Notes under the pieces: generated by a model
What the model was told of the DNA's origin: nothing
Databases searched by the model: none
What the model saw: the letters and a program-made list of their open reading frames with translations, nothing else
In this document: positions 1 through 64,000 of the stretch, piece after piece
Layout of the letters: each line of letters starts with the position of its first letter
Position numbering within the stretch: the first letter of the stretch is position 1
DNA from: Bacillota bacterium
GTDB taxonomy: Bacteria > Bacillota > Limnochordia > Darwinibacteriales > DTU012
DNA length: 64,000 nt
Assembly (NCBI GenBank): GCA_012521185.1
Contig: JAAYMV010000074.1
Coordinates: 24,919-88,918, forward strand
Reading direction: 5' to 3'
Made by a program: the position numbers and the translations under genes

Positions 1-1492
1 ACTAGGGCGTTGGATTCAGCAAACAATGGAGCAACCATTGCAAATTGATTATATTGTAATTGCTTCTCCTGAACAAGAGTTTCCAAGAACCCAACCAACA
101 TTTTTAGAAACCTTGCGACATGAGATTTTAGCATTTTTAGCATCTTTTACTTATGATTATAAACGGGTAGGAGATATGGGATCGGTTACTGCCGACAAGG
201 ACATTCTGAAAGTTTGGATTGGCTCAGGTCGTGATCAAGCGCAAGTGATCAAGCAAATGATTGAAGATGATTTTACGCCACAAACTGGTATTGCGGTAGA
301 CTTAGAGTTAATTGAAGGAATGGATAGTTTATTAATTCCATCAATCATTGCTGGTACAGCCCCTGATGTAGCCTTGGGCGCGGCTAATATGGATTTGGCT
401 TTTAGGGGTGCTTTAGTAGACCTGACACAGTTTGATGATTTTGAAGAAGTGGCAACTCGCTTTATGAAGAGTGCGTTTTTACCTTATAGATTTAGAGATA
501 AGGTTTATGCGTTGCCGGAAAGTCAAGGTTTTCCAATGTTATTTTATCGGAAAGATGTATTACAGGATCTAGGCCTAGAAGTACCTCAAACTTGGGATGA
601 GGTTTATGCTATTATTCCAGAATTACAAAAAGAAAATCTGGAATTTGGCTTACATCCGAATATGAATACTTATCAGATGATGTTATACCAAAAAGGCGTA
701 CCGTTGTTTAAAGAGGACGTTGTATCTACAAATCTGGATTCGGAAATTGCTATTCAGACCTTTAATGACTTGACCAATTTATATACTCTGTTTAACTTAT
801 TACAAGCTTTTGATGAGGCGAATCGTTTTAGAATGGGTGAAATGCCCTTATTGATCGCCAATTATGGTTTGTATAATACTTTATCTGTGTTTGCTCCCGA
901 GTTACGTGGAGAGTGGGGATTCACTATGGTACCTGGAATAAGGATGCCTGATGGAACCATTAACCGGGCTGTTTCAGTAGCTGGTACAGTTGCTGCTCCT
1001 GGTTCTGTGGCGGTCCCTTCTGGAACATCTGGTGCAATTATCTTAGAAGGCTCTAAGCAAAAAGATAAAGCATGGGAATTCCTGAAATGGTGGACTTCTA
1101 CTCCAACTCAGGTGCGATTTGGTCGTGAAATGGAGAGTTTAATGGGTGCTGCAGCTCGTTATGCTACGGCTAATGTTGAAGCAATGATGCAATTACCATG
1201 GAGAGCAGAAGAACGGGAAGTGCTTTTAGAACAGTGGAAATGGGTAGAAGGAGTTCCAGCCGTATTAGGTGCATATTATGTTCACCGTCAGTTTGACTGG
1301 CTGTTTCGAGCAGTAGTTATTGATAATGAGCCAGTGAGAGAATCAATCTTAGAATATGATCGGGCGATTAATGAAGAGATTACCCGTAAACGTGAGGAAT
1401 TCGGTTTAGAGACCAGTCGTGACCAGTTGAGTCAGGAATTAATCGATCTTTATTGGGAACATTATACTCATTTATATAGGTTAGATCATTGA
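1..1492 (+). CDS. ABC transporter extracellular solute-binding protein (LplA-like, large family-1 SBP); 5' end lies outside the window
   Basis: The ORF frame is open to the window edge (no stop from nt 2). It has an SBP-like composition (WIGSGRDQAQ, aromatic/Gly-rich) and sits upstream of two MalF/MalG-type permeases. The first listed Met at 26 has no signal peptide, so the true start is upstream. Confidence 0.7.
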   Translation, partial: LGRWIQQTMEQPLQIDYIVIASPEQEFPRTQPTFLETLRHEILAFLASFTYDYKRVGDMGSVTADKDILKVWIGSGRDQAQVIKQMIEDDFTPQTGIAVDLELIEGMDSLLIPSIIAGTAPDVALGAANMDLAFRGALVDLTQFDDFEEVATRFMKSAFLPYRFRDKVYALPESQGFPMLFYRKDVLQDLGLEVPQTWDEVYAIIPELQKENLEFGLHPNMNTYQMMLYQKGVPLFKEDVVSTNLDSEIAIQTFNDLTNLYTLFNLLQAFDEANRFRMGEMPLLIANYGLYNTLSVFAPELRGEWGFTMVPGIRMPDGTINRAVSVAGTVAAPGSVAVPSGTSGAIILEGSKQKDKAWEFLKWWTSTPTQVRFGREMESLMGAAARYATANVEAMMQLPWRAEEREVLLEQWKWVEGVPAVLGAYYVHRQFDWLFRAVVIDNEPVRESILEYDRAINEEITRKREEFGLETSRDQLSQELIDLYWEHYTHLYRLDH

Positions 1493-1499
1493 ACGTGCT

Positions 1500-1537
1500 C
1501 CACTGTAGATTAGTAATCGATCACTGATCTACAGTGG
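1500..1537 (+). promoter_or_regulatory. Intercistronic stem-loop: 11-bp perfect inverted repeat CCACTGTAGAT ... ATCTACAGTGG with a 16-nt loop
   Basis: Read directly from the sequence. It lies between the stop of the SBP gene (1492) and the permease start. Confidence 0.5.
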
Positions 1538-1575
1538 AATGTTCCAAAATCTTTCTGCGAATGGAGGGAGCTCAC

Positions 1576-2526
1576 GTGAGTTCTGAAGTAGCTCGACCTA
1601 CAGTAGGGTCAAAGATTAGTGTTAATGTGAAACCAGATAGCCTATTAACACGGATGAAAAAAAGTTGGGTCTCCTATTTGTTTATTGCACCATTCATGCT
1701 CTTATTTTCTGTCTTTACGATACTCCCTGTTTTGATTTCCATCGGTTTTAGTTTCACCTATTTCAATATGTTAGAGCCACCGACTTGGATCGGTTGGGGT
1801 AACTATCTTCGACTATTCTTAGCAGATGATGTATTTTTAATAGCTGTTAAAAATACCTTGTTCTTTGCTGCAATTACCGGACCCCTAAGTTACTTTATGT
1901 GTTTTATATTTGCCTGGTTTATTAATGAATTACAACCAAAGGTAAGAGCGTTTTTAACCCTATTATTTTACGCACCTTCAATATCTGGAAATGCTTTTAT
2001 TGTTTGGACATTAATCTTCCATCGCGATACCTATGGTTATCTTAATGCTCAATTATTGTATTTTGGGTTAATTGATCGGCCTATTCAGTGGCTTGTTGAT
2101 CCAGATTGGATGATGCCCATTTGTATTTTGGTAACATTGTGGATGAGCTTGGGAACATCATTCCTGGTATTTATTGCTGGTTTACAAGGAATTAGCCCTT
2201 CATTATATGAGGCAGGTGCTATTGATGGTATTAAAAACAGATGGCAGGAGTTATGGTATTTAACGCTTCCTGCGATGCGTGGCTATATGATGTTCGGTGC
2301 GATTATGTCTATTACTGGCTCATTCCAAGCTGCTTCGATTTTAACGCAGTTAACAGGTCCAACTCCTACAGATTATGCTACTTGGACCGTTATGCAGCAC
2401 TTGTTGGACTATGGTAATGTGCGATACGAAATGGGCTATGCTTCGGCCATAGCTGTGGTATTGTTTTTGACTATGGTAGGAACACAAAAGCTTGTCCAGC
2501 GTCTATTGAACAAGATCGGTACGTAG
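1576..2526 (+). CDS. Sugar ABC transporter permease (MalF/UgpA/LplB type)
   Basis: Six TM segments with the EAA-like permease architecture. The likely start is GTG 1576, preceded by GGAGGGAG; the ORF track starts at 1534. Confidence 0.8.
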   Translation: MSSEVARPTVGSKISVNVKPDSLLTRMKKSWVSYLFIAPFMLLFSVFTILPVLISIGFSFTYFNMLEPPTWIGWGNYLRLFLADDVFLIAVKNTLFFAAITGPLSYFMCFIFAWFINELQPKVRAFLTLLFYAPSISGNAFIVWTLIFHRDTYGYLNAQLLYFGLIDRPIQWLVDPDWMMPICILVTLWMSLGTSFLVFIAGLQGISPSLYEAGAIDGIKNRWQELWYLTLPAMRGYMMFGAIMSITGSFQAASILTQLTGPTPTDYATWTVMQHLLDYGNVRYEMGYASAIAVVLFLTMVGTQKLVQRLLNKIGT

Positions 2527-2537
2527 GAGGGAAGATA

Positions 2538-3404
2538 GTGATTAAGCGAATTCGAAAACCAAGACTATCTCGTTCATTAGGTGGAGACATTGGTATTTTT
2601 ATCTTTCTTGGTTTAGGGGCTGCCTTTATGTCAATGCCTTTAGTTTTTAGTATTAATAATGCCTTTAAGCCATTGAACGAATTATTTTTGTTTCCACCGC
2701 GGTTTTTTGTTAAAAATCCTACCATGGATAACTTTACTGATTTAATGGTACTAATGAGTAAATCATGGGTACCAATTACCCGTTATTTTTATAATTCTAT
2801 TAAGATTGTTGTACTCGGGATGCTAGGCAACGTGATTGCTGGTTCTCTAGCAGCATATGCTTTATCAAAGCATGATTTTCCTGGTCGGAAGTTAGTTAAT
2901 GAGGCAATCGTGCTTTCGTTAATGTTTGCCTCGGCGGTAACCAATATACCTAACTATTTAACGATTTCCTATTTAGGCTGGGTTAACACTCATTGGTCGA
3001 TTATTGTTCCCGCTTGGCAATGGACATTAGGGTTATATTTAATGAAGAACTTTATTGATGCTATGGTACCTAATACTTTGATTGAAGCAGCTCGAATTGA
3101 TGGTGCTAGCGAGTTTAGAGTTTATGCGCAAGTTGTAATGCCCATTGTTAAACCAGCTTGGTTAACATTAATTATTCTTGTTTTCCAGAATCTATGGTCT
3201 TTAACTGGCGGTCAGTTTCTATATGCTGAAGAGCTAAAAACATTGCCAACAGCACTTAACCAAATTTCAGCTGGCGGTATTGCTCGACAAGGCGTAGCTG
3301 CAGCCATTACTTTAATGATGATGTCTGTACCGATTATCGTCTTCATTATTAACCAAAGTAAGATTGTGGAAACCATGGGTACTTCTGGTATGGGTGGCGA
3401 GTAG
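2538..3404 (+). CDS. Sugar ABC transporter permease (MalG/UgpE/LplC type)
   Basis: TM-rich sequence with a conserved permease loop (IEAARIDGAS). GTG start after a GGAGGGAAG RBS. Confidence 0.8.
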   Translation: MIKRIRKPRLSRSLGGDIGIFIFLGLGAAFMSMPLVFSINNAFKPLNELFLFPPRFFVKNPTMDNFTDLMVLMSKSWVPITRYFYNSIKIVVLGMLGNVIAGSLAAYALSKHDFPGRKLVNEAIVLSLMFASAVTNIPNYLTISYLGWVNTHWSIIVPAWQWTLGLYLMKNFIDAMVPNTLIEAARIDGASEFRVYAQVVMPIVKPAWLTLIILVFQNLWSLTGGQFLYAEELKTLPTALNQISAGGIARQGVAAAITLMMMSVPIIVFIINQSKIVETMGTSGMGGE

Positions 3405-3407
3405 CCG

Positions 3408-4835
3408 ATGTCAAAAAAAGTTACTTTCATTGGGGCAGGCAGTATTGGTTTTACTCGGGGATTAGTCCGTGATTTACTGTCTGTCCCAGAGTTTAAAGAC
3501 TTTGCAATTGCTTTTACTGATATTAATGCAAAGAACTTAGCAATGGTAACACAACTAGTACAACGTGATATTGATTCGAATAACTTGTCAATCAAGATTC
3601 AGTCCACTACAGATCGCCGTCAAGCTTTAGAAGGCGCTGATTATGTATTCAATTTGGTACGTGTAGGTGGACTGGAAGCTTTCGAAATTGATATTAATTT
3701 ACCTTTAGAGTATGGAATCGATCAGTGTGTAGGCGATACTTTGTGTGCCGGTGGGATCATGTATGGTCAGCGTGGGATTCCAGTAGTGCTTGAGTTTTGC
3801 AAAGATATAAGGGAAGTTAGTTCTTCTGATTGTATTATGTTTAACTACGCTAATCCTAATTCCATGATTACCTGGGCTTGTAATAAGTATGGGCAAGTAC
3901 CTACTATTGGTTTATGTCATGGTGTTCAACATGGTCATCACCAAATTGCAGAGGTTTTTGGATTGGCTAAAAATGAAGTTGATATTATTTGTGCTGGAAT
4001 TAATCATCAAACTTGGTATATTCAGATTAAACATCAGGGCAAGGATTTAACACCGTATTTATTAGAGGCTTTCGAAAAACATCCAGTTTATAGTCAAACT
4101 GAAAAAGTTCGAATTGATATGCTTCGGCGTTTTGGTTACTATAGTACTGAATCAAACGGTCATTTAAGTGAATATTTAGCTTGGTATCGAAAACGGCCAG
4201 AAGAAATTAAAGATTGGATAGATTTAAGTTCTTGGATTCATGGTGAAACTGGCGGGTATTTACGAGTTTGTATTGAAGGTCGTAATTGGTTTGAAAATGA
4301 ATTTCCTAAATGGTTAAGTCAACCTGCTTTGGAGTATAAACCTGAGAAGCGCAGCGAAGAACATGGTTCCTGTATTATAGAAGCCTTGGAGACAGGGCGA
4401 GTTTATCGCGGACATTTTAATGTTGTTAATAATGGGGTAATTAGTAATTTGCCAGCAGATGCAATTGTGGAGGTTCCTGGATATGTGGATGCCAATGGAA
4501 TTAGTATACCGCAAATTGGCGATTTACCTTTAGGTTGTGCTGCAGTATGCAACCAAAGCATTACTGTGCAACGCTTAGCTGTTGAAGCCGCTGTGAAAGG
4601 CGACGATTTTCTATTACGACAGGCAATGTTACTCGATCCATTAGTGGGTGCAGTTTGTACGCCGCCAGAAGTCTGGCAATTAGTTGATGAGTTGTTAGTG
4701 GCTCAAGAACGTTGGTTACCTCAGTATTCTGCAGCCATTCATGCTGCTAAAGAGCGACTAGCATCTACTGAGTTGATTCCTACTAACAAGAATTATCCGG
4801 GAGCAGCCCGTTTACCGGTTAGGGAGAGTCAATAA
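3408..4835 (+). CDS. Glycoside hydrolase family 4 (NAD/Mn-dependent alpha-glycosidase; LplD/MelA/AglA-like)
   Basis: N-terminal Rossmann motif FIGAGSIGF, the GH4 signature GLCHGVQHG, and a length of 475 aa. It is linked to the LplABC-like transporter. Confidence 0.8.
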   Translation: MSKKVTFIGAGSIGFTRGLVRDLLSVPEFKDFAIAFTDINAKNLAMVTQLVQRDIDSNNLSIKIQSTTDRRQALEGADYVFNLVRVGGLEAFEIDINLPLEYGIDQCVGDTLCAGGIMYGQRGIPVVLEFCKDIREVSSSDCIMFNYANPNSMITWACNKYGQVPTIGLCHGVQHGHHQIAEVFGLAKNEVDIICAGINHQTWYIQIKHQGKDLTPYLLEAFEKHPVYSQTEKVRIDMLRRFGYYSTESNGHLSEYLAWYRKRPEEIKDWIDLSSWIHGETGGYLRVCIEGRNWFENEFPKWLSQPALEYKPEKRSEEHGSCIIEALETGRVYRGHFNVVNNGVISNLPADAIVEVPGYVDANGISIPQIGDLPLGCAAVCNQSITVQRLAVEAAVKGDDFLLRQAMLLDPLVGAVCTPPEVWQLVDELLVAQERWLPQYSAAIHAAKERLASTELIPTNKNYPGAARLPVRESQ

Positions 4836-4873
4836 TGATAAAGCTGCTTGTTACCACAAGCAGCTTCTTTAAA

Positions 4874-5581
4874 TTAATAGATAAAAAATCGATGTCCACC
4901 AATTTGCGTGGTTACTTTTTGGGAATGAACCCAAGCGTCTCGCGTTTTGGCTGGATTAAAAAAACCTGTTGCTCCATAAGTTGGATCATGTCCAGCTAAG
5001 GCTAAATAGGCGGCTTGGTAGTCTTCAAAACGGGGTTTTACATTGATTCGTCCGTCATAGACCGGTGAATATTGATAGCGACCATTAATGGTTTGGTAAA
5101 CGACTTCTTGAATGCTGTTAGGATATTTATTGCTTAATACGCGATTAAGAATGGTGGCAGCTACAGCTGTTTGTCCTAATTTGCTTTCACCTTCTGCTTC
5201 CGCTCGTGTAATTCGAGCTAGCAAATGTATTTCTTCTGTGCTAAATCTGGAATCTAAACTAAAGTCAATTCGGTTAGTTCCAGGTTCGATTAGCAGTGTG
5301 TTTTCATAGGGCCTGCGAAAAGGTCCTTCGATTTTGATAAGATATAAACCAGGTTTAAGATTATTGATTTCATAATAACCATCACTAAATGAGACTTGCT
5401 GTTGATCAAGGTAAATCGTACCATTGGTTAATGGTAGACCTGATTCACTAGCTAAGATATTTCCTTTTATTGATGTTTGTTGTTTTTTCAATTCTAGATG
5501 ATTATGACCAGACGCTATATTAAACAAGCATAATACAAGCAATATAGTTAGACCAATCAATCTAGCAAGTTTAGCTTTCAT
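4874..5581 (-). CDS. SleB/CwlJ-family cell-wall (spore cortex) hydrolase with an N-terminal carboxypeptidase-regulatory-like domain
   Basis: Hydrolase_2 motif ARITRAEAEGESKLGQTAVAATILNRVLS...EVVYQ. The N-terminal region is GNILASESGLPLTNGTIYLD...GYYEI...PGLYLIKIEG. ATG at 5581 is preceded by a GGAGGA RBS, followed by a signal/TM segment. Confidence 0.75.
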   Translation of the reverse strand: MKAKLARLIGLTILLVLCLFNIASGHNHLELKKQQTSIKGNILASESGLPLTNGTIYLDQQQVSFSDGYYEINNLKPGLYLIKIEGPFRRPYENTLLIEPGTNRIDFSLDSRFSTEEIHLLARITRAEAEGESKLGQTAVAATILNRVLSNKYPNSIQEVVYQTINGRYQYSPVYDGRINVKPRFEDYQAAYLALAGHDPTYGATGFFNPAKTRDAWVHSQKVTTQIGGHRFFIY

Positions 5582-5818
5582 TTGTATCCTCCAATCTTTA
5601 ACTGATACGTTTCCTAGGATAACATCTTCCAGGACGAAGGTCAACAGCACTAGGTCATTTACCAAATTTGGATAAATCCACCTTGCCAAAAAGAATAAAT
5701 TATGTTATTATTAGTGAACTATTATTATTTATTGGAGTGTATAATTTCAATGGAATGTGGCTCGTGGTGGTTGAAATTGCTTTGGTATTTACCACACTTA
5801 CCAAAAAAGAAAATCAAA

Positions 5819-5971
5819 ATGTTTGTCAAACTAGGTGATAATTATCGAAAAATAGGAAAGGAAGCTAAAGCAAGGTATTGCTACCAACAAGCCTTAACCC
5901 TTGCGGGCAGTCTTTCTGCGGTATATTATATAAAAAAGATTGAAGCTCGTTTTAAAAAGCAACCTGCTTGA
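5819..5971 (+). CDS. Small hypothetical protein (about 50 aa, basic, TPR-like helix pair)
   Basis: ORF with an in-frame ATG at 5819, followed directly by a strong hairpin plus T-run. There is no convincing RBS. Confidence 0.25.
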   Translation: MFVKLGDNYRKIGKEAKARYCYQQALTLAGSLSAVYYIKKIEARFKKQPA

Positions 5972-6010
5972 GCATAGAAGTCTGCTATTGCTTTAGCAGG
6001 TTTTATTTTG
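5961..6010 (+). terminator. Rho-independent terminator (long imperfect hairpin AACCTGCT...AGCAGGTT + TTTTATTTT)
   Basis: Read directly from the sequence. Confidence 0.6.
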
Positions 6011-6098
6011 TAAAATAAGTGTATAATTTCACAAACTTGCTTGATTCAGATGCTAAAAAGATATAAACTGTAGGGGAATATGAATACTTTCACAAGGG

Positions 6099-6398
6099 GT
6101 GACTGCCATGTCCAATCTAAAACAATTCGCTGGACGCTTTCAGATTTTATCAGATCCAATTCGCTTGCAAATTATTTTATTATTACAGAATAGTGAAAAA
6201 TGTGTTGGCGAACTATGTGAAATATTAAACTTAAGTCAACCGAAGGTTTCATATCACTTAAAACTCATGCTTGAAGCAGGACTAATAAAACAAAGATGTT
6301 CAGGAACATGGTGTTATTATAGTTTAACTACTGATATTAGAAATTGGATTATAACCGAATGTATTGGTTTTTTAGAGTGCGAGGCTCTTTCAAGTTAA
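6099..6398 (+). CDS. ArsR/SmtB-family metalloregulatory transcriptional repressor
   Basis: wHTH LSQPKVSYHLKLMLEAGLI and an alpha3 ELC-type Cys pair (KCVGELCEIL). The C-terminus has extra Cys pairs. Confidence 0.8.
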   Translation: MTAMSNLKQFAGRFQILSDPIRLQIILLLQNSEKCVGELCEILNLSQPKVSYHLKLMLEAGLIKQRCSGTWCYYSLTTDIRNWIITECIGFLECEALSS

Positions 6399-6399
6399 T

Positions 6400-6440
6400 A
6401 AAAAGCTCCCAGGACCCTTCCTTAGGAGCTTTGTTATTGT
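6400..6440. terminator. Bidirectional terminator between convergent arsR and nrdD (AAGCTCC...GGAGCTT flanked by A/T runs)
   Basis: Inverted repeat with T-runs on both strands. Confidence 0.6.
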
Positions 6441-6443
6441 TGA

Positions 6444-8576
6444 TTAATTTTTATTATGGTGAGTACGTTCTTCATACTCAGCTTTTTTACCAGAAGCAAA
6501 TCGATGCAAATAGGATAAATAGCCAGTAACCCTTCTAACTCTGTTAATCTCTGAGCTGCCGCAAACCGGACAAGTTTCACCAATGATTCCGTGGTGAGCA
6601 CAGTTTTCGCATTCATCGATTGGGAAGTTAACTCCTGCATAGCCCATGTCAGCTTCTGCCATCCAGCGATGCATTTGCTCTAATGCCTCTGTATTATCTT
6701 CAAGTGGTGCATCAACTTCAATATAAGAGATATGCCCAGCATCATGATATTTGTGGAATGGTCCTTCTAATTTGATTTTATTATAAATTGAAGTTTTGTA
6801 ATATACCGGAATATGATAAGAGTTTGTGTAAAAATCACGATCAGTAACGCCTTCAACAACACCAAATTTTTCCCGATCAATTCTGACAAAACGGCCGGAT
6901 AGTCCTTCTGCTGGAGTTGCATAACATGTAATATTCAAATCATGGCGTTCAGCCATTTCTTCACAATGCTTGCGAATATGCGCCACGATTTTAAGGCCTA
7001 AATCATATGCTCTTTCATCTTCACCATGATGTTTACCAATTAAAGCTTTTAGACACTCGGCCAATCCAATGTATCCAATACTAAGCGTTCCATGTTTAAT
7101 GGCTTCCGCAATGCTGTCTTCAGGACCTAAGTTTTCCGATCCCATATAAAGTTTTTGTCCCATAGTAAATGGTAAATCCTTAACTTTTAGCTTTTGTAAG
7201 ACACTAAAGCGATGAAGTAATTGTTCTTCAGCTAAATTTAAGAGATTGTCCAATTTTTCCCAGAAATCTACTATATTTTTATGATAATATTCACCTTCAG
7301 CTTCTAAAGCTAAACGCACTAAGTTAATACTAATAGGTGCAATATTTCCACGACCCTCAGGTACAGCCTCACCATGACGATTGGCAATGACTCGGGAACG
7401 ACAACCCATATAAGCAACTAAATCGCCATAAGGAGCATTCATTGAAGAATCCATAAAAGAGAAGGTTGGATTCATTCTACGGCAAGCAACCTTCAAGGCT
7501 AATTGATATAAATCATAATGTGGATCTTCTGGATTGAAGTTGACTCCTGCTTTTAAACGAAAAACTAGGTTAGGAAAGATAGGCGTTTCTCCTCTGCCTA
7601 AACCAGCATTAAATGCTTTTAAAAGCATTTTGTCTAACATTTTTTCTCTTTCATTTGTCGGACAACCGAGATTTATGCTTGAAAATGGTACTTGTGAACC
7701 TGCTCGGGAATGCATTGTATTTAAGTTATGTACTAATGCTTCGCAGGCTTGGAAAGTTTCCCGTTCAATCTCAGCTTTCAATTGGGCTTGTTCAGCTGTA
7801 AGTTTTGTTTCAGGAATGGCTGCTAATTCTTCATATTTTTCTGGGATAAAAACGGCTGCATCCTCAAATCGGGGATCTGATTGTCCACCAAACATATCAT
7901 TTTGATTAGATTGTAAAATAATTGCTTCTTGGGCTAAGGCGGAGCTAATTCGTTTTGGCCGACGTAACCACCCATAGCCAGTATTAAAACCTTCCCGTTG
8001 CCATAAGTCACGAAATGGAATTTGAAGACAATTAATGGTAGTTCCATAGCTGTCTAAATCATGAATATGAATTTCACCATTACGATGGGCATCAGCCAAA
8101 TGTTCTGGGATAACAGCATCTAAATAAAATTCTTTGAAAGCTTCACTTGCTCCTAGCAGTAATTTGGCGGAAAAGTTTGTACCTACGTTAGCGTTTGCTT
8201 CCACTCCACGATTTAGGTTCCAAACGATTTCTTCTAATTTTTTATGAAGTCCGGAGGTTGATCGGCGAACTCTATTTCGTTGATGACGGTATTTTACATA
8301 GGCTTCTTTTAGTTCTACATAACCAAGCTCGTCCATTGCTAGAACAACTAGATCTTGGATATTTTCTACATGCGGCTTCATGTCCTTAAATTTCTGATCT
8401 AAATATTTTTCTACTAAATTGGTAACTTCTGCAGCGGCTTGAGGATTTTCACCTATATGCTGTGCGGCTTTCATTACAGCAGTATAAATTTTCTCAGAAC
8501 TGTATGGAACAGTACGACCATCCCGCTTAATGATTTCTTTAATTTTGGACTCTAATACTGCCGCTCTTAATTCCAT
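6444..8576 (-). CDS. nrdD: Anaerobic ribonucleoside-triphosphate reductase (class III RNR large subunit)
   Basis: N-terminal ATP-cone, C-terminal CxxC...CxxC zinc ribbon and the glycyl-radical motif RVTGY. The start at 8576 has a GGAGG RBS; the ORF-track start at 8642 is an upstream extension. Confidence 0.9.
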   Translation of the reverse strand: MELRAAVLESKIKEIIKRDGRTVPYSSEKIYTAVMKAAQHIGENPQAAAEVTNLVEKYLDQKFKDMKPHVENIQDLVVLAMDELGYVELKEAYVKYRHQRNRVRRSTSGLHKKLEEIVWNLNRGVEANANVGTNFSAKLLLGASEAFKEFYLDAVIPEHLADAHRNGEIHIHDLDSYGTTINCLQIPFRDLWQREGFNTGYGWLRRPKRISSALAQEAIILQSNQNDMFGGQSDPRFEDAAVFIPEKYEELAAIPETKLTAEQAQLKAEIERETFQACEALVHNLNTMHSRAGSQVPFSSINLGCPTNEREKMLDKMLLKAFNAGLGRGETPIFPNLVFRLKAGVNFNPEDPHYDLYQLALKVACRRMNPTFSFMDSSMNAPYGDLVAYMGCRSRVIANRHGEAVPEGRGNIAPISINLVRLALEAEGEYYHKNIVDFWEKLDNLLNLAEEQLLHRFSVLQKLKVKDLPFTMGQKLYMGSENLGPEDSIAEAIKHGTLSIGYIGLAECLKALIGKHHGEDERAYDLGLKIVAHIRKHCEEMAERHDLNITCYATPAEGLSGRFVRIDREKFGVVEGVTDRDFYTNSYHIPVYYKTSIYNKIKLEGPFHKYHDAGHISYIEVDAPLEDNTEALEQMHRWMAEADMGYAGVNFPIDECENCAHHGIIGETCPVCGSSEINRVRRVTGYLSYLHRFASGKKAEYEERTHHNKN

Positions 8577-8682
8577 CCTCGAATTCCTCCCCCATATTGT
8601 TTTTCCATTATCTACTATACGAGAAATCACAAAAACTGTCAAACATTAAATATCAGTATCTTGGGGTTTTAGAGAAGTTGAA

Positions 8683-8698
8683 GCACAATATTTAGTGT
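8683..8698 (-). promoter_or_regulatory. Candidate NrdR box (GCACAATATTTAGTGT) upstream of nrdD
   Basis: Matches 15 of 16 positions of the NrdR-box consensus acaCwAtATaTwGtgt as I recall it. It lies about 110 nt upstream of the nrdD start. Confidence 0.45.
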
Positions 8699-8759
8699 TT
8701 TCGTCCTTATTTCATGCTTTTAATACATCAATTAATTTCCATATACTTAAAAGACAGAC

Positions 8760-8787
8760 ACATTTTCAATCGTTACTTCATAAGATG
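8760..8787 (+). promoter_or_regulatory. Candidate mother-cell sigma (sigma-K/sigma-E type) promoter upstream of sigK: AC-17-CATAAGATG
   Basis: The sigma-K consensus is AC-16/17-CATAnnnTA. Here AC-17-CATAAGATg, with one mismatch at the last position. Confidence 0.3.
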
Positions 8788-8829
8788 AAGAGTAATCAAT
8801 TCTCTAAACTCTGATGGGGAGGTGAAGCG

Positions 8830-9531
8830 ATGGTTTTACCAATAGCTGGGGCAGTAGCCAATTGTCTTTTTCAAGGAATCGGGATTCTAGTCTCCTATAT
8901 TTCAAACAGTAATATTTTTCCCCAACCACTGACACCAGAAGAAGAAAGTGAGCTATTAGTCCAGATGGCTAATGGCAGTGAAGAGGCAAGGAATATTTTA
9001 ATTGAACGGAACTTAAGATTAGTTGCCCATGTGGTAAAAAAGTTTGATAAAAAAGGTGAAGATTTAGAGGATTTGATTTCTATTGGAACGATTGGTTTAA
9101 TTAAGTCGATCAATACTTTTAATCCAGAAAAGAATACACGATTAGCCACTTATGCAGCCCGTTGTATTGAAAATGAAGTGTTAATGCATTTACGTTCGAC
9201 TAAAAAATTGAGAAAAGAAGTTATGCTGCATGATCCAATCGGTTCAGATAAAGAAGGTAATACAATTAGTTTAATAGATATCTTTGGTACTGATGCTGAC
9301 TATGTTTTTGAACAAGTTGAGTTGAAAGTTGATCAAGCCCAATTGCAGGAAAAACTAAAAAATCTTTCCCAACGGGAAAAAAAGGTTATTGAATTACGTT
9401 ATGGTTTAGGCAATAACGAACGTAAAACCCAGCGAGAAATAAGTAAGGCTATGGGCATCTCTCGTTCATATGTGTCCCGCATTGAAAAGCGTGCTTTAAC
9501 TAAATTACAAAAGCAAATGTGTTTAGAATGA
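8830..9531 (+). CDS. sigK: RNA polymerase sporulation sigma factor pro-sigma-K (uninterrupted)
   Basis: Pro-sequence and [60 protein letters not shown]. Near-collinear with B. subtilis SigK as I recall it. Confidence 0.85.
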
Positions 9532-9532
9532 A

Positions 9533-9560
9533 AGAGGATTTTATCCTCTTTTATTTATTT
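9533..9560 (+). terminator. Rho-independent terminator (AGAGGAT tttt ATCCTCT + T-run)
   Basis: Read directly from the sequence. Confidence 0.7.
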
Positions 9561-9612
9561 CATCCTTTGGTTTGTGTTATAATAAGGAAAACATTTTTAT
9601 AAGGAGTATTTT

Positions 9613-10140
9613 ATGCGTATTTTATGTCCAGATCAGTTTTTGCAGAACGTAACTGATATCAATTTAGCTGAATTAAAGGCTCGAGGAATAAAAGGTTTAT
9701 TACTTGATCTTGATAATACCTTGGTAGGCTGGGATAGTGATATTTTAGCAGAGGAGCTAAGCAATTGGTTAGCAGATGCCCAAACCCAAGGGTTTAAACT
9801 TTGTTTAGTCTCTAACGGTGTGCGAAAACGGGTTAAGTATTTTGCTGATTTAATGGGTATACCTGCGATTGTCCCCGCTTTAAAACCACGTCGTGCGGCT
9901 TTTCGTAAGGCCTTAAATAAGTTACAATTATCGGCAAAAGAAGTTGCCATGATTGGCGATCAGCTTTTCACCGATGTGCTTGGCGGCAATCGGTTAGGTA
10001 TATATACTATTTTAATAAGGCCAATAAGTAAACAGGAATTAAGAAGTACGAAATTAGTGCGTAAACTGGAAAAAAGAGTGTTAAAACGACTTATTGATCA
10101 AGGATGTATTACTTACAAGGATAGTGATGGAGGTAAATAA
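9613..10140 (+). CDS. yqeG: YqeG-family HAD-IIIA phosphatase
   Basis: LLLDLDNTLV HAD motif I, followed by ...IGDQLFTDV. Synteny with the yqeH gene that follows. Confidence 0.8.
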   Translation: MRILCPDQFLQNVTDINLAELKARGIKGLLLDLDNTLVGWDSDILAEELSNWLADAQTQGFKLCLVSNGVRKRVKYFADLMGIPAIVPALKPRRAAFRKALNKLQLSAKEVAMIGDQLFTDVLGGNRLGIYTILIRPISKQELRSTKLVRKLEKRVLKRLIDQGCITYKDSDGGK

Positions 10141-11231
10141 TGGAGAAACAAAGACAATGTCGAGGTTGCGGTTCGATACTTCAGTCACAAGATCCACAAC
10201 AGGTAGGATATTTGCCAGAGCATTTATTAGCTGATGCTGGAGCAGATAAAGATTTAATTTGTCAGCGCTGCTATAAACTGATTCATTATGGTCAAGTAGA
10301 GAAGAAGTCAGAGGCGCCTGATCCTAATCGGGTAATTGCTGCTGGGCTACAATGGGCTGAGGGTTTATTAATTGTTGTTGATTTAATGGATTTTGAAGCC
10401 AGCATTCCACTAGGTTTAAGGCAGTTTAGCAAAGGAAAAAAGACTTTGGTCGTTGTTAACAAAATTGATTTATTGCCGTCCCGCACCAAAGTGAGCGAGG
10501 CACAAGCTTGGGTTGCTAAGCAATTAGCGAAATATGGAATAGCTGGTGAGATTGTAATGGTTAGTGCCAATAGCGGTCAAGGAATTATAGAATTGCAAGA
10601 AACGCTTTTTGGCTTGCCGCAAAAGAAGTGGTTGGTAATTGGTGCTACAAGTGTCGGTAAATCGACTTTAATTAGTAGAATTCTAAAACGGGAAAACTTA
10701 GTTGGTAAAGGTTCACCTACAGTAGCTCGTTTTCCAGGCACTACTGTTGAACGAGTGCAATGGGAGCTGAAATATGGGGTTATTGTAAGTGATACTCCTG
10801 GCTTTGTACCCGAGGGTCGCTTGCTTGATCAGCTTTGCATAAAGTGTTCTCAAAAGCTAACCCCAGCAAAAGAGATTAATGTTAAGGTTTATAATTTAAA
10901 TGCTGAGAGTGGCTTAGTTGTACCTGGCTTAGTAGCATTTCGGCCAATTACCGCGATAGAGGAGATGGTGATTGGATTTACTGCTTCTGATGTAAGTTGG
11001 CAGAGAACTAAAGTTAATAAATTTTCTTCTTGGTTAGCAAAAGGCTGTAAGCATTGTGCGATAAAAGATTGGAAAACTATTGAGCTAGACATACCACAAA
11101 ATCATGACTTAGTAATCCATGGATTAGGCTGGGTATCTGCTCGTCGGCGCAATTTAAAATGCGAAGTCACTATTCCCGCTTCAGTAAATTATTCAATTAG
11201 AGAAAATTTGATTGGGGTAAAAAATTATTAA
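10140..11231 (+). CDS. yqeH: Ribosome biogenesis GTPase YqeH (circularly permuted GTPase with N-terminal zinc finger)
   Basis: CRGCG...CQRCY zinc finger, NKIDLL (G4) preceding GATSVGKST (G1). Confidence 0.85.
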   Translation: MEKQRQCRGCGSILQSQDPQQVGYLPEHLLADAGADKDLICQRCYKLIHYGQVEKKSEAPDPNRVIAAGLQWAEGLLIVVDLMDFEASIPLGLRQFSKGKKTLVVVNKIDLLPSRTKVSEAQAWVAKQLAKYGIAGEIVMVSANSGQGIIELQETLFGLPQKKWLVIGATSVGKSTLISRILKRENLVGKGSPTVARFPGTTVERVQWELKYGVIVSDTPGFVPEGRLLDQLCIKCSQKLTPAKEINVKVYNLNAESGLVVPGLVAFRPITAIEEMVIGFTASDVSWQRTKVNKFSSWLAKGCKHCAIKDWKTIELDIPQNHDLVIHGLGWVSARRRNLKCEVTIPASVNYSIRENLIGVKNY

Positions 11232-11295
11232 TTTGGAATAGTTTACTGCTCTCCTGTCTATACTGAATACTAACAAGGGACAAAGGAGAGAAACC

Positions 11296-11514
11296 ATGGA
11301 GGCTTACGTTTATTATACCCATTTAGCCTATTCTAGTGCTGAGCAAGTTTTAGAAACTTTGCGAGGGACAGTAAAGGAGTTAAAAGCTAGTCGCCCAGAA
11401 CTGGCAAGTTGTGAGTTGGCAGACGTGGGAATGACAAATGGCAAACATGGCATTGATATTGCATTATATTTTAAAGAAAGTACTAATAAGCAAAAGAGAA
11501 ACAACTCCATTTAG
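11296..11514 (+). CDS. Hypothetical 72-aa protein
   Basis: Good RBS (AAAGGAGAG, 6-nt spacer) before the ATG. No recognisable motif. Confidence 0.4.
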   Translation: MEAYVYYTHLAYSSAEQVLETLRGTVKELKASRPELASCELADVGMTNGKHGIDIALYFKESTNKQKRNNSI

Positions 11515-11612
11515 CAGGGGAGTTGTTTTATTTTATTGACAGTAAATAATTAGCAGGATTTTCCATAGGAAAGCGAGAAATCATTGCTGCAATGAGATTT
11601 AAAGGAGCTAAG

Positions 11613-12149
11613 ATGTTGCAGGATAGAAATATCATTTTAATTGGTTTTATGGGAACTGGTAAGACTACAATTGGAGAACAACTTGCTAAAAGGCTGAGTT
11701 TAGCTTTCATTGACACTGATGAGAAAATTTGTTCGATCAGTGGCTTAACCATTCCCGAGATATTTCAGCAAAAAGGAGAAAAATATTTTCGCCAGTTAGA
11801 AAGCCAAGTGTTAACAGATGTTTTGGCGCAAGCTAGTCAAGTAGTTTCCACTGGAGGAGGAATTGTTATCCAGGAAGTTAATCGTCAACTACTTAATGCT
11901 CGGCGCCAAAAAGGTGATTTAGTGATCTGGCTGACTGCATCTGAAGAAACCTTATGGCAGCGATTAAAACTGGATAGTAATCGACCTTTATTAAAGGCTG
12001 CAAATCCACGCGAAGAAATTGCCAGCTTATTAAGGCAGCGGGAGGATTTATATCGCTCAGTAGCAGATTATACAATTTCTACATCTGAGCGAGAACCAGC
12101 AGCTGTAGTAACCGAAATTATTGATATATATTTCAAGGGAGGTTTTTAA
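11613..12149 (+). CDS. aroK: Shikimate kinase
   Basis: P-loop GFMGTGKTT at the N-terminus. RBS AAGGAG 5 nt before ATG 11613. Confidence 0.85.
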   Translation: MLQDRNIILIGFMGTGKTTIGEQLAKRLSLAFIDTDEKICSISGLTIPEIFQQKGEKYFRQLESQVLTDVLAQASQVVSTGGGIVIQEVNRQLLNARRQKGDLVIWLTASEETLWQRLKLDSNRPLLKAANPREEIASLLRQREDLYRSVADYTISTSEREPAAVVTEIIDIYFKGGF

Positions 12150-12590
12150 GTGACAGAAATCTTATTAGTTAATGGTCCCAATCTTAATTTATTAGGAGTA
12201 CGCGAACCAGAAATATATGGTAGTGTTACTTTAGAAGATATTGAGAAACAGGTTACTTTAGCTGCTGCAAAACAGGGCTTCTCCTTAAAAACCTTTCAGT
12301 CTAATTCAGAGGGAAAGATTATTGATTTTTTGCAAGAAAATGCTGACGCTGAAGGACTGATTATTAATCCAGGAGCATACACCCACTATTCTTATGCCAT
12401 ACGAGATTGTATTGCTGGTTTAAGGATCCCAGCTGTAGAAGTCCATCTGTCACAGATTTATAGTCGAGAAGAATTTCGGCAAAGATCAGTTATTGCACCG
12501 GTTTGTATCGGTCAAATTAGCGGGTTTGGTGACTTTAGTTATTTGTTAGGCTTACAAGCATTAATTGATTATTTTACTAGGAGGAACTAA
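12150..12590 (+). CDS. aroQ: Type II 3-dehydroquinate dehydratase
   Basis: [21 protein letters not shown], and the motif HLSQIYSRE. Confidence 0.9.
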
Positions 12591-12591
12591 T

Positions 12592-13647
12592 TTGTTAGAA
12601 CAAATCAGGCAGAAATTGTCCGAACTTAATTGCCAGGCATTTGTTTCAACTAATAGAATTAGTAGACGATATTTAACTAAGTTTACTGGTTCTGCTGGCT
12701 TGGTTTGGATTGATCAGATTAATCAAATTTTAATTACCGATTTTCGGTATACTGAACAGGCCACAGAGCAGGCTGTTGGCTGGCAAGTGCTTGAGGATAA
12801 CAATTTCCTTGATCGGGTAGCAGCTTTAATTAAAGAACATAATATTACTCGGCTTGCTTTTGAAAGTGAATTTATTACAGTAGCCGAATACCAGACTTGG
12901 CAATCTAAGCTAGGTGTTGATTTGGTATCTACAGAGAACTTTATTTTGGATTTCCGGATGGTAAAAACACCTGAAGAAATTCAATTTATTAGTCAAGCTG
13001 CTAAGATTGCTGATCAGGCTTTTGCGAAACTTTTACCACTTATCAAACCAGGAGTACAGGAAATTGAAATTGCTTTGGAATTAGAATATCAGATGAAAAA
13101 GTTAGGTGCTGCTGGCTTGGCTTTTGATTCAATTGTTGCTGGTGGACCGCGAGGAGCATTGCCACATGCTGTTCCAGGTAATCGGCCATTCCAGGTGGGA
13201 GACTTTGTAGTTATGGATTTTGGCTGTAATTATCAAGGGTATTGTTCAGATATGACTCGTACAGTAGTAATTGGTGAGCCAACCGACAAGCATTTAGAGA
13301 TTTATAATTTAGTACTTAAAGCACAATTAGCTGGTTTGGCGGCTGTTCAGCCAGGGCGTACTGGTCAAGAAGTTGATCAAGTAGCTCGCGATATAATTGC
13401 TGAAGCCGGTTATGGTGACAATTTTGGTCATAGCTTAGGTCATGGAGTTGGCTTAGAAATTCATGAAGAACCGCGATTATCAAAAACTGGTAATATTGTA
13501 CTTCAACCAGGTATGGTTGTAACAGTTGAGCCAGGTGTTTATTTATCAGGTTGGGGTGGAGTTCGGATTGAGGATTTGGTAGTGGTAACTGAGACAGGCT
13601 GTCAAATTTTATCCCAGACCTCAAAGGAACTACATATTATCGAATAA
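12592..13647 (+). CDS. M24-family Xaa-Pro aminopeptidase (YqhT/PepP-like)
   Basis: Metal-binding motifs DFGCNYQGYCSDMTRT and HSLGHGVGLEIHEEP. The TTG start follows AGGAGG. The position between aroQ and efp matches B. subtilis yqhT. Confidence 0.8.
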   Translation: MLEQIRQKLSELNCQAFVSTNRISRRYLTKFTGSAGLVWIDQINQILITDFRYTEQATEQAVGWQVLEDNNFLDRVAALIKEHNITRLAFESEFITVAEYQTWQSKLGVDLVSTENFILDFRMVKTPEEIQFISQAAKIADQAFAKLLPLIKPGVQEIEIALELEYQMKKLGAAGLAFDSIVAGGPRGALPHAVPGNRPFQVGDFVVMDFGCNYQGYCSDMTRTVVIGEPTDKHLEIYNLVLKAQLAGLAAVQPGRTGQEVDQVARDIIAEAGYGDNFGHSLGHGVGLEIHEEPRLSKTGNIVLQPGMVVTVEPGVYLSGWGGVRIEDLVVVTETGCQILSQTSKELHIIE

Positions 13648-13680
13648 TTTGAGATGACATTTAAGAAGGAGAGAATTTAG

Positions 13681-14238
13681 ATGATTTCAGTAAATGATTT
13701 ACGGACTGGTTTAACAATTCAATTAGATGGGGAGGTTTATAGTGTAGTAGAGTTTTTACACGTTAAACCTGGAAAAGGTGCAGCTTTTGTTCGTACTAAG
13801 TTAAGAAATGTAATTTCTGGCGGCGTTGTTGAGAAGACTTTTAGAGCTGGCGAACGAGTAGAGCGAGCTCATATTGAGACAAGACAAATGCAGTATTTAT
13901 ATAAGTCTGGTGATGAATATTTCTTCATGGATAATCAGTCATATGATCAAATTAGTTTAACTGAAGCTGATTTGGGTGAAGCTCCTAAATATCTTTTGGA
14001 AAATATGACTATCGGTATTCAATTTTTCCAAGGCAAACCTATTGGTGTTGATTTACCGACAACTGTTAATCTAAAAGTAATCGAAACTGAGCCAGGCTTT
14101 AAAGGTGATACAGCTACTGGTGCTACTAAGCCAGCAAAATTGGAAACTGGAATTACGATTAACGTTCCGCTTTTTATTGAGCAGGATGAAGTTGTGAAGG
14201 TAGACACACGTACTGGAGAATATCTGTCTCGTGCATAA
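13681..14238 (+). CDS. efp: Translation elongation factor P
   Basis: MISVNDLRTGLTIQLDGEVY...KPGKGAAFVRTKLRN. Length 185 aa. Confidence 0.95.
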   Translation: MISVNDLRTGLTIQLDGEVYSVVEFLHVKPGKGAAFVRTKLRNVISGGVVEKTFRAGERVERAHIETRQMQYLYKSGDEYFFMDNQSYDQISLTEADLGEAPKYLLENMTIGIQFFQGKPIGVDLPTTVNLKVIETEPGFKGDTATGATKPAKLETGITINVPLFIEQDEVVKVDTRTGEYLSRA

Positions 14239-14266
14239 GGAAATACTATATTAGAATCTATAGGGG

Positions 14267-14695
14267 GTGTATGTTGTGGAAACAGTGAAAGAGAAAATAG
14301 CTTATTTACGAGGTATGGTCGATAGCACAGAGTCTTTTAAAGAAGAACAAATCAGATTAGTTTTTCAACGTATGCTAGAAGTGTTAGACGAGCTAGCTGA
14401 TGATGTTGATGAGCTTTACTTTGGACAAGAAGAATTAGACGATTATATTGAAGCATTAGACCATGATTTGGCTGAGTTAGAAGACACTCTTGATGATGAT
14501 TGTTGTGGTGATCATGATCATGATGATGAAATGGTAGAGATGGAATGTCCAAACTGTCAAGAAATGGTTTGTTTTGAAGAAGATTTCTTATACGATGACG
14601 ATGTTGAAATAACTTGTCCCGAGTGTGGAGAAACACTATATACTAGTGGAGATTTAGATGATTTAGTTGATGACGACGGTGAAGATGTGGAATAA
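14267..14695 (+). CDS. Highly acidic zinc-ribbon protein (hypothetical)
   Basis: CPNCQ...(17 aa)...CPECG zinc ribbon, embedded in long D/E tracts (DDDCCGDHDHDDE, DLDDLVDDDGEDVE). GGGGG RBS. Possible start at GTG 14267 or 14276. Confidence 0.6.
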   Translation: MYVVETVKEKIAYLRGMVDSTESFKEEQIRLVFQRMLEVLDELADDVDELYFGQEELDDYIEALDHDLAELEDTLDDDCCGDHDHDDEMVEMECPNCQEMVCFEEDFLYDDDVEITCPECGETLYTSGDLDDLVDDDGEDVE

Positions 14696-14715
14696 GTAGC
14701 TATGACTATGACTGA

Positions 14716-14743
14716 GGAGTGTTGCGAAACACTCCTTTTTTTT
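14716..14743 (+). terminator. Rho-independent terminator (GGAGTGTT gcga AACACTCC + T8)
   Basis: Read directly from the sequence. Confidence 0.75.
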
Positions 14744-14744
14744 G

Positions 14745-14773
14745 TCATAACTTGTCCGCTTTTGGCATATAGT
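14745..14773 (+). promoter_or_regulatory. Candidate sigma-E-type promoter for the spoIIIA operon (TCATAAC-14-CATATAGT)
   Basis: The sigma-E consensus is kmATAtt-(13-15)-CATAcAaT. B. subtilis spoIIIA is sigma-E dependent. Confidence 0.4.
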
Positions 14774-14800
14774 GGAGTAAAAGGTTTAAGGGTGAGCTGA

Positions 14801-15697
14801 ATGGTAAAATCAGTTCTAAAAGAAGTGGCACCCAGACTTAGAGAGGTTCTTGCCGCCATTGATAACTGGGAGCAGGTGGAAGAAATTCGCTTACGACTTA
14901 ATCGGCCTTTGGTTATTAAGGGTCGCTTTGGTGAGTACGGGATTAATTATTTTATGCAAAAATGTCAGGTGATTGATAGTTACATTGTAACTAATGAGGA
15001 TATTTCTCGTACGATTCAAATTATGAGTAAGAATTCTTGGTATGCACTAGAGGAAGAGGTTAGGAGTGGTTATTTAACTTTAGAAAATGGTCATAGGGTG
15101 GGTATAGTCGGTAAAGTGATCCTAGAGCAAGGGAGAATTAAGAATATCAAGCATGTTAGCGGTTTAAATATTCGGTTAGCAAGAGAAATTCGTGGTAGTG
15201 CCAATCAAATCATGCGGCAGCTTTTTTTGCAGGGTGAATTATTATCAACGTTAATAATTTCACCACCCGGGTGTGGAAAAACCACTTTGCTAAGAGATAT
15301 TGCTCGTCAGCTTTCTAATCAAGGTTTTAATGTAGTTATTATTGACGAGCGTTCTGAGATTGCAGCTTGCTACCATGGTTGTCCTCAATTGGATGTAGGC
15401 TTGAGGACTGATGTTTTAGATGGCTGTCCTAAAGCAGAAGGAATTACGATGGCTTTGCGAGGGATGTCTCCTCAGCTGATTATTACTGATGAAATTGGTC
15501 ATCCGGCCGATGGATTAGCTTTAGCTGAGGCAATGAAGTCTGGTGTAAAAGTAATTTCATCTTGTCATGGGGATTCTTTAGCTGATGTTCGTCAACGACA
15601 ATGGGTTAAAGAATGCAGCAGTCTTTTTCAACAAGCAATAGTTTTATCAAGGCGAAATGGGCCGGGAACCATTGAGCAGGTTCTGAAATGGAAATAA
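14801..15697 (+). CDS. spoIIIAA: Stage III sporulation protein AA (ATPase)
   Basis: Walker A ISPPGCGKTT, and operon context. Confidence 0.9.
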   Translation: MVKSVLKEVAPRLREVLAAIDNWEQVEEIRLRLNRPLVIKGRFGEYGINYFMQKCQVIDSYIVTNEDISRTIQIMSKNSWYALEEEVRSGYLTLENGHRVGIVGKVILEQGRIKNIKHVSGLNIRLAREIRGSANQIMRQLFLQGELLSTLIISPPGCGKTTLLRDIARQLSNQGFNVVIIDERSEIAACYHGCPQLDVGLRTDVLDGCPKAEGITMALRGMSPQLIITDEIGHPADGLALAEAMKSGVKVISSCHGDSLADVRQRQWVKECSSLFQQAIVLSRRNGPGTIEQVLKWK

Positions 15698-15739
15698 AAT
15701 GCATAAACTTTAACCTAGGACAGGAGTGAGAATTAGTCA

Positions 15740-16255
15740 ATGCTACGGTTATTAGGAGCATTTATGATTATTTGTAGCAGTGGGTTGATTGGTCTGATTA
15801 TGGCAAATACCTATATGACTAGACCGCTAAATCTTTATCATTTACAGCTGGCTATTCAGCTCTTGGAAACAGAAATTAACTATGCTCGTTCCTCCTTGCC
15901 TGAAGCTTGTTCAAGAATTGCTGAGCAAATTAAACAACCAGTAGCTAGTTTTTTTGGTGAATTTGCGGCCAACTTGCAAAGCTTAGAGAGTCCTACTGTG
16001 ATTGAGGCTTGGAATAGAGCCTTACAAATATTAAAAGAAGCTGGTTTTCTGAAAGAAGATCTAGAAATCATGGCTCAATTAGGTAATGTCTTAGGCCAAA
16101 GTGATGCGGATGACCAAATTAAGCACTTATCCTTGTTACAAAACAGGTTAGCTTCAGCCATTAAACAAGCTGAACAAGAACGGGATAAAAATGTTCGCCT
16201 ATGGAATTATCTAGGTTTCTGCGTAGGTGCTTTAGTAGTTTTATTGCTGTTTTAA
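15740..16255 (+). CDS. spoIIIAB: Stage III sporulation protein AB
   Basis: Size and position, with TM segments at both the N- and C-termini. Confidence 0.85.
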   Translation: MLRLLGAFMIICSSGLIGLIMANTYMTRPLNLYHLQLAIQLLETEINYARSSLPEACSRIAEQIKQPVASFFGEFAANLQSLESPTVIEAWNRALQILKEAGFLKEDLEIMAQLGNVLGQSDADDQIKHLSLLQNRLASAIKQAEQERDKNVRLWNYLGFCVGALVVLLLF

Positions 16256-16270
16256 AAGGAGGCGTGACGA

Positions 16271-16468
16271 ATGACTGATTTAACTCCCATCTATAAGATA
16301 GCAGGTTTAGGCATCTTGGTAGCAGTTTTAAATATCTTTTTAGTCCAAGCAGAGCGTAAAGAACAAGCGCAAATGTTAAGTCTAGCTGGAGTGGTAATTG
16401 TCTTGCTATGGTTGGTACAAATGGTCTCCCAATTATTTGAAAATGTGGAAGCCGTTTTTCGGTGGTAA
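16271..16468 (+). CDS. spoIIIAC: Stage III sporulation protein AC
   Basis: 65-aa two-TM protein at the expected position. Confidence 0.85.
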   Translation: MTDLTPIYKIAGLGILVAVLNIFLVQAERKEQAQMLSLAGVVIVLLWLVQMVSQLFENVEAVFRW

Positions 16469-16482
16469 AAGGAGAGCTGAAG

Positions 16483-16872
16483 ATGTTATGGGTTCCCTTG
16501 GTTTCAGGGTTAGCCATAGTGCTGACAATAATCTTATCCCAGCTCCGTTCCTTAGATCAATCATGGGCAATTATCTTATCAACAGTATTTGCGGTAATTG
16601 TTTTGTTAAGTCTAATACCACAGGTCGGTCAGTTGATGGAATTATTTCATGGTATTGCCAATGAGGCTAAAGTAGGGACCATGTACTTAAGTCCAGTTTT
16701 AAAGACTGTGGCAGTCGCATATATTACTTCATTTGGTTCACAAATATGTAAAGATGCAGAAGAAAAAACTATAGCCCATATTGTGGAACTAGCTGGCAAA
16801 GTTGTAATATGTATTATTGCTCTTCCAGTAATTCAAGCTATCTTGTATTCTTTGTTTGGTCTGATCAGTTGA
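16483..16872 (+). CDS. spoIIIAD: Stage III sporulation protein AD
   Basis: About 129-aa membrane protein. AAGGAG RBS before ATG 16483. Confidence 0.8.
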   Translation: MLWVPLVSGLAIVLTIILSQLRSLDQSWAIILSTVFAVIVLLSLIPQVGQLMELFHGIANEAKVGTMYLSPVLKTVAVAYITSFGSQICKDAEEKTIAHIVELAGKVVICIIALPVIQAILYSLFGLIS

Positions 16873-16886
16873 AGATTGGTGGGATT

Positions 16887-18068
16887 ATGGCTATGGTGGC
16901 AAGTAGATGGCTGGTTCTGGGATTAGTCTTGTTCGTGGTTTTTTTTAGTCCAGGGCTTGTTCAGGCAGAAGTAGATGAAACCATTTTTGTAGATTCTATT
17001 AAAGAACAGCTGGAAGTGTTAGAGTTAGAAGAATTAACCCGGTATGTAGAGGTTATTGATCCAGATTATCGTGAGTATTTGCCATCTTTAGATTGGCGTC
17101 AGATTGTTAGCGAGGAAGCATTTCAGATAGATATTGGTCAAATTCTGAAATTGATGCTAGGGACTTTATTTAAGGAGATTATTTTAAGTGGCTATTTATT
17201 AAAACAATTAATCGTGGTAGCTATTCTTACGGCCTTTTTGCACCAACTACAAGCTAGTTTAGGAAATGATAGTCTTGTAAATCTGGCCTTTGCTGTCAGC
17301 TTTTTTGTAATAGTATTTATTGGTCTTCAGAGTTTTCGTACTGCATTAAACTTGGCCTATCATAGTTTAAATGATCTGGCGACATTGATGTATGCGATTC
17401 TTCCGCTAATGTCCTCATTGATGGCAGCAGTAGGGGGCATAACTTCAGCTGCTCTTTTTCATCCAGTGCTGCTTTCTGTAGTTACGGCTATTGTATCTTT
17501 ATCGAAGACGATTTTGTTTCCATTATTAAACATTAATGCTTTGGTTGGCATTATGGCTCATTTTTCCAAGGAGTTTCCCTTAGAACGTTTCGCTAACTTA
17601 TTGCGCCAAGTTTGTATTATGTTATTATCCTTCTTCTTTACTGTTTTTTTGGGTATTTTAGCAGTGCGGGGCGCTATTACACCTGTTACTGATGGAGTTG
17701 CGTTAAGGACAGCTAAATTTTTGACTAGTAGTTTTGTGCCAGTAATCGGATCAATGTTTGCAAATGCCGTAGAGGTGGTAGTTGGCGGTTCATTGCTAAT
17801 TAAGAATACCGTGGGAATTTTTGGGCTAATGTTAGTTTTCTTTATGGTTGCTTTACCATCTTTAAAGATCTGGGCTATCATTTTTATTTATAAAGTGACA
17901 GGAGCGCTCTTAGAGCCAATCTGTGATTCACGAATCATTAAAACGATTGCTAGCTTGGAGTCGTCACTAACATTAATTTTTATTTCTTTAGCAACAGTAG
18001 GTTTAATGTTTTTCATAGTGATTACCATTTTAATTGGCTTTAGCAATTTTACAGCTTTAATGAGGTGA
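16887..18068 (+). CDS. spoIIIAE: Stage III sporulation protein AE
   Basis: Signal peptide plus a polytopic membrane protein of about 393 aa, at the expected position. Confidence 0.85.
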   Translation: MAMVASRWLVLGLVLFVVFFSPGLVQAEVDETIFVDSIKEQLEVLELEELTRYVEVIDPDYREYLPSLDWRQIVSEEAFQIDIGQILKLMLGTLFKEIILSGYLLKQLIVVAILTAFLHQLQASLGNDSLVNLAFAVSFFVIVFIGLQSFRTALNLAYHSLNDLATLMYAILPLMSSLMAAVGGITSAALFHPVLLSVVTAIVSLSKTILFPLLNINALVGIMAHFSKEFPLERFANLLRQVCIMLLSFFFTVFLGILAVRGAITPVTDGVALRTAKFLTSSFVPVIGSMFANAVEVVVGGSLLIKNTVGIFGLMLVFFMVALPSLKIWAIIFIYKVTGALLEPICDSRIIKTIASLESSLTLIFISLATVGLMFFIVITILIGFSNFTALMR

Positions 18069-18072
18069 TTCC

Positions 18073-18603
18073 ATGGCAACATGGCAGGAATGGCTTCGCT
18101 TATTGATTACTTTGGTAATTATCATCGGTTTTTTCGATATGCTTTTACCAGCAAATGATTTGAAGAAGTTAGCCAAATTAGTTGCTGGCTTGGTATTAAT
18201 GTTGGCAGTGTTACAACCGGTTTTAGCGATCGTTAATTTAAATTGGGTTTCTAGTTTGCAACATGATATGGAATCAGTAGTTCAAAGTAATAGTTTCCAA
18301 AGTTGGGAAGATAAAGCCCAACAAATTAGTGAAGCCGGTTTAAGACCGGTATTGCGTACAATAGAAAATAATGCGGAAACCCAATTAGAAAATTATTTAA
18401 AAAATAGTTTTCAGTTGCCGGAAGCAACAGTAAGAATAACGTTAGCAGCTGATGGAACTATTCGCTGGGTCAGGATTAATGCTTACATTGCTGATCAGAT
18501 TGTGTTAGCTGAAGAGAGACAACAGTTGTTAACTAAACTAAGGCAAGCAGTAGCAGATTATTTGCAAGTTTCTGCATCAATAGTTCAGATTACACTAAAC
18601 TAA
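18073..18603 (+). CDS. spoIIIAF: Stage III sporulation protein AF
   Basis: Two N-terminal TM segments, correct size and position. Confidence 0.8.
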   Translation: MATWQEWLRLLITLVIIIGFFDMLLPANDLKKLAKLVAGLVLMLAVLQPVLAIVNLNWVSSLQHDMESVVQSNSFQSWEDKAQQISEAGLRPVLRTIENNAETQLENYLKNSFQLPEATVRITLAADGTIRWVRINAYIADQIVLAEERQQLLTKLRQAVADYLQVSASIVQITLN

Positions 18604-18620
18604 TTAGGGGGAAATGGACT

Positions 18621-19187
18621 ATGTTAGAGAAACTATCCACATCCCAGCGAAAAATTGTTAATTGGTTAGGTTTTTTGTTGATCGTCGGAATTGGATTTAT
18701 GCTGATCAAGCCAGAGCCGGCTAACAAAATTGATTATCAACCACAAGCTACCACATTAGCTCGCTATGAGCAAACGACAACTCCGAATTATGCTGAACAG
18801 ATGGAACAGGAATTAGAATCTATCTTACAAAAAATTCAAGGCGTAGGTTCAGTGGAGGTATTTGTTACGTTAGAACGTGGTTCTAGAATTCGGGTAGCTG
18901 AAACAGTAACCGATGATTTACGGACTATTGAAGAATATCAAGGCGCAGGAGTAACTCGTACTACTCATGAACAACGACAAACTTCAGCTCCAGTAACCTT
19001 ACGGTTGGATGCGGAGAGAAAAGAGGTTCCTTTAGTTCTCGAGGAGTACGAACCTATTGTTCGTGGGGTTTTAGTAGTAGCTGAAGGTGTTGCAGATCCC
19101 CATATTCGTTATCAGGTGGCTAAAGCAGTGCAGACCGTTTTACAAATCCCCATGTATAGAATTGAAGTATTACCAAAGGTTAATTAA
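18621..19187 (+). CDS. spoIIIAG: Stage III sporulation protein AG
   Basis: Single N-terminal TM, correct position. Confidence 0.8.
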   Translation: MLEKLSTSQRKIVNWLGFLLIVGIGFMLIKPEPANKIDYQPQATTLARYEQTTTPNYAEQMEQELESILQKIQGVGSVEVFVTLERGSRIRVAETVTDDLRTIEEYQGAGVTRTTHEQRQTSAPVTLRLDAERKEVPLVLEEYEPIVRGVLVVAEGVADPHIRYQVAKAVQTVLQIPMYRIEVLPKVN

Positions 19188-19205
19188 AGAAAAGGGTGGT
19201 TTTTA

Positions 19206-19784
19206 ATGAGTGGATTCTATGTAGTGCACCGACGTAAAATGGTGTATATGCTTTTTTTAATTGGGGTCTTTGGGTTAACTGTCTGGTATGGATTTTATCA
19301 GCCAACTGTATTAGAAGATGTCACATTTGACCAAACTGACCAGCAAGCTGTAGTTGAAGCTTTAGCTGGCGGAATACAACGCAGTGTTAGTGAACTGGAA
19401 CAAAGCATTAAAGTATCAGTTGCACCTGTTCCAACAAAATTTGCTGAATATCGGATTGAACGAGAACGTGTTCGTAGTCGGCAATTAGAGTTATTTGAAA
19501 ATATAGTAAGTGATGCTTCTTTAAGTCAAGAAAGACGGCAAGAAGCCCAAAACCAGCTAGTAGAGTTAATGTCTTTAATGGCCATGGAAACAGAAATTGA
19601 GAACTTACTAAAAGCTAATGGATATATTGATGCGGTGGCGTTAGTCGATAGTGATTCTGCTACAGTTGTGGTACCAGTAACCTTGACTAAAGAAGAAGCC
19701 ACTCGAATTGGCGAAATCATTAACCGGATTACTAAGGTACGTTTGGAAAGAATCACGATTATTGATGAGTTATCCCGTTCGTAA
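19206..19784 (+). CDS. spoIIIAH: Stage III sporulation protein AH
   Basis: N-terminal TM followed by a YscJ/FliF-like soluble domain. Last gene of the operon. Confidence 0.8.
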   Translation: MSGFYVVHRRKMVYMLFLIGVFGLTVWYGFYQPTVLEDVTFDQTDQQAVVEALAGGIQRSVSELEQSIKVSVAPVPTKFAEYRIERERVRSRQLELFENIVSDASLSQERRQEAQNQLVELMSLMAMETEIENLLKANGYIDAVALVDSDSATVVVPVTLTKEEATRIGEIINRITKVRLERITIIDELSRS

Positions 19785-19876
19785 AAGGAAATTATGGGTT
19801 AGTGGGCAGTTTGGTCAGAAGGATATCATTAAATAATTGTCGAAAGCATAGGCACCCACGTGATAGGAGGTAAAAT

Positions 19877-20356
19877 ATGGAACTTTTAGATATTAAAGAG
19901 TTAATGGAGACTTTTAGTAATAGCGAGATTAGTGATTTCGAATTAGAATTAGCTGAGGCTGGAATAAGAATTAGAATGACCAAACGTCCAGCGCCAAGAA
20001 TGGAAGTGGCTAGTACTGCGACTGTACCGGTTCCCAGCTTGCCAATTGCTGTTAGTGCAGTTAATGAGTCGATTGAACTAGAGCAGGAAAAGGAGGAAAA
20101 AGTTCCTGATAATATTATTGAAATTACTTCACCAATGGTGGGAACTTTTTATCGTGCCCCATCACCGACTAGTGATCCTTATGTCGTAGAAGGAGATTTG
20201 GTTAAAGTAGGTCAAACTTTATGTATTATTGAAGCGATGAAGTTAATGAATGAATTTCAATCAGAATATTCGGGTAAAATAGTGGAAATTTTGGTAGAGA
20301 ATGGTCAACCAGTAGAATATGGTGAACCTTTGTTTTTGCTGGAGCTAGTAGATTAG
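19877..20356 (+). CDS. accB: Acetyl-CoA carboxylase biotin carboxyl carrier protein
   Basis: Biotinyl-lysine motif IEAMKLMNE and a Pro/Ala-rich linker. Confidence 0.9.
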
Positions 20357-20369
20357 GAGTGATGGAGGC

Positions 20370-21716
20370 ATGTTTTACAAAGTACTAGTGGCCAATCGAG
20401 GAGAAATTGCTGTACGTATTATTCGCGCCTGCCGTGAACTAGGGATAAAGACTGTCGCCATCTATTCCGAGGCTGATCGGGAATCGATGCATGTTAATTT
20501 TGCTGATCAGGCTATTTGTATCGGCCCAGCACCTTCTCATCTTAGTTATTTAGACATTCCACGAATTATATCGGCTGCTTTGCTGACTGGTGCAGATGCT
20601 ATTCATCCTGGTTATGGATATTTAAGTGAGCGGGCTGACTTTGCCGAAATCTGTGAAAGCCACGGATTGGTTTTTATTGGACCAACTCCTGCTCAAATTG
20701 AACAAATGGGTGATAAAGCTCAAGCAAAAGCTACAATGCAAGCAGCTGGTGTGCCAGTAGTACCAGGAAGTGATGGACCGGTTAGCTCTGAACAGGAATT
20801 ATTAAAACTAGCGAAGGAAATTGGCTTTCCTTTGATTATTAAAGCGTCTGCCGGTGGTGGCGGCAAGGGAATGAGAATTGTTCGCACTCAAGATGAATTA
20901 TTATCGAATTTTGATATTGCTCGTAGTGAAGCCTTAGCATCATTTGGTAATGATCAAGTATATGTTGAAAAATATATTGCCAATCCACGTCATTTAGAAA
21001 TTCAATTACTGGGAGACCATGCTGGGAATGTAGTGCATTTCGGAGAACGGGAATGTTCTTTACAGCGGCGGCATCAGAAGGTCATAGAAGAAGCTCCCTC
21101 GCCAGTAGTTGATGCCACATTACGCCAAGCTATGGGAGAAGCAGCGGTTCGGGGAGCGAAAGCTGTAAATTATCGGAATGCTGGTACAATTGAGTTTTTG
21201 TTAGATGAGGATGGGAAATTCTATTTTATGGAAATGAATACTCGGATTCAAGTTGAACATCCGATAACAGAAATGGTTTACGGCATTGATTTGGTTAAAG
21301 CTCAAATACAAATTGCTGCTGATGCAGAATTAGATTATACCCAAAATGATATAATACCTATGTGTCATGCAATTGAATGTCGCTTAAATGCTGAAGATCC
21401 AGAGCGTAATTTCTTACCATCACCTGGAGTAATTACTAAGTTATTTATACCAGGTGGACACGGGGTACGCTGGGATAGTCATATATATGAAGGTTATGAA
21501 ATTTCTCCTCATTACGATTCGATGTTTGGTAAATTGATTACTTGGGGTGTAGATCGGGAAGAAGCCATTGACAGAATGCTAAGTGCCTTATCTGAAGTAA
21601 TCATCGAAGGGATTAAACATAATGTGGAATTCCATAAACGACTTTTAAACGATCCTCGAGTACGCAGCGGAGATTTTTCAACTAAGTTCTTAGAGGAGAT
21701 TTTTACGCAAGAATAA
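20370..21716 (+). CDS. accC: Acetyl-CoA carboxylase biotin carboxylase subunit
   Basis: ATP-grasp motifs ([19 protein letters not shown]). Length 448 aa. Confidence 0.95.
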
Positions 21717-21717
21717 A

Positions 21718-21746
21718 TTGTCAAATCCTAGTCCATTTGATATAAT
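21718..21746 (+). promoter_or_regulatory. Sigma-A-type promoter TTGTCA-17-TATAAT for the asp23 operon
   Basis: Perfect 17-bp spacing, located immediately after the accC stop. Confidence 0.5.
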
Positions 21747-21771
21747 CAAAAGTAGCAAGGAGGTGCCTAAA

Positions 21772-22167
21772 GTGGCAGAAGACAACAGAATGAACTTAGG
21801 TGAACTTAAGATTGCTAATGAAGTTGTTGGTATTATTGCTGGCTTAGCAGCTACAGAAGTTGAAGGCGTAGCTGGTATGAGCGGTGGTATTGCTGGTGGC
21901 ATTGCTGAAATGCTTGGCCGTAAGAATTTATCCAAAGGAGTAAAAGTTGAAGTAAACGAACATGAAACTTTAGTTGATTTGTTTGTTATTGTGAATTATG
22001 GAGTCAGCATTCCAGAAGTGGCAAAGAATATTCAGGAAAATGTAAAAAAAGCCATTGAGATTATGACAGGATTAGATGTAACTGAGGTTAACATCCATGT
22101 TCTAGGTGTACATTTTCCCCAACCACAAATAGAAACTGAAGAAATTTCTCCAGTGCAGGTTAAATAA
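21772..22167 (+). CDS. Asp23/Gls24-family alkaline shock protein
   Basis: Asp23 family fold (IANEVVGIIAGLAATEVEGV...). GTG start after an AAGGAGG RBS. Confidence 0.8.
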   Translation: MAEDNRMNLGELKIANEVVGIIAGLAATEVEGVAGMSGGIAGGIAEMLGRKNLSKGVKVEVNEHETLVDLFVIVNYGVSIPEVAKNIQENVKKAIEIMTGLDVTEVNIHVLGVHFPQPQIETEEISPVQVK

Positions 22168-22168
22168 C

Positions 22169-22693
22169 ATGGAAGCACTCGATCGGATCGTAGTTAGGGT
22201 CTTAGCGTTATTGTTAGTGGCTCTATCGGTATTAATAGCAATGACATTATGGGGAGATGTATTGCTAGTTAATTGGATCTTAACCTTACAAAATAGGTTA
22301 TTTGATGGGGTAATCTTGATCCTAATCTTATTGTTATTTAGTTTGTATTTAATTTTTATGAGTGTAAAACCAAAAACAGATGAACGTGTAGTATCCCATC
22401 ACACGACCTTGGGCATGGTTAATGTTAGTGTGGCAACCTTAACAGGTTTGATTATGAAAGCAGTTCAACAATTTGAAGGGGTTAAATATGTTAATGTAAT
22501 GATTAATGAAGTTGAACCCTTAAAAATCAGTATAGAACTGCAATTATTGCCAGATCATAACATCCCTGAGTTAAGTCAATCAATTCAGGCAAAAGTAACC
22601 GAATATTTGCGAAGCACTGTAGGAATTAGCGCTGAATCCATTAATGTATTGATTAAGAGTATTGTAAATGACCACAAGCAAAAACTCGGTTAA
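22169..22693 (+). CDS. Alkaline-shock-response membrane anchor protein (AmaP-like)
   Basis: Two N-terminal TM segments plus a soluble tail. Conserved neighbour of Asp23. Confidence 0.6.
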   Translation: MEALDRIVVRVLALLLVALSVLIAMTLWGDVLLVNWILTLQNRLFDGVILILILLLFSLYLIFMSVKPKTDERVVSHHTTLGMVNVSVATLTGLIMKAVQQFEGVKYVNVMINEVEPLKISIELQLLPDHNIPELSQSIQAKVTEYLRSTVGISAESINVLIKSIVNDHKQKLG

Positions 22694-22936
22694 GTGGTTT
22701 GGCAGAATTTAAGGTGGTGGAGGATGCTGAAAGAGTTTCTAGTTTGGCTGCTAGAGAATAAGGGTAAAGTTTTTGGAACTATTATAGGTTTGCTTGTTGG
22801 TTGGATTATTATAAAATATGGAGTTTTACGCGGTTTGTTTGTCTTTATTTGTGTTAGTATTGGTTTCTTTGTTGGAAATCAATATGATAAACAAGAAGAA
22901 GATATCACAAGTATGATCAACCGCTTTTTGAGGTGA
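22694..22936 (+). CDS. DUF2273-type small membrane protein
   Basis: Two TM segments, about 80 aa. Typical partner of Asp23/AmaP. Confidence 0.6.
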   Translation: MVWQNLRWWRMLKEFLVWLLENKGKVFGTIIGLLVGWIIIKYGVLRGLFVFICVSIGFFVGNQYDKQEEDITSMINRFLR

Positions 22937-22943
22937 GAAGATT

Positions 22944-23366
22944 TTGAGTAGGCGTCTTGCTCGACAAACTGCATTGCAGACACTGTATCAAATTGACATT
23001 GCTAAAATCTCAGCAGAGGAAGGTTTAGCAACCAGATTAGAAGAAACAGAATTGGAAGAACCTGATCAACAGTACACAGCGAATGTAGTAAAATCTGTAG
23101 TTCTTCATCTGGAAGAAATCGACAGCTTACTAGGGAAATTCGCAGTGGATTGGGCAATTGACCGAATGCCGATAGTGGATCGTAATATTTTACGGCTGGC
23201 TATTGGTGAAATATTATATGCCAAGGATATTCCAGTAAAGGTAAGTATTAATGAGGCGGTTGAATTAGCAAAAATATTTAGCAGTGATGAATCCGCAAGG
23301 TTTGTTAATGGTGTGTTAGGTGCCATCGTAGATTACCTTGCGTTGGGTGAACAAAATGATGGATAA
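22944..23366 (+). CDS. nusB: Transcription antitermination factor NusB
   Basis: ARQTALQTLYQIDIA...VDRNILRLAIGEILY. Confidence 0.9.
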   Translation: MSRRLARQTALQTLYQIDIAKISAEEGLATRLEETELEEPDQQYTANVVKSVVLHLEEIDSLLGKFAVDWAIDRMPIVDRNILRLAIGEILYAKDIPVKVSINEAVELAKIFSSDESARFVNGVLGAIVDYLALGEQNDG

Positions 23367-24333
23367 ATTATTTTTAGGTATTGATACTAGTAATTATACA
23401 ACGTCCTTAGCCGTAGTTGATACATATGCAAACTTGGTTAATCGTACCCAACAATTACTAACGGTTAAAGCAGGTCAAAGGGGTCTTCGCCAGTCGGAGG
23501 CTCTTTTTTACCATGTAAAAAATTTACCAGAACTGTTTGGCCAATTAAGTCGATTAGTGCCAAATTTAAAGGAACGAATTGCAGCTGTAGCTGCTACTAT
23601 TCAACCTCGGCCTACAGAAGATTCTTATATGCCAGTTTTTCTGCCTGGTGATGGTTTAGGGCGAACTATTGCTAGCTTGTTGCAAGTTCCTTTTTATGCC
23701 TTGTCACACCAAGAAAATCATATTTGGGCTGGTTTAGCCAGTGCAAAAGGTCCTATTGCTCAACGGTTTTTAGCTGTACATTTGTCAGGTGGAACTAGTG
23801 AAATCTTGAAAGTACAAGTGACTGAGAGTTATGGTTTTACGACTACAATTTTAGGCCAAACTCAAGACTTACATGCTGGTCAATTTGTGGATCGATTGGG
23901 GGTTGCTTTAGGTATACAGTTTCCAGCAGGTGCCGCTATGGAGAAATTAGCCCAAGCCAGTACCAAAGATTTGGTGATTCCGTCCTACCATAAAGATGGC
24001 ATTATTAGCTTTGCTGGCCCAGAAACAGCTGCCCGTCGCCTGTTAGGACAGGAAGAAGCTGCAGATATATGTAAAGCAGTATTTATGACAATTGCTCGTA
24101 CAATTACTAAGTTAATTGACTGGGCAATGACTAAAACTGGGTTAGACCAAGTTTTAGTTGTTGGTGGAGTTGCGGCTAACCAAATAATTAGGCAACATTT
24201 GCAAAAGCGGTTACCTAAAGCTGATTTGTTTTTTGCTGCTCCTAATTATAGTACTGACAATGCTATAGGTGCTGCTTATTATGCTGGGTTAAATTATTTG
24301 GGTCAGGAATTTTATGGTAATGTTTTTCTGTAA
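23356..24333 (+). CDS. ASKHA-superfamily protein, Kae1/TsaD/YeaZ (Peptidase_M22)-like, function unknown
   Basis: N-terminal LGIDTSNYTTSLAVV (TsaB-like phosphate-1 strand) and VHLSGGTSEIL (like TsaD LVSGGHT, but lacking the His). It occupies the slot where folD normally sits between nusB and xseA. Confidence 0.6.
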   Translation: MMDKLFLGIDTSNYTTSLAVVDTYANLVNRTQQLLTVKAGQRGLRQSEALFYHVKNLPELFGQLSRLVPNLKERIAAVAATIQPRPTEDSYMPVFLPGDGLGRTIASLLQVPFYALSHQENHIWAGLASAKGPIAQRFLAVHLSGGTSEILKVQVTESYGFTTTILGQTQDLHAGQFVDRLGVALGIQFPAGAAMEKLAQASTKDLVIPSYHKDGIISFAGPETAARRLLGQEEAADICKAVFMTIARTITKLIDWAMTKTGLDQVLVVGGVAANQIIRQHLQKRLPKADLFFAAPNYSTDNAIGAAYYAGLNYLGQEFYGNVFL

Positions 24334-24366
24334 TCCGGCATAAGGTGTAACAAAGGGGGAAAAGCC

Positions 24367-24543
24367 ATGTGGATTAAACTAATTATTGGTGCGTTAATAG
24401 GTTTAATAGTAGGTCACTTTGTTACACCAGGGTATGCCTTGTGGGCGGTTGTCGGAATCATTGTTGGTTTTCTTGTGGAATTGATCAGTAAAAAGTTAGC
24501 TAAAAAAGATCAAGCAGAAAAAACAGAAAGTGAAAGTAATTAG
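24367..24543 (+). CDS. Small two-TM membrane protein (GlsB/YeaQ/YmgE-like, 58 aa); absent from the ORF track
   Basis: GGGGGA RBS 7 nt before the ATG. Sequence MWIKLIIGALIGLIVGHF...VVGIIVGFLVE, followed by a perfect terminator. Confidence 0.5.
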   Translation: MWIKLIIGALIGLIVGHFVTPGYALWAVVGIIVGFLVELISKKLAKKDQAEKTESESN

Positions 24544-24573
24544 CCGGGTCAATGCCGAACCCGGCTTTTTTAG
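24543..24573 (+). terminator. Rho-independent terminator (AGCCGGGT caatgccga ACCCGGCT + T6)
   Basis: Read directly from the sequence. Confidence 0.85.
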
Positions 24574-24624
24574 CAGGTTTTAACATGTTAGAAGCGAACT
24601 ATCTATTGAAAGGAGGTCGCTTTA

Positions 24625-25833
24625 GTGGACGGTCCTAGGATATTAAGCATTAGTGAATTGACTAGTTTAATCAAAAACGAATTAGAACAACCAATTTTTA
24701 AAAATATCGCTGTTGAAGGAGAAATTTCAAATTTTATTCACCACACATCCGGTCACATGTATTTTTCTCTAAAAGACAAGAATAGTAAAGTTAAGGCAGT
24801 CATGTTTCGCGGCCGCAATATGCGCTTAAACTTTATTCCAAAGAATGGCGATACAGTGGTAGCTATAGGTTCTCTTGGTGTTTATGAGCCTAACGGTGAG
24901 TATCAGCTTTATATAGATCAAATGTTTCCACAAGGTGTTGGGGCGCTACATATTCAATTTGAAGAATTAAAAAATAAGCTTCAACAGGAGGGCTTGTTTG
25001 ATTATGAACGCAAACGACCTTTGCCTACTTTGCCAAGTCACGTAGCCGTAATCACCTCACCTACAGGTGCTGCTATTCGTGATATCTTGAGTGTAATAGG
25101 CAGAAGATTCCCTAAGATGAATGTTTTAGTTATTCCTGCTATAGTTCAAGGTGTTGAGGGTCCGCCTAGTATTGTACAAGCTTTCGAATTTGCTGCTCAG
25201 CAGTCTGACTTAGATGTAATTATTCTTGCTAGGGGAGGCGGTTCGCTAGAAGAATTGTGGGCTTTTAATGATGAAAGAGTGGCACGGGCTATTGCTCAGT
25301 GTCCAATTCCAGTTGTGACAGGAGTTGGTCATGAAACAGATTTTACAATTGCTGACTTTGTTTCAGACTGTCGCGCTCCAACGCCTTCAGCAGCAGCTGA
25401 GCTAGTAGTTCCTGATTACTTTGAATTACAGCGAACAGTTCAAGGATACTATCAGCGGCTATTAGTTAATATTGAGAACCTAATAGCCAATAAGAAAACC
25501 AGTTTATCCTATTTAACTAATCGGGGAGCATTGTTAAGACCCCAAGACAAATTAAACCGTGAAAGACAGCGGGTAGATGAATTATTGTCAAGGACTTATC
25601 GCCAGATCGAGTATCATCAGGATAGATTTAAACAACAATTACGACTACTATCTGGTAAACTTGATACTTTAAGTCCATTAGCGACTTTAAGTCGCGGTTA
25701 CTCTATTTGTAGTAAAAATGGACAAGTGATTGTCGATGCCAATCAGGTAGAAATTGGCGATCATGTTACTGTGCGACTAAGGAAAAGTCAATTATCTTGT
25801 ATTGTAGAAAAGAGGGAGGAAGTTGACTACTAA
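24625..25833 (+). CDS. xseA: Exodeoxyribonuclease VII large subunit
   Basis: OB-fold N-terminus (EGEISNF...HMYFSLKD), and the following gene is xseB. GTG start after AGGAGG. Confidence 0.9.
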   Translation: MDGPRILSISELTSLIKNELEQPIFKNIAVEGEISNFIHHTSGHMYFSLKDKNSKVKAVMFRGRNMRLNFIPKNGDTVVAIGSLGVYEPNGEYQLYIDQMFPQGVGALHIQFEELKNKLQQEGLFDYERKRPLPTLPSHVAVITSPTGAAIRDILSVIGRRFPKMNVLVIPAIVQGVEGPPSIVQAFEFAAQQSDLDVIILARGGGSLEELWAFNDERVARAIAQCPIPVVTGVGHETDFTIADFVSDCRAPTPSAAAELVVPDYFELQRTVQGYYQRLLVNIENLIANKKTSLSYLTNRGALLRPQDKLNRERQRVDELLSRTYRQIEYHQDRFKQQLRLLSGKLDTLSPLATLSRGYSICSKNGQVIVDANQVEIGDHVTVRLRKSQLSCIVEKREEVDY

Positions 25834-26056
25834 GAGTTTTGAAGAAGCTTTAAAAGATTTGGAAGATGTTGTTCAAAAGTTAGAAGATGGGGAGACAACT
25901 TTGGAAGAATCGTTAAAGCTTTTTGAACAAGGAGTTAGTTTGGCTCGTTATTGTGCCGTTAAACTTGATGAATCAGAAGCAAAAATTAATCTACTTTTAG
26001 AAAAAAATGGTCAGTTTTTGCGAGAACCGTTTGAAATCGAGGAGAAAGGAAATTAA
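25823..26056 (+). CDS. xseB: Exodeoxyribonuclease VII small subunit
   Basis: FEEALKDLEDVVQKLEDGETTLEESLKLFEQG. Confidence 0.9.
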   Translation: MTTKSFEEALKDLEDVVQKLEDGETTLEESLKLFEQGVSLARYCAVKLDESEAKINLLLEKNGQFLREPFEIEEKGN

Positions 26057-26058
26057 CA

Positions 26059-26946
26059 GTGAAAATTCAAGAATATTTAGCTGAACAAGTTGAAAAAATT
26101 GAAGCTGCTTTAGATCAATATTTGCCAGCAGCAACAACTAAACCAAGTAATTTACATGAATCGATGCGTTATTCAACCTTAGCAGGAGGGAAACGGCTAC
26201 GAGCCATCTTAGCTATGGAAGCCTGTGCGGCTGTTGGTGGGAAAGCGGAAGATGCCCTTAGCTTTGCCTGTGCCTTAGAAATGATTCATGCTTATACTCT
26301 AATCCATGATGATTTGCCTTGCATGGATGATGATGATTTTCGGCGAGGCAAGCCAACAAATCATAAAGTCTATGGTGAAGCAATTGCGTTACTTGCTGGT
26401 GATGCCCTGTTAACTAAAGCAATGGAGGTAATTGCTGGCTTAGTAGATCAAGGGTTAGATGCTAAAGTAGTTGTTAAAATAATTAAAGAAGTAACAACAG
26501 CTTGTGGCTCTGAAGGTTTAATTGGTGGACAAGTTGTAGATTTAATGTCCGAAGGTAAGAAAATTGATCAAGCTGAGTTGGAATATATTCATCGTAATAA
26601 AACGGGTAAGTTATTTTTGGCAGCCTTACGTGGTGGTGCAATTATTGGCGGTGCAGATGAACAACAGCTAGAATTGATTACCTGTTATGGCGAAAACTTT
26701 GGCTTGGCTTTTCAAATTACTGATGATATTCTGGATGTGGTTGGTGATGCTGAGAAGCTAGGCAAAGCAGTCGGGTCTGACTTGCGGCAAGAAAAATCCA
26801 CCTATGTTAGTATCTTTGGGTTGGAAGAAGCCAAAATTCAAGCTAAACGGTACATTGACCTATGTAGTCAGGCAGCGCAAAAATTGACTCCTGATCGTTC
26901 TGCACTGGCAAATATTGCCCAGTATGTGCTGGTTCGTGACTACTAG
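26059..26946 (+). CDS. ispA: Farnesyl/geranyl diphosphate synthase (polyprenyl synthetase)
   Basis: First DDxxD motif LIHDDLPCMDDDDFRRG and second FQITDDILD. Confidence 0.9.
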   Translation: MKIQEYLAEQVEKIEAALDQYLPAATTKPSNLHESMRYSTLAGGKRLRAILAMEACAAVGGKAEDALSFACALEMIHAYTLIHDDLPCMDDDDFRRGKPTNHKVYGEAIALLAGDALLTKAMEVIAGLVDQGLDAKVVVKIIKEVTTACGSEGLIGGQVVDLMSEGKKIDQAELEYIHRNKTGKLFLAALRGGAIIGGADEQQLELITCYGENFGLAFQITDDILDVVGDAEKLGKAVGSDLRQEKSTYVSIFGLEEAKIQAKRYIDLCSQAAQKLTPDRSALANIAQYVLVRDY

Positions 26947-26957
26947 ACATCGGTTTA

Positions 26958-26986
26958 TTGCTGAAATTTATGTGGTATGATATAAT
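26958..26986 (+). promoter_or_regulatory. Sigma-A-type promoter TTGCTG-17-TGaTATAAT (extended -10) immediately upstream of the non-coding block
   Basis: Read directly from the sequence. The predicted TSS is around 26993. Confidence 0.5.
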
Positions 26987-26994
26987 TACAGTAG

Positions 26995-27615
26995 TTTTAA
27001 ATGGATGATGCAGTATTCTAGTCATTAACCTCATTACCGAAGACGGGCCTAAAAATCCGTTAAAGGGCATATCGATGAAGTCCCTGGTGGTGGCCTCTTA
27101 CGCCCAGTTAGGGGTTGTTGCTGGGGGTTAAGGTTGAAGGGCGATCTACAATGGCATGTAGGCGTTGACCCTTCTTCCATGGAGACCCAAGTATGTGGAC
27201 TTACGGGAGACTGTATTTCTATGGCTTGGGATTGAACCTACACGCGATACGTGAACATAGTTTAGTGGTAGTTTGTGTTGGGTGTAGTGTAGCCTACCTT
27301 GAGTGATGTTGGAGGGATAGTGGATCCAAATTTGCAAATCCTCGGCCAAGGATCGCGAATTATTGCCGCTTGAAACCACCATTGCAAAAGAGGTTAGGAA
27401 TGAGTAGTTAATGTTGAGGAAAACTCCTAGACTGTTTCGTTATGAAGGTGACTTGAGGATTACGGTGTGGACTAAGTGGTAATCCAGCCTCGTTAATGGC
27501 GACAGACGAAGAGATCGGAAAGGGGAAACCGCCAGGCACGGCGACGTACTGGAGGATCTTTGGGAAAACCTGCTGGACCTAAGCCACAATCTTTACTCAA
27601 GTTATCGTCATCCAT
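26995..27615 (+). ncRNA. ole: Probable OLE (ornate large extremophilic) RNA
   Basis: About 620 nt with no sense-strand ORF. It is clearly more G+C-rich and structured than the flanking DNA. It sits exactly between ispA and a 4-TM small protein gene that precedes dxs, which is the canonical ispA-ole-oapA-dxs arrangement. Confidence 0.6.
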
Positions 27616-27638
27616 TTTACATAAAAGGGCGGTAATCT

Positions 27639-28217
27639 ATGAAGTTATTCAAACATGTGCTTACCATAGGAGGACTGACTTTTGTGATTTCGGTCCTCTT
27701 AAATATTAGTAGTACAGCAGCTTTGGCTTTATCACCGCTACATATTAGTTTTTTACTGCTTTTTTTAATTGTTCTAATTGGAATCATTTTTGATATTATT
27801 GCGGTAGCAGCAGCTGCTGGACAAGAAGCTCCTTTTCATGCTATGGCCACAGATCGAGTACCCGGTGCGAAACAATGTGTATGGTTAGTCCGTAATGCTG
27901 ATCGGGTATCAACGTTTTGTGGTGATATTGTCGGAGACATTGCCGGTACTATTAGTGGAGCCACTGCAGCGGCGATCATTTATCAACTAATTATTACAAA
28001 TCCTCAATTAAATGAGGGTATTCTAAATACAGTGTTGTTGGGATTGGTAGCTGCTTTGACCGTTGGTGGTAAAGCAGCGGGCAAAAGTTTTGCTATTAAC
28101 CGCTCAACAGATATTTTATATGTGGTAGGCCGGATGATTTATGCCTTTGAAAAAATGCGGCCTAACCAGAAAAAGAAGTCAAAACAGAATAAAAGAATCA
28201 ACAAAAAAAGCAAATAA
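27639..28217 (+). CDS. oapA: OLE-associated protein A-like small membrane protein (4 TM, Lys-rich C-tail)
   Basis: Four predicted TM helices, with conserved Asp-containing motifs FDIIAVAAAAG and GDIVGDIAG. Positioned between the putative OLE RNA and dxs. Confidence 0.6.
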   Translation: MKLFKHVLTIGGLTFVISVLLNISSTAALALSPLHISFLLLFLIVLIGIIFDIIAVAAAAGQEAPFHAMATDRVPGAKQCVWLVRNADRVSTFCGDIVGDIAGTISGATAAAIIYQLIITNPQLNEGILNTVLLGLVAALTVGGKAAGKSFAINRSTDILYVVGRMIYAFEKMRPNQKKKSKQNKRINKKSK

Positions 28218-28238
28218 ATGCAGAAGGGAGATTTACAT

Positions 28239-30116
28239 TTGTTAGATTCAATAAAATCTCCTCAACAACTACATGGTTTAAAACCAGCCCAGTTAACGGA
28301 ACTTGCTGCGCAGATTCGAGAACGAATTATCAATACAGTTGTGGAAACAGGAGGCCATTTAGGTGCTAATCTAGGCGTAGTAGAGTTAACCATAGCTTTA
28401 CACTCTGTTCTTAATAGTCCAGAAGATAAAATTATTTGGGACGTAGGTCACCAATGTTATGCTCATAAGCTATTGACTGGTCGAAATGATAGTTTTTCAA
28501 CCTTACGGCAGTTAGGTGGAATATCTGGCTTTCCACGGAAATGTGAAAGTGTTCACGACGTTTTCGATGTTGGTCATAGCTCAACTTCGATATCTGTTGC
28601 TACAGGCATGGCAATAGCGCGAGATTTGCAGAACAAAGATCATAAAATTGTAGCAGTGATTGGTGATGGCGCACTTACTGGCGGTATGGCTTTTGAAGCT
28701 TTGAACCATGCTGGCCAGTTAGGCACAGACTTGATTGTTATTTTAAATGACAATGCCATGTCTATTGCGAAAAATGTTGGGGCACTTAGTGATTATCTCA
28801 ATCATTTACGGATGGATCCAACGCTTTCTAAGGTACGTTTTGAGTTGGAAAACTTAATAAAACGTATTCCTGCGATTGGTGGATCTATGTCTAAATTAAC
28901 AGAATTGATGAAAGATGCGGTAAAAAGTATTTTGCCAGGTCAGCTGTTTGAACAGCTAGGTTTTAGTTATTTTGGGCCATTTGATGGACATAATATTCCG
29001 TTATTGCAGCGGGCTATTCGTGATGGTATCCATCGTGGTGGACCTGTTTTAATACATGTCTTAACCCAAAAAGGTAGAGGCTATGCTCCCGCTGAAGCTA
29101 ACCCAAGTAAGTTTCACGGAATTAGTCCTATGAACGGTGATACTGAAAAACATCCAGACTCCCCGTCATATAGTGAAGTTTTTGGTAATACTTTAGTAAA
29201 ATTAGCCCAGGAAGATTCTACGATTGTAGCGATTACAGCTGCTATGAAGGATGGAACGGGTTTAGCATCATTTGCCAAAGTCTTTCCGGATCGTTTTTTT
29301 GATGTGGGTATTGCTGAACAACATGGTCTAACCTTTGCAGCTGGTTTAGCAAATGAAGGAATGAAGCCGGTGATTGCTTTGTATTCCACATTCCTGCAAA
29401 GAGGGTATGATCAAGTATTGCATGATATTTGTTTGCAAAACTTACCTGTAGTAATTGGAATTGATCGGGCTGGAGTAGTAGGTGATGATGGACCGACTCA
29501 TCAGGGAGTATTTGATATTAGCTTTTTACGCCATATTCCAAATATAGTGTTGTTAGCCCCGCGAAATGGACAGCAGCTGGCTGCTATGCTAGATTGGGCT
29601 TTAAAACAAAACAAACCAGTTGCTATCCGCTATCCAAAGGCAAAAACTAAGCTTGATACTGGAGAGTTGTTCAACCCTGATTTTACCAGTAGTGAGATTC
29701 TACTATCTGGTTCTGATTGTTCAATTTTAGCAGTAGGAAATATGGTAGACAAAGCCCTAGCAGCTGCAGAGCTGCTTAAGAATCAGGTTCGCTGTACTGT
29801 TGTGGATGTGCGGTCTATTAAACCCCTTGATACAGAAACAATTAGTAGGGTTGCCAGGAAAACTAAGAATATTGTGACAGTAGAAGACAATGTTCTATCT
29901 GGTGGTTTTGGCAGTTTAATTTTGGAATATTTTAGTGGTGAATCAGGATACAAAATTGTAAATATGGGGTATCCGGATGAGTTTATTCCTCAGGGTCCAA
30001 TAGAATACTTGCAGTCTTTGTATGGATTATCTCCAGAAGGAATTGCTGCTAAAGTATTAGAAATATTAGGTAGACCTGCTTTAAAGGAGATTGTTCATGA
30101 GCAAAGTACGTATTGA
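28239..30116 (+). CDS. dxs: 1-deoxy-D-xylulose-5-phosphate synthase
   Basis: TPP motifs (GDGALTGGMAFEALNHAG), length 626 aa. TTG 28239 has an AAGGGAG RBS, whereas the upstream ATG 28218 has none. Confidence 0.9.
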   Translation: MLDSIKSPQQLHGLKPAQLTELAAQIRERIINTVVETGGHLGANLGVVELTIALHSVLNSPEDKIIWDVGHQCYAHKLLTGRNDSFSTLRQLGGISGFPRKCESVHDVFDVGHSSTSISVATGMAIARDLQNKDHKIVAVIGDGALTGGMAFEALNHAGQLGTDLIVILNDNAMSIAKNVGALSDYLNHLRMDPTLSKVRFELENLIKRIPAIGGSMSKLTELMKDAVKSILPGQLFEQLGFSYFGPFDGHNIPLLQRAIRDGIHRGGPVLIHVLTQKGRGYAPAEANPSKFHGISPMNGDTEKHPDSPSYSEVFGNTLVKLAQEDSTIVAITAAMKDGTGLASFAKVFPDRFFDVGIAEQHGLTFAAGLANEGMKPVIALYSTFLQRGYDQVLHDICLQNLPVVIGIDRAGVVGDDGPTHQGVFDISFLRHIPNIVLLAPRNGQQLAAMLDWALKQNKPVAIRYPKAKTKLDTGELFNPDFTSSEILLSGSDCSILAVGNMVDKALAAAELLKNQVRCTVVDVRSIKPLDTETISRVARKTKNIVTVEDNVLSGGFGSLILEYFSGESGYKIVNMGYPDEFIPQGPIEYLQSLYGLSPEGIAAKVLEILGRPALKEIVHEQSTY

Positions 30117-30900
30117 TCAATTATTAGTAAACCAAGGATATTTTCCATCTCGCGAACAAGCTCAACGTTCGATTATGGCTGGATTGGTTTATGTTGATGA
30201 ACAGCGCGTTGATAAACCAGGCACAAAGGTTGAAGCAAATGCTGTAGTTCGTTTAGAAGGTCAATTGCATCCTTATGTTAGTAGGGGAGGTTTAAAGCTA
30301 GAGAAAGCGTTAAAGAGCTTTGCTGTTGATGTAGCGGATAAAATAGCAATTGATGTAGGAGCTTCTACAGGTGGATTTACTGATTGTTTGTTACAAAATG
30401 GCACAAAATTAGTTTACGCCGTCGATGTTGGTTATGGGCAGCTGGATTGGAAGTTACGAAATGATCCGCGGGTTGTAGTTATGGAACGAACAAATATTCG
30501 TTATCTATCCTTAGCTGAATTAGGGCAGCCTGCAGAAATTGCCACTATCGATGTGGCTTTTATTTCGTTAACAAAGTTTTTTCAAAATTTATTGGATTTA
30601 CTGACCGAAGAAGGAGAGATCATTGCATTAATAAAACCTCAATTTGAAGCTGGCCGTGATTTGGTCGGTAAACATGGAGTTGTGCGTGATCCTAACGTTC
30701 ATAAACAAGTAATCATAAATTTAGTTAATAAATTGCAAGAAAATGGTGTTGGTTTACTTGGTTTAGATCATTCGCCAATTCGTGGCCCTAAAGGGAATAT
30801 TGAGTTTTTAGCATATTTTCGCAAAGCTGCTCCTATCTATGATTGTACAGAGTTGGCAAACCTGGTTGTAGAAAGAGCTTGGTCAGAGTTAGAACTATGA
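30097..30900 (+). CDS. tlyA: TlyA-family rRNA 2'-O-methyltransferase (S4 domain + FtsJ-like MTase)
   Basis: S4 domain RIDQLLVNQGYFPSREQAQ, and an MTase motif DVGASTGGFTD. AAGGAG RBS before ATG 30097. Confidence 0.85.
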   Translation: MSKVRIDQLLVNQGYFPSREQAQRSIMAGLVYVDEQRVDKPGTKVEANAVVRLEGQLHPYVSRGGLKLEKALKSFAVDVADKIAIDVGASTGGFTDCLLQNGTKLVYAVDVGYGQLDWKLRNDPRVVVMERTNIRYLSLAELGQPAEIATIDVAFISLTKFFQNLLDLLTEEGEIIALIKPQFEAGRDLVGKHGVVRDPNVHKQVIINLVNKLQENGVGLLGLDHSPIRGPKGNIEFLAYFRKAAPIYDCTELANLVVERAWSELEL

Positions 30901-30925
30901 CTTGGCTGGAATTGAGGGATGCGCG

Positions 30926-31795
30926 ATGAAAATTGGAATTATGCCCCATACTGGTAAGCCTGTAGCGATGCAATTGACAGTAGAGGTAATTGAGTATTTG
31001 ATGTCAAAGGGCAAGATACCTTGGATTTCAGAAGAAGTGGCAGCATTAATTGGTCGTCCTGATCTTGGTAGGAAAGAAGAAACCATTAAAGAAATTGATG
31101 TTTTACTGGTTTTGGGCGGAGATGGTACCTTATTAAATGCGGCCCGTACAATTGTTGACTATGATATATTAATTCTTGGCGTCAATGTAGGCCATTTAGG
31201 TTTTTTAACAGAAATTGAGACTGATCATCTTTATCAATCATTAGATAAATTATTAGCCCGTGATTTTCATGTGGAAGAACGGATGTTTATTGAGTGTCAG
31301 GTAATTCGCGACCAGCAGGTAATTGCTACTTATCGAGCGTTAAATGACTTTGTAATTACTCGGGGAACCTTTGCTCGTATTATTCAGCTGCGGGTGGATG
31401 TAGATGATCAGCCGGTTGTAGATTATCAAGCGGATGGACTGATTGTTGCTACGCCAACTGGCTCCACTGCTTATTCATTGTCGGCTGGAGGTCCGATTGT
31501 AGAACCAAGCTTAGATTGTTTAATAATTACTCCAATATGTCCTCATACTCTAGCAGCTCGTTCTGTTGTTGTCCACCAAGATGCTACAGTTACAGTAATT
31601 ATTGAAGCTAACCATGAAGAGGTTATGTTAACGATTGACGGTCAATTAGGTTTTCCCTTACAAAGTTTAGACCAGGTCAAAATCGTTCGTGCTGGAGTTA
31701 CAGGTAAGTTTATTAAGCTAAGTGGACGGAGTTTTTTTGATATTTTGAACTCCCGATTGAAGGGACCGCTTAGGGGGGGAGATTGTGAAGAGTAA
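30926..31795 (+). CDS. nadK: NAD+ kinase
   Basis: GGDGT motif (LVLGGDGTLL), plus NDFVITRG and DGLIVATPTGSTAYSLSAGGP. Confidence 0.9.
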   Translation: MKIGIMPHTGKPVAMQLTVEVIEYLMSKGKIPWISEEVAALIGRPDLGRKEETIKEIDVLLVLGGDGTLLNAARTIVDYDILILGVNVGHLGFLTEIETDHLYQSLDKLLARDFHVEERMFIECQVIRDQQVIATYRALNDFVITRGTFARIIQLRVDVDDQPVVDYQADGLIVATPTGSTAYSLSAGGPIVEPSLDCLIITPICPHTLAARSVVVHQDATVTVIIEANHEEVMLTIDGQLGFPLQSLDQVKIVRAGVTGKFIKLSGRSFFDILNSRLKGPLRGGDCEE

Positions 31796-32267
31796 ACGTC
31801 AAGCTTATATTTTGGAGGTAATTAAGGAGCTGGAAATTGAAACGCAGGATGAGTTGTTAAGTATTCTACATGGCGCAGGGTTTCCAGTGACGCAAGCCAC
31901 AATTTCACGTGATGTCAAAGAACTAAGACTTGCGAAAGTCTCAAATGGGAAAGGTGGCTATAAATATGCATTACCTCATGGTGCGACCAAAGGAGACTTG
32001 AATCGCCGGGCTCGACGCGTGTTTGAGGATTATGTCCGTGGGATAGATTTTAGTGGCAACTTATTAATTATTAAAACATATCCCGGTGGCGCTAATGCTG
32101 TAGCAGCTATTATTGACGATTTAGAGTGGGATGGTGTAGTGGCTACTTTAGCAGGTGATGATGTAATTATCTTAGTAGTTAGAAGGGAAGAAGAGCAAGA
32201 CTTAGAAAAGCCTCAAGGGATAGCTGGAGAATTGTATGAACGTTTAGAAGAGCTGCTAAAAAGGTGA
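31785..32267 (+). CDS. argR: Arginine repressor
   Basis: Winged-helix N-terminus (TQATISRDVKELRL) and a C-terminal oligomerisation domain (GDDVIILV). Confidence 0.85.
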   Translation: MKSKRQAYILEVIKELEIETQDELLSILHGAGFPVTQATISRDVKELRLAKVSNGKGGYKYALPHGATKGDLNRRARRVFEDYVRGIDFSGNLLIIKTYPGGANAVAAIIDDLEWDGVVATLAGDDVIILVVRREEEQDLEKPQGIAGELYERLEELLKR

Positions 32268-32279
32268 GGTGAGTTAATT

Positions 32280-33956
32280 TTGCTCAAAGAACTGCAAATT
32301 AGCGGATTTGCTCTCATTGATCAAGTGCACTTATCTTTTGATTCTGGATTTAGTGTAATTACAGGAGAAACTGGTGCTGGAAAGTCAATTATTATTGATG
32401 CTCTTAGCTTACTTTTAGGCACCCGTGCTTCTAGTGAAATGATTCGTACTGGCTGTGATCAAGCTGTTGTAGAGGGATTATTTCAGCCTTCCGCAGGAGC
32501 TAGAAATTTACTTGTGGAGTGGGGAATGGGTTCAGCTGAGGATGATGAGTTAATTATCATGCGTGAGATCCATCGTACTGGTCGGAACCGTTGTCGAATT
32601 AATGGTCATCTAGCGAATGTGACTCAATTAGCTCAATTAGCACCTTATTTAGTTGATATTCTAGGACAACATGATACTCAGAGTTTATTAGATGTGGAAA
32701 AGCATCGTTATATTTTAGACTCCTTTGGTGATGCTGAACATCAGAAATTACGCGACAAAATAAGTAAGTTATATCAAGAATATAGTGAGATACGCAGTCG
32801 TCGCATTAAGTTACAGACTAACGAAAAAGAACGTTTAGTGCGAATTGATTTATTACAATTTCAAGTCGAAGAAATTGGACAAGCTAAGCTGCAAGTCGGA
32901 GAAGTTCATCGATTGACTGCAGATTTAGAACGACTAGCCAATTTAGATCGACTGTCCTCGACTGCAGCTAGTGTCTATAGTAGATTTCAAGAGGATACTG
33001 AAGGATTGCCTTCTTTGTCACGATTATTGTCCGAAGCTGTCCATGACTTATCAAGTATAGGTAAATATGATCAAACTCTAATACCCTTAGTAGAGAACTT
33101 TTCCAATGCCTTAGTATTATTTGAAGAAGGCTGTCGTGATTTAAGAAATTATGTAGAATCATTAGAGAGTGATCCACAAGCATTACAAGACGTTGAAGAG
33201 CGATTACATCTAATTCGTTCATTATTGCGTAAATATGGTGATACGGAACAGGAAGTTTTGAATTATTATGAACAGATCCAGCAGGAATTAGAAGAGCTTA
33301 CTCATAGCAGTGAAACAGTCGACCATTTGGTTAAGCAGGAGGAACATCTTTATCAAGAGTTGCTACAGTTATCCGCCAAGTTGACAGAAAAGCGCCAACA
33401 ATGTGCCAAAGAATTAGAGAAGAATATTGAAGCTCAATTAGCAGATTTAAACATGGAATCTAGATTCGTGGTAGAAATTAAGCAAGCGGAACAGGTTGGT
33501 GCTGAGGGTTTAGACCTAATTGAATTTAAGATTTCGCCAAATATTGGTGAGGACTTAAAGCCATTAGCAAAAATTGCTTCAGGCGGTGAAATGTCCCGGA
33601 TTATGTTGGCTATTAAAAGTATCTTAGCCGAAGCAGATCAAGTTCCTACTCTTGTTTTTGATGAAGTTGACAGTGGCATTGGGGGACGAACAGCTCTAAA
33701 AGTTGCTGATAAATTACACAAATTAAGCCGACATTTCCAGGTGTTTTCTGTTACGCATTTACCAATAGTTGCTAGTTATGCAAAGCATCACTATTATATT
33801 GAGAAAAAGGTTATTCAGGATCGAACAGTGATGCAGGTTAATTTGCTAAGTAAGGAAGAAAGAGTAAACGAAATTGTAAGAATGCTTGGTGGACATGAGG
33901 ATGTAGAGACTATCGCTCATGCTAAACAGCTGCTAAACCAAGCAAATACCAGCTAG
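32280..33956 (+). CDS. recN: DNA repair protein RecN
   Basis: Walker A GETGAGKS, a long coiled-coil, and a C-terminal signature/D-loop (LVFDEVDSGIGG). Confidence 0.9.
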   Translation: MLKELQISGFALIDQVHLSFDSGFSVITGETGAGKSIIIDALSLLLGTRASSEMIRTGCDQAVVEGLFQPSAGARNLLVEWGMGSAEDDELIIMREIHRTGRNRCRINGHLANVTQLAQLAPYLVDILGQHDTQSLLDVEKHRYILDSFGDAEHQKLRDKISKLYQEYSEIRSRRIKLQTNEKERLVRIDLLQFQVEEIGQAKLQVGEVHRLTADLERLANLDRLSSTAASVYSRFQEDTEGLPSLSRLLSEAVHDLSSIGKYDQTLIPLVENFSNALVLFEEGCRDLRNYVESLESDPQALQDVEERLHLIRSLLRKYGDTEQEVLNYYEQIQQELEELTHSSETVDHLVKQEEHLYQELLQLSAKLTEKRQQCAKELEKNIEAQLADLNMESRFVVEIKQAEQVGAEGLDLIEFKISPNIGEDLKPLAKIASGGEMSRIMLAIKSILAEADQVPTLVFDEVDSGIGGRTALKVADKLHKLSRHFQVFSVTHLPIVASYAKHHYYIEKKVIQDRTVMQVNLLSKEERVNEIVRMLGGHEDVETIAHAKQLLNQANTS

Positions 33957-34024
33957 TTCCTTAATATTAGTCTTCTTTCGCGGGCACCATACAAGCAGAC
34001 AGTTTTGCTTGAGGGGTGTAGCCT

Positions 34025-35338
34025 GTGAAAAGAGGACTAATTTGGTATTTTTTAGTGCCAGTAATTTTGATTATTGGCATTTTTGTCACTCCCGCTTTAC
34101 CCTATTGGGCTGGAATTCCAGGTCAAGTTCGTTTGTATCCGGGTACTGACTATTCTCTTTATGTTCAGCTTCCTTTTAGTTTGGTAGATGCCAATGGGGT
34201 AAACGTAGTTGGTGAGAAACGTAATTTTCTCTTTAATTCGGAAGAGATTGGGAAACAGTATTTTCAAGTTAGGCTATTTGGCATTATTCCTGTTAAAGAA
34301 ATGGTCGTGGATGTGGTTCCCCAGGTATATTTGTTTCCAGGTGGCCAGTCTATTGGAGTGTTAGTAAATTCCCTTGGTTTAGTGATTAGTAGAGTTGTTC
34401 CTGTTCGGGGTTTAGACGGGAAAGAATACTTTCCTGCAGCATCAGCAGGTATTCAGGCAGGAGATGTGATTTTGAAAATTGGAAATCAGCAGGTCTCCCG
34501 ACCAGGGCAAGTTGGTATGTTAATTAATCAATTAGCACCAAATTTTGATACTATTCCTATTTTGATTCGTCGTAACGAACAGATTTTAGAACGACATATT
34601 AAACCCGTTTTATCGTTACAAGAAGACTATACAGGAAAGCAACGTGAAGTGTATTTAGTAGGATTCTTTTTGGAAGATCCTGCTGCAGGGGTAGGAACTT
34701 TAACTTTTTATGATCCAGAAACAGGTCGTTACGGGGCATTAGGACATACCATAACCGACGGTTTTGGACGGGATTTGGAGATCAGTCAGGGGAGTATTGT
34801 TCAGGCGAGCATTAATAGTATCAAACAAGGATTAAAGGGTTTACCTGGAGAGAAGTTGGGTGTTTTTCAAAGTGATGATCAAATTTTAGGTACTATCGAT
34901 AAAAATACTAAATTTGGCATTTTCGGGAATTTACAAAGAACTATTAAACACGAGTATTTTCCACAGCCAATAGCTGTAGCCTTATCCCATGAAGTTCAGG
35001 TAGGGCCTGCTAAAATCTATACTGTAATTAATGGGGATCAAGTTGAAGAGTTTGATATTGAAATTACCCGGGTAATAACTCAACCTGAACCTGATGATAA
35101 GGGATTGATTATTCGCGTGACAGATCCACGATTGCTTAGCATTACTGGTGGAATTGTCCAAGGTATGAGTGGTAGTCCTATTGTCCAAAACAATAAATTA
35201 ATTGGTGCTGTAACTCATGTTTTTATTAATAATCCAGTAATGGGATATGGTAGTTTTATCGAATGGATGATTTATGAGGCTGGATTAGCTGATGAACAAC
35301 AGTCTTTGGCAGTTGTTGAATGGAAGCAAGCAATCTAA
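34025..35338 (+). CDS. spoIVB: Stage IV sporulation protein B (S55 signalling peptidase with PDZ domain)
   Basis: N-terminal TM, a PDZ segment (GIQAGDVILKIGNQQV) and a C-terminal S55 protease region (GGIVQGMSGSPIV). Immediately upstream of spo0A, as in Bacillus. Confidence 0.85.
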   Translation: MKRGLIWYFLVPVILIIGIFVTPALPYWAGIPGQVRLYPGTDYSLYVQLPFSLVDANGVNVVGEKRNFLFNSEEIGKQYFQVRLFGIIPVKEMVVDVVPQVYLFPGGQSIGVLVNSLGLVISRVVPVRGLDGKEYFPAASAGIQAGDVILKIGNQQVSRPGQVGMLINQLAPNFDTIPILIRRNEQILERHIKPVLSLQEDYTGKQREVYLVGFFLEDPAAGVGTLTFYDPETGRYGALGHTITDGFGRDLEISQGSIVQASINSIKQGLKGLPGEKLGVFQSDDQILGTIDKNTKFGIFGNLQRTIKHEYFPQPIAVALSHEVQVGPAKIYTVINGDQVEEFDIEITRVITQPEPDDKGLIIRVTDPRLLSITGGIVQGMSGSPIVQNNKLIGAVTHVFINNPVMGYGSFIEWMIYEAGLADEQQSLAVVEWKQAI

Positions 35339-35357
35339 CAGGGAGGTGGCGTACGAA

Positions 35358-36119
35358 ATGATTAAAGTACTGTTAGGAGATTATAATGAGCATCTGGGTC
35401 GCTCCATTGCCACTCATCTAGCGAAGGAGCCGGAAATTAATTTGTTAGAATATATTAATCATCCTGAAAAACTAGACGATCGAATTCAAGCTGTCGAACC
35501 GGATGTCTTGGTTATGGATTTTATGTGGCCGAAAGCAGAAGGTATTCAAATACTCGAAAAACTCTTCAATAATTACCAGGATTTGAAGGTACTTGTTATG
35601 TCTAGTTTTGGTGATGATGAGTTTGTAGAACAACTAGCTAATTTAGGTGTTGCTTATTACCTAATGAAACCTTTTAACTTAGATTGTTTAGTGGAGCGGA
35701 TTAGGTATGTAGATCAACTGGCTGCAGCTTCTCAGAGCTTCTTACAATATGCTTATAACCGTCAATCGCTAGAGGAAATGCTTGCTAAATATCTTAATCA
35801 AATAGGCATTTTTTCAAATCTTAAAGGTTATTATTATTTAATTGACGCCATTATTATGATCACTCTTAATAAGACCTGGTTAGATCGAAGAATTACTTCT
35901 AAGTTATATCCAGAAATTGCACGTTATCATGGTACAACGCCGCAAAAAGTGGAACGAGCAATTCGTTACGCCATCGACACCGCTTGGACTAGAGGTAATC
36001 TAAAAACCTTAAATCAATTTTTCCCACATACAATCGATGCTGAAAGAGGAAAACCTTCCAATTCTGCCTTCATTGCAAAAATGGCAGATATTATTAATTA
36101 TAATTTGCTAGCACAATGA
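35358..36119 (+). CDS. spo0A: Sporulation master regulator Spo0A (receiver + Spo0A-C DNA-binding domain)
   Basis: C-terminal 0A-box recognition helix region YHGTTPQKVERAIRYAIDTAWTRGN...SNSAFIAKMAD, and a receiver domain with VLVMDF (phospho-Asp). GGGAGGTGG RBS before ATG 35358. Confidence 0.9.
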   Translation: MIKVLLGDYNEHLGRSIATHLAKEPEINLLEYINHPEKLDDRIQAVEPDVLVMDFMWPKAEGIQILEKLFNNYQDLKVLVMSSFGDDEFVEQLANLGVAYYLMKPFNLDCLVERIRYVDQLAAASQSFLQYAYNRQSLEEMLAKYLNQIGIFSNLKGYYYLIDAIIMITLNKTWLDRRITSKLYPEIARYHGTTPQKVERAIRYAIDTAWTRGNLKTLNQFFPHTIDAERGKPSNSAFIAKMADIINYNLLAQ

Positions 36120-36126
36120 TTAAATT

Positions 36127-36160
36127 AAGGACGATGAGACAACTCATCGTCCTTATTTTA
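36127..36160 (+). terminator. Rho-independent terminator (AAGGACGATGAG acaa CTCATCGTCCTT + TATTTT)
   Basis: Perfect 12-bp stem. Confidence 0.85.
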
Positions 36161-36189
36161 TGTAATAATTTGGAGACGGAAGTGTTTTT

Positions 36190-37314
36190 ATGGTAATAAG
36201 TGGGCAAGCTAGATTAGGACGAAAAACCAAAGAGTTGGTAAAAGAATTAGCTTCAGGGGAAATTGCGATCATTGATCACCAAGACTTAGATGCTATGGGT
36301 GCCATGGGATTGGTAGAAGCAGGTGTGTTGGCTGTTCTTAATGCAGCGGATTCGATTTCAGGTCGTTATCCAAATTTAGGACCAGAATTATTATTAGAAA
36401 ATCAGATTGTTTTGATTGATCAATTAGGCGATCAGATTTTTACTCAACTAAAAGCTGGCGACCTATTAACAATTAAGGGAAATCGAGTATATCTTGCCGA
36501 TCGTTTGATAGGGGTTGGAAGACGGTTAACAATGAGGCAAATTACTGCATTAATGGAACAAGCTAAAGAAAATTTAGATGAAGAGATAAGCAAATTTGTC
36601 GATAACACCATGGAGTTTGTCCAAAAAGAAAAAGAACAAATTCTGAAAGGTGTACAGCTGCCAGATATTAATACCTGTATTGAGGGTAGGCATGTAGTAG
36701 TAGTAGTTCGTGGATTGGGATATTTAGAGGATCTAAAAGCTATAGGTGCTTATATCGAGGAGATGCAGCCTATATTAATTGGAGTGGATGGTGGTGCTGA
36801 TGCATTGTTAGAATGTGGGCATCAGCCTGATATTATCATTGGTGATATGGATAGTATCACGGATCAGGCGCTTAAAAGCGGTGCTGAGCTGCTCGTTCAT
36901 GCCTATTCCGATGGTCGTTGTCCAGGCGCTGCTAGATTAGATGAGTTAGGTTTGGAGTATAAATTGTTTCCAGCGCCGGGAACTAGTGAAGATATTGCCC
37001 TGCTACTAGCATACGAAATGGGAGCCAAACTAATTGCAGCAGTTGGTTTACATTCCCATATGATTGACTTTTTAGAAAAAGGTAGACCTGGTATGGCTTC
37101 GACATTTTTAGTAAGAATGAAAATCGGGTCGATTTTAGTAGACGCTAAAGGGGTAAGTCAGTTATATCAAAGCAGCTCAAGTATGATTCCTCCTATTCCA
37201 CTATTAATTGCTGCTATTTTGCCGATTATTGTTTTCGTAGCATTAGCTTCACCATGGCGGCAGTTTGTACGCTTGTTATGGTTGCAAATCCGCCTATTTG
37301 TAGGAGGGTTGTAG
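36190..37314 (+). CDS. steA: Putative cytokinetic-ring protein SteA-like (TPK-catalytic-like domain + C-terminal TM)
   Basis: N-terminal ARLGRKTKELV...IAIIDHQDLD...ISGRYPNLGPELLL. A central thiamine-pyrophosphokinase-like motif IGVDGGADALLECGHQPDIIIGDMDSI, and a C-terminal TM segment. Confidence 0.7.
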   Translation: MVISGQARLGRKTKELVKELASGEIAIIDHQDLDAMGAMGLVEAGVLAVLNAADSISGRYPNLGPELLLENQIVLIDQLGDQIFTQLKAGDLLTIKGNRVYLADRLIGVGRRLTMRQITALMEQAKENLDEEISKFVDNTMEFVQKEKEQILKGVQLPDINTCIEGRHVVVVVRGLGYLEDLKAIGAYIEEMQPILIGVDGGADALLECGHQPDIIIGDMDSITDQALKSGAELLVHAYSDGRCPGAARLDELGLEYKLFPAPGTSEDIALLLAYEMGAKLIAAVGLHSHMIDFLEKGRPGMASTFLVRMKIGSILVDAKGVSQLYQSSSSMIPPIPLLIAAILPIIVFVALASPWRQFVRLLWLQIRLFVGGL

Positions 37315-38022
37315 ATGCATATTGGTTTTCGCTATCATGTTGCATCATTAGTAGCTGTTTTTTTCAGTTTGGTGCTAGGTATGTTAATCGGTAGTGCTTT
37401 GTTTCAAAACGATGGTTTGGTACAAGAACAGGGACATATTATTGCTGATTTAGAGAATCGCTTTAAGGCTTTGGAAATTAGAACAAAAACTTTACAAGCT
37501 AGTCTAGAAATAGCCCAGGAGAAAGAGAATGTGTTAATTAGTTTTTGGGAACAAGTTAAGCCATTGTTGATTAGTGATCAGTTGCGTGACGCTGCAGTTG
37601 TAGTTTTTGTCAATGAAGGCTTATCAAACTTAGAAGGGCTGATTAATTTATTAGAGCATGCTGGTGCAAGCTTTTTAGGAGAGCTGCAGCTTCCAGTAAC
37701 TGAACGGCAGATAGAAGGTTTAATTAGTGACTTTGAAAAGCCACTGAATAAAAAAATTGCTATTGTTTATGCAAATTCAAACCAGTTGGATTTAAGTAGT
37801 TTAGACAACTTGCAGCATCATGGTTGGCAAATTGGGATTATTCATTCTTATGATGCAGACTTAAATTTGGTTGACTTGGCAGATAAAAGTTTGGTAATCT
37901 CAGGAATTGACACACCAATAGGTGAACTTGCTTTAATTCAAGGTTTAAGTCAGTCTATAACAGGTAGATATGGATGGGGAAAAAGTTTTTCCAGTTTATT
38001 ACCTACTGTTATAGGAGAGTAA
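37315..38022 (+). CDS. SteB/MctB-like membrane protein (annotated in databases as 'copper transporter' family)
   Basis: Single N-terminal TM followed by a soluble domain, immediately after the steA-like gene. Confidence 0.55.
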   Translation: MHIGFRYHVASLVAVFFSLVLGMLIGSALFQNDGLVQEQGHIIADLENRFKALEIRTKTLQASLEIAQEKENVLISFWEQVKPLLISDQLRDAAVVVFVNEGLSNLEGLINLLEHAGASFLGELQLPVTERQIEGLISDFEKPLNKKIAIVYANSNQLDLSSLDNLQHHGWQIGIIHSYDADLNLVDLADKSLVISGIDTPIGELALIQGLSQSITGRYGWGKSFSSLLPTVIGE

Positions 38023-38025
38023 ATT

Positions 38026-38715
38026 ATGAAAATAGTTGCTTTAGTTCCGGCTTTCAATGAAGCACTGCGACTTGCCAAAACTATCAGAGGAATTAGTGAA
38101 ATAAAGGCTGTCGATAAAATTGTTGTGATCAATGATGGCTCTACCGATCAGACTAGTCAAGTAGTTCGCAAATGTCAACAAGAATATCCAGTGGAATTAG
38201 TTGAATTAACGAAAAATATGGGTAAAGGGCAAGCTTTAAATATTGGTTGGCAAGAATATCCTGCTGAAATTTACCTTTTGATTGATGCTGATCTAGAAGA
38301 AAGTGCTGCTTTGGCCAGTGCCTTATTAGAGCCAGTAATCAATCAGGAAGTAGATATGACCATTGCTAACTTTGTTACCAGACAGGTGAAAACAGGAAAA
38401 ATGGGCTTTGGGTTAGCAAAATCTATCGCTAGCTGGGGAATTAAAAGGCTAACTGGAGTTGCCACAACTAGTCCTCTTTCTGGGCAACGAGCTGTTCGTC
38501 AGCAAGTACTCAAAGAATGTGGTGGTTTTGCCGCTGGGTTTGGTGTAGAAGTAGAGTTGACTATTAAAGCATTACGGTTAGGTTATCAGATTCGTGAAAT
38601 AGATTTACCAATGACTCATCGACCCACTGGAAGAAATTTGTCAGGTTTTATGCATCGGGGAAAACAATTATGGATGATTATTAAAGTACTGGTAAAAGCA
38701 TGGAGGAATAAATAA
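38026..38715 (+). CDS. Family-2 glycosyltransferase (polyprenyl-phosphate sugar transferase-like)
   Basis: LVPAFNE...VINDGSTD...DADL GT-A motifs. Length 229 aa. Confidence 0.8.
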   Translation: MKIVALVPAFNEALRLAKTIRGISEIKAVDKIVVINDGSTDQTSQVVRKCQQEYPVELVELTKNMGKGQALNIGWQEYPAEIYLLIDADLEESAALASALLEPVINQEVDMTIANFVTRQVKTGKMGFGLAKSIASWGIKRLTGVATTSPLSGQRAVRQQVLKECGGFAAGFGVEVELTIKALRLGYQIREIDLPMTHRPTGRNLSGFMHRGKQLWMIIKVLVKAWRNK

Positions 38716-38718
38716 GTA

Positions 38719-39519
38719 ATGCTCAGTGTCTTGGTAGTACTAGCCTTCGGAGCAAGTTATTATTTGTTACCTGCTTTAGCGGAGATGGCGCAAGCGAGAT
38801 TAATGCATTTTAATTACGCGAATCAAGAAGTACCAGTCGGTTTAGGTATGCTTTTTATAATTGTGGTTATTCCATTAATCTTGATTGGGATTTTATTTCA
38901 AAAGATAAACTTGCTCTTTGGTTTTTTGGCAGTATTAACGATACTAGCCTTTGGAATTGTGGGTTTTATTGATGATACGCTCGGGAGCAGGGAAGCCCGT
39001 GGATTTAGGGGTCATTTTCGTGCTTTATTGCAAGGGCAGTTGACAACAGGAGCCTTAAAAGCAATTTTTGGTGGGCTTATTGCTCTTTTGCTAGGCTTTT
39101 TTACAGCAGAACATGGCCTGATTGTTATTATTAATGGTTTGTTAATTGCTCTAATGGCTAATTTTGCCAATTTATTAGACGTGCGTCCAGGGCGTACTGG
39201 TAAGTTTTACATACTAAGTACTGCCTTGTTATTTTTTTTCGGTGAGTCAAATCCTGTATCATTAATACTGCTTGCTAGTGTTTTGGCTTATTTACCTTGG
39301 GATTTACACGGACAAGTAATGATGGGAGATATAGGATCCAACATTTTAGGTTCAGTATTAGGTTTAGTCGTCACACAGCTGCCTGTGATTAGTAAACTGG
39401 TGATTCTATTTTCGTTGGTTGGATTACATTATTATGCTGAACGCAAGTCGTTTACCTTAGTAATTGAAAATAATAGGTTCTTAAATTATCTTGATCTAAT
39501 TGGGAGAAAAAAATTGTAG
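38719..39519 (+). CDS. MraY/WecA-like (GT4 family) polyprenyl-phosphate sugar-phosphate transferase, short form
   Basis: Polytopic membrane protein with GFIDDTLG (the family DDxxG motif) and a later DxxxxRPG segment. Confidence 0.55.
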   Translation: MLSVLVVLAFGASYYLLPALAEMAQARLMHFNYANQEVPVGLGMLFIIVVIPLILIGILFQKINLLFGFLAVLTILAFGIVGFIDDTLGSREARGFRGHFRALLQGQLTTGALKAIFGGLIALLLGFFTAEHGLIVIINGLLIALMANFANLLDVRPGRTGKFYILSTALLFFFGESNPVSLILLASVLAYLPWDLHGQVMMGDIGSNILGSVLGLVVTQLPVISKLVILFSLVGLHYYAERKSFTLVIENNRFLNYLDLIGRKKL

Positions 39520-39606
39520 GAACTGTTCTATGCAGGTATTCTGTAAAAAATGTAGAATATATAGAAAATCACTTCCATGGTTTATTAACCTTAAGGAGGG
39601 GATTTT

Positions 39607-41691
39607 TTGCTTTATAATTCGGATTTTTATTTACCGAATGGATTATTAGGTAATGTCGAAGGTTATGAGTATCGTGCAGCTCAGCAGCAAATGGCTGATG
39701 CGATTTATCAAATACTTGATTCAGGGCATTTAGGAATCATTGAAGCTGGAACTGGAACTGGAAAATCCTTAGCTTACTTGTATCCAGCTATTTGTTTCGC
39801 AAAAACAAAACAGGAAAAAGTTGTGATTTCTACTAATACTTTAAATTTGCAAGATCAATTGTTGAATAAAGATTTACCAGGCTTACGTAAATTAGGAATA
39901 GATTTTAATGCAGTTGTAGTTCGTGGATGGGTTAATTATCCTTGTTGGGCGAGAGCTCAAGATTTTCTCTTTACTGTTACCAATTCAATAGAAGAAAAAT
40001 TAGTCACTGATCTAATTGCTGGTCTAGAGCGACAAGAAGTGACTACTATTAGTGATTGCCCAGACTTTTCCGAAGAATTGTGGGAAGAAGTACAGGCCGA
40101 ATCAGATTTATGCACTAGGGGCAAGTGCGAGTTCTATGAGCACTGCCCTATTTTTATCAATCGTCGATTAGCAGAGAAAGCAGATCTTTTAATAGTTAAC
40201 CATCATCTATTATTAGCAGATGTGAGTATCCGTCAAAAGTTAGGTTGGGATACTACAGCTGTTTTACCTAGCTATAAACATTTAATCATCGATGAAGCGC
40301 ATCATATTCAAGATGTTGCCACAGAATATTTTGCTGTTAAAGTATCACCTGTACGACTTAGTCGCTTACTAGGATTGTTTTACCGAAGACGAAAAGACCG
40401 GGGATTATTGAATCGAATTCGCCAACAAGTTAGCAAGAGCTTGTCAGAGGCTGAAGCTGCAGATATTTTTCAGCTAATTGATTGGCATATCTTGCCACAG
40501 ATTCGAGTAGTTGATGATGTTGGTGCTAAGTTCTTTGATGAATTAGCCAAATATTTACAGGAACGAAATGGAGCAGATCCAGAAAGCTTACGAATACCGT
40601 TTCGCCAGGGAATTGAGACAGAATCGGTATTAACGGCTTATGACTTACTACATAGTAATTTACGAAAATGGGAAATCCAACTAGAAAAGTTATTGGAGAT
40701 GACGGAGAGTTTAAGCGAAAAAGAGGGTTTCGAGTCTTTATTTTATCTGGAAGCCTATTATCAGAGGGTAGTAGATTTTCGTGTGGATTTAGAATTTACC
40801 ATGGATGTTAACCAACCAGGTTATGTTTATTGGTTAAAGGCCATGGAAAGACAAAGAGGAGCATCTTTACAAGGAGCACCAATTGACGTAGGTCCTTTAT
40901 TAAAAGAAAATCTGTTATTTCAGTTATCTTCAGTGATCTTTACTAGTGCAACTTTATCGGTGAATCAGGATTTCACCTATTTTCGTAAGAATGTCGGAAT
41001 TGATTTCGAAGAAGCTTGGGATCTAGTGACTTTGATTTTTGAATCGCCATTTGATTATCAAAAACAGGTGTTTATGGCTGTACCTAAAGATTTGCCATTA
41101 CCAGATAGTAGTAATTATCCAGAAGAGCTAGCCAACAAATTAGTAGACATCCTAGCTTTAACAAAAGGCCGAGCCTTTGTTTTATTTACTTCTTATAAAA
41201 TGCTGAAAGAAGTGGCCAAATATCTTAGAACAGTTGGTTTGGAACAGACATATAATTTTCTAGTCCAAGGTGAGCAATCGCGCTATATATTGATTGAGCG
41301 TTTTAAAGTGGAGCCAAATCCGGTCTTGTTAGGAACTGATAGCTTCTGGGAAGGAGTTGATGTTGCTGGAGAAGCTTTATCTTCGGTAATTATTACCAAA
41401 TTACCTTTTACTGTTCCGACAGATCCAATAGTTATGGCCCGCAGCGAATTGATTTTAGAATTAGGTGGGAACCCATTTAGAGATTATTTCCTACCAAAAG
41501 CTGTCCTTAAGTTTAGACAAGGCTGCGGTAGATTGATTCGGACAAAAACAGATCGAGGTTTATTAGTAATTTGTGATCGAAGGATTATGGACAGAAATTA
41601 TGGTGAAACTTTTATTCAATCATTAGCCAGTTGTTCCATTGAAAACGATTATTTGGATAAGCTTAAGCAGGAGGTTAATTTATGGTTATAA
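39607..41691 (+). CDS. XPD/DinG/Rad3-family ATP-dependent DNA helicase with Fe-S domain
   Basis: Walker A AGTGTGKS, a DEAH box IIDEAHHI, and a Cys cluster (C...C...C..C..C) between helicase motifs I and II. Confidence 0.8.
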   Translation: MLYNSDFYLPNGLLGNVEGYEYRAAQQQMADAIYQILDSGHLGIIEAGTGTGKSLAYLYPAICFAKTKQEKVVISTNTLNLQDQLLNKDLPGLRKLGIDFNAVVVRGWVNYPCWARAQDFLFTVTNSIEEKLVTDLIAGLERQEVTTISDCPDFSEELWEEVQAESDLCTRGKCEFYEHCPIFINRRLAEKADLLIVNHHLLLADVSIRQKLGWDTTAVLPSYKHLIIDEAHHIQDVATEYFAVKVSPVRLSRLLGLFYRRRKDRGLLNRIRQQVSKSLSEAEAADIFQLIDWHILPQIRVVDDVGAKFFDELAKYLQERNGADPESLRIPFRQGIETESVLTAYDLLHSNLRKWEIQLEKLLEMTESLSEKEGFESLFYLEAYYQRVVDFRVDLEFTMDVNQPGYVYWLKAMERQRGASLQGAPIDVGPLLKENLLFQLSSVIFTSATLSVNQDFTYFRKNVGIDFEEAWDLVTLIFESPFDYQKQVFMAVPKDLPLPDSSNYPEELANKLVDILALTKGRAFVLFTSYKMLKEVAKYLRTVGLEQTYNFLVQGEQSRYILIERFKVEPNPVLLGTDSFWEGVDVAGEALSSVIITKLPFTVPTDPIVMARSELILELGGNPFRDYFLPKAVLKFRQGCGRLIRTKTDRGLLVICDRRIMDRNYGETFIQSLASCSIENDYLDKLKQEVNLWL

Positions 41692-42266
41692 TAACTTGGG
41701 TTTTAATGATTTTACTGGCTTTATCTTATCCAGCTAAAGTCAGTGAGCATTATTACATTGTTCAACCTGGAGATACTTTATCGGAAATTGCCCATCGTTA
41801 TGGTTTAGGCTGGCATTATTTAGCTGATTTTAATGATCTTGAGAATCCCTCTTTGTTAAGACCAGGAACTCGTTTACGCATACCTGCTAGAAAATATGTA
41901 ATTAAATTTACCCCAGAAGAACGAGAATTATTAGCGAAAGTGATTCATGCAGAAGCTAGAGGCGAGCCACTAGAAGGACAGATCGCTGTAGGAGCTGTAA
42001 TCATTAATCGTGTAAAAAGCGAGAAGTTCCCAAATACTATTACGGAAGTTGTTTATCAGCGGGGACAGTTTACTCCAGTAGAAAGAAATTTATTGCCGAA
42101 TGAACCACAAGCTAGTGCTTGGGAGGCAGCGGAACGTGCTTTAGCTGGCGAGGATCCTACTGGTGGTGCATTGTTTTTCTATAACCCGACTATCTCGGAG
42201 AATCCGGAATATTGGAAAACTAGACCAGTTATTAAAAAGATTGGTAATCATAACTTCGCAATTTAA
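41682..42266 (+). CDS. LysM-domain SleB/CwlJ-family cell-wall hydrolase
   Basis: Signal peptide, a LysM domain (YIVQPGDTLSEIAHRYG...LRPGTRLRIP), and Hydrolase_2 (AKVIHAEARGEP...AVIINRV...EVVYQ). Confidence 0.8.
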   Translation: MVIITWVLMILLALSYPAKVSEHYYIVQPGDTLSEIAHRYGLGWHYLADFNDLENPSLLRPGTRLRIPARKYVIKFTPEERELLAKVIHAEARGEPLEGQIAVGAVIINRVKSEKFPNTITEVVYQRGQFTPVERNLLPNEPQASAWEAAERALAGEDPTGGALFFYNPTISENPEYWKTRPVIKKIGNHNFAI

Positions 42267-42298
42267 GGCAAATAGTTGTTATTTGCCTTTCTTTTTTT
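42265..42298 (+). terminator. Rho-independent terminator (AAGGCAAATA gttgt TATTTGCCTT + T-run)
   Basis: Read directly from the sequence. Confidence 0.8.
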
Positions 42299-42327
42299 GA
42301 ATATGAATACACGAGGAGGAGATTGGT

Positions 42328-43119
42328 ATGCGTGTATTCGTATATAAGTTGAGATTCCATCACTTTTTTGGTTTAGTTGTAGTCCTCTTACTTGTCTTTA
42401 GTATTACTAGTGAGATTTTCAGTCCAATGGTTCAAAAAGTCATTAGCGTTACTACAAATCGCTTAATTCCCATTTACCGAGTAGAAACCAGTGATAAAAA
42501 GTTGTCAATTTCTTTTGATGCTACTTGGGGTACTGACTTAACAGATGAAATTTTGGAAATTTTGCAAGAATATAATTTGAAGACTACGTTTTTTTTAGCT
42601 GGGTATTGGGTAGATAAGCACCCTGATTATGTAGTTAAAATTGCTGCCGAAGGTCATGAAATAGGTAACCATAGTTATTCCCATCCGCATATGAATAGCT
42701 TGTCTTTTGACGGTGTTGTGCTGGAGTTGCAGAAAAATCATGCCATGATCAAAGACATAACCGGTCAAAATCCCTTCCTCTTCCGCCCACCATTTGGCGA
42801 ATATAATAATACTGTTATCAAAGCAGCTGACTCCGTCGGTTACTACACCATTCAATGGTCTATTGATTCTCTGGATTGGAAAAATACCACTAGTGAAGAA
42901 GTTTATCAGCGAGTTATGAAAAATATTGGGCCTGGCGAAATTGTACTATTCCATAATGCCGCTAAGCCTACACCGGAAGCGTTACGGAGAATTATTCCAG
43001 AATTATTGGAACAAGGCTATCAAATTGTGCCTATTTCGGAATTAATTCATCGAGAGAACTATTATGTTGATCATGATGGAACCCAACGTTTACGTAAGGG
43101 AGGCTATACTGGTGAATAA
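42328..43119 (+). CDS. Polysaccharide deacetylase (NodB domain; PdaB-like sporulation deacetylase)
   Basis: TFFLAGYW...EIGNHSYSHP...LFRPPFG NodB motifs. N-terminal TM. Confidence 0.75.
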   Translation: MRVFVYKLRFHHFFGLVVVLLLVFSITSEIFSPMVQKVISVTTNRLIPIYRVETSDKKLSISFDATWGTDLTDEILEILQEYNLKTTFFLAGYWVDKHPDYVVKIAAEGHEIGNHSYSHPHMNSLSFDGVVLELQKNHAMIKDITGQNPFLFRPPFGEYNNTVIKAADSVGYYTIQWSIDSLDWKNTTSEEVYQRVMKNIGPGEIVLFHNAAKPTPEALRRIIPELLEQGYQIVPISELIHRENYYVDHDGTQRLRKGGYTGE

Positions 43120-44110
43120 ACGCAAAGGTGTATGGTTTAGTTTTGTCATTACTCGAAAAACATTAGTAGCAATTTTTGTGGTGATCAGTATTACGATTGT
43201 CAGTCTCACTACTGCTGCTTTATATGAACCATTTGCGAGAAGAATCTATGGAGTTAAACCAGGCGTAACTTTGGAAGTCTATGATATGAGTGGGTTATTA
43301 CCGGATGAATTATTTGATGCTATTCTAAGTATTGGTGAAGACCGAGTGATCGAAGCAAAAAATGCTAGTTTTGATTGGCAAACGGAATTAGTCTATCCGG
43401 AGCAGGTGGGAATGATTATTGATGTTTCCGCTACAATTGAAGCTTTATTATCGGCTGAACCAGGCAGTAGTATTGAACTGGCACATATTCAAGTTTTACC
43501 GTCAGTTACACAAAGTCATTTTGTTCCATATTATCAGGGACCTACTGATGAGCCGAAGGTAAGTCTGATGATAAATGTGGATTGGGGAAATGAGTATATT
43601 CCTACTATGTTAGATATCTTTGCCCAATATAACATTACTACAACTTGGTTTCCTACAGGCAGTTGGGTTGCCAAGTTTCCTGAATTAGCTCGGTTAATTG
43701 CTGATGCTGGCCACGAAATTGGTAATCACGGCGGGTGGCATGGGATGCCTAGTCAAATGACTGCTGACGAAGTACGCGAATTGATTCTTGATGGGGAAGA
43801 AAAAATCATTAATGTTACTGGGCAAAAGCCTCGAGTATTTGCACCTCCAGCAGGTGATATGAATAAACAAACGGTAGCCATTGCAGGGGAGTTAGGTTAT
43901 AAGACTGTTTTGTGGACTGTTGATACTGTTGACTGGCAGCGACCTGCACCAACAGTTATCATTGATCGGGTAATGAGTAAAATCCAAAATGGTGCCTTAG
44001 TATTGATGCATCCAACAGAACCGACTGCTGCTGCATTGCCAATTATTATTGAACAGTTACAGGCAAAAGGCTACCAAGTGGTAACGGTTTCTGAACTACT
44101 TGGCCCTTAA
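43112..44110 (+). CDS. Polysaccharide deacetylase family protein (N-terminal TM + unknown domain + C-terminal NodB domain; YlxY/PdaA-like)
   Basis: TTWFPTGSW...EIGNHGGWHGMP...VFAPPAG. GTG 43112 follows an AAGGGAGG RBS and overlaps the previous gene by 8 nt. Confidence 0.7.
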   Translation: MNKRKGVWFSFVITRKTLVAIFVVISITIVSLTTAALYEPFARRIYGVKPGVTLEVYDMSGLLPDELFDAILSIGEDRVIEAKNASFDWQTELVYPEQVGMIIDVSATIEALLSAEPGSSIELAHIQVLPSVTQSHFVPYYQGPTDEPKVSLMINVDWGNEYIPTMLDIFAQYNITTTWFPTGSWVAKFPELARLIADAGHEIGNHGGWHGMPSQMTADEVRELILDGEEKIINVTGQKPRVFAPPAGDMNKQTVAIAGELGYKTVLWTVDTVDWQRPAPTVIIDRVMSKIQNGALVLMHPTEPTAAALPIIIEQLQAKGYQVVTVSELLGP

Positions 44111-44115
44111 AGCCA

Positions 44116-44150
44116 ACAAGGGCTAGGCTTGTGGCTTCGCCCTTGTTTAT
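44116..44150. terminator. Bidirectional terminator between convergent genes (AACAAGGGC ... GCCCTTGTT + TATTTT)
   Basis: 9-bp perfect inverted repeat. Confidence 0.6.
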
Positions 44151-45436
44151 TTTAAAGTCTCATCAATAACTTGCCATATACCATTGTCTTCTTGTCCTAA
44201 CCGCCATAAAGCGATTCCGCCTAAGTTATACTGGTTAACTAAGTCTAACTTATATTTGATACTGTAGCGATTTTCAAACCATACTTGTCGGCCATTACCA
44301 TAATTAAAGTAAGGCACCTTGTGGGTACTATCCCATCGCAGACTAACGCCTTCTTTGGCTGCTAACTCCATTGTTTGAGAATAAGTTAAACCTTTAGCTA
44401 CACCGCTAACAGGCCAATCATAACCGTAGTTAGGAATGCCTAAAACTATTTTGTTTGCTGGGACTTGATTTACAGCGAATTTAATTACTGATTCTACCCA
44501 TTCCACTGAAGCAATTGGACCTGGAGGCCCACCACGGTAATGCTGATCATAAGCCATGATCACTAGCTTATCAACATATTTTCCGAGGGTTTTATAATCA
44601 TAGGCACCAAAATATCCAGTTGGATCATCAGCAGTTTTAGCTGGCACTGCCATGGTTATTTTAAGGTTGTCTTCTTTTAATTTTTCACTTAGTTTAGCTA
44701 CAAATTCATTTAACAAATCTCGATCTTCAGCTGGAACATTTTCTAGATCTAAGTTAATACCAGTCATGCCCCAGTCCACCAATGTGGAATGAATTTGGTT
44801 TATTGCTCGTTCTTGCGCGTAAGGATTGTTTAAGAAAGTGCTTACTATCCGGCTGTCAAAGCCATCATTATAAAAGTTATGAATTAGAGCATAGGTTTCA
44901 AGTTGTTGATTGCCGGCATATAACAACACATCACTGTAAGTTTGATAGTCAAAATCACCGTTTAAACCGCCATAACTGTCAATACTCCAACTCCAAGGAA
45001 TTACCGAAGTTAGAGAATTACTGTTTTCGATTAAGCTGTTATAGGATTGTTGGCCAAGTAAATAGTAGCCCATAACTGCTTTGTTATGTTGTTTTACTTT
45101 AGTTTCAGCTTCGGTTAATACTTCAATTAAATAGCCAGCTACCCAGCCAGTTTGTCCAGTGTTAGTTTTTACTTGATACCAACCATTATTATAGTCCAGT
45201 ACAGTAACTTGCTTGTCTTTTGTCAAAATGGTGATTGCACTGTGATCAGTACTTGGACCAGTTCGTAGTGTTACTCGGTCTCCAAGAATCTGTCCACGTT
45301 GTCCAGGACTGATTACTGATTGTTCTATAGCAATATTTGGATCATTTAAATCGAGTTTAGAATTATCGGAACCACCAAAGATACTAGAAATCACGAAAAG
45401 TGCTGTTAATACTGTAATGATTGTGTTTTGCGACAT
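44147..45436 (-). CDS. SH3b-domain glycoside hydrolase family 18 protein (YaaH/YdhD/SleL-like spore peptidoglycan hydrolase)
   Basis: N-terminal TM, an SH3b domain (GWYQVKTNTGQTGWVAGYLIEVL), and a GH18 barrel with a variant catalytic motif GINLDLE. AAGGAGGG RBS before ATG 45436. Confidence 0.8.
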   Translation of the reverse strand: MSQNTIITVLTALFVISSIFGGSDNSKLDLNDPNIAIEQSVISPGQRGQILGDRVTLRTGPSTDHSAITILTKDKQVTVLDYNNGWYQVKTNTGQTGWVAGYLIEVLTEAETKVKQHNKAVMGYYLLGQQSYNSLIENSNSLTSVIPWSWSIDSYGGLNGDFDYQTYSDVLLYAGNQQLETYALIHNFYNDGFDSRIVSTFLNNPYAQERAINQIHSTLVDWGMTGINLDLENVPAEDRDLLNEFVAKLSEKLKEDNLKITMAVPAKTADDPTGYFGAYDYKTLGKYVDKLVIMAYDQHYRGGPPGPIASVEWVESVIKFAVNQVPANKIVLGIPNYGYDWPVSGVAKGLTYSQTMELAAKEGVSLRWDSTHKVPYFNYGNGRQVWFENRYSIKYKLDLVNQYNLGGIALWRLGQEDNGIWQVIDETLK

Positions 45437-45603
45437 TATTTCCCTCCTTACATTTAATAATCGGAACAATTATTATAATACCATATAGTTGAATTGCCGT
45501 CAGTGTTAGTTATTAGGATTATTGGCTTATTTTGTGTAAATTTCGAAGATATGGTAAGATAAAAAGGATCCTAAGGGAGAGGTGCTGTAAGGAGGAGCTT
45601 TAG

Positions 45604-46932
45604 TTGTGGAGGAATAAAGCATTATTTTTATTACTGTCATTAACTAAGCTTGTTTTGTTGTGGAGTTCTGCAGCTGCACAGGATTGCCACTTTCAATATT
45701 CTGGTCAGTACAATATAACTCAGCAAGAATGGGAAAAGACCCTTGCTTATTTTGTGCAGGAACAGATAACTAGTCAGCATCAATTAACAGGCGAAGTTAA
45801 TCTAATCAGTAGTAATAAGCAATTACTTGATCTCCAGTTTAGGAACTGGATCTTTCAGTTTGATAATGAAGTCCATCATTGGGCTCTTTACTATAATTCG
45901 CCGCATCTAATTAGCACTGATCACTTTCGAATCCTGCATAAAGATTACTATCAGCCAGAGCATCTTTCTTTCCTATATCATTATCGGCCAGCGGATTTGC
46001 TTTTGTTGGTTAGTGAGGAGGTACCAATTAAACAGGGTCTTCCTAGTAGATTTGGTTATTTACAATGGACCAAAGGGTTAAATTTGCTTGATTGGCAGGT
46101 AGCAGCAGCTTGTTATGATTCTGGCTATTTGTGGGTGGAAACGTCTGGACAGAAGTGGAATTATCAAAGAAATACTGGTGCTATTCTGACTATGGATACT
46201 CAGGTTAAGCTCAAGTATCCAATAAATATTGCTTATGGCTCGTTACACCGTAGTTTAGTAACTGGTACAGAACTTGAGACTAAACAAAGTCAGGCCTTGA
46301 TTGTAACTAGTTTATTAGCAGGTGACAAGTTCCGTATTCGTCCCGGCTATCGCTATATCGGTCAGGATTTTGTCTGGCCTTTAACGAAAACTAGTCGTTA
46401 TACTAAAGATAGAGTTGGATTTTTTGGTGATTTACGCTACTCAGCTAAGCCCTGGCAAATTACCTTTGATTTTGCAGCTTTGAAAAGTGTTGACAGTACG
46501 AAAAGCTATCCAGCAACTGAATTATTAGTAGAATATCAGCCAAACAAAAATCGTTATTATGTTTCCAGAAAATGGCAGCCTAACCAACAGTATACCTTTG
46601 GTTTTGTTTATCAAGGTTTTAATGTGGAATGGCGTACCAACAATTCCCAGTTTCGGTTAGGGTATACATATCAGAACCATTCCTTGAAGTTTGCTAGTTC
46701 GTCATTAAATCAATACCGCATCGAATATAAGTATACCAGAGAGCCATTTGAGCTGCATTGTATTCATAAATTTGATCGAACAGAGCAAATTAGGTTTAAT
46801 TATGTTTTATTTAAATATGGGTATGAAACTCGATATTTACAATTTAGGTACGGCGAGCCAGATGGCGGGCAACTAATAGCTAAATTCGGTCATGTGCCCA
46901 ACTTATATATGGGATGGAGTTGGAGCTGGTGA
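45604..46932 (+). CDS. Secreted hypothetical protein with outer-membrane beta-barrel-like C-terminal region
   Basis: Signal peptide ending ...SSAAAQD. Many amphipathic, alternating aromatic strands (YTFGFVYQGF, FRLGYTYQ, YRIEYKYT, IRFNYVLFKYGY, LQFRYG) and a terminal aromatic tail WSWSW. TTG start after AAGGAGG. Confidence 0.6.
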   Translation: MWRNKALFLLLSLTKLVLLWSSAAAQDCHFQYSGQYNITQQEWEKTLAYFVQEQITSQHQLTGEVNLISSNKQLLDLQFRNWIFQFDNEVHHWALYYNSPHLISTDHFRILHKDYYQPEHLSFLYHYRPADLLLLVSEEVPIKQGLPSRFGYLQWTKGLNLLDWQVAAACYDSGYLWVETSGQKWNYQRNTGAILTMDTQVKLKYPINIAYGSLHRSLVTGTELETKQSQALIVTSLLAGDKFRIRPGYRYIGQDFVWPLTKTSRYTKDRVGFFGDLRYSAKPWQITFDFAALKSVDSTKSYPATELLVEYQPNKNRYYVSRKWQPNQQYTFGFVYQGFNVEWRTNNSQFRLGYTYQNHSLKFASSSLNQYRIEYKYTREPFELHCIHKFDRTEQIRFNYVLFKYGYETRYLQFRYGEPDGGQLIAKFGHVPNLYMGWSWSW

Positions 46933-46934
46933 GC

Positions 46935-47204
46935 ATGAGGTATTCGGACTTAGCCGGCAAAGAAATTGTTTGTTATGACGAAGGGATTAAATTAGGGATA
47001 GTTAACGACACAGATCTGATTATTAATACGAAAACAGGTGCTGTAGATTCGATAATTATTCCGTATGGAAAGGGAATTTTCAAAAAAGGAATTTTAGTGA
47101 TCCCCTGGAAAGGCGTGAAAAAAATAGGACGGGATTTAATCATTGTAGACTTAACTACAGCCGAAGATTATCATGATATTGTTCGTCGCTTAGAATTAGA
47201 ATAA
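46935..47204 (+). CDS. ymxH: YlmC/YmxH-family sporulation protein (PRC-barrel)
   Basis: MRYSDLAGKEIV...GAVDSIIIP. Precedes the dap/dpa genes, as ymxH does in B. subtilis. Confidence 0.8.
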   Translation: MRYSDLAGKEIVCYDEGIKLGIVNDTDLIINTKTGAVDSIIIPYGKGIFKKGILVIPWKGVKKIGRDLIIVDLTTAEDYHDIVRRLELE

Positions 47205-47244
47205 TTCTTCCCCTAATATGGGTAAAATAGAGGCGAACCTATTT

Positions 47245-47766
47245 ATGAAAAGGGGGATCTACTTGTCAACAGTAATAGGTGTTTTTAAGAATTCTGAAGC
47301 TGCGGAAAAAGCAGTAAAAATGCTACGAGAAAAAGGATTTGGCGAAAATGAAATTTCTATTATAGCAAGAGATGAAGGTAAAACTGTAAAACGTGACATG
47401 GAAGTTGGAGGAGACCTAGGCGGTTCTGAAGATATAACTGATGGAACAGCTTGGGGCGGCGCATTAGGTGGACTTGCTGGGTTATTAGCCGGTGTTGGCG
47501 CTTTAGTCATTCCAGGAATTGGTCCAATTGTAGCAGCTGGCCCAATCGCTGGAGTATTGTCTGGAGCAGTAACTGGTGGTGTAGCAGGAGGATTAATTGA
47601 CCTAGGAATTCCAGAAGAACGAGGAAAAGCCTATGAACAACATCTCAAATCTGGCGGGATTCTTGCTGTGGTAGAAACCAGTGAGGATAAGGTGCAAGAT
47701 GTAAGTGAGGTCTTACGTAATAATGGAGCCGTTGATGTAGAAAGTCACGGTGGTGAAAACTTTTAA
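47245..47766 (+). CDS. General-stress-protein-17M/YflT-like protein with Gly-zipper membrane segment
   Basis: N-terminal VIGVFKNSEAAEKAVKMLREKGF, and a Gly/Ala-rich hydrophobic core. Alternative start at TTG 47263 (GGGGGA RBS). Confidence 0.6.
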   Translation: MKRGIYLSTVIGVFKNSEAAEKAVKMLREKGFGENEISIIARDEGKTVKRDMEVGGDLGGSEDITDGTAWGGALGGLAGLLAGVGALVIPGIGPIVAAGPIAGVLSGAVTGGVAGGLIDLGIPEERGKAYEQHLKSGGILAVVETSEDKVQDVSEVLRNNGAVDVESHGGENF

Positions 47767-47784
47767 AATAACTATTTGATGAAA

Positions 47785-47812
47785 AAGGGACTGTTAAATC
47801 AGTCTCTTTTTC
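47785..47812 (+). terminator. Rho-independent terminator (AAAGGGACTG ttaaat CAGTCTCTTT + T-run)
   Basis: Read directly from the sequence. Confidence 0.6.
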
Positions 47813-47900
47813 GTATGTTTTTTATTTGAGATAAAGGATTTTGCTAGGTTTATCCAGAATCACAAGAAGATATTTATCAGAGATAGAAAGAGGGAAATTA

Positions 47901-48671
47901 ATGATCAAGGTTTTAGTAAGTGGAGCTCTTGGTAAGATGGGCCAAGAAGTAGTAAAGGCAGTTAGCTCTCAAGATGATATGCAGGTTGTTGCAGGAGTAG
48001 ATCCAATTGCAACGGCACCTATTAATGGCATTACTATGTATCAGGACTTAAACGAAGCACTTTCTAAGACTGAAGTAGACGTGGTAGTTGATTTTACTGA
48101 GCCAACCCAGGTTTTAAAAAATATCCAAATCTGTTTAGAAAAAAATGTTCGAGTAGTGGTAGGAACTACTGGAATTTCTGATCAAGATTTAGTATTATTA
48201 CAAGAACAAAGTTCTGATAAAGATTGGGCAGGGATTATTGCACCAAATTTTGCGATTGGAGCAGTTTTGATGATGCGATTTGCCCAAGAAGCAGCTAAAT
48301 TTTTCCCTGATGTAGAGATCATTGAGTACCATCATCAGCAGAAAAAGGATGCACCTTCAGGAACAGCTATAAAAACAGCGGAAATGATTAGCCAAGTGCA
48401 AGTTAATCAAAAGCAAAAAGAAGATCCTACGATTCAAATAATTCCTGGTGCTCGCGGCGGACGATTTGATAATATCAATATTCATAGTGTTCGTTTACCA
48501 GGATATGTTGCTCATCAGGAAGTGATTTTTGGTCTGCCTGGTCAAAACTTAATTATTAGGCATGATTCTACTCATCGGGAAAGCTTTATGCCTGGAGTAT
48601 TGCTTGCAGTCAGGAAGGTTAAAGATTTACAAGGCATAATTTATGGTTTAGAGCATATATTGTTTGATTAA
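47901..48671 (+). CDS. dapB: 4-hydroxy-tetrahydrodipicolinate reductase
   Basis: MIKVLVSGALGKMGQEV Rossmann N-terminus, and EIIEYHHQQKKDAPSGTA. Confidence 0.9.
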   Translation: MIKVLVSGALGKMGQEVVKAVSSQDDMQVVAGVDPIATAPINGITMYQDLNEALSKTEVDVVVDFTEPTQVLKNIQICLEKNVRVVVGTTGISDQDLVLLQEQSSDKDWAGIIAPNFAIGAVLMMRFAQEAAKFFPDVEIIEYHHQQKKDAPSGTAIKTAEMISQVQVNQKQKEDPTIQIIPGARGGRFDNINIHSVRLPGYVAHQEVIFGLPGQNLIIRHDSTHRESFMPGVLLAVRKVKDLQGIIYGLEHILFD

Positions 48672-48676
48672 TGGTC

Positions 48677-48704
48677 ACCAGCTTTTCATCCTCCTCATAT
48701 AGTA
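48677..48704 (+). promoter_or_regulatory. Sigma-K consensus promoter AC-17-CATATAGTA upstream of dpaAB
   Basis: Exact match to AC-17-CATAnnnTA. B. subtilis spoVFAB is sigma-K dependent. Confidence 0.45.
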
Positions 48705-48737
48705 ATTATGAAGTACATCGGGGAGGAGGTAAGTTGG

Positions 48738-49634
48738 ATGAAGTTAGCCAATGTACCAATTACTATGCTCGGTGGCGACTTACGTGAATTAGAGTTAGCC
48801 AAAACATTGCTAGATTACGAAGTTGATTTGCGTTTAGTAGGATTTCCTCCTATGTCAGTAATTAGTCGGGCTAAACATTTTGCAGATGCAGTAGAAGCCG
48901 TTAGAGGAGCAAAATTTGTTCTAGGCCCAATGAGTAATACTGATATGGATGGTTGGATCTTTAATCGACTAGATCAGCTTGATCCAATTGATCTAGTAGA
49001 AGTTATCAAGCATCTGCCAAAGGAGACATATTTATTAATCGGAGTGGCGAAGCCTATTATTGTGGAAATGGCTAGCAAGCACCAGATAAAAATAATTGAA
49101 ACAGCAGAGATTGATGATATAGCAATTTTGAATTCTATTCCGACAGCTGAAGGTGCAATTCAATTAGCCATGGAAGAATTGCCGATAACGATTCATAGTT
49201 CTAAATGTCTTGTGGTAGGTTATGGTCGCTGCGGTATGACTTTAGCACGTTCTCTTGCAGCTTTAGGAGCTAAAGTTACGGTTGCCTCACGTAAGGCAGC
49301 AGATATTGCTCGCATAATAGAAATGGGTTATACGCCTTTACCACTGGCAGATTTATATAGTCAAGTAGATTTTGATGTAATTTTTAATACAGTTCCGGCC
49401 TTAGTATTAACTAAGCAATATTTGAAAAAACTAAGTCGTTCTGTTTTAATAATTGACATAGCAGCTTCACCTGGTGGAGTTGATTATAATACTGCTAATG
49501 ATTTAGGCATCAAAGCCATTCTGGCTTTATCGTTACCAGGTAAAGTCGCTCCAATTACAGCAGGACAAATTTTATCCGATTGTATTCCCCGACTATTAAT
49601 TGAATTATTAGGAGGGGATCAGGGTGCCTCTTAA
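48738..49634 (+). CDS. dpaA: Dipicolinate synthase subunit A
   Basis: SpoVFA-like. NAD-binding fold GYGRCGMTLAR. Position before dpaB and asd. GGGAGGAGG RBS. Confidence 0.85.
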   Translation: MKLANVPITMLGGDLRELELAKTLLDYEVDLRLVGFPPMSVISRAKHFADAVEAVRGAKFVLGPMSNTDMDGWIFNRLDQLDPIDLVEVIKHLPKETYLLIGVAKPIIVEMASKHQIKIIETAEIDDIAILNSIPTAEGAIQLAMEELPITIHSSKCLVVGYGRCGMTLARSLAALGAKVTVASRKAADIARIIEMGYTPLPLADLYSQVDFDVIFNTVPALVLTKQYLKKLSRSVLIIDIAASPGGVDYNTANDLGIKAILALSLPGKVAPITAGQILSDCIPRLLIELLGGDQGAS

Positions 49635-50226
49635 TGGGAAAAATATTGGTTTTGCCTTGACTGGAAGTCATTGCACTTATGAAGATATTTGGCCTCAGGT
49701 AGAAGCATTGATCGCTTTGGGTGCGAATGTTTATCCTTTTGCTTCAGAAACGGTTGTTAATACTGATACACGATTTGGCAAGGGTACAGATATAATCGCT
49801 AAATTTTCAGAAATAACGGGTAAACCGGTAGTTACTGAGATTGTAGATGCAGAGCCTTTTGGACCAAAAAAATTACTTGATGTGGTGATTATTGCACCTT
49901 GTACTGGTAATACCATGGCTAGATTAGCTAATGCCATTACTGATACCGCAGTATTAATGATCGCTAAAGCGCATTTAAGAAATTTAAAACCACTGGTTCT
50001 GGCAATTTCAACTAATGATGGATTAAGTATGAATGCTAAGAACTTAGGGCTGTTATTAAATACACGAAACGTTTATTTTGTACCTTTCGGTCAAGATAAT
50101 CCAGACCAGAAAAGGAATTCTTTGGTGGCGGACATGACTCTAATTATTCCAACATTAGAAAAAGCGTTAGAGTTTGAGCAGCTTCAGCCAATAATCATAG
50201 AACGCTCGATTAGAGCTGTGAAGTAA
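49624..50226 (+). CDS. dpaB: Dipicolinate synthase subunit B (flavoprotein)
   Basis: GKNIGFALTGSHCTYE...IAPCTGNTMARLANAITD. Near-collinear with B. subtilis SpoVFB as I recall it. Confidence 0.9.
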   Translation: MPLNGKNIGFALTGSHCTYEDIWPQVEALIALGANVYPFASETVVNTDTRFGKGTDIIAKFSEITGKPVVTEIVDAEPFGPKKLLDVVIIAPCTGNTMARLANAITDTAVLMIAKAHLRNLKPLVLAISTNDGLSMNAKNLGLLLNTRNVYFVPFGQDNPDQKRNSLVADMTLIIPTLEKALEFEQLQPIIIERSIRAVK

Positions 50227-50241
50227 GGAGGACGTCAATAA

Positions 50242-51252
50242 GTGAATAAAGTTAATGTAGCTATTTTAGGCGCAACAGGTGCAGTAGGTCAGGAGTTATT
50301 GGAAATTTTGCTTGAACGGCAGTTTCCAATTAATTCACTGAAATTACTAGCATCGCCGCGATCAGCTGGAAGAGAGTTAGAGTTTAATGGACAAAAATTT
50401 GTAATTGAAGCTGTCAGCGCAGAAAGTTTTAAAGATGTCGACATTGCCTTTTTCTGTGCCGGAGGAAGTGTCAGCCAGGAATGGGCTCAAGTTGCTACTA
50501 ATGCGGGCGCTGTAGTAATTGACAATACTAGTGCTTTTCGCATGGATCCGAACGTACCGTTAGTAGTGCCAGAAGTTAATGGCGAGGCTGCTTTAAACCA
50601 TCAAGGAATTATTGCCAATCCTAATTGTTCAACAATTATTATGGCTATGGCTTTAAAGCCAATCTATAATGCTGTTGGTATTAAACGAGTGGTAGTTAGC
50701 ACTTATCAAGCAGTGTCTGGTGCAGGCAATCCAGCAATGGATGAATTAAAAGCACAAGTCTTGGCTTATGCCAACGATGACGAAATAAAAGCAGAAGTAT
50801 TCCGTTACCAAATTCTTTTTAATTTAATTCCCCACATCGATGTTGCTGATGAAGCGGGTTATACTAAAGAAGAATGGAAAATGATCAATGAAACCAAAAA
50901 AATATTTGGTGATGATAATATCCAGATCACTGCTACTACAGTGCGGGTACCGGTAATGCGTTCTCATAGTGAGTCGATTAATATTGAAACGCAAGAAAAA
51001 TTAACTGTAGAGCAATGTAAAGAGATTTTGGCTAAAGCTCCTGGTATAAAAGTTTTAGATGATCTAGCTAATTATGAATATCCGATGCCGCTTTATACAT
51101 CGGGAGATGATTATGTTTGGGTCGGACGAATTCGTGAGGATTTAACCGTTGAGAATGGTTTAAATATTTGGGTTGTAGCAGATCAAATTCGTAAGGGAGC
51201 GGCTTTAAATGCTGTACAGATTGGCGAATATCTCTTGCCACATTTGAGGTGA
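50242..51252 (+). CDS. asd: Aspartate-semialdehyde dehydrogenase
   Basis: VAILGATGAVGQ N-terminus, and the active-site NPNCSTI. Confidence 0.9.
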   Translation: MNKVNVAILGATGAVGQELLEILLERQFPINSLKLLASPRSAGRELEFNGQKFVIEAVSAESFKDVDIAFFCAGGSVSQEWAQVATNAGAVVIDNTSAFRMDPNVPLVVPEVNGEAALNHQGIIANPNCSTIIMAMALKPIYNAVGIKRVVVSTYQAVSGAGNPAMDELKAQVLAYANDDEIKAEVFRYQILFNLIPHIDVADEAGYTKEEWKMINETKKIFGDDNIQITATTVRVPVMRSHSESINIETQEKLTVEQCKEILAKAPGIKVLDDLANYEYPMPLYTSGDDYVWVGRIREDLTVENGLNIWVVADQIRKGAALNAVQIGEYLLPHLR

Positions 51253-51257
51253 CTGTG

Positions 51258-52487
51258 ATGGACATATGTGTCCAAAAATTTGGAGGTAGTTCTTTAGCAA
51301 CGTCAGAGCAACGGGTTCACGTCTGTGATCGAATTAATGAAGCTTATGAAAAAGGTTGTCATCCTGTAGTGGTTGTTTCAGCTATGGGTCGCGCAGGTGA
51401 TCCGTATGCTACTGATACCTTGCTAAGTTTAGTTAAATCAGCTGATAGTCAACAGGATGCGCGAAATCTAGATTTGTTACTAGCCTGTGGTGAAATAATC
51501 TCAGCTGTGGTGCTTAGTGAAGCATTAAATGCTCGAGGATTAAAAGCACAAGCTGTCACAGGTTGGCAAGGGGGCATACTGACTGATGCAAATCATGGAA
51601 GTGCTCGGATCTTAAGTATAAATCCAAAGAAAATTTACAGTCTAATAGAAGCAGGCGTGATTCCTGTTGTTGCTGGATTTCAAGGAGCAACTAATGACGG
51701 TGAGATAACCACTCTGGGTCGAGGGGGTAGTGATACTACTGCAGTTGCTTTAGCAGCTGTTTTGAAAACAGGTTATGTGGAAATTTATACGGACGTAGAC
51801 GGAATAAAAACTGTCGATCCCAGAATTATTCCTGATGCTCCTACCTTATCTACTCTGACCTATCGTGAAATAATGGAAATGGCTCATTTAGGAGCCAAAG
51901 TGATTCATCCACGAGCTGTAGAAATCGGCATGGAAGCAGGAATTACCATTCGAGTTCTTTCGACTGTCGAGCCAGGTAAAGGAACGATTATTAGTAGTGG
52001 AAAAGAGGTTGAGCATCCGATTAGTGATCGGGTAGTTACAGGAATCGCCTATATCTCTAATCGTGCTCATGTTCGGATTGCTAGTGAACAAGATTTTAAC
52101 CAATCAAAATTAGCTTTACAAATCTTTCAAGAGCTCGCTAATCATGGTGTTAGTGTTGATTTGATTTATTTATCTCCTAATTTAATAGCTTTTATTATCG
52201 ATCAAGAAATGAGTGACCTAGTTAAAAAGGTATTAGCACCTTATAGGTTGAATATTAGTGTGGAGAAAGGATACACAAAAGTTTCAGTTGTTGGAGCAGG
52301 CATGCATGGAGTACCTGGTGTAATGGCACGGGTAGTTCAAAGTTTAGAACAAGCTAAAGTCGGGATTTATCATACGACAGATTCTCATGCTAATATTTCC
52401 TGCTTAATTAAGGAGGATAAACTGACTGATGCAGTGCAGGCATTGTTCCAGGAATTTGAGTTAAGCAATAAGGAGGGTCAGGAATGA
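51258..52487 (+). CDS. dapG: Aspartate kinase (DAP-pathway aspartokinase I-like, with ACT domains)
   Basis: [25 protein letters not shown], and C-terminal ACT repeats. Confidence 0.9.
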
Positions 52488-53371
52488 AGGTAGGTCAGGT
52501 TATTACAGCGATGGTAACACCTATGAAAAAAGATGGTTCTGTTGACTATAAACAAGCAGCGTACTTAGCGGAATGGTTAGCAAATAATGGTTCAGATGGC
52601 CTAGTAGTCTGTGGAACAACAGGCGAATCACCAACTTTAAGCTTCGAAGAAAAGGTTGAATTATATTCGGAAGTAGTTAGTGCCGTTGGCGGTAATATTG
52701 AGGTTATTGCTGGTACTGGTTCATATAATACTGCCGAAAGTATCGATTTAACAAAGGCAGCGGAAAAAGCCGGCGTTGACGGGATTATGTTGGTAACACC
52801 ATATTATAATAAACCAAGTCAAGAAGGGCTTTATCAACATTTTAAAGCTATTGCCGAAAGTTCTTCTTTACCAATTATGCTTTATAACGTTCCATCTAGA
52901 ACGAACGTGAATATCTTGCCAGAAACAGTAGCCAGACTAGCAGAAATTCCAAATATTGTAGCTATCAAAGAAGCGAGCGGCAATTTGGAGCAAGTCAGCT
53001 ATTTAAGAACAATAACACCAGAGAACTTTTTAATTTATTCTGGTGATGACTCCCTAACCTTACCAATTCTTGCTGTTGGAGGTTGTGGTGTAGTTAGTGT
53101 AGCTGCTCATTTGGTAGGTAGACGAATCAAAACAATGGTTGAGGCATTTTTAAGTGGCCGTAGTAAGGAAGCTACTAATATCCACTTGGAGCTGTTGGAT
53201 ATTTTTAGAGCTATGTTTGTGACTACCAATCCCGTTCCTGTTAAACGCAGTTTGGAATTTGTTGGCATAGAAACAGGTCCAGTTAGATTACCATTAGTTG
53301 ATTTAACAGAGTCAGAAACTGAGATAATAAAAGACGTTTTACGTCGATATGGTTTATTAGAACACTCGTAA
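52484..53371 (+). CDS. dapA: 4-hydroxy-tetrahydrodipicolinate synthase
   Basis: VTPM...GTTGES, and the active-site Lys region AIKEASGN. Confidence 0.9.
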
Positions 53372-53387
53372 GAGTGTTCTTTTTTTG
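53360..53387 (+). terminator. Rho-independent terminator (GAACACTC gtaa GAGTGTTC + T8); the dapA stop codon lies in the loop
   Basis: Read directly from the sequence. Confidence 0.8.
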
Positions 53388-53392
53388 CTCAG

Positions 53393-53420
53393 TTGATTTA
53401 AATTTTGATTTTGTTATAAT
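53393..53420 (+). promoter_or_regulatory. Sigma-A-type promoter TTGATT-16-TGtTATAAT (extended -10) for rnj, giving an about 140-nt 5' UTR
   Basis: Read directly from the sequence. Confidence 0.5.
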
Positions 53421-53566
53421 AGAACTAATTGAGTTTGTTCGTGATAAGCACATCGATAGACTACTATTTTTTATTGGGCGGAGGTAGACTATTAATAAGA
53501 TGTGTCGGACATTTAGTTTTCTTAAGCAGTAAGAAGACACTCATATAAATCGGAGGTGTTTTTTTT

Positions 53567-55237
53567 ATGGGAAGTAGTAACAAGAAAAAATTGAGAATGG
53601 TTTCACTAGGCGGAATTGGTGAAATTGGAAAAAATATGATGGTTATGGAATTAGATGATGATCTAATGATTATTGATGCTGGGGTTATGTTTCCAGAAGA
53701 TGATATGCTAGGCGTGGATTTGGTAATTCCAGATATCACTTATTTACTTGAGAATCGGGAACGAATTAGGGGAATTTTTCTCACTCATGGACATGAAGAC
53801 CATATTGGAGCAGTACCTTATATGTTAAAACAAATCAATATTCCTGTTTACGGGACTAAATTAACTTTAGGATTGTTACGTTTAAAACTGCAAGAACATA
53901 ATTTGGAACGTTCTACAGTGCTGCATGAAGTAAAAGCAGGTGACCGGATTCAAGTTGGTGCATTTGATGTAGAGTTTGTTCATGTCAACCATAGTATTCC
54001 AGATGTTGTTGCTATTGCGGTGCATACACCATTAGGTATCGTCATTTATTGCAGTGACTTTAAGTTTGATCAAACCCCAATTGATGGTAAAGTTGCGGAT
54101 TTCCATAAACTTTGTGAGCTAGGGCAAAAGGGCGTGCTATGTTTGATGTCTGATTCGACCAATGCTGAACAACCAGGATACACTGAATCAGAAAGAACTG
54201 TCGGCGAAACATTTGCACGGATTTTTGCTCGAGCGGAGGGCCGGATTTTAGTTGCTACTTTTGCTTCTAATGTTCATCGCTTACAGCAAATTGTTGATGC
54301 AGCAGCGGTTGAGGGTCGAAAAATATGTGTAGTTGGCCGCAGTATGGTTAATGTGGTAAGTATTTCTCAGGAGTTAGGTTATTTGCAAATTCCTGATGAT
54401 ATGCTAATCGATGTGGAAGATGCCGATAAAATTCCCCCAAATAAGCTGGTGGTCATTACCACTGGTAGTCAGGGAGAACCTATGTCTGCCCTAACTCGGA
54501 TTGCCATGGCTGAGCACCGTAAGCTTGAAATCAGCAAAGGGGATACAGTAATTATTTCAGCTAACCCAATTCCAGGTAATGAGAAATCTGTAGGTAAGAT
54601 TATTAATCATCTGTTTAAAGAAGGCGCTAATGTTGTTTACGAGCCTCATCTTGGAATTCATACATCTGGACATGCTAACCAAGAGGAATTGAAATTATTG
54701 CTAAATCTTACAAGACCAAAATATTTCATTCCGATCCATGGCGAACATCGGATGTTAATGAAACATGCTGAGTTGGCTGAATCAGTAGGCGTTCCTAAAG
54801 AAAATATTTTTATTAGTGAGATTGGGTTAGTAATGGAGTTTACTAAAAACTCTTTCCAAGCTAGAGAACGAGTTGCTTCCGGTCAAGTTTTTGTGGATGG
54901 TCTTGGCGTTGGTGACGTTGGTAATATTGTGTTACGCGATCGTCGGCAATTATCTAGTGATGGTATTTTAATTGTTGTAGTAACGATAAATAAGCAGAAT
55001 GGTACTGTCTTAGCTGGTCCAGATATAGTCTCGCGTGGTTTTGTTTATGTTCGTGAGTCTGAGCGATTGATGGAAGAATCACGAGAAAAGGTGAAAGCTG
55101 TCTTAGAAGAATTAGAATCTCAAGGTGTTAAAGAGTGGGGAGCCTTGAAAAGCTCCGTGCGTGAAACGTTATCTCGCTATTTATATGAAAAGACTAAACG
55201 TCGCCCAATGATCTTGCCAATAATTATGGAAGTATAA
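53567..55237 (+). CDS. rnj: Ribonuclease J (metallo-beta-lactamase/beta-CASP RNase)
   Basis: HGHEDHIG motif, a beta-CASP region, and a length of 556 aa. Occupies the ymfA position. Confidence 0.9.
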   Translation: MGSSNKKKLRMVSLGGIGEIGKNMMVMELDDDLMIIDAGVMFPEDDMLGVDLVIPDITYLLENRERIRGIFLTHGHEDHIGAVPYMLKQINIPVYGTKLTLGLLRLKLQEHNLERSTVLHEVKAGDRIQVGAFDVEFVHVNHSIPDVVAIAVHTPLGIVIYCSDFKFDQTPIDGKVADFHKLCELGQKGVLCLMSDSTNAEQPGYTESERTVGETFARIFARAEGRILVATFASNVHRLQQIVDAAAVEGRKICVVGRSMVNVVSISQELGYLQIPDDMLIDVEDADKIPPNKLVVITTGSQGEPMSALTRIAMAEHRKLEISKGDTVIISANPIPGNEKSVGKIINHLFKEGANVVYEPHLGIHTSGHANQEELKLLLNLTRPKYFIPIHGEHRMLMKHAELAESVGVPKENIFISEIGLVMEFTKNSFQARERVASGQVFVDGLGVGDVGNIVLRDRRQLSSDGILIVVVTINKQNGTVLAGPDIVSRGFVYVRESERLMEESREKVKAVLEELESQGVKEWGALKSSVRETLSRYLYEKTKRRPMILPIIMEV

Positions 55238-55291
55238 AGCGTGTTTATTTTTGCCTCTTATTCCTCATACTAAGATTAAGATGAGGAAAGG

Positions 55292-56032
55292 GTGATACAA
55301 GTGAACATGCCTCAAAACGAACAAACTACACAGTCTAATCTACAAAACATTCGTCAATTAGGCCAAATGAATTTACCAGATGGCGCCTTGCCTTTCCACG
55401 TATTGCCAATTATTGGACAAGTGGAAGGGCATATGGTATTACCACCAAGAAATAAGACTACTAAATATGAGCATGTTATTCCACAATTAGTGGCAATTGA
55501 ACAAAATCCTAGAATTAAAGGGTTGCTGATTATCTTAAATACTGTTGGCGGCGACATTGAGGCTGGTCTTGCAATTGCAGAAATGATTCGCACTATGTCA
55601 AAGCCAACGGTTTCTCTAGTACTTGGTGGCGGACATTCGATCGGTACTCCCATTGCTGTGGCCGCTGATTATTCTTATATTTGTGAAACAGCCACCATGA
55701 CTATTCATCCGGTTCGGTTAACGGGGATGGTCATCGGAGTACCGCAAACTTATGATTATTTAGATAAGATGCAAGAGCGGATTCTTCGATTTATAGTGGA
55801 GAATTCCCGTATTCCTATGGAGCAATTACGGGAAATGATGTTTCGTACTGGTGAACTAGTACGAGATGTGGGAACAGTTTTAATAGGAGAAGACGCAGTT
55901 CGCTGTGGTTTAATCGATCAAATTGGTGGATTGGGCGATGCTATTGAGCGTTTACAAAGTTTTATTATGAATCCCCATCTAGTACGAAAAAATACTTTTC
56001 GACCGCTGCCTCAACCTGGTTTTTATAATTAG
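55292..56032 (+). CDS. tepA: ClpP-family translocation-enhancing protein TepA-like
   Basis: ClpP/crotonase fold, at the ymfB position after the RNase J gene. Confidence 0.75.
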
Positions 56033-56046
56033 AGGGAGGCCAAGAG

Positions 56047-56256
56047 ATGCTGTATACAATCGTGCCCTATGATGATATTTTTAGCGAAACAGATTCAATA
56101 GCAAATAGGCAGGAAATAACTATTGGTGGGGTAATTATGCAGATCGAGCCAGGAGAAGGGAATCTAGGTAAAATATCTCGCTTAATAAGTACCAATCCGC
56201 AAGATTATTTGAATCCTCGTTATCAGCCTGGAACGATAGTGTTTTTCACAGAATAA
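56047..56256 (+). CDS. YlzJ-like family protein
   Basis: MLYTIVPYDDIF N-terminus and position after tepA. Confidence 0.6.
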   Translation: MLYTIVPYDDIFSETDSIANRQEITIGGVIMQIEPGEGNLGKISRLISTNPQDYLNPRYQPGTIVFFTE

Positions 56257-56293
56257 CTGTTATAACTGTAAGGTAAATCGCATATGATTTACC

Positions 56294-57220
56294 ATGACAC
56301 TTATCAATTTGCTTTTTAACCTAAGTTTAAGTTTATTAATTTTTGGCATTAGCTTGCGAGTATTAAGCACTAGTATGAGTGCTTTTCTAGGAACCAGACT
56401 GCAAAAAGCTTTAATTGTATTGACTAGTAATTCACCCTTAAGTATTTTAACTGGAGCTATAGCAACCGCGTTTGTTCAAAGCAGCAGTACGGTTAACGTA
56501 TTGATGGTTACCTTAGTTAATGCTAATCTGCTTAATTTATATCAAGCCTTCGGAGTCGTTTTGGGTGCTAATATTGGGACAACGGTCACCGCTCAGATCG
56601 TTAGTTTTAATTTGTCTCAATATGCTATCCCAATGATGCTCTGTGGGCTTTTTCTCTTTCCTTGGACCAATAAGTCGCGGATAGCTGGTAGTTCACTAAT
56701 CGGCTTAGGCGGATTATTTTTTGGTTTAAATTTAATAAAACAGTCTTTGTGGCCAGTACTAGCTTATCCTTTAACCCTAAAGCTGCTTATAAGTTTAAGT
56801 GAAAATATTTATCTTGGAATAGTGCTAGGAATTGTTTTTTCAGCGATTATCCAGTCAAGCAGTCTAGTAACTACTTTAGTCATTGCTTTAGCCCAAATGC
56901 AAGCCTTAAATTTGCAAAGTGCTATTGCTATTGCGTTGGGAAGCAATATTGGTACAGTGGCAACTACATTAATCTCTAGTATTGGACTTTCTAAAGAGGC
57001 TAAAGCTACAGCTTATGCTGATCTTTTGTTTAATGTTTTAGGAGTACTTTTTTTATTACCGTTTATTAAGCAATTTGCCTTTATAATAAGCTTGACTTCT
57101 CAAGATCCTGGGCGGCAAGTGGCTAACGCTCATACTATTTTCAATGTAATTACTGCTTTTTTAATTGTACCTTTTATTAGACCTTTAGCTAATCTAGCTC
57201 GCCGTTGTGCAGGAATTTAA
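56294..57220 (+). CDS. Na/Pi-cotransporter (PNaS) family membrane protein, short form
   Basis: QSSSTVNVLMV and QSSSLVTTLVIA repeat motifs. Confidence 0.8.
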   Translation: MTLINLLFNLSLSLLIFGISLRVLSTSMSAFLGTRLQKALIVLTSNSPLSILTGAIATAFVQSSSTVNVLMVTLVNANLLNLYQAFGVVLGANIGTTVTAQIVSFNLSQYAIPMMLCGLFLFPWTNKSRIAGSSLIGLGGLFFGLNLIKQSLWPVLAYPLTLKLLISLSENIYLGIVLGIVFSAIIQSSSLVTTLVIALAQMQALNLQSAIAIALGSNIGTVATTLISSIGLSKEAKATAYADLLFNVLGVLFLLPFIKQFAFIISLTSQDPGRQVANAHTIFNVITAFLIVPFIRPLANLARRCAGI

Positions 57221-57259
57221 TGTTAGCAAGCGAAATATTCTAGATAACTTAGATGGGAG

Positions 57260-58084
57260 ATGAAGTCTTTGAATTTGTTGGAAGCTATTTTTTTAGGTGT
57301 TATTCAAGGAATTACAGAATTTTTGCCAGTGAGTTCTTCTGGCCATTTGGTATTATTTAGTTCCTTACTAGGTATTCAAGAAGCCAACTTAACCTATGAG
57401 ATCTTTTTACATTTTGGCACATTACTAGCTGTTTTTTTTGCCTTTAAACCTGATATCATGCTTTTAATTCAAGCTTTTATTAAACTGATAAAGGCACCTG
57501 GAGATTTTAAGCAGCTTTACCAGACTGATTCTGGTGTAAAAATGCTTATAGCAATTATTATTGGAACTTTGCCATTGGTTTTCGTAGGCCTTTTTGTTCA
57601 AGACTTTATTAGAGATTTGTTTTCTAGCCCAAAATTTACAGGCTATATGTTGTTATTAACTGGAACGATCTTATTCATTTCTAGCAAAGTTAACGACGGG
57701 AAAAAAGAAATCGAACGAATTAGTATGTTAGATGGATTGATTATTGGATTAGGGCAGGCCTGTGCTGTAGTTCCAGGTCTTTCTCGGTCGGGCACTACAA
57801 TTGCTACTGGGTTACTTAAAGGATTAGAAAGAGAAAGTGCAGCTCGGTTTTCTTTTCTTTTATCAATTCCGGCAATTTTAGGAGCTCAGGTATTAGCAAT
57901 TGGTGATTTATTCTCAGCGGAGGCCATTAGTACACCATTATGGATGATGCTTATTGGGACTTTGGTATCGGCAATTGTTGGTTATTTAGCAATCAAATTA
58001 TTATTAAAATTTGTTAGACAAGGACGCTTAATCATCTTTTCTTATTATACATGGGCAGTGGGCTTGTTAGTTCTATTTTTATAG
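57260..58084 (+). CDS. uppP: Undecaprenyl-diphosphate phosphatase
   Basis: GITEFLPVSSSGHL...PGLSRSGTTI. Confidence 0.9.
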   Translation: MKSLNLLEAIFLGVIQGITEFLPVSSSGHLVLFSSLLGIQEANLTYEIFLHFGTLLAVFFAFKPDIMLLIQAFIKLIKAPGDFKQLYQTDSGVKMLIAIIIGTLPLVFVGLFVQDFIRDLFSSPKFTGYMLLLTGTILFISSKVNDGKKEIERISMLDGLIIGLGQACAVVPGLSRSGTTIATGLLKGLERESAARFSFLLSIPAILGAQVLAIGDLFSAEAISTPLWMMLIGTLVSAIVGYLAIKLLLKFVRQGRLIIFSYYTWAVGLLVLFL

Positions 58085-58151
58085 CAGGAACCTACGACTC
58101 TATTAGCGAATTTGATCATAACGAAAGATTCGATTAGGAGAGATCAGAGTA

Positions 58152-58826
58152 GTGGGTTTAACAGAAAACTTAGAGAACATTCGAACTAGGATTGCTCAAG
58201 CTTGTGCCCGCGTTAATCGCAATCCTAAGGAAGTAAAGCTATTGGCTGTCACTAAAAGTGTAGATGAAGAAATGCTTGCTAAATTAGCACAAGCTGGTGT
58301 AAAATCATTTGGTGAAAATCGGATTCAGCAGGCTCGAACAAGATTAAAATTGTTTCCTGATATTGAATGGCACTTCATTGGTAGTTTGCAGACCAATAAG
58401 GTACGATATTGTAAAGATTTCACTTTGATTCATTCCTTAGATCGCTTAAATCTAGCCGAGGCCTTGAATCGGCGAGCACAGCAATGGAACAAACAAGTGA
58501 ATGTCCTAGTACAAGTGAATATTTCTGGTGAAGAATCAAAACATGGGGTCAAACCAAGTGAGACCTTGTCTTTTGTTAAAACCATTAGTGAGCAGTTTCC
58601 AAATTTGAATATTAAAGGATTAATGGGGATGGCTCCTTATGGTTCGCCAGAGAGTACACGACCATATTTTAGGACATTAGCTAATTTACAAAAGCAGATT
58701 GCGGACGAAACTGATCTGCAGCCAACAGTTTTATCAATGGGAATGAGTAATGATTTTGAGATAGCTATAGAAGAAGGTGCAACACTAATCCGGGTGGGAA
58801 CAGCATTATTTGAAGGGGAGGCTTAA
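58152..58826 (+). CDS. YggS-family pyridoxal-phosphate homeostasis protein
   Basis: LLAVTKSV (PLP Lys), HFIGSLQTNKV. Confidence 0.9.
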   Translation: MGLTENLENIRTRIAQACARVNRNPKEVKLLAVTKSVDEEMLAKLAQAGVKSFGENRIQQARTRLKLFPDIEWHFIGSLQTNKVRYCKDFTLIHSLDRLNLAEALNRRAQQWNKQVNVLVQVNISGEESKHGVKPSETLSFVKTISEQFPNLNIKGLMGMAPYGSPESTRPYFRTLANLQKQIADETDLQPTVLSMGMSNDFEIAIEEGATLIRVGTALFEGEA

Positions 58827-58828
58827 AC

Positions 58829-59290
58829 ATGTCTGTTCTAGATAAGGTGTTAATAATGTTAGGGGTGCGGGAAGAGCATGAATTAGATGAGGAATCCGTC
58901 GAACAATTAAATGATGTTCCAGAAATAGTAAGACCGCAACCAACTGCCAGAGAGCGGAGAGAAGACCGGCAAGCACGCAGAAGCAATTTAGTTAGTCTTG
59001 AAGGTGCCGTAAAACAAACAAAAGTGATGATTATAGAACCTACCGCTTTTGAGGAAGTCCGTACTTATGTAGATCATTTGCGGAGTAAACACCCATTAAT
59101 AATTCGTTTGGATAATTTGGATATGGATGAAGCACGGCGAATTGTAGATTTTATGAGTGGGGCAACATATGCTGTTGATGGTAACATGCGTAAGTTAGGC
59201 GACAAAATCTTTTTCTTTGCACCACATTCCGTTGTGATTGAGGGAGAGATTGAAACTTCAGTTTTCGAATTAGAGAGGTATGAGTCATGA
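58829..59290 (+). CDS. sepF: Cell division protein SepF
   Basis: Conserved C-terminal domain (VMIIEPTAFEEVRTYVDHL...IIRLDNLD), 153 aa, dcw-cluster context. Confidence 0.85.
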   Translation: MSVLDKVLIMLGVREEHELDEESVEQLNDVPEIVRPQPTARERREDRQARRSNLVSLEGAVKQTKVMIIEPTAFEEVRTYVDHLRSKHPLIIRLDNLDMDEARRIVDFMSGATYAVDGNMRKLGDKIFFFAPHSVVIEGEIETSVFELERYES

Positions 59291-60069
59291 GACTGGGAAT
59301 GATTGGCGTTGGTGCGATGGGTCAGGCGATTGCACGTCGCTTATTAGAAAAACCGCCTTGGGATGATTTGCAGCTTTATCTTTGTGATTTAGATATCAGC
59401 AAAGCAGACAGGTACCATGATTATCCAAATGTATATTTTAACACTGATATTTCAGCATTAACAGGCTGCGACTTAATTATTTTGGCAGTTAAACCTCAAG
59501 GAGCCATCCCTGTATTGCAAGAGCTTGCTAAATTAGCGGTTCCAGCTATAATTTCAATTGTAGCTGGAATAACTCTGGAAGAATTGGTTAAGTTTAGTAA
59601 CACAGCAGCCATTCGAGTAATGCCTAATACTCCGAGTTTAATTGGAGAGGGGATTAGTGTTTTAACATATTCAGCAGATGTATCAGCTTACCAAAAGGAG
59701 CAGGCTAAAACAATTTTTATGACACTCGGTGAAGTCGTTGAATTAGAGGAGAAGTTTTTCTCTGTAGTAACAGCTCTTAGTGGTGCTGGACCTGCTTATG
59801 TCTACTTAATGATTGAAGCATTAATTGATGCAGCTTGTGCCCATGGTTTATCGCGGGACGTTGCTAAACAATTAGTAGTTTCTACTTTTATTGGTTCTGC
59901 TAAATTGGTGGAACAATCACAACTTCATCCTGCAATTTTAAAGGATCAAGTAACCTCCCCCGGAGGAGTTACTATTAGCGCTTTGCATGTTATGGAGCAA
60001 AGAGGATTAAGAGGGATATTGTGGGATGCTGTTAGCCAGGGAGTAGCTAAAGCCAATGATTTAAAATAA
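59287..60069 (+). CDS. proC: Pyrroline-5-carboxylate reductase
   Basis: MRLGMIGVGAMGQAIA Rossmann fold, and a C-terminal motif GPAYVYLMIEAL...SPGGVTI. Confidence 0.85.
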   Translation: MRLGMIGVGAMGQAIARRLLEKPPWDDLQLYLCDLDISKADRYHDYPNVYFNTDISALTGCDLIILAVKPQGAIPVLQELAKLAVPAIISIVAGITLEELVKFSNTAAIRVMPNTPSLIGEGISVLTYSADVSAYQKEQAKTIFMTLGEVVELEEKFFSVVTALSGAGPAYVYLMIEALIDAACAHGLSRDVAKQLVVSTFIGSAKLVEQSQLHPAILKDQVTSPGGVTISALHVMEQRGLRGILWDAVSQGVAKANDLK

Positions 60070-60077
60070 GATAAAGG

Positions 60078-60353
60078 GTGATCGTTCTGTATATTCTTAT
60101 TTCAGTTATTGATCGTTTATTTGATATATTTTATTATATTTTGTTAGCTCGAGTATTGATTTCTTGGTTTCCCAACATTGATCGAACTCATCCGATTGTG
60201 ATTTTTCTTTATCGTACTACGGAACCTGTCTTACAGCCAGTTCGCAGAATTTTACCACCTGGCTCGATGATAGATTTCTCGCCATTGATTGTGTTTTTAT
60301 TGCTGCCGATTGTAAAACGATTCGTCTTTCAGTTACTGCTATTATTTGCTTGA
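60078..60353 (+). CDS. YggT-family membrane protein
   Basis: 91-aa two-TM protein. Confidence 0.8.
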   Translation: MIVLYILISVIDRLFDIFYYILLARVLISWFPNIDRTHPIVIFLYRTTEPVLQPVRRILPPGSMIDFSPLIVFLLLPIVKRFVFQLLLLFA

Positions 60354-60370
60354 TTTAAGGAGTGCAAGAC

Positions 60371-61156
60371 TTGGATAAGGATAAATTGACTTCACATTTG
60401 CAAGGTGAACGGGAACAGACTATTGGATCCATGGTTTTAGATGCTGCTAAAATAGCTTGGAATACTAATCGTCCGCAAGTGACGAATTTTTATGATCCGT
60501 ACGAACAAACGGTTGCCAGGAGTGTTTTGTCGGGATTGCCAGAGTTAAATGTTTTAACATTTGGTGGTTATCGTCAAGCCGAAAGAGCTCGTTTGGTAAT
60601 AGTTCCACATTTTTTTATTACCGAAGCTATCGAATCACCGATTACTGTTTTACAAGCAACTGGAAATTTTAATTTTAATAAGGTTAAACATGGCGACTTT
60701 TTAGGTTCTTTACTAGGCTTAGGAATTAAGCGGGAAAAAGTAGGGGATATCATTGTATTAGAGAATGGTTGTCAGGTTGTTGTGGCTCAAGAAATTGCTA
60801 ACTATGTAATGCAAAATTGGCTTCAAGTCCACCGAGTAACTATTGCTGTTGAAGAAATAGATCCAGAGCAGATTGCTATTGAACCTGAACGAGTAAAGGA
60901 GATTCGTACCACAGTCGCTTCTTTACGCTTAGATGCAGTTGCAGCTTCAGGTTATGGTACATCCCGGACTAAAATCGTCCGTGATATTAAAGGTGAGCGG
61001 GTAAAGTTAAACTGGAAGACAGTTACTAATCCATCAGCAGAAGTAAAAGAAGGCGATACTTTGTCCATTCGGGGTAGAGGTCGGGTAATAGTGGAAGAGG
61101 TTAAGGGAGAAACGAGAAAAGGCCGGATTAGCTTGGTCTTAAAGCGTTTGATTTAG
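60371..61156 (+). CDS. ylmH: YlmH-family RNA-binding protein (S4 domain)
   Basis: C-terminal S4 domain (RLDAVAASGYGTSRTK). TTG 60371 sits 9 nt after AAGGAG; GTG 60362 is an alternative. Confidence 0.8.
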   Translation: MDKDKLTSHLQGEREQTIGSMVLDAAKIAWNTNRPQVTNFYDPYEQTVARSVLSGLPELNVLTFGGYRQAERARLVIVPHFFITEAIESPITVLQATGNFNFNKVKHGDFLGSLLGLGIKREKVGDIIVLENGCQVVVAQEIANYVMQNWLQVHRVTIAVEEIDPEQIAIEPERVKEIRTTVASLRLDAVAASGYGTSRTKIVRDIKGERVKLNWKTVTNPSAEVKEGDTLSIRGRGRVIVEEVKGETRKGRISLVLKRLI

Positions 61157-61181
61157 GCGAGTTCGCCGGGGAGGGATTTTT

Positions 61182-61742
61182 ATGTTAAAACCGATGGATA
61201 TTCTGAAGGCGGAGTTTAAACAGAGTTTTAAAGGTTATAATGTTGAGGAAGTCGATGCTTTTGTTGCAAAAGTAGTTACGCAATACGAAACTTTAATTCA
61301 AGAAAATAAGCGGTTAGAAGAAGAAATTGAGGATTTAAAAGCTCAACTTCAAGAATATCACAATAAAGAACAAGACATTCACGGTTTAATTGCACTTACA
61401 AAAGAAGCTTGTATAGAAGCTAAAGAAGTTGCTAACCAACATGCGGAATCAATTCTTGAAGAAGCTCGCTTACAAGCAAAAATTATACTTGATAAGGCTG
61501 AATTAGCTGCTAAGCAGCAGTTAAATGAGCTTTATGAGGAAATTAAGCAGCAAAAAGCTCAGTTGCGAGTATTATTAAACCAGGAAAAACAATTTAAAGA
61601 GCGAGTACGTCAGTTGATGGAAGCGGTATGGGGTATAATCGAAACCTCAGGCAAAACCGTGGAAGTAGAAGCTAACGATGATTTTAAAACAAGGGTATAT
61701 CGAGAGTTAGCTAGCACGGAAACAGACGTGGATTTAGATTAG
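61182..61742 (+). CDS. divIVA: Cell division protein DivIVA
   Basis: N-terminal ILKAEFKQSFKGYNVEEVDAFV, followed by coiled-coil. Confidence 0.85.
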   Translation: MLKPMDILKAEFKQSFKGYNVEEVDAFVAKVVTQYETLIQENKRLEEEIEDLKAQLQEYHNKEQDIHGLIALTKEACIEAKEVANQHAESILEEARLQAKIILDKAELAAKQQLNELYEEIKQQKAQLRVLLNQEKQFKERVRQLMEAVWGIIETSGKTVEVEANDDFKTRVYRELASTETDVDLD

Positions 61743-61746
61743 GTTA

Positions 61747-61775
61747 TTGACTTTAACTGTTCGATTTTGTATAAT
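61747..61775 (+). promoter_or_regulatory. Sigma-A promoter TTGACT-17-TATAAT for the ileS leader
   Basis: Read directly from the sequence. Confidence 0.55.
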
Positions 61776-61781
61776 TACAAC

Positions 61782-62017
61782 AAATTAAATCGTAAGGACG
61801 ATGAAGAGGACTGCTATTAAAATGAGGGTCACAGAGAGCCGGGATATGGTGGAAGCCTGGTACCTAGTTTTAATAGGGATCACCTTGGAGTTATCAGCTG
61901 AATTCTAGTAAGCTGTATCGGTAGTTCCGTTATAACTAACAAGTGAAGATCTTAGCGATCTTAATTAGGGTGGTACCGCGGGTAACTCTCGTCCCTTTTT
62001 TTGGGATGAGAGTTTTT
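61782..62017 (+). promoter_or_regulatory. T-box riboswitch leader (Ile-specific) with terminator
   Basis: T-box sequence AATTAGGGTGGTACCGCG at 61963-61980. Terminator hairpin CTCTCGTCCC/GGGATGAGAG + T5 at 61987-62017. Stem I carries an AGAGAG bulge motif, and a candidate ATC-A specifier sits at about 61879. Confidence 0.75.
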
Positions 62018-62040
62018 ATATTTTTAAGGAGGTTTTCTAA

Positions 62041-64000
62041 GTGTCAAAGACTGATTATCAACAAACATTGCAGTTACCAAAGACAGATTTTCCTATGCGA
62101 GGAAATTTGCCCAAAAGAGAACCTGAAATGCTAAAAATTTGGGAACAGGAAAATTACTATCAAAAACTGCAAGAATTAGGTAAAGAACAAGGTTTACCAA
62201 AATTTGTTTTACATGATGGCCCACCATATGCCAATGGTCATATTCACATTGGAACAGCTTTAAACAAAATCTTAAAAGATATTGTAATTCGTTCACGCTC
62301 TATGATTGGCTATACTGTTCCTTATGTTCCTGGCTGGGATACTCATGGTTTGCCAATTGAATTACGGGCCATCCAGGAACTTGGCGTTGATCGAGACAAG
62401 GTTTCTCCAATCGAGCTCCGGCAAAAATGTAAAGAGTATGCCTTACAATATGTGGACATTCAGCGTGAAGAGTTTAAACGACTTGGTATTTGGGGAGATT
62501 GGGATAATCCATATTTGACTCTAAGTCCAGACTATGAAGCACGTCAAATTGAAGTGTTCGGCAAGATGGCTAGTAAAGGTTTTATTTACAAGGCTCTAAA
62601 GCCAGTTTATTGGTGTGCTGATTGTGAAACTGCTTTAGCGGAAGCTGAAATTGAGTATCATGATCATCGTTCGCCTAGTATTTATGTGAAATTTGCGGTG
62701 AAAGATGGTAAGGGAATTTTAGAAGCAGACAATACTTATTTTGTAATTTGGACAACAACTCCCTGGACTATTCCAGCTAACTTAGGAATTTGTCTTAACC
62801 CAAATTTTGAATATGTGTTGATTAAGACAGAAAAAGGCAATTTGGTAGTAGCTAAAGGCTTGTTAGAAGATTTTGTTGAACAAACTCAGTTGCAAGAAGT
62901 AGAGATAGTTCAAGAATTCCACGGTCATCAATTGGAAGGAATTGTTTGCAGTCATCCGTTGTATGAGCGAGATTCACTGGTTATTTTAGGTGATCATACT
63001 ACATTAGAAGCTGGTACTGGTTGTGTCCATACCGCTCCTGGTCATGGTCAAGAAGACTACCAAGTTGGTTTAAAATATGATTTACCTGTTTTTGCCCCTG
63101 TGGATAAGTATGGAAAATTCACAGAAGAAGCTGGAAAATATGTTGGCATGGCAATTACCGATGCCAATAAAGTAATTACTGAAGATTTAGAGCAAGCTGG
63201 TGCTTTGTTGAAGCTAGATTTTGTCAACCACTCTTACCCTCATTGCTGGCGCTGTAAGGAACCAGTATTCTTTCGGGCGACAGAACAATGGTTTGCATCT
63301 TTAGCAAAATTCCGTGATGCAATGTTAGAGGCTATTAAGAATGTAGAATGGATTCCAAGCTGGGGTATTGATCGAATCACTAATATGGTTGCCGATCGGG
63401 GAGATTGGTGTATTTCTCGTCAACGGACATGGGGAGTACCAATTCCATTGTTTTACTGCAGTTGTGGTGAGGCAATCATTAACGAAGAAACTACCGCTCA
63501 TGTAGCTGAAATATTCCGCCAGGAAGGCAGTGATGCTTGGTGGCTAAAAGAGGCTAAAGATTTACTGCCTGACGGCTTTACATGTCCTAAATGTGGCGGC
63601 AGCGAGTTTTCTAAAGAAATGGATATTATGGATGTTTGGTTTGACTCTGGAGTTTCACATGCGGCGGTGCTACAACAACGAGATGAATTGCAGTGGCCAG
63701 CTGATTTGTATTTGGAAGGTAGTGACCAACATCGAGGTTGGTTCCAATCATCATTATCTACATCGATTGCCGCCTTTGAGCAAGCACCTTATAAAAGTGT
63801 TTTAACTCATGGTTTCGTAGTGGATGGCGAAGGGAAAAAAATGTCTAAGTCTCTAGGAAACTTTATTGAGCCAGAGCAAATCATTAAGCAGTATGGTGCT
63901 GATATTCTTAGAATGTGGGTTGCTTCTGCTGAATACAGGGGTGACATCCGGGTTTCCAATGATATTTTAAAACAATTATCGGAAGCTTACCGACGAATTC
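62041..64000 (+). CDS. ileS: Isoleucine--tRNA ligase (5' portion; continues beyond the window)
   Basis: GTG start after [18 protein letters not shown]..., the HIGH motif ([12 protein letters not shown]), and the frame is open to the window end. Confidence 0.9.

Follow-up and report, generated by a model that had tools for sequence, protein, structure and literature searches.

[quoted passage not shown] Structures have been obtained by cryo-EM for the RNAs of Clostridium acetobutylicum and C. botulinum, in which the palindromic GGCC loop of P9.3 forms a kissing contact of the dimer (bridge B3), with covariation of the palindrome (PMC12286853). Two contact regions for OapA have been reported, one of them in or close to P4a (PMC12265935). 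OapB binds the GNRA loop of P13 together with a single-nucleotide bulge and has a secondary site at the GNRA loop of P14.1 (PMC7936274), and the region J4a/5-P5-J5/6 forms a kink turn bound by OapC (YbxF) (PMC9723947, PMC12286853). OLE variants 1 and 2 shorten or omit P7, P8 and the long P9, and a DxxxD motif is distinctive of OapA and absent from CNNM domains (PMC11332333). In Bacillota, the occurrence of OLE is anticorrelated with that of MpfA, a CNNM-family Mg2+ transporter, which may take the place of the particle as an all-protein system (PMC11332333).

We analysed a 64-kb stretch of DNA (the window) from an uncultured, anaerobic, spore-forming Bacillota bacterium of biogas reactors, in which an earlier note had recognized an OLE RNA/OapA locus. 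The RNA and protein tests described below support that reading, and we consider it almost certain that this is an ole-oapA locus, with an OLE RNA gene that follows ispA behind an extended -10 promoter and the gene for OapA after it. Anaerobe and sporulation genes are present in the window (nrdD, spoIIIAA-AH, spoIVB and spo0A), and contigs of several independent biogas-fermenter metagenomes contain an identical sequence. The ispA stop at 26946 and the 192-aa ORF at 27639-28217, from which the note had started, were recovered by ORF calls and by the ispA model NF045485 (369 bits), and the gene order that it had given, xseA-xseB-ispA-gap-192-aa ORF-dxs, is correct and continues into tlyA. The complete local order, nusB-xseA-xseB-ispA-ole-oapA-dxs-tlyA-nadK-argR-recN, is the usual one around OLE genes and, with nadK as an optional member, is the arrangement of most of 58 related loci, in 50 of which ispA lies upstream of OLE and likewise in 50 of which dxs comes after oapA. 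For dxs itself, the TTG at 28239 is the likelier start, favoured because of the local sequence, with a candidate Shine-Dalgarno sequence (GAAGGGAG, 28223-28230) ahead of it, and because of the shorter dxs calls in relatives.

The gap between the end of ispA and the start of the 192-aa ORF measures 692 bp and is non-coding. It had been described as free of sense-strand ORFs, which holds for frames of at least 40 aa save for one TTG frame of 49 aa (27560-27709) that overlaps the oapA start. We discarded the idea that the gap codes for protein, since its antisense ORFs (75 and 78 aa) lack conservation and, among 70 OLE genes, the longest stop-free stretch varies in strand, frame and position. The elevated G+C content that had been noticed is real and modest, at 0.44-0.48 across 26850-27600 versus 0.33-0.43 in the flanks (300-nt windows), with 46% G+C in the segment matched by Rfam. 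The hairpin-rich appearance of the segment was likewise borne out, as its minimum free energy of -211.2 kcal/mol lies well below that of shuffled sequences (-187.3 +/- 4.8; z = -4.97).

The search with the Rfam OLE model that the earlier note had proposed returned a match on the + strand of 502 bits (E 2.8e-144) covering the complete RF01071 model (1-616 of 616), for which the gathering score is 50 bits. OLE genes from ten other genomes score 463-528 bits, a range that includes the score found here, and the segment 26989-27627 matched OLE only and no riboswitch or leader family. Canonical pairing is retained at 143 of the 157 consensus base pairs (91%), the other 14 being non-canonical. In an alignment of 70 OLE genes, 87.7% of the cells are paired, compared with 40-47% when the partners are slid, changes on both sides are seen in 146 of 184 pairs, and none of 500 shuffles reached the observed covariation values. 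The segment between ispA and oapA is an OLE RNA gene of about 620-640 nt. It is of the full-length type, and not variant 1 or 2 of PMC11332333, because P7, P8 and the long P9 are present.

The helices, whose P numbers were assigned by position against the published OLE model, comprise the long-range closing helices P1-P3, a 5' domain (P4-P9) and a 3' domain (P10-P15), and their coordinates are collected in Table 1. P1-P3 were recovered independently by a column-pair scan of 70 sequences and by single-sequence folding; in the scan, 81-100% of the pairs in their region are canonical, a single position showing as many as 6 pair types, and helices 1-5 are 91-100% paired in the 70 OLE genes. The P4/P4a hairpin includes a GGCC palindrome at 27046-27049. 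P5 is a long hairpin of 20 pairs (95.4% paired in the 70 genes), and J4a/5, J5/6 and J6/7 are all present, with nucleotides that are invariant or nearly so across the 70 genes, so that the joining segments of a putative OapC kink turn at the base of P5 are conserved here. The palindrome in the P9.3 loop (GGCC, 27344-27347) is at least 90% conserved in the same set.

Table 1. Features of the ole-oapA locus and its neighbours (positions in the window).
Feature	Position	Strand	Basis
xseA	24625-25833
xseB	25823-26056
ispA (farnesyl diphosphate synthase), upstream neighbour	26059-26946	+	PF00348 204 bits; NF045485 369 bits
Probable sigma-A type ole promoter	26958-26986	+	read from sequence
OLE RNA gene, full-length type	26989-27627	+	Rfam RF01071
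5' strands of closing long-range helices	27003-27038	+	column-pair scan, helix statistics, folding
P1 5' strand GGAUGAU(G)	27003-27010	+
P2 5' strands	27010-27013 and 27017-27021 (UCUAG)	+
CAUU 5' strand	27023-27026	+
P3 5' strand CUCAUU	27030-27035	+
Hairpin GACGGG-CCUAAAAA-UCCGUU, P4/P4a position	27042-27061	+	Rfam consensus helix; helix 6 99.5% paired
J4a/5 (AAAGGGCAUAUCGAUGAAG), P5 hairpin (27081-27127) and J5/6 (UUAA)	27062-27131	+
P6 (inner hairpin 27146-27161)	27132-27178	+	Rfam alignment
J6/7 AUGGAGA, between P6 and P7	within 27132-27287	+
P7	27186-27230	+	aligned to model
P8	27238-27287	+	aligned to model
P9 arm (P9 to P9.3), terminal loop CGGCCA 27343-27348	27296-27394	+	helices 12-17
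3' strands of P3/P2 and small hairpin	27399-27435	+	column scan, helix statistics, folding
P3 3' strand AAUGAG	27399-27404	+
AAUG 3' strand	27410-27413	+
Small hairpin GAG-GAAAA-CUC	27416-27426	+
P2 3' strands	27427-27431 (CUAGA) and 27432-27435 (CUGU)	+
3' domain (P11 to P15 region)	27436-27613	+	helices 19-26, 84-99% paired
Outer helix of 3' domain	27447-27457/27596-27606	+
P13 hairpin, GNRA loop GCGA 27499-27502	27490-27509	+
P14.1 hairpin, GNRA loop GCGA	27541-27544 (loop)	+
P1 3' strand (C)GUCAUCC	27606-27613	+
Shine-Dalgarno-like AAGGGCGG, 6 nt ahead of oapA start	27625-27632	+	read from sequence
oapA, 192-aa membrane protein, four hydrophobic helices	27639-28217	+	homologues, synteny, motif, predicted fold
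dxs (1-deoxy-D-xylulose-5-phosphate synthase), downstream neighbour	28218-30116	+	TIGR00204 763 bits

The RNA shares with the OLE RNAs of Halalkalibacterium halodurans and Clostridium the full-length model match, the complete set of helices (with P7, P8 and the long arm of P9), the GGCC palindrome of P9.3, the GNRA loops of P13 and P14.1, the conserved joining regions around P5 and P6, a gene position between ispA and oapA and an anaerobic, spore-forming Bacillota host. The differences are small. The tip of P8 extends 22 nt beyond the Rfam consensus (27253-27274), in a part whose length is hypervariable across the family in the 70-gene alignment. P13, in its best pairing, has a bulge of two nucleotides (AA; A27495, A27496), whereas a single bulged nucleotide is important for OapB binding in H. 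halodurans, and the 3' arm of P13 has a one-base deletion relative to RF01071. The host differs as well, being an uncultured organism of biogas reactors.

The probable promoter of ole consists of a -35 element TTGCTG (26958-26963), a 17-nt spacer and an extended -10 element TGaTATAAT (26978-26986). The earlier note had called this promoter strong; the sequence is as given there and its extended -10 is perfect, but the -35 is weak, matching TTGACA at just three of six positions, which is why the promoter was missing from a consensus scan. A -10 hexamer (at least 5/6 match) is located no more than 30 nt upstream of P1 in 66 of 70 OLE loci, and 48 of the 70 also have the TG extension. Transcription of ole would start at about 26993-26996. 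The oapA ORF begins at 27639, shortly after the end of the OLE model at 27627 and on the same strand, and its Shine-Dalgarno-like sequence overlaps the 3' tail of that model. No terminator-like site was found in a scan between OLE and oapA or dxs, and given this and the overlapping ribosome-binding site, OLE, oapA and possibly dxs are probably co-transcribed. The OLE RNA might even be produced as the 5' segment of the mRNA for dxs, a proposal that we regard as unlikely and that draws on the shared orientation of the genes, their conserved synteny and the absence of a predicted terminator between the conserved ole promoter and oapA, dxs and tlyA. If true, the membrane particle would have a link in cis to the enzyme that opens isoprenoid (membrane lipid carrier) synthesis, and a direct regulatory role would be added to the trans-acting particle described so far.

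Searches of Pfam and NCBIfam with the 192-aa protein gave no match and returned no OapA model, the sole Pfam match at E <= 10, DUF4870, being meaningless, so its membership in this family was tested by synteny, motif and fold. We found 1361 homologues of the protein, and an OLE gene immediately precedes the homologue on the same strand in 74 of the best 80 genome loci. Of the other six loci, four are contigs that end too near the gene, hence 74 of 76 assessable loci. The invariant residues are D52, E63, P65, H67, D96xxxD100, K145 and K149 (14 diverse homologues for both Asp), and the DxxxD motif reads D96-I-V-G-D100 here. Hydrophobicity on the Kyte-Doolittle scale peaks near residues 22, 46, 110 and 137, the last two barely above 1.6, and the AlphaFold model has long helices at 2-31, 34-60, 87-120 and 126-154. 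The identification as OapA, previously made from size, topology and Asp-containing motifs, therefore stands with 192 aa, four hydrophobic helices, the DxxxD motif and the upstream OLE genes. The last 27 residues form a Lys/Arg-rich tail (11 K/R, 1 D/E), which together with K145 and K149 may provide a positive cluster available for putative RNA binding.

The predicted fold of the protein, of moderate confidence, is CNNM-like without CBS or CorC domains, and its best matches are the CNNM transporters CorB and CorC. The CNNM relation is taken from this predicted fold because there is no sequence match to PF01595 (the CNNM/DUF21 transmembrane domain), even at E <= 10, or to the PDB. The PDB sequence search with the protein itself returned nothing, and the best of the chance-level matches of a 14-sequence profile, the PurE-type enzyme 3trh (E 0.018), is unrelated. 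Absence of the proline conserved in CNNM domains is a further OapA criterion. Like the known OapA, the protein is encoded directly downstream of ole and falls within about 190-200 aa; the CNNM-like predicted fold, the four predicted helices in the membrane, DxxxD and the basic tail at the C-terminus are shared as well, and nothing notable differs. It is 42-50% identical to OapA homologues from named members of the Bacillaceae and Paenibacillaceae. In contrast, MpfA, CorB and CorC (CNNM, PF01595) have three membrane helices, a cytosolic CBS pair and a CorC/HlyC domain, whereas the 192-aa protein carries DxxxD and ends after its fourth helix and the basic tail, with neither domain found.

These structural matches raise the question of whether the protein is simply a small CNNM/CorB-type Mg2+ transporter that stands beside OLE without any functional connection. 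Some of its homologues do have a precomputed PF01595 match, and some are named in their sources 'Mg2+/Co2+ transporter CorB' or 'CBS domain containing-hemolysin-like protein'. However, a protein of only 192 aa that lacks the CBS pair, the CorC domains and a PF01595 match, that carries a motif absent from CNNM domains (PMC11332333) and whose homologues lie directly downstream of OLE in nearly all assessable loci does not fit this description, to which we give next to no credence. It could also be speculated that the RNA gene is a decaying relic that is no longer functional, as the P13 bulge and deletion, the 14 non-canonical pairs and two related species that keep oapA with no OLE at that position might suggest. 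Against decay, full-length OLE genes typically score as this one does, 91% of the consensus pairs are canonical, and the columns invariant across the 70 sequences are, by definition, kept here; moreover, oapA is intact with all invariant residues, the promoter is intact, and the identical sequence comes from several independent metagenomes, which makes a relic very improbable.

The lack of a terminator-like site before oapA or dxs and the overlap of the oapA ribosome-binding site with the OLE 3' tail could also be expected of a cis-acting leader, a riboswitch or attenuator controlling oapA-dxs, rather than of a stand-alone non-coding RNA. The 502-bit OLE match, with no match to a riboswitch or leader family, speaks against it, as do a length of 640 nt, which far exceeds that of known leaders, and the lack of a terminator/antiterminator alternative. 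OLE is known to act in trans within a membrane ribonucleoprotein (PMC12265935, PMC9723947), and such a leader appears exceedingly improbable.

With the ole-oapA locus as the preferred reading, functional statements can be drawn from studies of H. halodurans and two species of Clostridium (PMC12265935, PMC11332333, PMC9723947, PMC7936274, PMC12054373, PMC10898510, PMC12286853). By analogy, two OLE RNAs would dimerise, partly via the palindromic P9.3 loop, and OapA would bind the RNA cooperatively (at least 2:1) and hold it at the cell membrane, with OapB (YbzG) on the P13 GNRA hairpin, OapC (YbxF) on the kink turn at the P5 base and ribosomal protein bS21 near P6. The resulting particle would help the cell to withstand cold, short-chain alcohols and excess Mg2+ and to manage on poor carbon sources. 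It most likely acts by controlling divalent-metal (Mg2+/Mn2+) homeostasis via the transporter-like OapA, as has also been inferred in the literature, and alcohol or solvent tolerance is a plausible selective benefit for an organism of biogas fermenters. Genes for OapB, OapC and bS21 were not found in a scan of five of the window's small ORFs.

Nothing at the locus departs materially from the published OLE system; the element is of a known kind and ordinary within it. It adds a typical case from an uncultured biogas-reactor lineage and places its host among the spore-forming anaerobes that carry OLE, and it opens no new question and makes no old one newly testable. The two related species that retain oapA with no OLE at that position (loci L009 and L025) suggest that OLE loss does happen. 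The possibility that they harbor divergent OLE variants was rejected, as the roughly 510 nt between ispA and oapA in each of them contain a gene for DUF212 (divergent PAP2), and these gaps matched no RNA family at E <= 1. The practical value of the locus is one of annotation. The OapA product is identical to NCBI NLM25682.1, annotated as 'hypothetical protein', and public contigs carry a spurious 40-aa antisense gene call inside the OLE RNA.

The earlier note had placed an OLE RNA gene and oapA between ispA and dxs, and it was right in both observation and interpretation. Searching the entire window against Rfam 15 returned two matches in all, one an unrelated T-box far downstream and the other OLE (RF01071), which lies on the plus strand at 26989-27627 and covers the full model (1-616 of 616) with 502 bits (gathering score 50, E 2.8e-144). 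After the Rfam model alignment had been confirmed to agree exactly with the window sequence, canonical pairing was counted for 143 of the 157 consensus pairs with bases on both sides. With P7, P8 and the long P9 arm in place, the RNA belongs to the 'full-length' type and not to the reduced variants 1 or 2 of Fernando and Breaker (PMC11332333). As a full-length member of a curated and much studied RNA family, found with its usual partner gene in the usual neighbourhood, it is routine, and the main use of the finding lies in correcting annotation.

The ispA ORF, encoding farnesyl diphosphate synthase (PF00348, NF045485), ends at 26946 and the 192-aa ORF occupies 27639-28217. The intervening 692 bp contain no plus-strand ORF of at least 40 aa, except for a 49-aa TTG frame overlapping the oapA start. 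G+C is 0.44-0.48 over this segment versus 0.33-0.43 in the surroundings, and, relative to dinucleotide shuffles, the fold of the OLE segment is 24 kcal/mol more stable (z = -4.97). The ORF listing, G+C windows and shuffle folding thus bear out the gap described previously as lacking a sense-strand ORF, G+C-richer and structured, and family matches of the neighbours (xseA, xseB and ispA upstream, dxs and tlyA downstream) agree with the proposed order xseA-xseB-ispA-gap-192-aa ORF-dxs. A 40-aa gene called publicly opposite the OLE 3' domain (27493-27615, minus strand; 2855-2977, minus strand, in the related locus L081) is almost certainly spurious, as antisense open frames within OLE are not constant in frame or position across 70 homologues.

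At the family level, the best 80 genome loci encoding relatives of the 192-aa protein were fetched. Plain nhmmer with the window RNA as query located an OLE homologue in 74 of these, in each case on the same strand as the protein gene and shortly before it. We aligned 70 full-length copies, projected the Rfam structure via the window sequence and added five long-range helices from column-pair scanning. Standard pairs occupy 87.7% of cells in these 70 genes, as against 40-47% with the 3' partners slid by 1-3 columns; changes on both sides occur in 146 of 184 pairs, and the observed pairing values were reached by 0 of 500 shuffles. The added helices, also recovered by single-sequence folding of the window OLE, match the published P1, P2 and P3 in position.

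Features located in the window (OLE helices numbered by position against the published model)
Feature	Position	Strand	Remark
SleB-type cell-wall hydrolase gene	4874-5689	-	
nrdD, anaerobic ribonucleotide reductase	6444-8642	-	
spoIIIAA-AH operon	14801-19784		complete-looking
ole promoter	TTGCTG 26958-26963, 17 nt, TGaTATAAT 26978-26986	+	sequence
P1	GGAUGAU 27003-27009 / GUCAUCC 27607-27613	+	column-pair scan
P2	27010-27013 / 27432-27435; UCUAG 27017-27021 / CUAGA 27427-27431	+	column-pair scan
Short helix	CAUU 27023-27026 / AAUG 27410-27413	+	column-pair scan
P3	CUCAUU 27030-27035 / AAUGAG 27399-27404	+	column-pair scan
P9.3 loop CGGCCA	27343-27348	+	contains GGCC palindrome
P13 GNRA loop GCGA	27499-27502	+	sequence of window OLE
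P14.1 GNRA loop GCGA	27541-27544	+	sequence of window OLE
spoIVB	34025-35338		
spo0A	35292-36119		
SleB-type cell-wall hydrolase gene, second	41682-42266		

Several elements to which published work assigns a function occur in this RNA. In the cryo-EM structure it is the GGCC palindrome of the P9.3 loop that makes the kissing contact of the dimer (PMC12286853), and the GNRA loops of P13 and P14.1 have been described as the primary and secondary OapB sites, respectively (PMC7936274). The segments joining P5 and P6 to their neighbours, from which the OapC kink turn is built according to published work (PMC9723947, PMC12286853), are conserved in the window OLE according to the 70-gene alignment. 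The P8 tip carries 22 nt beyond the Rfam consensus (27253-27274); this part of the RNA is very variable in length among family members. In the P13 hairpin (27490-27509), the loop and two closing pairs are followed, in the best pairing, by a two-nucleotide AA bulge (27495-27496), and the 3' arm has a one-base deletion relative to the Rfam model. H. halodurans, in contrast, has a single bulged U in P13, and a precisely placed single bulge was reported there as needed for OapB binding (PMC7936274). In the close relative L090, P13 has one bulged nucleotide, as is usual.

The promoter preceding ole combines a perfect extended -10 with a -35 agreeing with the consensus at 3 of 6 positions, which explains why a consensus scan missed it. 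It had been quoted as strong; the sequence and extended -10 stand, and the adjective holds only in part, given that -35. In 66 of 70 OLE loci the 30 nt ahead of P1 include a -10 hexamer (at least 5/6), which in 48 of the 70 is joined by the TG extension, often with TTG 17 nt upstream, a recurrence arguing that the window promoter is no chance match. To judge from the sequence, transcription would start near 26993-26996. Between this promoter and tlyA there is no terminator-like site except one chance-level site within dxs, and the tail of the OLE model runs into the ribosome-binding site of oapA, AAGGGCGG (27625-27632), which makes co-transcription of ole and oapA, perhaps also of dxs, probable. 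The dxs start in the ORF listing, ATG 28218, abuts the oapA stop codon; an alternative TTG at 28239 follows the good Shine-Dalgarno sequence GAAGGGAG (28223-28230) by 8 nt and is the better fit to the dxs gene calls in relatives, which are shorter (611-624 aa).

The 192-aa product had no match in Pfam, NCBIfam or PDB sequence searches, and neither Pfam nor NCBIfam returned an OapA model. A large protein collection contains 1361 homologues, and the identical protein is NLM25682.1 at NCBI, a 'hypothetical protein' of a Firmicutes/Bacillota MAG. Residues D52, E63, P65, H67, D96, G99, D100, K145 and K149 are invariant among 14 diverse homologues. In every OapA property that could be tested, synteny and the DxxxD motif among them, the protein is as its earlier identification as OapA predicts. 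Many public metagenome contigs bearing this oapA or its 76% relative (L083-L089), from several independent samples, have their start within the 3' part of OLE, 69-135 nt ahead of oapA; a likely cause would be that assembly graphs break at OLE stretches which different species of one community share.

Three rival explanations were weighed, and together we give them only a very slight chance. That the protein is an unrelated small CNNM transporter is contradicted, since it is no member of the CNNM/MpfA family (it carries DxxxD and has neither a PF01595 match nor CBS or CorC domains), and OLE lies upstream in 74 of 76 loci (four of the 80 being cut off too close to the gene). A decaying OLE relic is likewise contradicted by the 502 bits, typical in quality of OLE genes, ten other genomes giving 463-528 bits with the same model. 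The segment could also be conceived as a cis-acting leader of oapA-dxs, and this too is contradicted.

The locus comprises a full-length, structurally intact OLE gene with a conserved promoter before it and an intact oapA right behind. OLE is known to dimerise and to be bound cooperatively by OapA, which keeps it at the membrane, with P3 possibly crossing the latter and defined sites bound by OapB, OapC and bS21; growth in the cold, with short-chain alcohol or raised Mg2+, and on poor carbon sources depends on the particle, and a role in Mg2+/Mn2+ homeostasis is suggested by suppressor mutations and metal supplements (PMC12265935, PMC10898510, PMC12054373). By analogy, the same assembly and stress or metal role may be expected for OLE and OapA in this host.

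The arrangement in the window is the common one: of the 58 related loci whose flanking DNA was long enough, 50 have ispA ahead of OLE and 50 have dxs behind oapA, with xseA in 48, xseB in 47, tlyA in 56, argR in 53 and recN in 54. Two loci, L009:5496-6582 (Firmicutes bacterium UBA5435) and L025:5467-6594 (Paradesulfitobacterium ferrireducens), retain, in the usual ispA...oapA-dxs context, an intact DxxxD-bearing oapA homologue but have no OLE gene, nor any RNA family at E <= 1, between ispA and oapA; the space is occupied by a gene for a DUF212 (divergent PAP2) membrane protein, which ends about 35-40 nt before oapA. By tblastn, a DUF212/PAP2-like gene also lies between ispA and OLE, about 100-450 nt upstream of the latter, in seven further loci (L012, L023, L039, L051, L053, L055, L077), and it is absent from this position in the window. 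Next to ispA, ole and dxs, a gene resembling lipid phosphate phosphatases is in keeping with the isoprenoid theme of this region.

Presence of nrdD and sporulation genes, together with an identical oapA on biogas-fermenter metagenome contigs (longest 364,678 bp), indicates that the host is an uncultured, anaerobic, endospore-forming Bacillota bacterium, in agreement with the published OLE distribution and its correlation with sporulation genes (PMC11332333). As OLE is reported from almost every class of Bacillota (PMC11332333), the host lineage alone is unsurprising. To go by OapA, whose closest homologues in named-taxon genomes are only 42-55% identical, the lineage is poorly characterised.

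The window further encodes efp, accB, accC, asp23 and nusB. Encoded between nusB and xseA (23338-24543) are a 331-aa protein of the TsaD/Kae1 family (PF00814, 93.6 bits) and a hydrophobic peptide of 58 aa, a pair also found in L090. No Pfam match at E <= 1e-5 was obtained for the ORFs at 18621-19187, 22169-22693, 14267-14695, 5702-5971 and 11296-11514; by position, the first is presumably spoIIIAG and the second we take to be the membrane protein usually found after asp23. The T-box leader (RF00230, 61792-61999, plus strand, 127 bits, E 8.6e-28) is followed by an open frame at 62041-63999 (plus strand) of at least 653 aa, running off the window, which by its sequence, with a HIGH-type class I motif, resembles an isoleucyl-tRNA synthetase.

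Follow-up and report, generated by a model that had tools for sequence, protein, structure and literature searches.

The window analysed here, a 64,000-nucleotide stretch of DNA, carries a gene whose product is probably a large outer-membrane beta-barrel of a new Limnochordia-related family, a gated or substrate-selective channel that would be expressed from a sigma-A-type promoter and whose gene has lost the hairpin of its 5' leader in this lineage. The debate on the loss of the Gram-positive outer membrane is anchored by three diderm Firmicute lineages; Limnochordia have been studied least among these, and to our knowledge their outer-membrane proteome is essentially unannotated. This family, missed by HMM searches, now has an alignment, a confident model, a set of conserved, predicted lumenal residues and a fixed genomic address, and it is a concrete target for annotators and envelope biologists. 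Its adjacency to ymxH and to genes for DPA and cortex, and the covarying, translation-blocking leader of most members, make it testable whether, and in what way, diderm spore-formers time the synthesis of outer-membrane proteins against sporulation and germination. Nothing is overturned by the finding, since an outer-membrane protein is expected in a Limnochordia lineage.

The gene and its predicted export

The gene and its principal features are as follows:

45604..46932, + strand: barrel gene, 442 codons plus TGA stop, with a TTG start
45588..45595, + strand: Shine-Dalgarno sequence TAAGGAGG, AGGAGG type, 8 nt before the TTG start
45604..45678, + strand: signal peptide, residues 1-25, predicted cleavage between SSAAA and QD, no lipobox
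46903..46929, + strand: C-terminal strand LYMGWSWSW, alternating aromatics and terminal Trp, candidate BAM beta-signal

The 442-residue product with a classical signal peptide, as claimed in the preliminary description, is indeed encoded here: the N-terminus MWRNKALFLLLSLTKLVLLWSSAAA, followed by QD, has a positive n-region (R3, K5), a hydrophobic core and an A-x-A cleavage motif. Hydropathy is at its maximum over residues 6-25, the core at residues 6-20 is the sole strongly hydrophobic 19-residue window in the protein, and residues 2-22 are modelled as a helix by AlphaFold2 (AF2). The signal peptide and its cleavage site were assigned by rule rather than with a dedicated predictor; equivalent A-x-A-type ends are present in the family members (21-member alignment). 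A lipoprotein identity was rejected, as the lipobox is absent. The mature protein has 417 residues, of which 18% are aromatic, and a GRAVY of -0.60. The strings that had been quoted as typical of outer-membrane strands (YTFGFVYQGF, FRLGYTYQ, YRIEYKYT, IRFNYVLFKYGY and the terminal WSWSW) are all found in the translation.

A family defined by exhaustive search

The family was defined by an exhaustive HMMER search of 1.84 billion representative proteins, which was needed since a word-indexed protein search recovered few homologues (one from the single query and at least three from a 21-sequence profile). It gave 27 family clusters, nine of them at E<1e-30, with homologues of 16-45% identity and lengths of about 405-450 residues. 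In an alignment of 21 members length and signal peptide are conserved, F or W is the last residue of 21/21 and the C-terminal consensus is W-G-W-x-F/W; P326, R372, E374, G417 and D420 are invariant. The open reading frame is thus not a chance one, given homologues with shared length, signal peptide and C-terminal aromatic residue, and conserved synteny.

Family members carry only the database name "hypothetical protein". The window protein had no Pfam match below E = 0.25, and the other 20 members gave just scattered, unrelated single-member Pfam matches (best E = 0.0038); NCBIfam and the sequence and profile searches of the PDB returned no match to the window protein. Two pattern-based scans also gave no match, one of GTDB genomes with patterns from a two-sequence alignment, a scan that reaches close relatives only, and one of JGI metagenomes with patterns from a ten-sequence alignment. 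The best explanation is that the protein belongs to a new, previously unnamed family of large outer-membrane barrels, of a kind that is itself already known. To date the family is known solely from a sub-clade of uncultured, low-GC relatives of Limnochordia that come from digesters and similar habitats. The window protein is in the same 90%-identity cluster as NLM25699.1 (locus tag GX208_06230), and the contigs that bear this cluster reach 364 kb.

Predicted fold

With the 21-sequence alignment, AF2 gave a model with pLDDT 92.5 and pTM 0.80, and all five models had a pLDDT of 91-92.5 and a pTM of 0.80; this run replaced one with the two closest sequences, which reached a pLDDT of 28. DSSP assigns 28 strands to the model, from residue 25 to residue 441, and no helix past the signal peptide. 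The amphipathic character of the strands, which the preliminary description had read from the sequence, thereby stands, and its restriction of them to the C-terminal two-thirds does not. The strands have a dyad pattern, with a hydrophobic or aromatic fraction of 71% on one face and 30% on the other; the tryptophans of the C-terminal strand sit on the hydrophobic face and the conserved basic residues on the polar one. Turns after even strands have 2-4 residues, and three long conserved loops each follow an odd strand:

45895..45963, + strand: loop after strand 5, residues 98-120, NSPHLISTDHFRILHKDYYQPEH; D106 and R109 at least 90% conserved
46360..46410, + strand: loop after strand 15, residues 253-269, GQDFVWPLTKTSRYTKD
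46852..46902, + strand: loop after strand 27, residues 417-433, GEPDGGQLIAKFGHVPN; invariant G417 and D420

A Foldseek search of the PDB with the model returned 191 matches at E <= 0.001, and the best 50 of the 191 are all outer-membrane barrels. Those listed, whose E-values run from 1e-7 to 3e-5, include FimD/PapC, BtuB, LptD and FepA. TM-scores of the model to known barrels are only 0.28-0.46, and the resemblance is therefore that of a generic barrel. The matches of Foldseek probability 1.00 span about 500 columns of closed 22-26-strand barrels and bear only indirectly on whether the model itself closes.

It is very improbable that the protein is instead a secreted, soluble beta-rich component of spore coat, cortex or S-layer in a monoderm host, its barrel model being an artefact of hairpin repeats. 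The gene does lie among spore-envelope genes, and AF2 was uninformative with two sequences. Against this reading stand the five concordant models from 21 sequences, the transmembrane barrels that make up the best 50 of 191 PDB matches, the dyad pattern over 28 strands with the C-terminal tryptophans on the hydrophobic face, and the conserved terminal F or W; a barrel would also account for the even number of strands and for turns being short on just one side, and the closest taxa are of a class that PMC11456536 describes as diderm. The best explanation of the product is a beta-barrel that Sec exports and that sits in the outer membrane, a location predicted from the model. Structure prediction, one of the checks that had been proposed for the barrel claim, and the barrel-only PDB matches listed thus agree with it, as do the dyad strands and the family-wide C-terminal aromatic residue.

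Host and outer membrane

The nearest named genomes, as judged by one marker, DpaA (65% identity), are Limnochordia MAGs, and the MAGs that carry members of the barrel family are likewise titled Limnochordia. In PMC11456536 (citing Taib et al. 2020) and PMC11448272, Limnochordia are described as diderm and as having outer-membrane gene clusters, and the former gives such a cluster in 46/46 UBA genomes analysed (Limnochordia; PMC11456536, citing Taib 2020). The host, an uncultured bacterium from a biogas reactor, is thus most likely a diderm spore-former, and in a known diderm class an outer-membrane protein is to be expected. The surprise with which the preliminary description had met such a protein is not borne out by the description of the class in PMC11456536. 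Nor did its proposal of Halanaerobiales or Negativicutes as the host find support, both the DpaA comparison and the family-bearing MAGs leading to Limnochordia; the pattern-based genome scan reaches close relatives only. Among the readable sequence of the 64-kb window and of the relatives' loci of about 20 kb, there are no outer-membrane biogenesis genes.

Gene neighbourhood and promoter

The barrel gene opens a three-gene unit and faces a divergent gene across a common 134-bp intergenic region:

44147..45469, - strand: GH18 + SH3 gene (spore peptidoglycan hydrolase-like), divergent from the barrel gene
45532..45560, + strand: sigma-A-type promoter, -35 TTGTGT at 45532-45537, 17-nt spacer, TG-extended -10 TATGGTAAGAT at 45550-45560
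46935..47204, + strand: ymxH-like gene (PRC-barrel, YlmC/YmxH family sporulation protein; Pfam PRC), beginning 2 nt past the barrel stop
47218..47766, + strand: YflT-like stress-protein gene (Pfam YflT), the last before the terminator
47779..47814, + strand: terminator-like hairpin, 15 pairs and then a T run, closing the barrel-ymxH-yflT unit

The ymxH-like product matches NCBIfam TIGR02888 with 67.1 bits against a cutoff of 44.2. In all relatives with a visible downstream gene, L031 excepted, a PRC gene lies directly downstream of the barrel, at a distance of 1-3 nt in the close subfamily and 36-40 nt in the distant one; the yflT-like gene is placed in relatives as it is here. The embedding among sporulation and cortex genes that had been noted for this gene is real: its neighbours in the window are SleB-like, PdaB/YlxY-like deacetylases, the GH18 + SH3 protein, YlmC/YmxH and DpaA/DpaB, and further SpoIVB, Spo0A, SigK and the spoIIIA operon. 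In L031, from which ymxH is absent, the barrel sits upstream of dapB; barrel and leader are kept there, and ymxH, yflT, dpaAB, spoIVB, tepA/ylzJ, GH18 and the deacetylases are missing from their usual positions.

The promoter was called, as for all barrel genes, by match to consensus only. The pattern TTGnnn-16/17-TRTGnTAnnnT lies upstream of 11/13 other family genes inspected, and L001 and L013 have the extended -10 only, upstream of the barrel. No -10 element of the CATA type (CATAnnnT) of sigma-E/K, or of sigma-F/G, was seen upstream of the family barrel genes inspected. In the distant subfamily, ymxH has a CATAnnnT -10-like element of its own in the 36-40 nt gap, so that barrel and ymxH need not be co-regulated.

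These observations bear on a reading of the barrel as specific to sporulation or germination, an outer-membrane protein made or stored for the outer spore membrane that becomes the new outer membrane. We consider this improbable; on such a reading the protein may be a pioneer channel for nutrients, germinants or dipicolinate, and the gene neighbourhood would have a functional meaning. The position directly upstream of ymxH in all visible relatives but one, with a gap as short as 1-3 nt in the close subfamily, speaks for it, as do the cortex and DPA genes nearby and the sigma-E-dependence of YlmC/YmxH genes in B. subtilis and C. perfringens (PMC9332280). With the 2-nt spacing in the window, that dependence in model organisms leaves room for expression during sporulation. 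In Acetonema longum, OmpM2 and the porin F7NDG7 are germination-specific (PMC13018214); the same study finds outer-membrane proteins absent from dormant spores, which counts against the reading. So does the existence of some Limnochordia-type MAGs that have the same sporulation locus without the barrel. The barrel gene also does not qualify as a member of a sporulation-specific (sigma-E/K/F/G) regulon: its conserved promoter is of sigma-A-type consensus, and L031 retains barrel and leader where sporulation genes are missing from their conserved positions. Promoter type and retention in L031 would argue, as read from the DNA, against a sporulation-specific role. Because the promoter is sigma-A-like and L031 keeps the barrel without several of the sporulation genes at the locus, the link of the barrel to sporulation through its genomic embedding is weak. 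A sigma-A-type, extended -10 promoter suggests instead that the barrel is expressed vegetatively or in outgrowth.

The 5' leader

In most relatives the ribosome-binding site and start codon lie inside a covarying 5' hairpin of -22 to -32 kcal/mol. Pairing in the helices of these leaders is 93.9% and falls to 34-45% when they are slid; by RNAalifold, 10/21 pairs have compensatory changes. The leaders have a 5'-terminal stem from about +1 and two AAGGRAG motifs about 15 nt apart, one of which is the true Shine-Dalgarno sequence (SD). A single part is kept in the window:

45571..45580, + strand: upstream SD-like element CTAAGGGAGA, the conserved core of the family leader

Of the leaders, 13/15 have a related C(A)AGGGAG/CAAGGAAG element; the exceptions are L004, where it is degenerate, and L013, which has none. 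The window leader is without the helices H1 and H2 that flank the element, its minimum free energy has a z-score of -0.86, and a covariance-model search found no match in it. Rfam gave no match in the window at gathering thresholds, and at E<=10 the leaders of the window and of L003 had chance-level matches only. Seven stretches came back from a DNA pattern search for the leader across metagenomes, none of them evidence for a leader on another gene: two are from the same organism as L007, and the other five, in which the rest of the leader and a family ORF are absent, were treated as chance. In the searches run, the leader is seen only upstream of barrel-family genes.

The SD-like dual motifs and the SD-enclosing hairpin of the relatives' leader resemble the B. 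subtilis hag leader, a translation-blocking 5' hairpin with dual GGA/SD-like motifs that is bound by CsrA, and the cry3A STAB-SD, a stabiliser leader. The barrel leader differs from both in having no Rfam match and in that its helices are absent from the window gene. A sigma-A promoter with a translation-blocking leader would fit expression in outgrowth, which favours the sporulation-linked reading to that extent. It would be a long shot that the barrel is a stage-controlled pioneer channel, its sigma-A transcript silenced by the hairpin or by a CsrA-like factor on the two GGA motifs and released at germination or outgrowth. If true, the protein would rank with the first large channels that the outer spore membrane receives while turning into the outer membrane; with about 28 strands in 417 residues, no other known single-chain barrel of very large size would be as compact, and the leader would represent a new class of riboregulator.

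A proposed mode of action

In the explanation that we prefer, that of a gated or substrate-selective channel, the precursor would leave the cytoplasm through Sec and lose its signal peptide by cleavage after AAA. Its mature chain of 417 residues would then be put into the outer membrane, presumably by BAM by way of the C-terminal aromatic strand, as a barrel of about 28 strands with its short turns on the periplasmic side. The three long external loops probably fold back into the lumen, carrying D106, R109 and D420. Opposite the loops, a basic ladder of R270, R351, R372 and K389, together with E374, would line the lumenal face of neighbouring strands, an arrangement that resembles the constriction of a porin. 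By this analogy we take the function to be that of a gated or substrate-selective channel and not of an open pore.

We regard it as unlikely that the protein is something other than a diffusion channel, such as an usher- or LptD-like pore for export or assembly, or an outer-membrane enzyme that uses the His/Ser/Asp loop (PHxTSxD). FimD/PapC ushers and LptD head the structural matches, 28 strands far exceed general porins, and the best-conserved motif of the family, N98-x-P-H101-x-T-S104-x-D106-x-F-R109-x-x-H112, holds residues of the hydrolase-site type. However, H101 and S104 are only about 70% conserved, and the invariant residues are charged pairs that are better seen as salt bridges. There is also no plug, periplasmic domain, beta-jellyroll or TonB box, and no chaperone, pilin, LptE-like or polysaccharide-export gene lies near the barrel in the loci inspected.

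The gene lies in the ancestral mlpA-ymxH-dapB-spoVF neighbourhood, and there would be read-through into ymxH and yflT. In most relatives the stable 5' hairpin over ribosome-binding site and start codon would further control translation; the lineage of the window would have lost this hairpin and kept only the paired SD-like motifs.

Comparison with known barrels

The protein has in common with BAM-assembled barrels (porins, ushers, TonB-dependent receptors, LptD) a Sec signal and an amphipathic all-beta meander, and, as modelled, short periplasmic turns, long external loops, an even number of strands and a C-terminal aromatic residue. It differs from them in the lack of Pfam, NCBIfam or PDB sequence similarity and of plug or periplasmic domains, and in fitting about 28 strands into 417 residues. 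The ushers FimD/PapC (24 strands), with which it has a large barrel in common, are its best Foldseek matches (E of about 1e-7), but the N-terminal, plug and C-terminal domains of ushers are absent from it, as is a PF00577 match. LptD, the 26-strand LPS translocon, is expected in diderm Firmicutes and is also a very large barrel (structural matches at E of about 5e-6); the protein described here is about half as long and has neither the N-terminal beta-jellyroll (OstA) nor an LptE-like neighbour. TonB-dependent receptors have an N-terminal plug with a TonB box and a 22-strand barrel. In the barrel protein the first strand follows directly on the signal peptide, and there is no Plug or TonB_dep_Rec Pfam match.

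Closer in terms of host are OmpM, a porin and tether with an N-terminal SLH domain and a coiled-coil stalk, and the uncharacterised barrels of A. longum, likewise outer-membrane barrels of diderm Firmicutes (PMC10628300; PMC13018214), and some of those in A. longum are stage-specific (PMC13018214). They differ in host class, homology to them was not detected, and the family has no coiled-coil domain and no SLH domain, none being found by Pfam in its 21 members. Identity as an usher, a TonB-dependent receptor, LptD or OmpM was rejected, as the defining domains are missing from the protein.

A further likeness is to the trimeric porins of the OmpF type. The long loop with D106, which follows an odd strand, may be analogous to their L3 loop, and the lumenal basic ladder of R270, R351, R372 and K389 can be likened to their constriction. 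Where OmpF-type porins have 16-18 strands and one such loop, the predicted barrel has about 28 strands and three conserved loops.

Predicted outer-membrane barrel

The gene studied here probably encodes an outer-membrane beta-barrel protein. Its open reading frame was recovered with the coordinates assigned to it in the preliminary description, and its TTG start is preceded, at a spacing of 8 nt, by TAAGGAGG.

45604..46932, + strand: barrel ORF, 442 codons, TTG start

Residues 1-25, MWRNKALFLLLSLTKLVLLWSSAAA followed by QD, form a Sec signal peptide by their n-, h- and c-regions, in line with the signal peptide read earlier; the cleavage motif is A-x-A and there is no lipobox. This signal peptide is also the sole strongly hydrophobic 19-residue window of the protein. 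The mature part has 18% aromatic residues and a GRAVY of -0.60, and the strand-like peptides first cited in favour of a barrel, together with the terminal WSWSW, are all present in the translation.

Structure prediction, which had been proposed as a check of the barrel, agrees with it. AlphaFold2 gave a pLDDT of 28 on two sequences and of 91-92.5 in all five models, with a pTM of 0.80, on a 21-sequence alignment. The model consists of a signal helix and then only beta structure, with 28 predicted strands across residues 25-441. Connections of 2-4 residues follow even-numbered strands, and the three long ones (residues 98-120, 253-269 and 417-433), which rank among the best-conserved stretches of the barrel, each follow an odd-numbered strand; the model thereby follows the classical rule for outer-membrane proteins, in which turns on the periplasmic side are short, loops on the outside are long and the strand number is even. 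The two strand faces differ in hydrophobic or aromatic content (71% vs 30%), with W438 and W440 on the hydrophobic face and the conserved basic residues R270, R351, R372 and K389, along with E374, on the polar face in the C-terminal third. Foldseek returned 191 PDB matches to the model at E<=0.001, and the best 50 of these are all outer-membrane barrels (among them FimD/PapC ushers, LptD, and TonB-dependent receptors such as BtuB), with E-values of 1e-7 to 3e-5 and TM-scores of 0.28-0.46. Beside these matches, a secreted protein that stays outside the membrane is a very unlikely reading. The likeness of the model is to a generic large barrel, with membership of no single family; an export pore, or an outer-membrane enzyme with a PHxTSxD loop, is an improbable but not negligible account of what such a barrel does.

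A family restricted to a sub-clade

The protein had no match in Pfam, NCBIfam or PDB sequence searches. A word-indexed search of 5.8 billion proteins found the protein itself and one homologue (45% identity), and HMMER, run exhaustively against 1.84 billion cluster representatives, found 27 clusters, nine with E<1e-30. The family alignment comprises 21 full-length members of about 405-450 aa with 16-45% identity to the window protein. Every one has a signal peptide and ends in F or W preceded by alternating aromatics (consensus W-G-W-x-F/W); P326, R372, E374, G417 and D420 are invariant, and conservation is 90% or more at further positions that include D106, R109, R270 and K389. No member of the alignment matched a relevant Pfam family, the family profile found nothing among PDB sequences, and the only database names are of the type "hypothetical protein [Firmicutes/Bacillota bacterium]". 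The family is new and unannotated; the kind of protein is already known. One very long protein from the HMMER pass, P0027 (2037 aa), matched profile positions 174-224 of the barrel weakly but 15 times over (E = 8.8e-5); it is probably a beta-hairpin repeat protein unrelated to the family.

An identical barrel protein occurs on a contig from a biogas-fermenter metagenome. When GTDB was scanned with aligned sequences of DpaA, encoded nearby, seven loci came up; the best matches are 65-66% identical and come from MAGs under the titles "Limnochordia bacterium" or "Bacillota bacterium", and the family HMM found members in three of the seven, in the same position. One family protein (P0009) is encoded by the Limnochordia MAG GCA_007116995.1. 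Limnochordia, a class within Bacillota, are described as diderm, and electron microscopy shows an outer membrane in cultivated members (PMC11456536, PMC11448272). PMC11456536 relates that all 46 uncultivated Limnochordia genomes analysed by Taib et al. 2020, mostly from anaerobic mud and digesters, had the outer-membrane gene cluster. Since the nearest MAGs by DpaA belong to a class described as diderm, the diderm spore-former first proposed is supported, whereas its placement near Halanaerobiales or Negativicutes gives way to Limnochordia. An outer-membrane protein, at first called unexpected, is thus to be expected, and taxonomy explains the initial surprise.

The window has the usual make-up of a sporulation region in Firmicutes, with sigK, the spoIIIA operon, accBC, OLE RNA and its membrane-protein partner, dxs, recN, spoIVB and spo0A. 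After spo0A come a SleB-like hydrolase, two PdaB/YlxY-like deacetylases, a divergent GH18+SH3 gene, the barrel gene, ymxH (a PRC barrel, TIGR02888 score above cutoff) and a yflT-like gene, and then dapB, dpaA, dpaB, asd, dapG, dapA, rnj, tepA-like and ylzJ; the barrel gene does lie among sporulation and cortex genes, as first described.

Other features of the window
8830-9531, + strand: sigK, NCBIfam SigK, 349 bits, above cutoff; pro-sequence-like N-terminus
26989-27627, + strand: full-length OLE RNA, RF01071, 502 bits, between ispA and dxs
27639-28217, + strand: small membrane protein after OLE RNA, placed as the OLE-associated protein OapA would be
42328-43119 and 43064-44110, + strand: tandem polysaccharide deacetylase ORFs (PdaB-like, YlxY-like), overlapping by 56 nt as listed
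61792-61999, + strand: T-box leader, RF00230, 127 bits, downstream of divIVA; its regulated gene extends past the analysed part of the window

The sigK gene is intact, with no sign of an intervening element. The true start of the second deacetylase is probably further downstream, because homology starts at residue 81. OLE RNA and a protein in the OapA position are present here in a Limnochordia-related genome.

In relatives with a visible downstream gene the barrel lies directly 5' of ymxH, down to 16% identity, with one locus (L031) as the sole exception; the two genes are 1-3 nt apart in the close subfamily and 36-40 nt apart in the distant subfamily. An M16 peptidase gene (mlpA-like), with or without a dUTPase gene, lies just upstream of the barrel in many relatives, which implies an ancestral order mlpA-ymxH-spoVF into which the barrel was inserted. 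Two loci from Limnochordia-type MAGs (L009:4534-6253 and L010:6791-8510) have mlpA-dut-ymxH with the barrel absent, while sharing the GH18 ... ymxH-dapB-dpaA locus with the carriers, so the family marks a sub-clade-specific insertion into the mlpA-ymxH interval. The family is of interest in being very large yet compact, unseen by HMM libraries and restricted to a sub-clade; its constant place next to ymxH and the DPA and cortex genes adds to this, as does the leader RNA that covaries among the relatives.

Promoter and the question of sporulation

That the barrel serves at outgrowth or sporulation is the main rival explanation. In Acetonema longum, the one diderm spore-former for which this has been studied, outer-membrane proteins are absent from dormant spores and made in vegetative and germinating cells, a few being germination-specific (PMC13018214), which leaves some room for a role at outgrowth. 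The promoter speaks against a sporulation gene.

45532-45537 (-35) and 45550-45560 (extended -10), + strand: sigma-A-type barrel promoter, consensus match

The same arrangement, TTGnnn-16/17 nt-TRTGnTAnnnT, precedes 11 of 13 other family genes inspected, the loci L001 and L013 having the extended -10 only, and no CATA-type -10 element was found upstream of the barrel genes. Such elements (CATAnnnT) do lie in the barrel-ymxH gap of the distant subfamily (L004:4028-4063, L017:1709-1746, L029:11216-11255), as CATACATT, CATAGATT and CATAGGTT, and precede the start of ymxH by about 15-25 nt. Their resemblance to a sigma-E/K -10 points to a separate sporulation promoter for ymxH there. This fits the sigma-E dependence reported for ylmC/ymxH in B. 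subtilis and C. perfringens (PMC9332280) and suggests that barrel and ymxH are not one regulatory unit. Moreover, at the conserved positions L031:1-21305 has none of ymxH, yflT, dpaA/B, spoIVB, tepA/ylzJ, GH18 and the two deacetylases. It does have spo0A, a SleB-like gene and mlpA, and between mlpA and dapB it retains the barrel along with its leader; apparently this lineage is asporogenous or degenerating and still needs the barrel. Together, the sigma-A promoter, the separate ymxH element and this retention argue against a sporulation gene, and we regard the rival as unlikely.

Structured leader RNA in the relatives

A structured leader of about 65 nt is found in 12 of 15 distinct family loci (L003:9959-10024, L005:6882-6948, L029:9958-10024 and nine more), where the transcript is predicted to start with GACUCCGUG, some 7 nt past the -10. 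In helix H1, of 9 bp, this 5' end is paired with CGCGGAGUC, which encodes the conserved signal-peptide R-G-V; in helix H2, GAUGGU pairs with ACCAUC (codons 2-3). A small apical hairpin, in many cases with a GNRA loop, pairs the SD with the following UCC(UU), and a conserved 9-nt bulge, CYCAAGGGA, holds a second SD-like motif. The minimum free energy ranges from -17.8 to -32 kcal/mol (z-scores -2.4 to -6.4), 93.9% of cells in the alignment pair vs 34-45% with partners slid, and four of six H2 pairs show compensatory changes; RNAalifold independently arrives at H1, H2 and the SD hairpin, and 10 of 21 pairs carry compensatory changes. Rfam gave no match. A covariance model scanned over 318 kb placed the motif only upstream of barrel genes, and a metagenome-wide pattern search added only one further organism copy.

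The leader accounts for the conserved N-terminus MTIRGVF. Database models P0006, P0009, P0017, P0021 and P0002, and likewise L027:9931-10000, have wrong starts: their extensions (MVLKGE.., MVKGG.., MYKGE.., MLKEDSEGGS) are translations of the leader motif CAAGGGAG. The model of P0008 is too short, its true start (MRGVFFY...) lying 21 nt upstream.

The window gene and its closest homologue (L001) are without H1 and H2, with z of about -1 and no significant covariance-model match; both have lost the leader helices. The remnant at 45566-45603 of the window keeps only two AAGGRAG motifs about 15 nt apart, as does L001. In the other relatives the leader may be a translational off-switch opened by temperature, ligand or protein; the pair of motifs also resembles dual GGA sites of the CsrA type, or an mRNA stabiliser of the STAB-SD/5'-hairpin kind.

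Proposed mechanism

We hold the details beyond an outer-membrane barrel with less confidence than the barrel itself. The precursor would be exported by Sec, cleaved after AAA and inserted by BAM via its aromatic C-terminal strand. The resulting barrel of about 28 strands would have its lumen narrowed by the three conserved external loops, latched through salt bridges to the conserved basic ladder, giving a selective or gated channel; a housekeeping promoter would drive expression, with translational control added in most relatives. In this proposal, loops and basic ladder together would resemble the eyelet of a porin.
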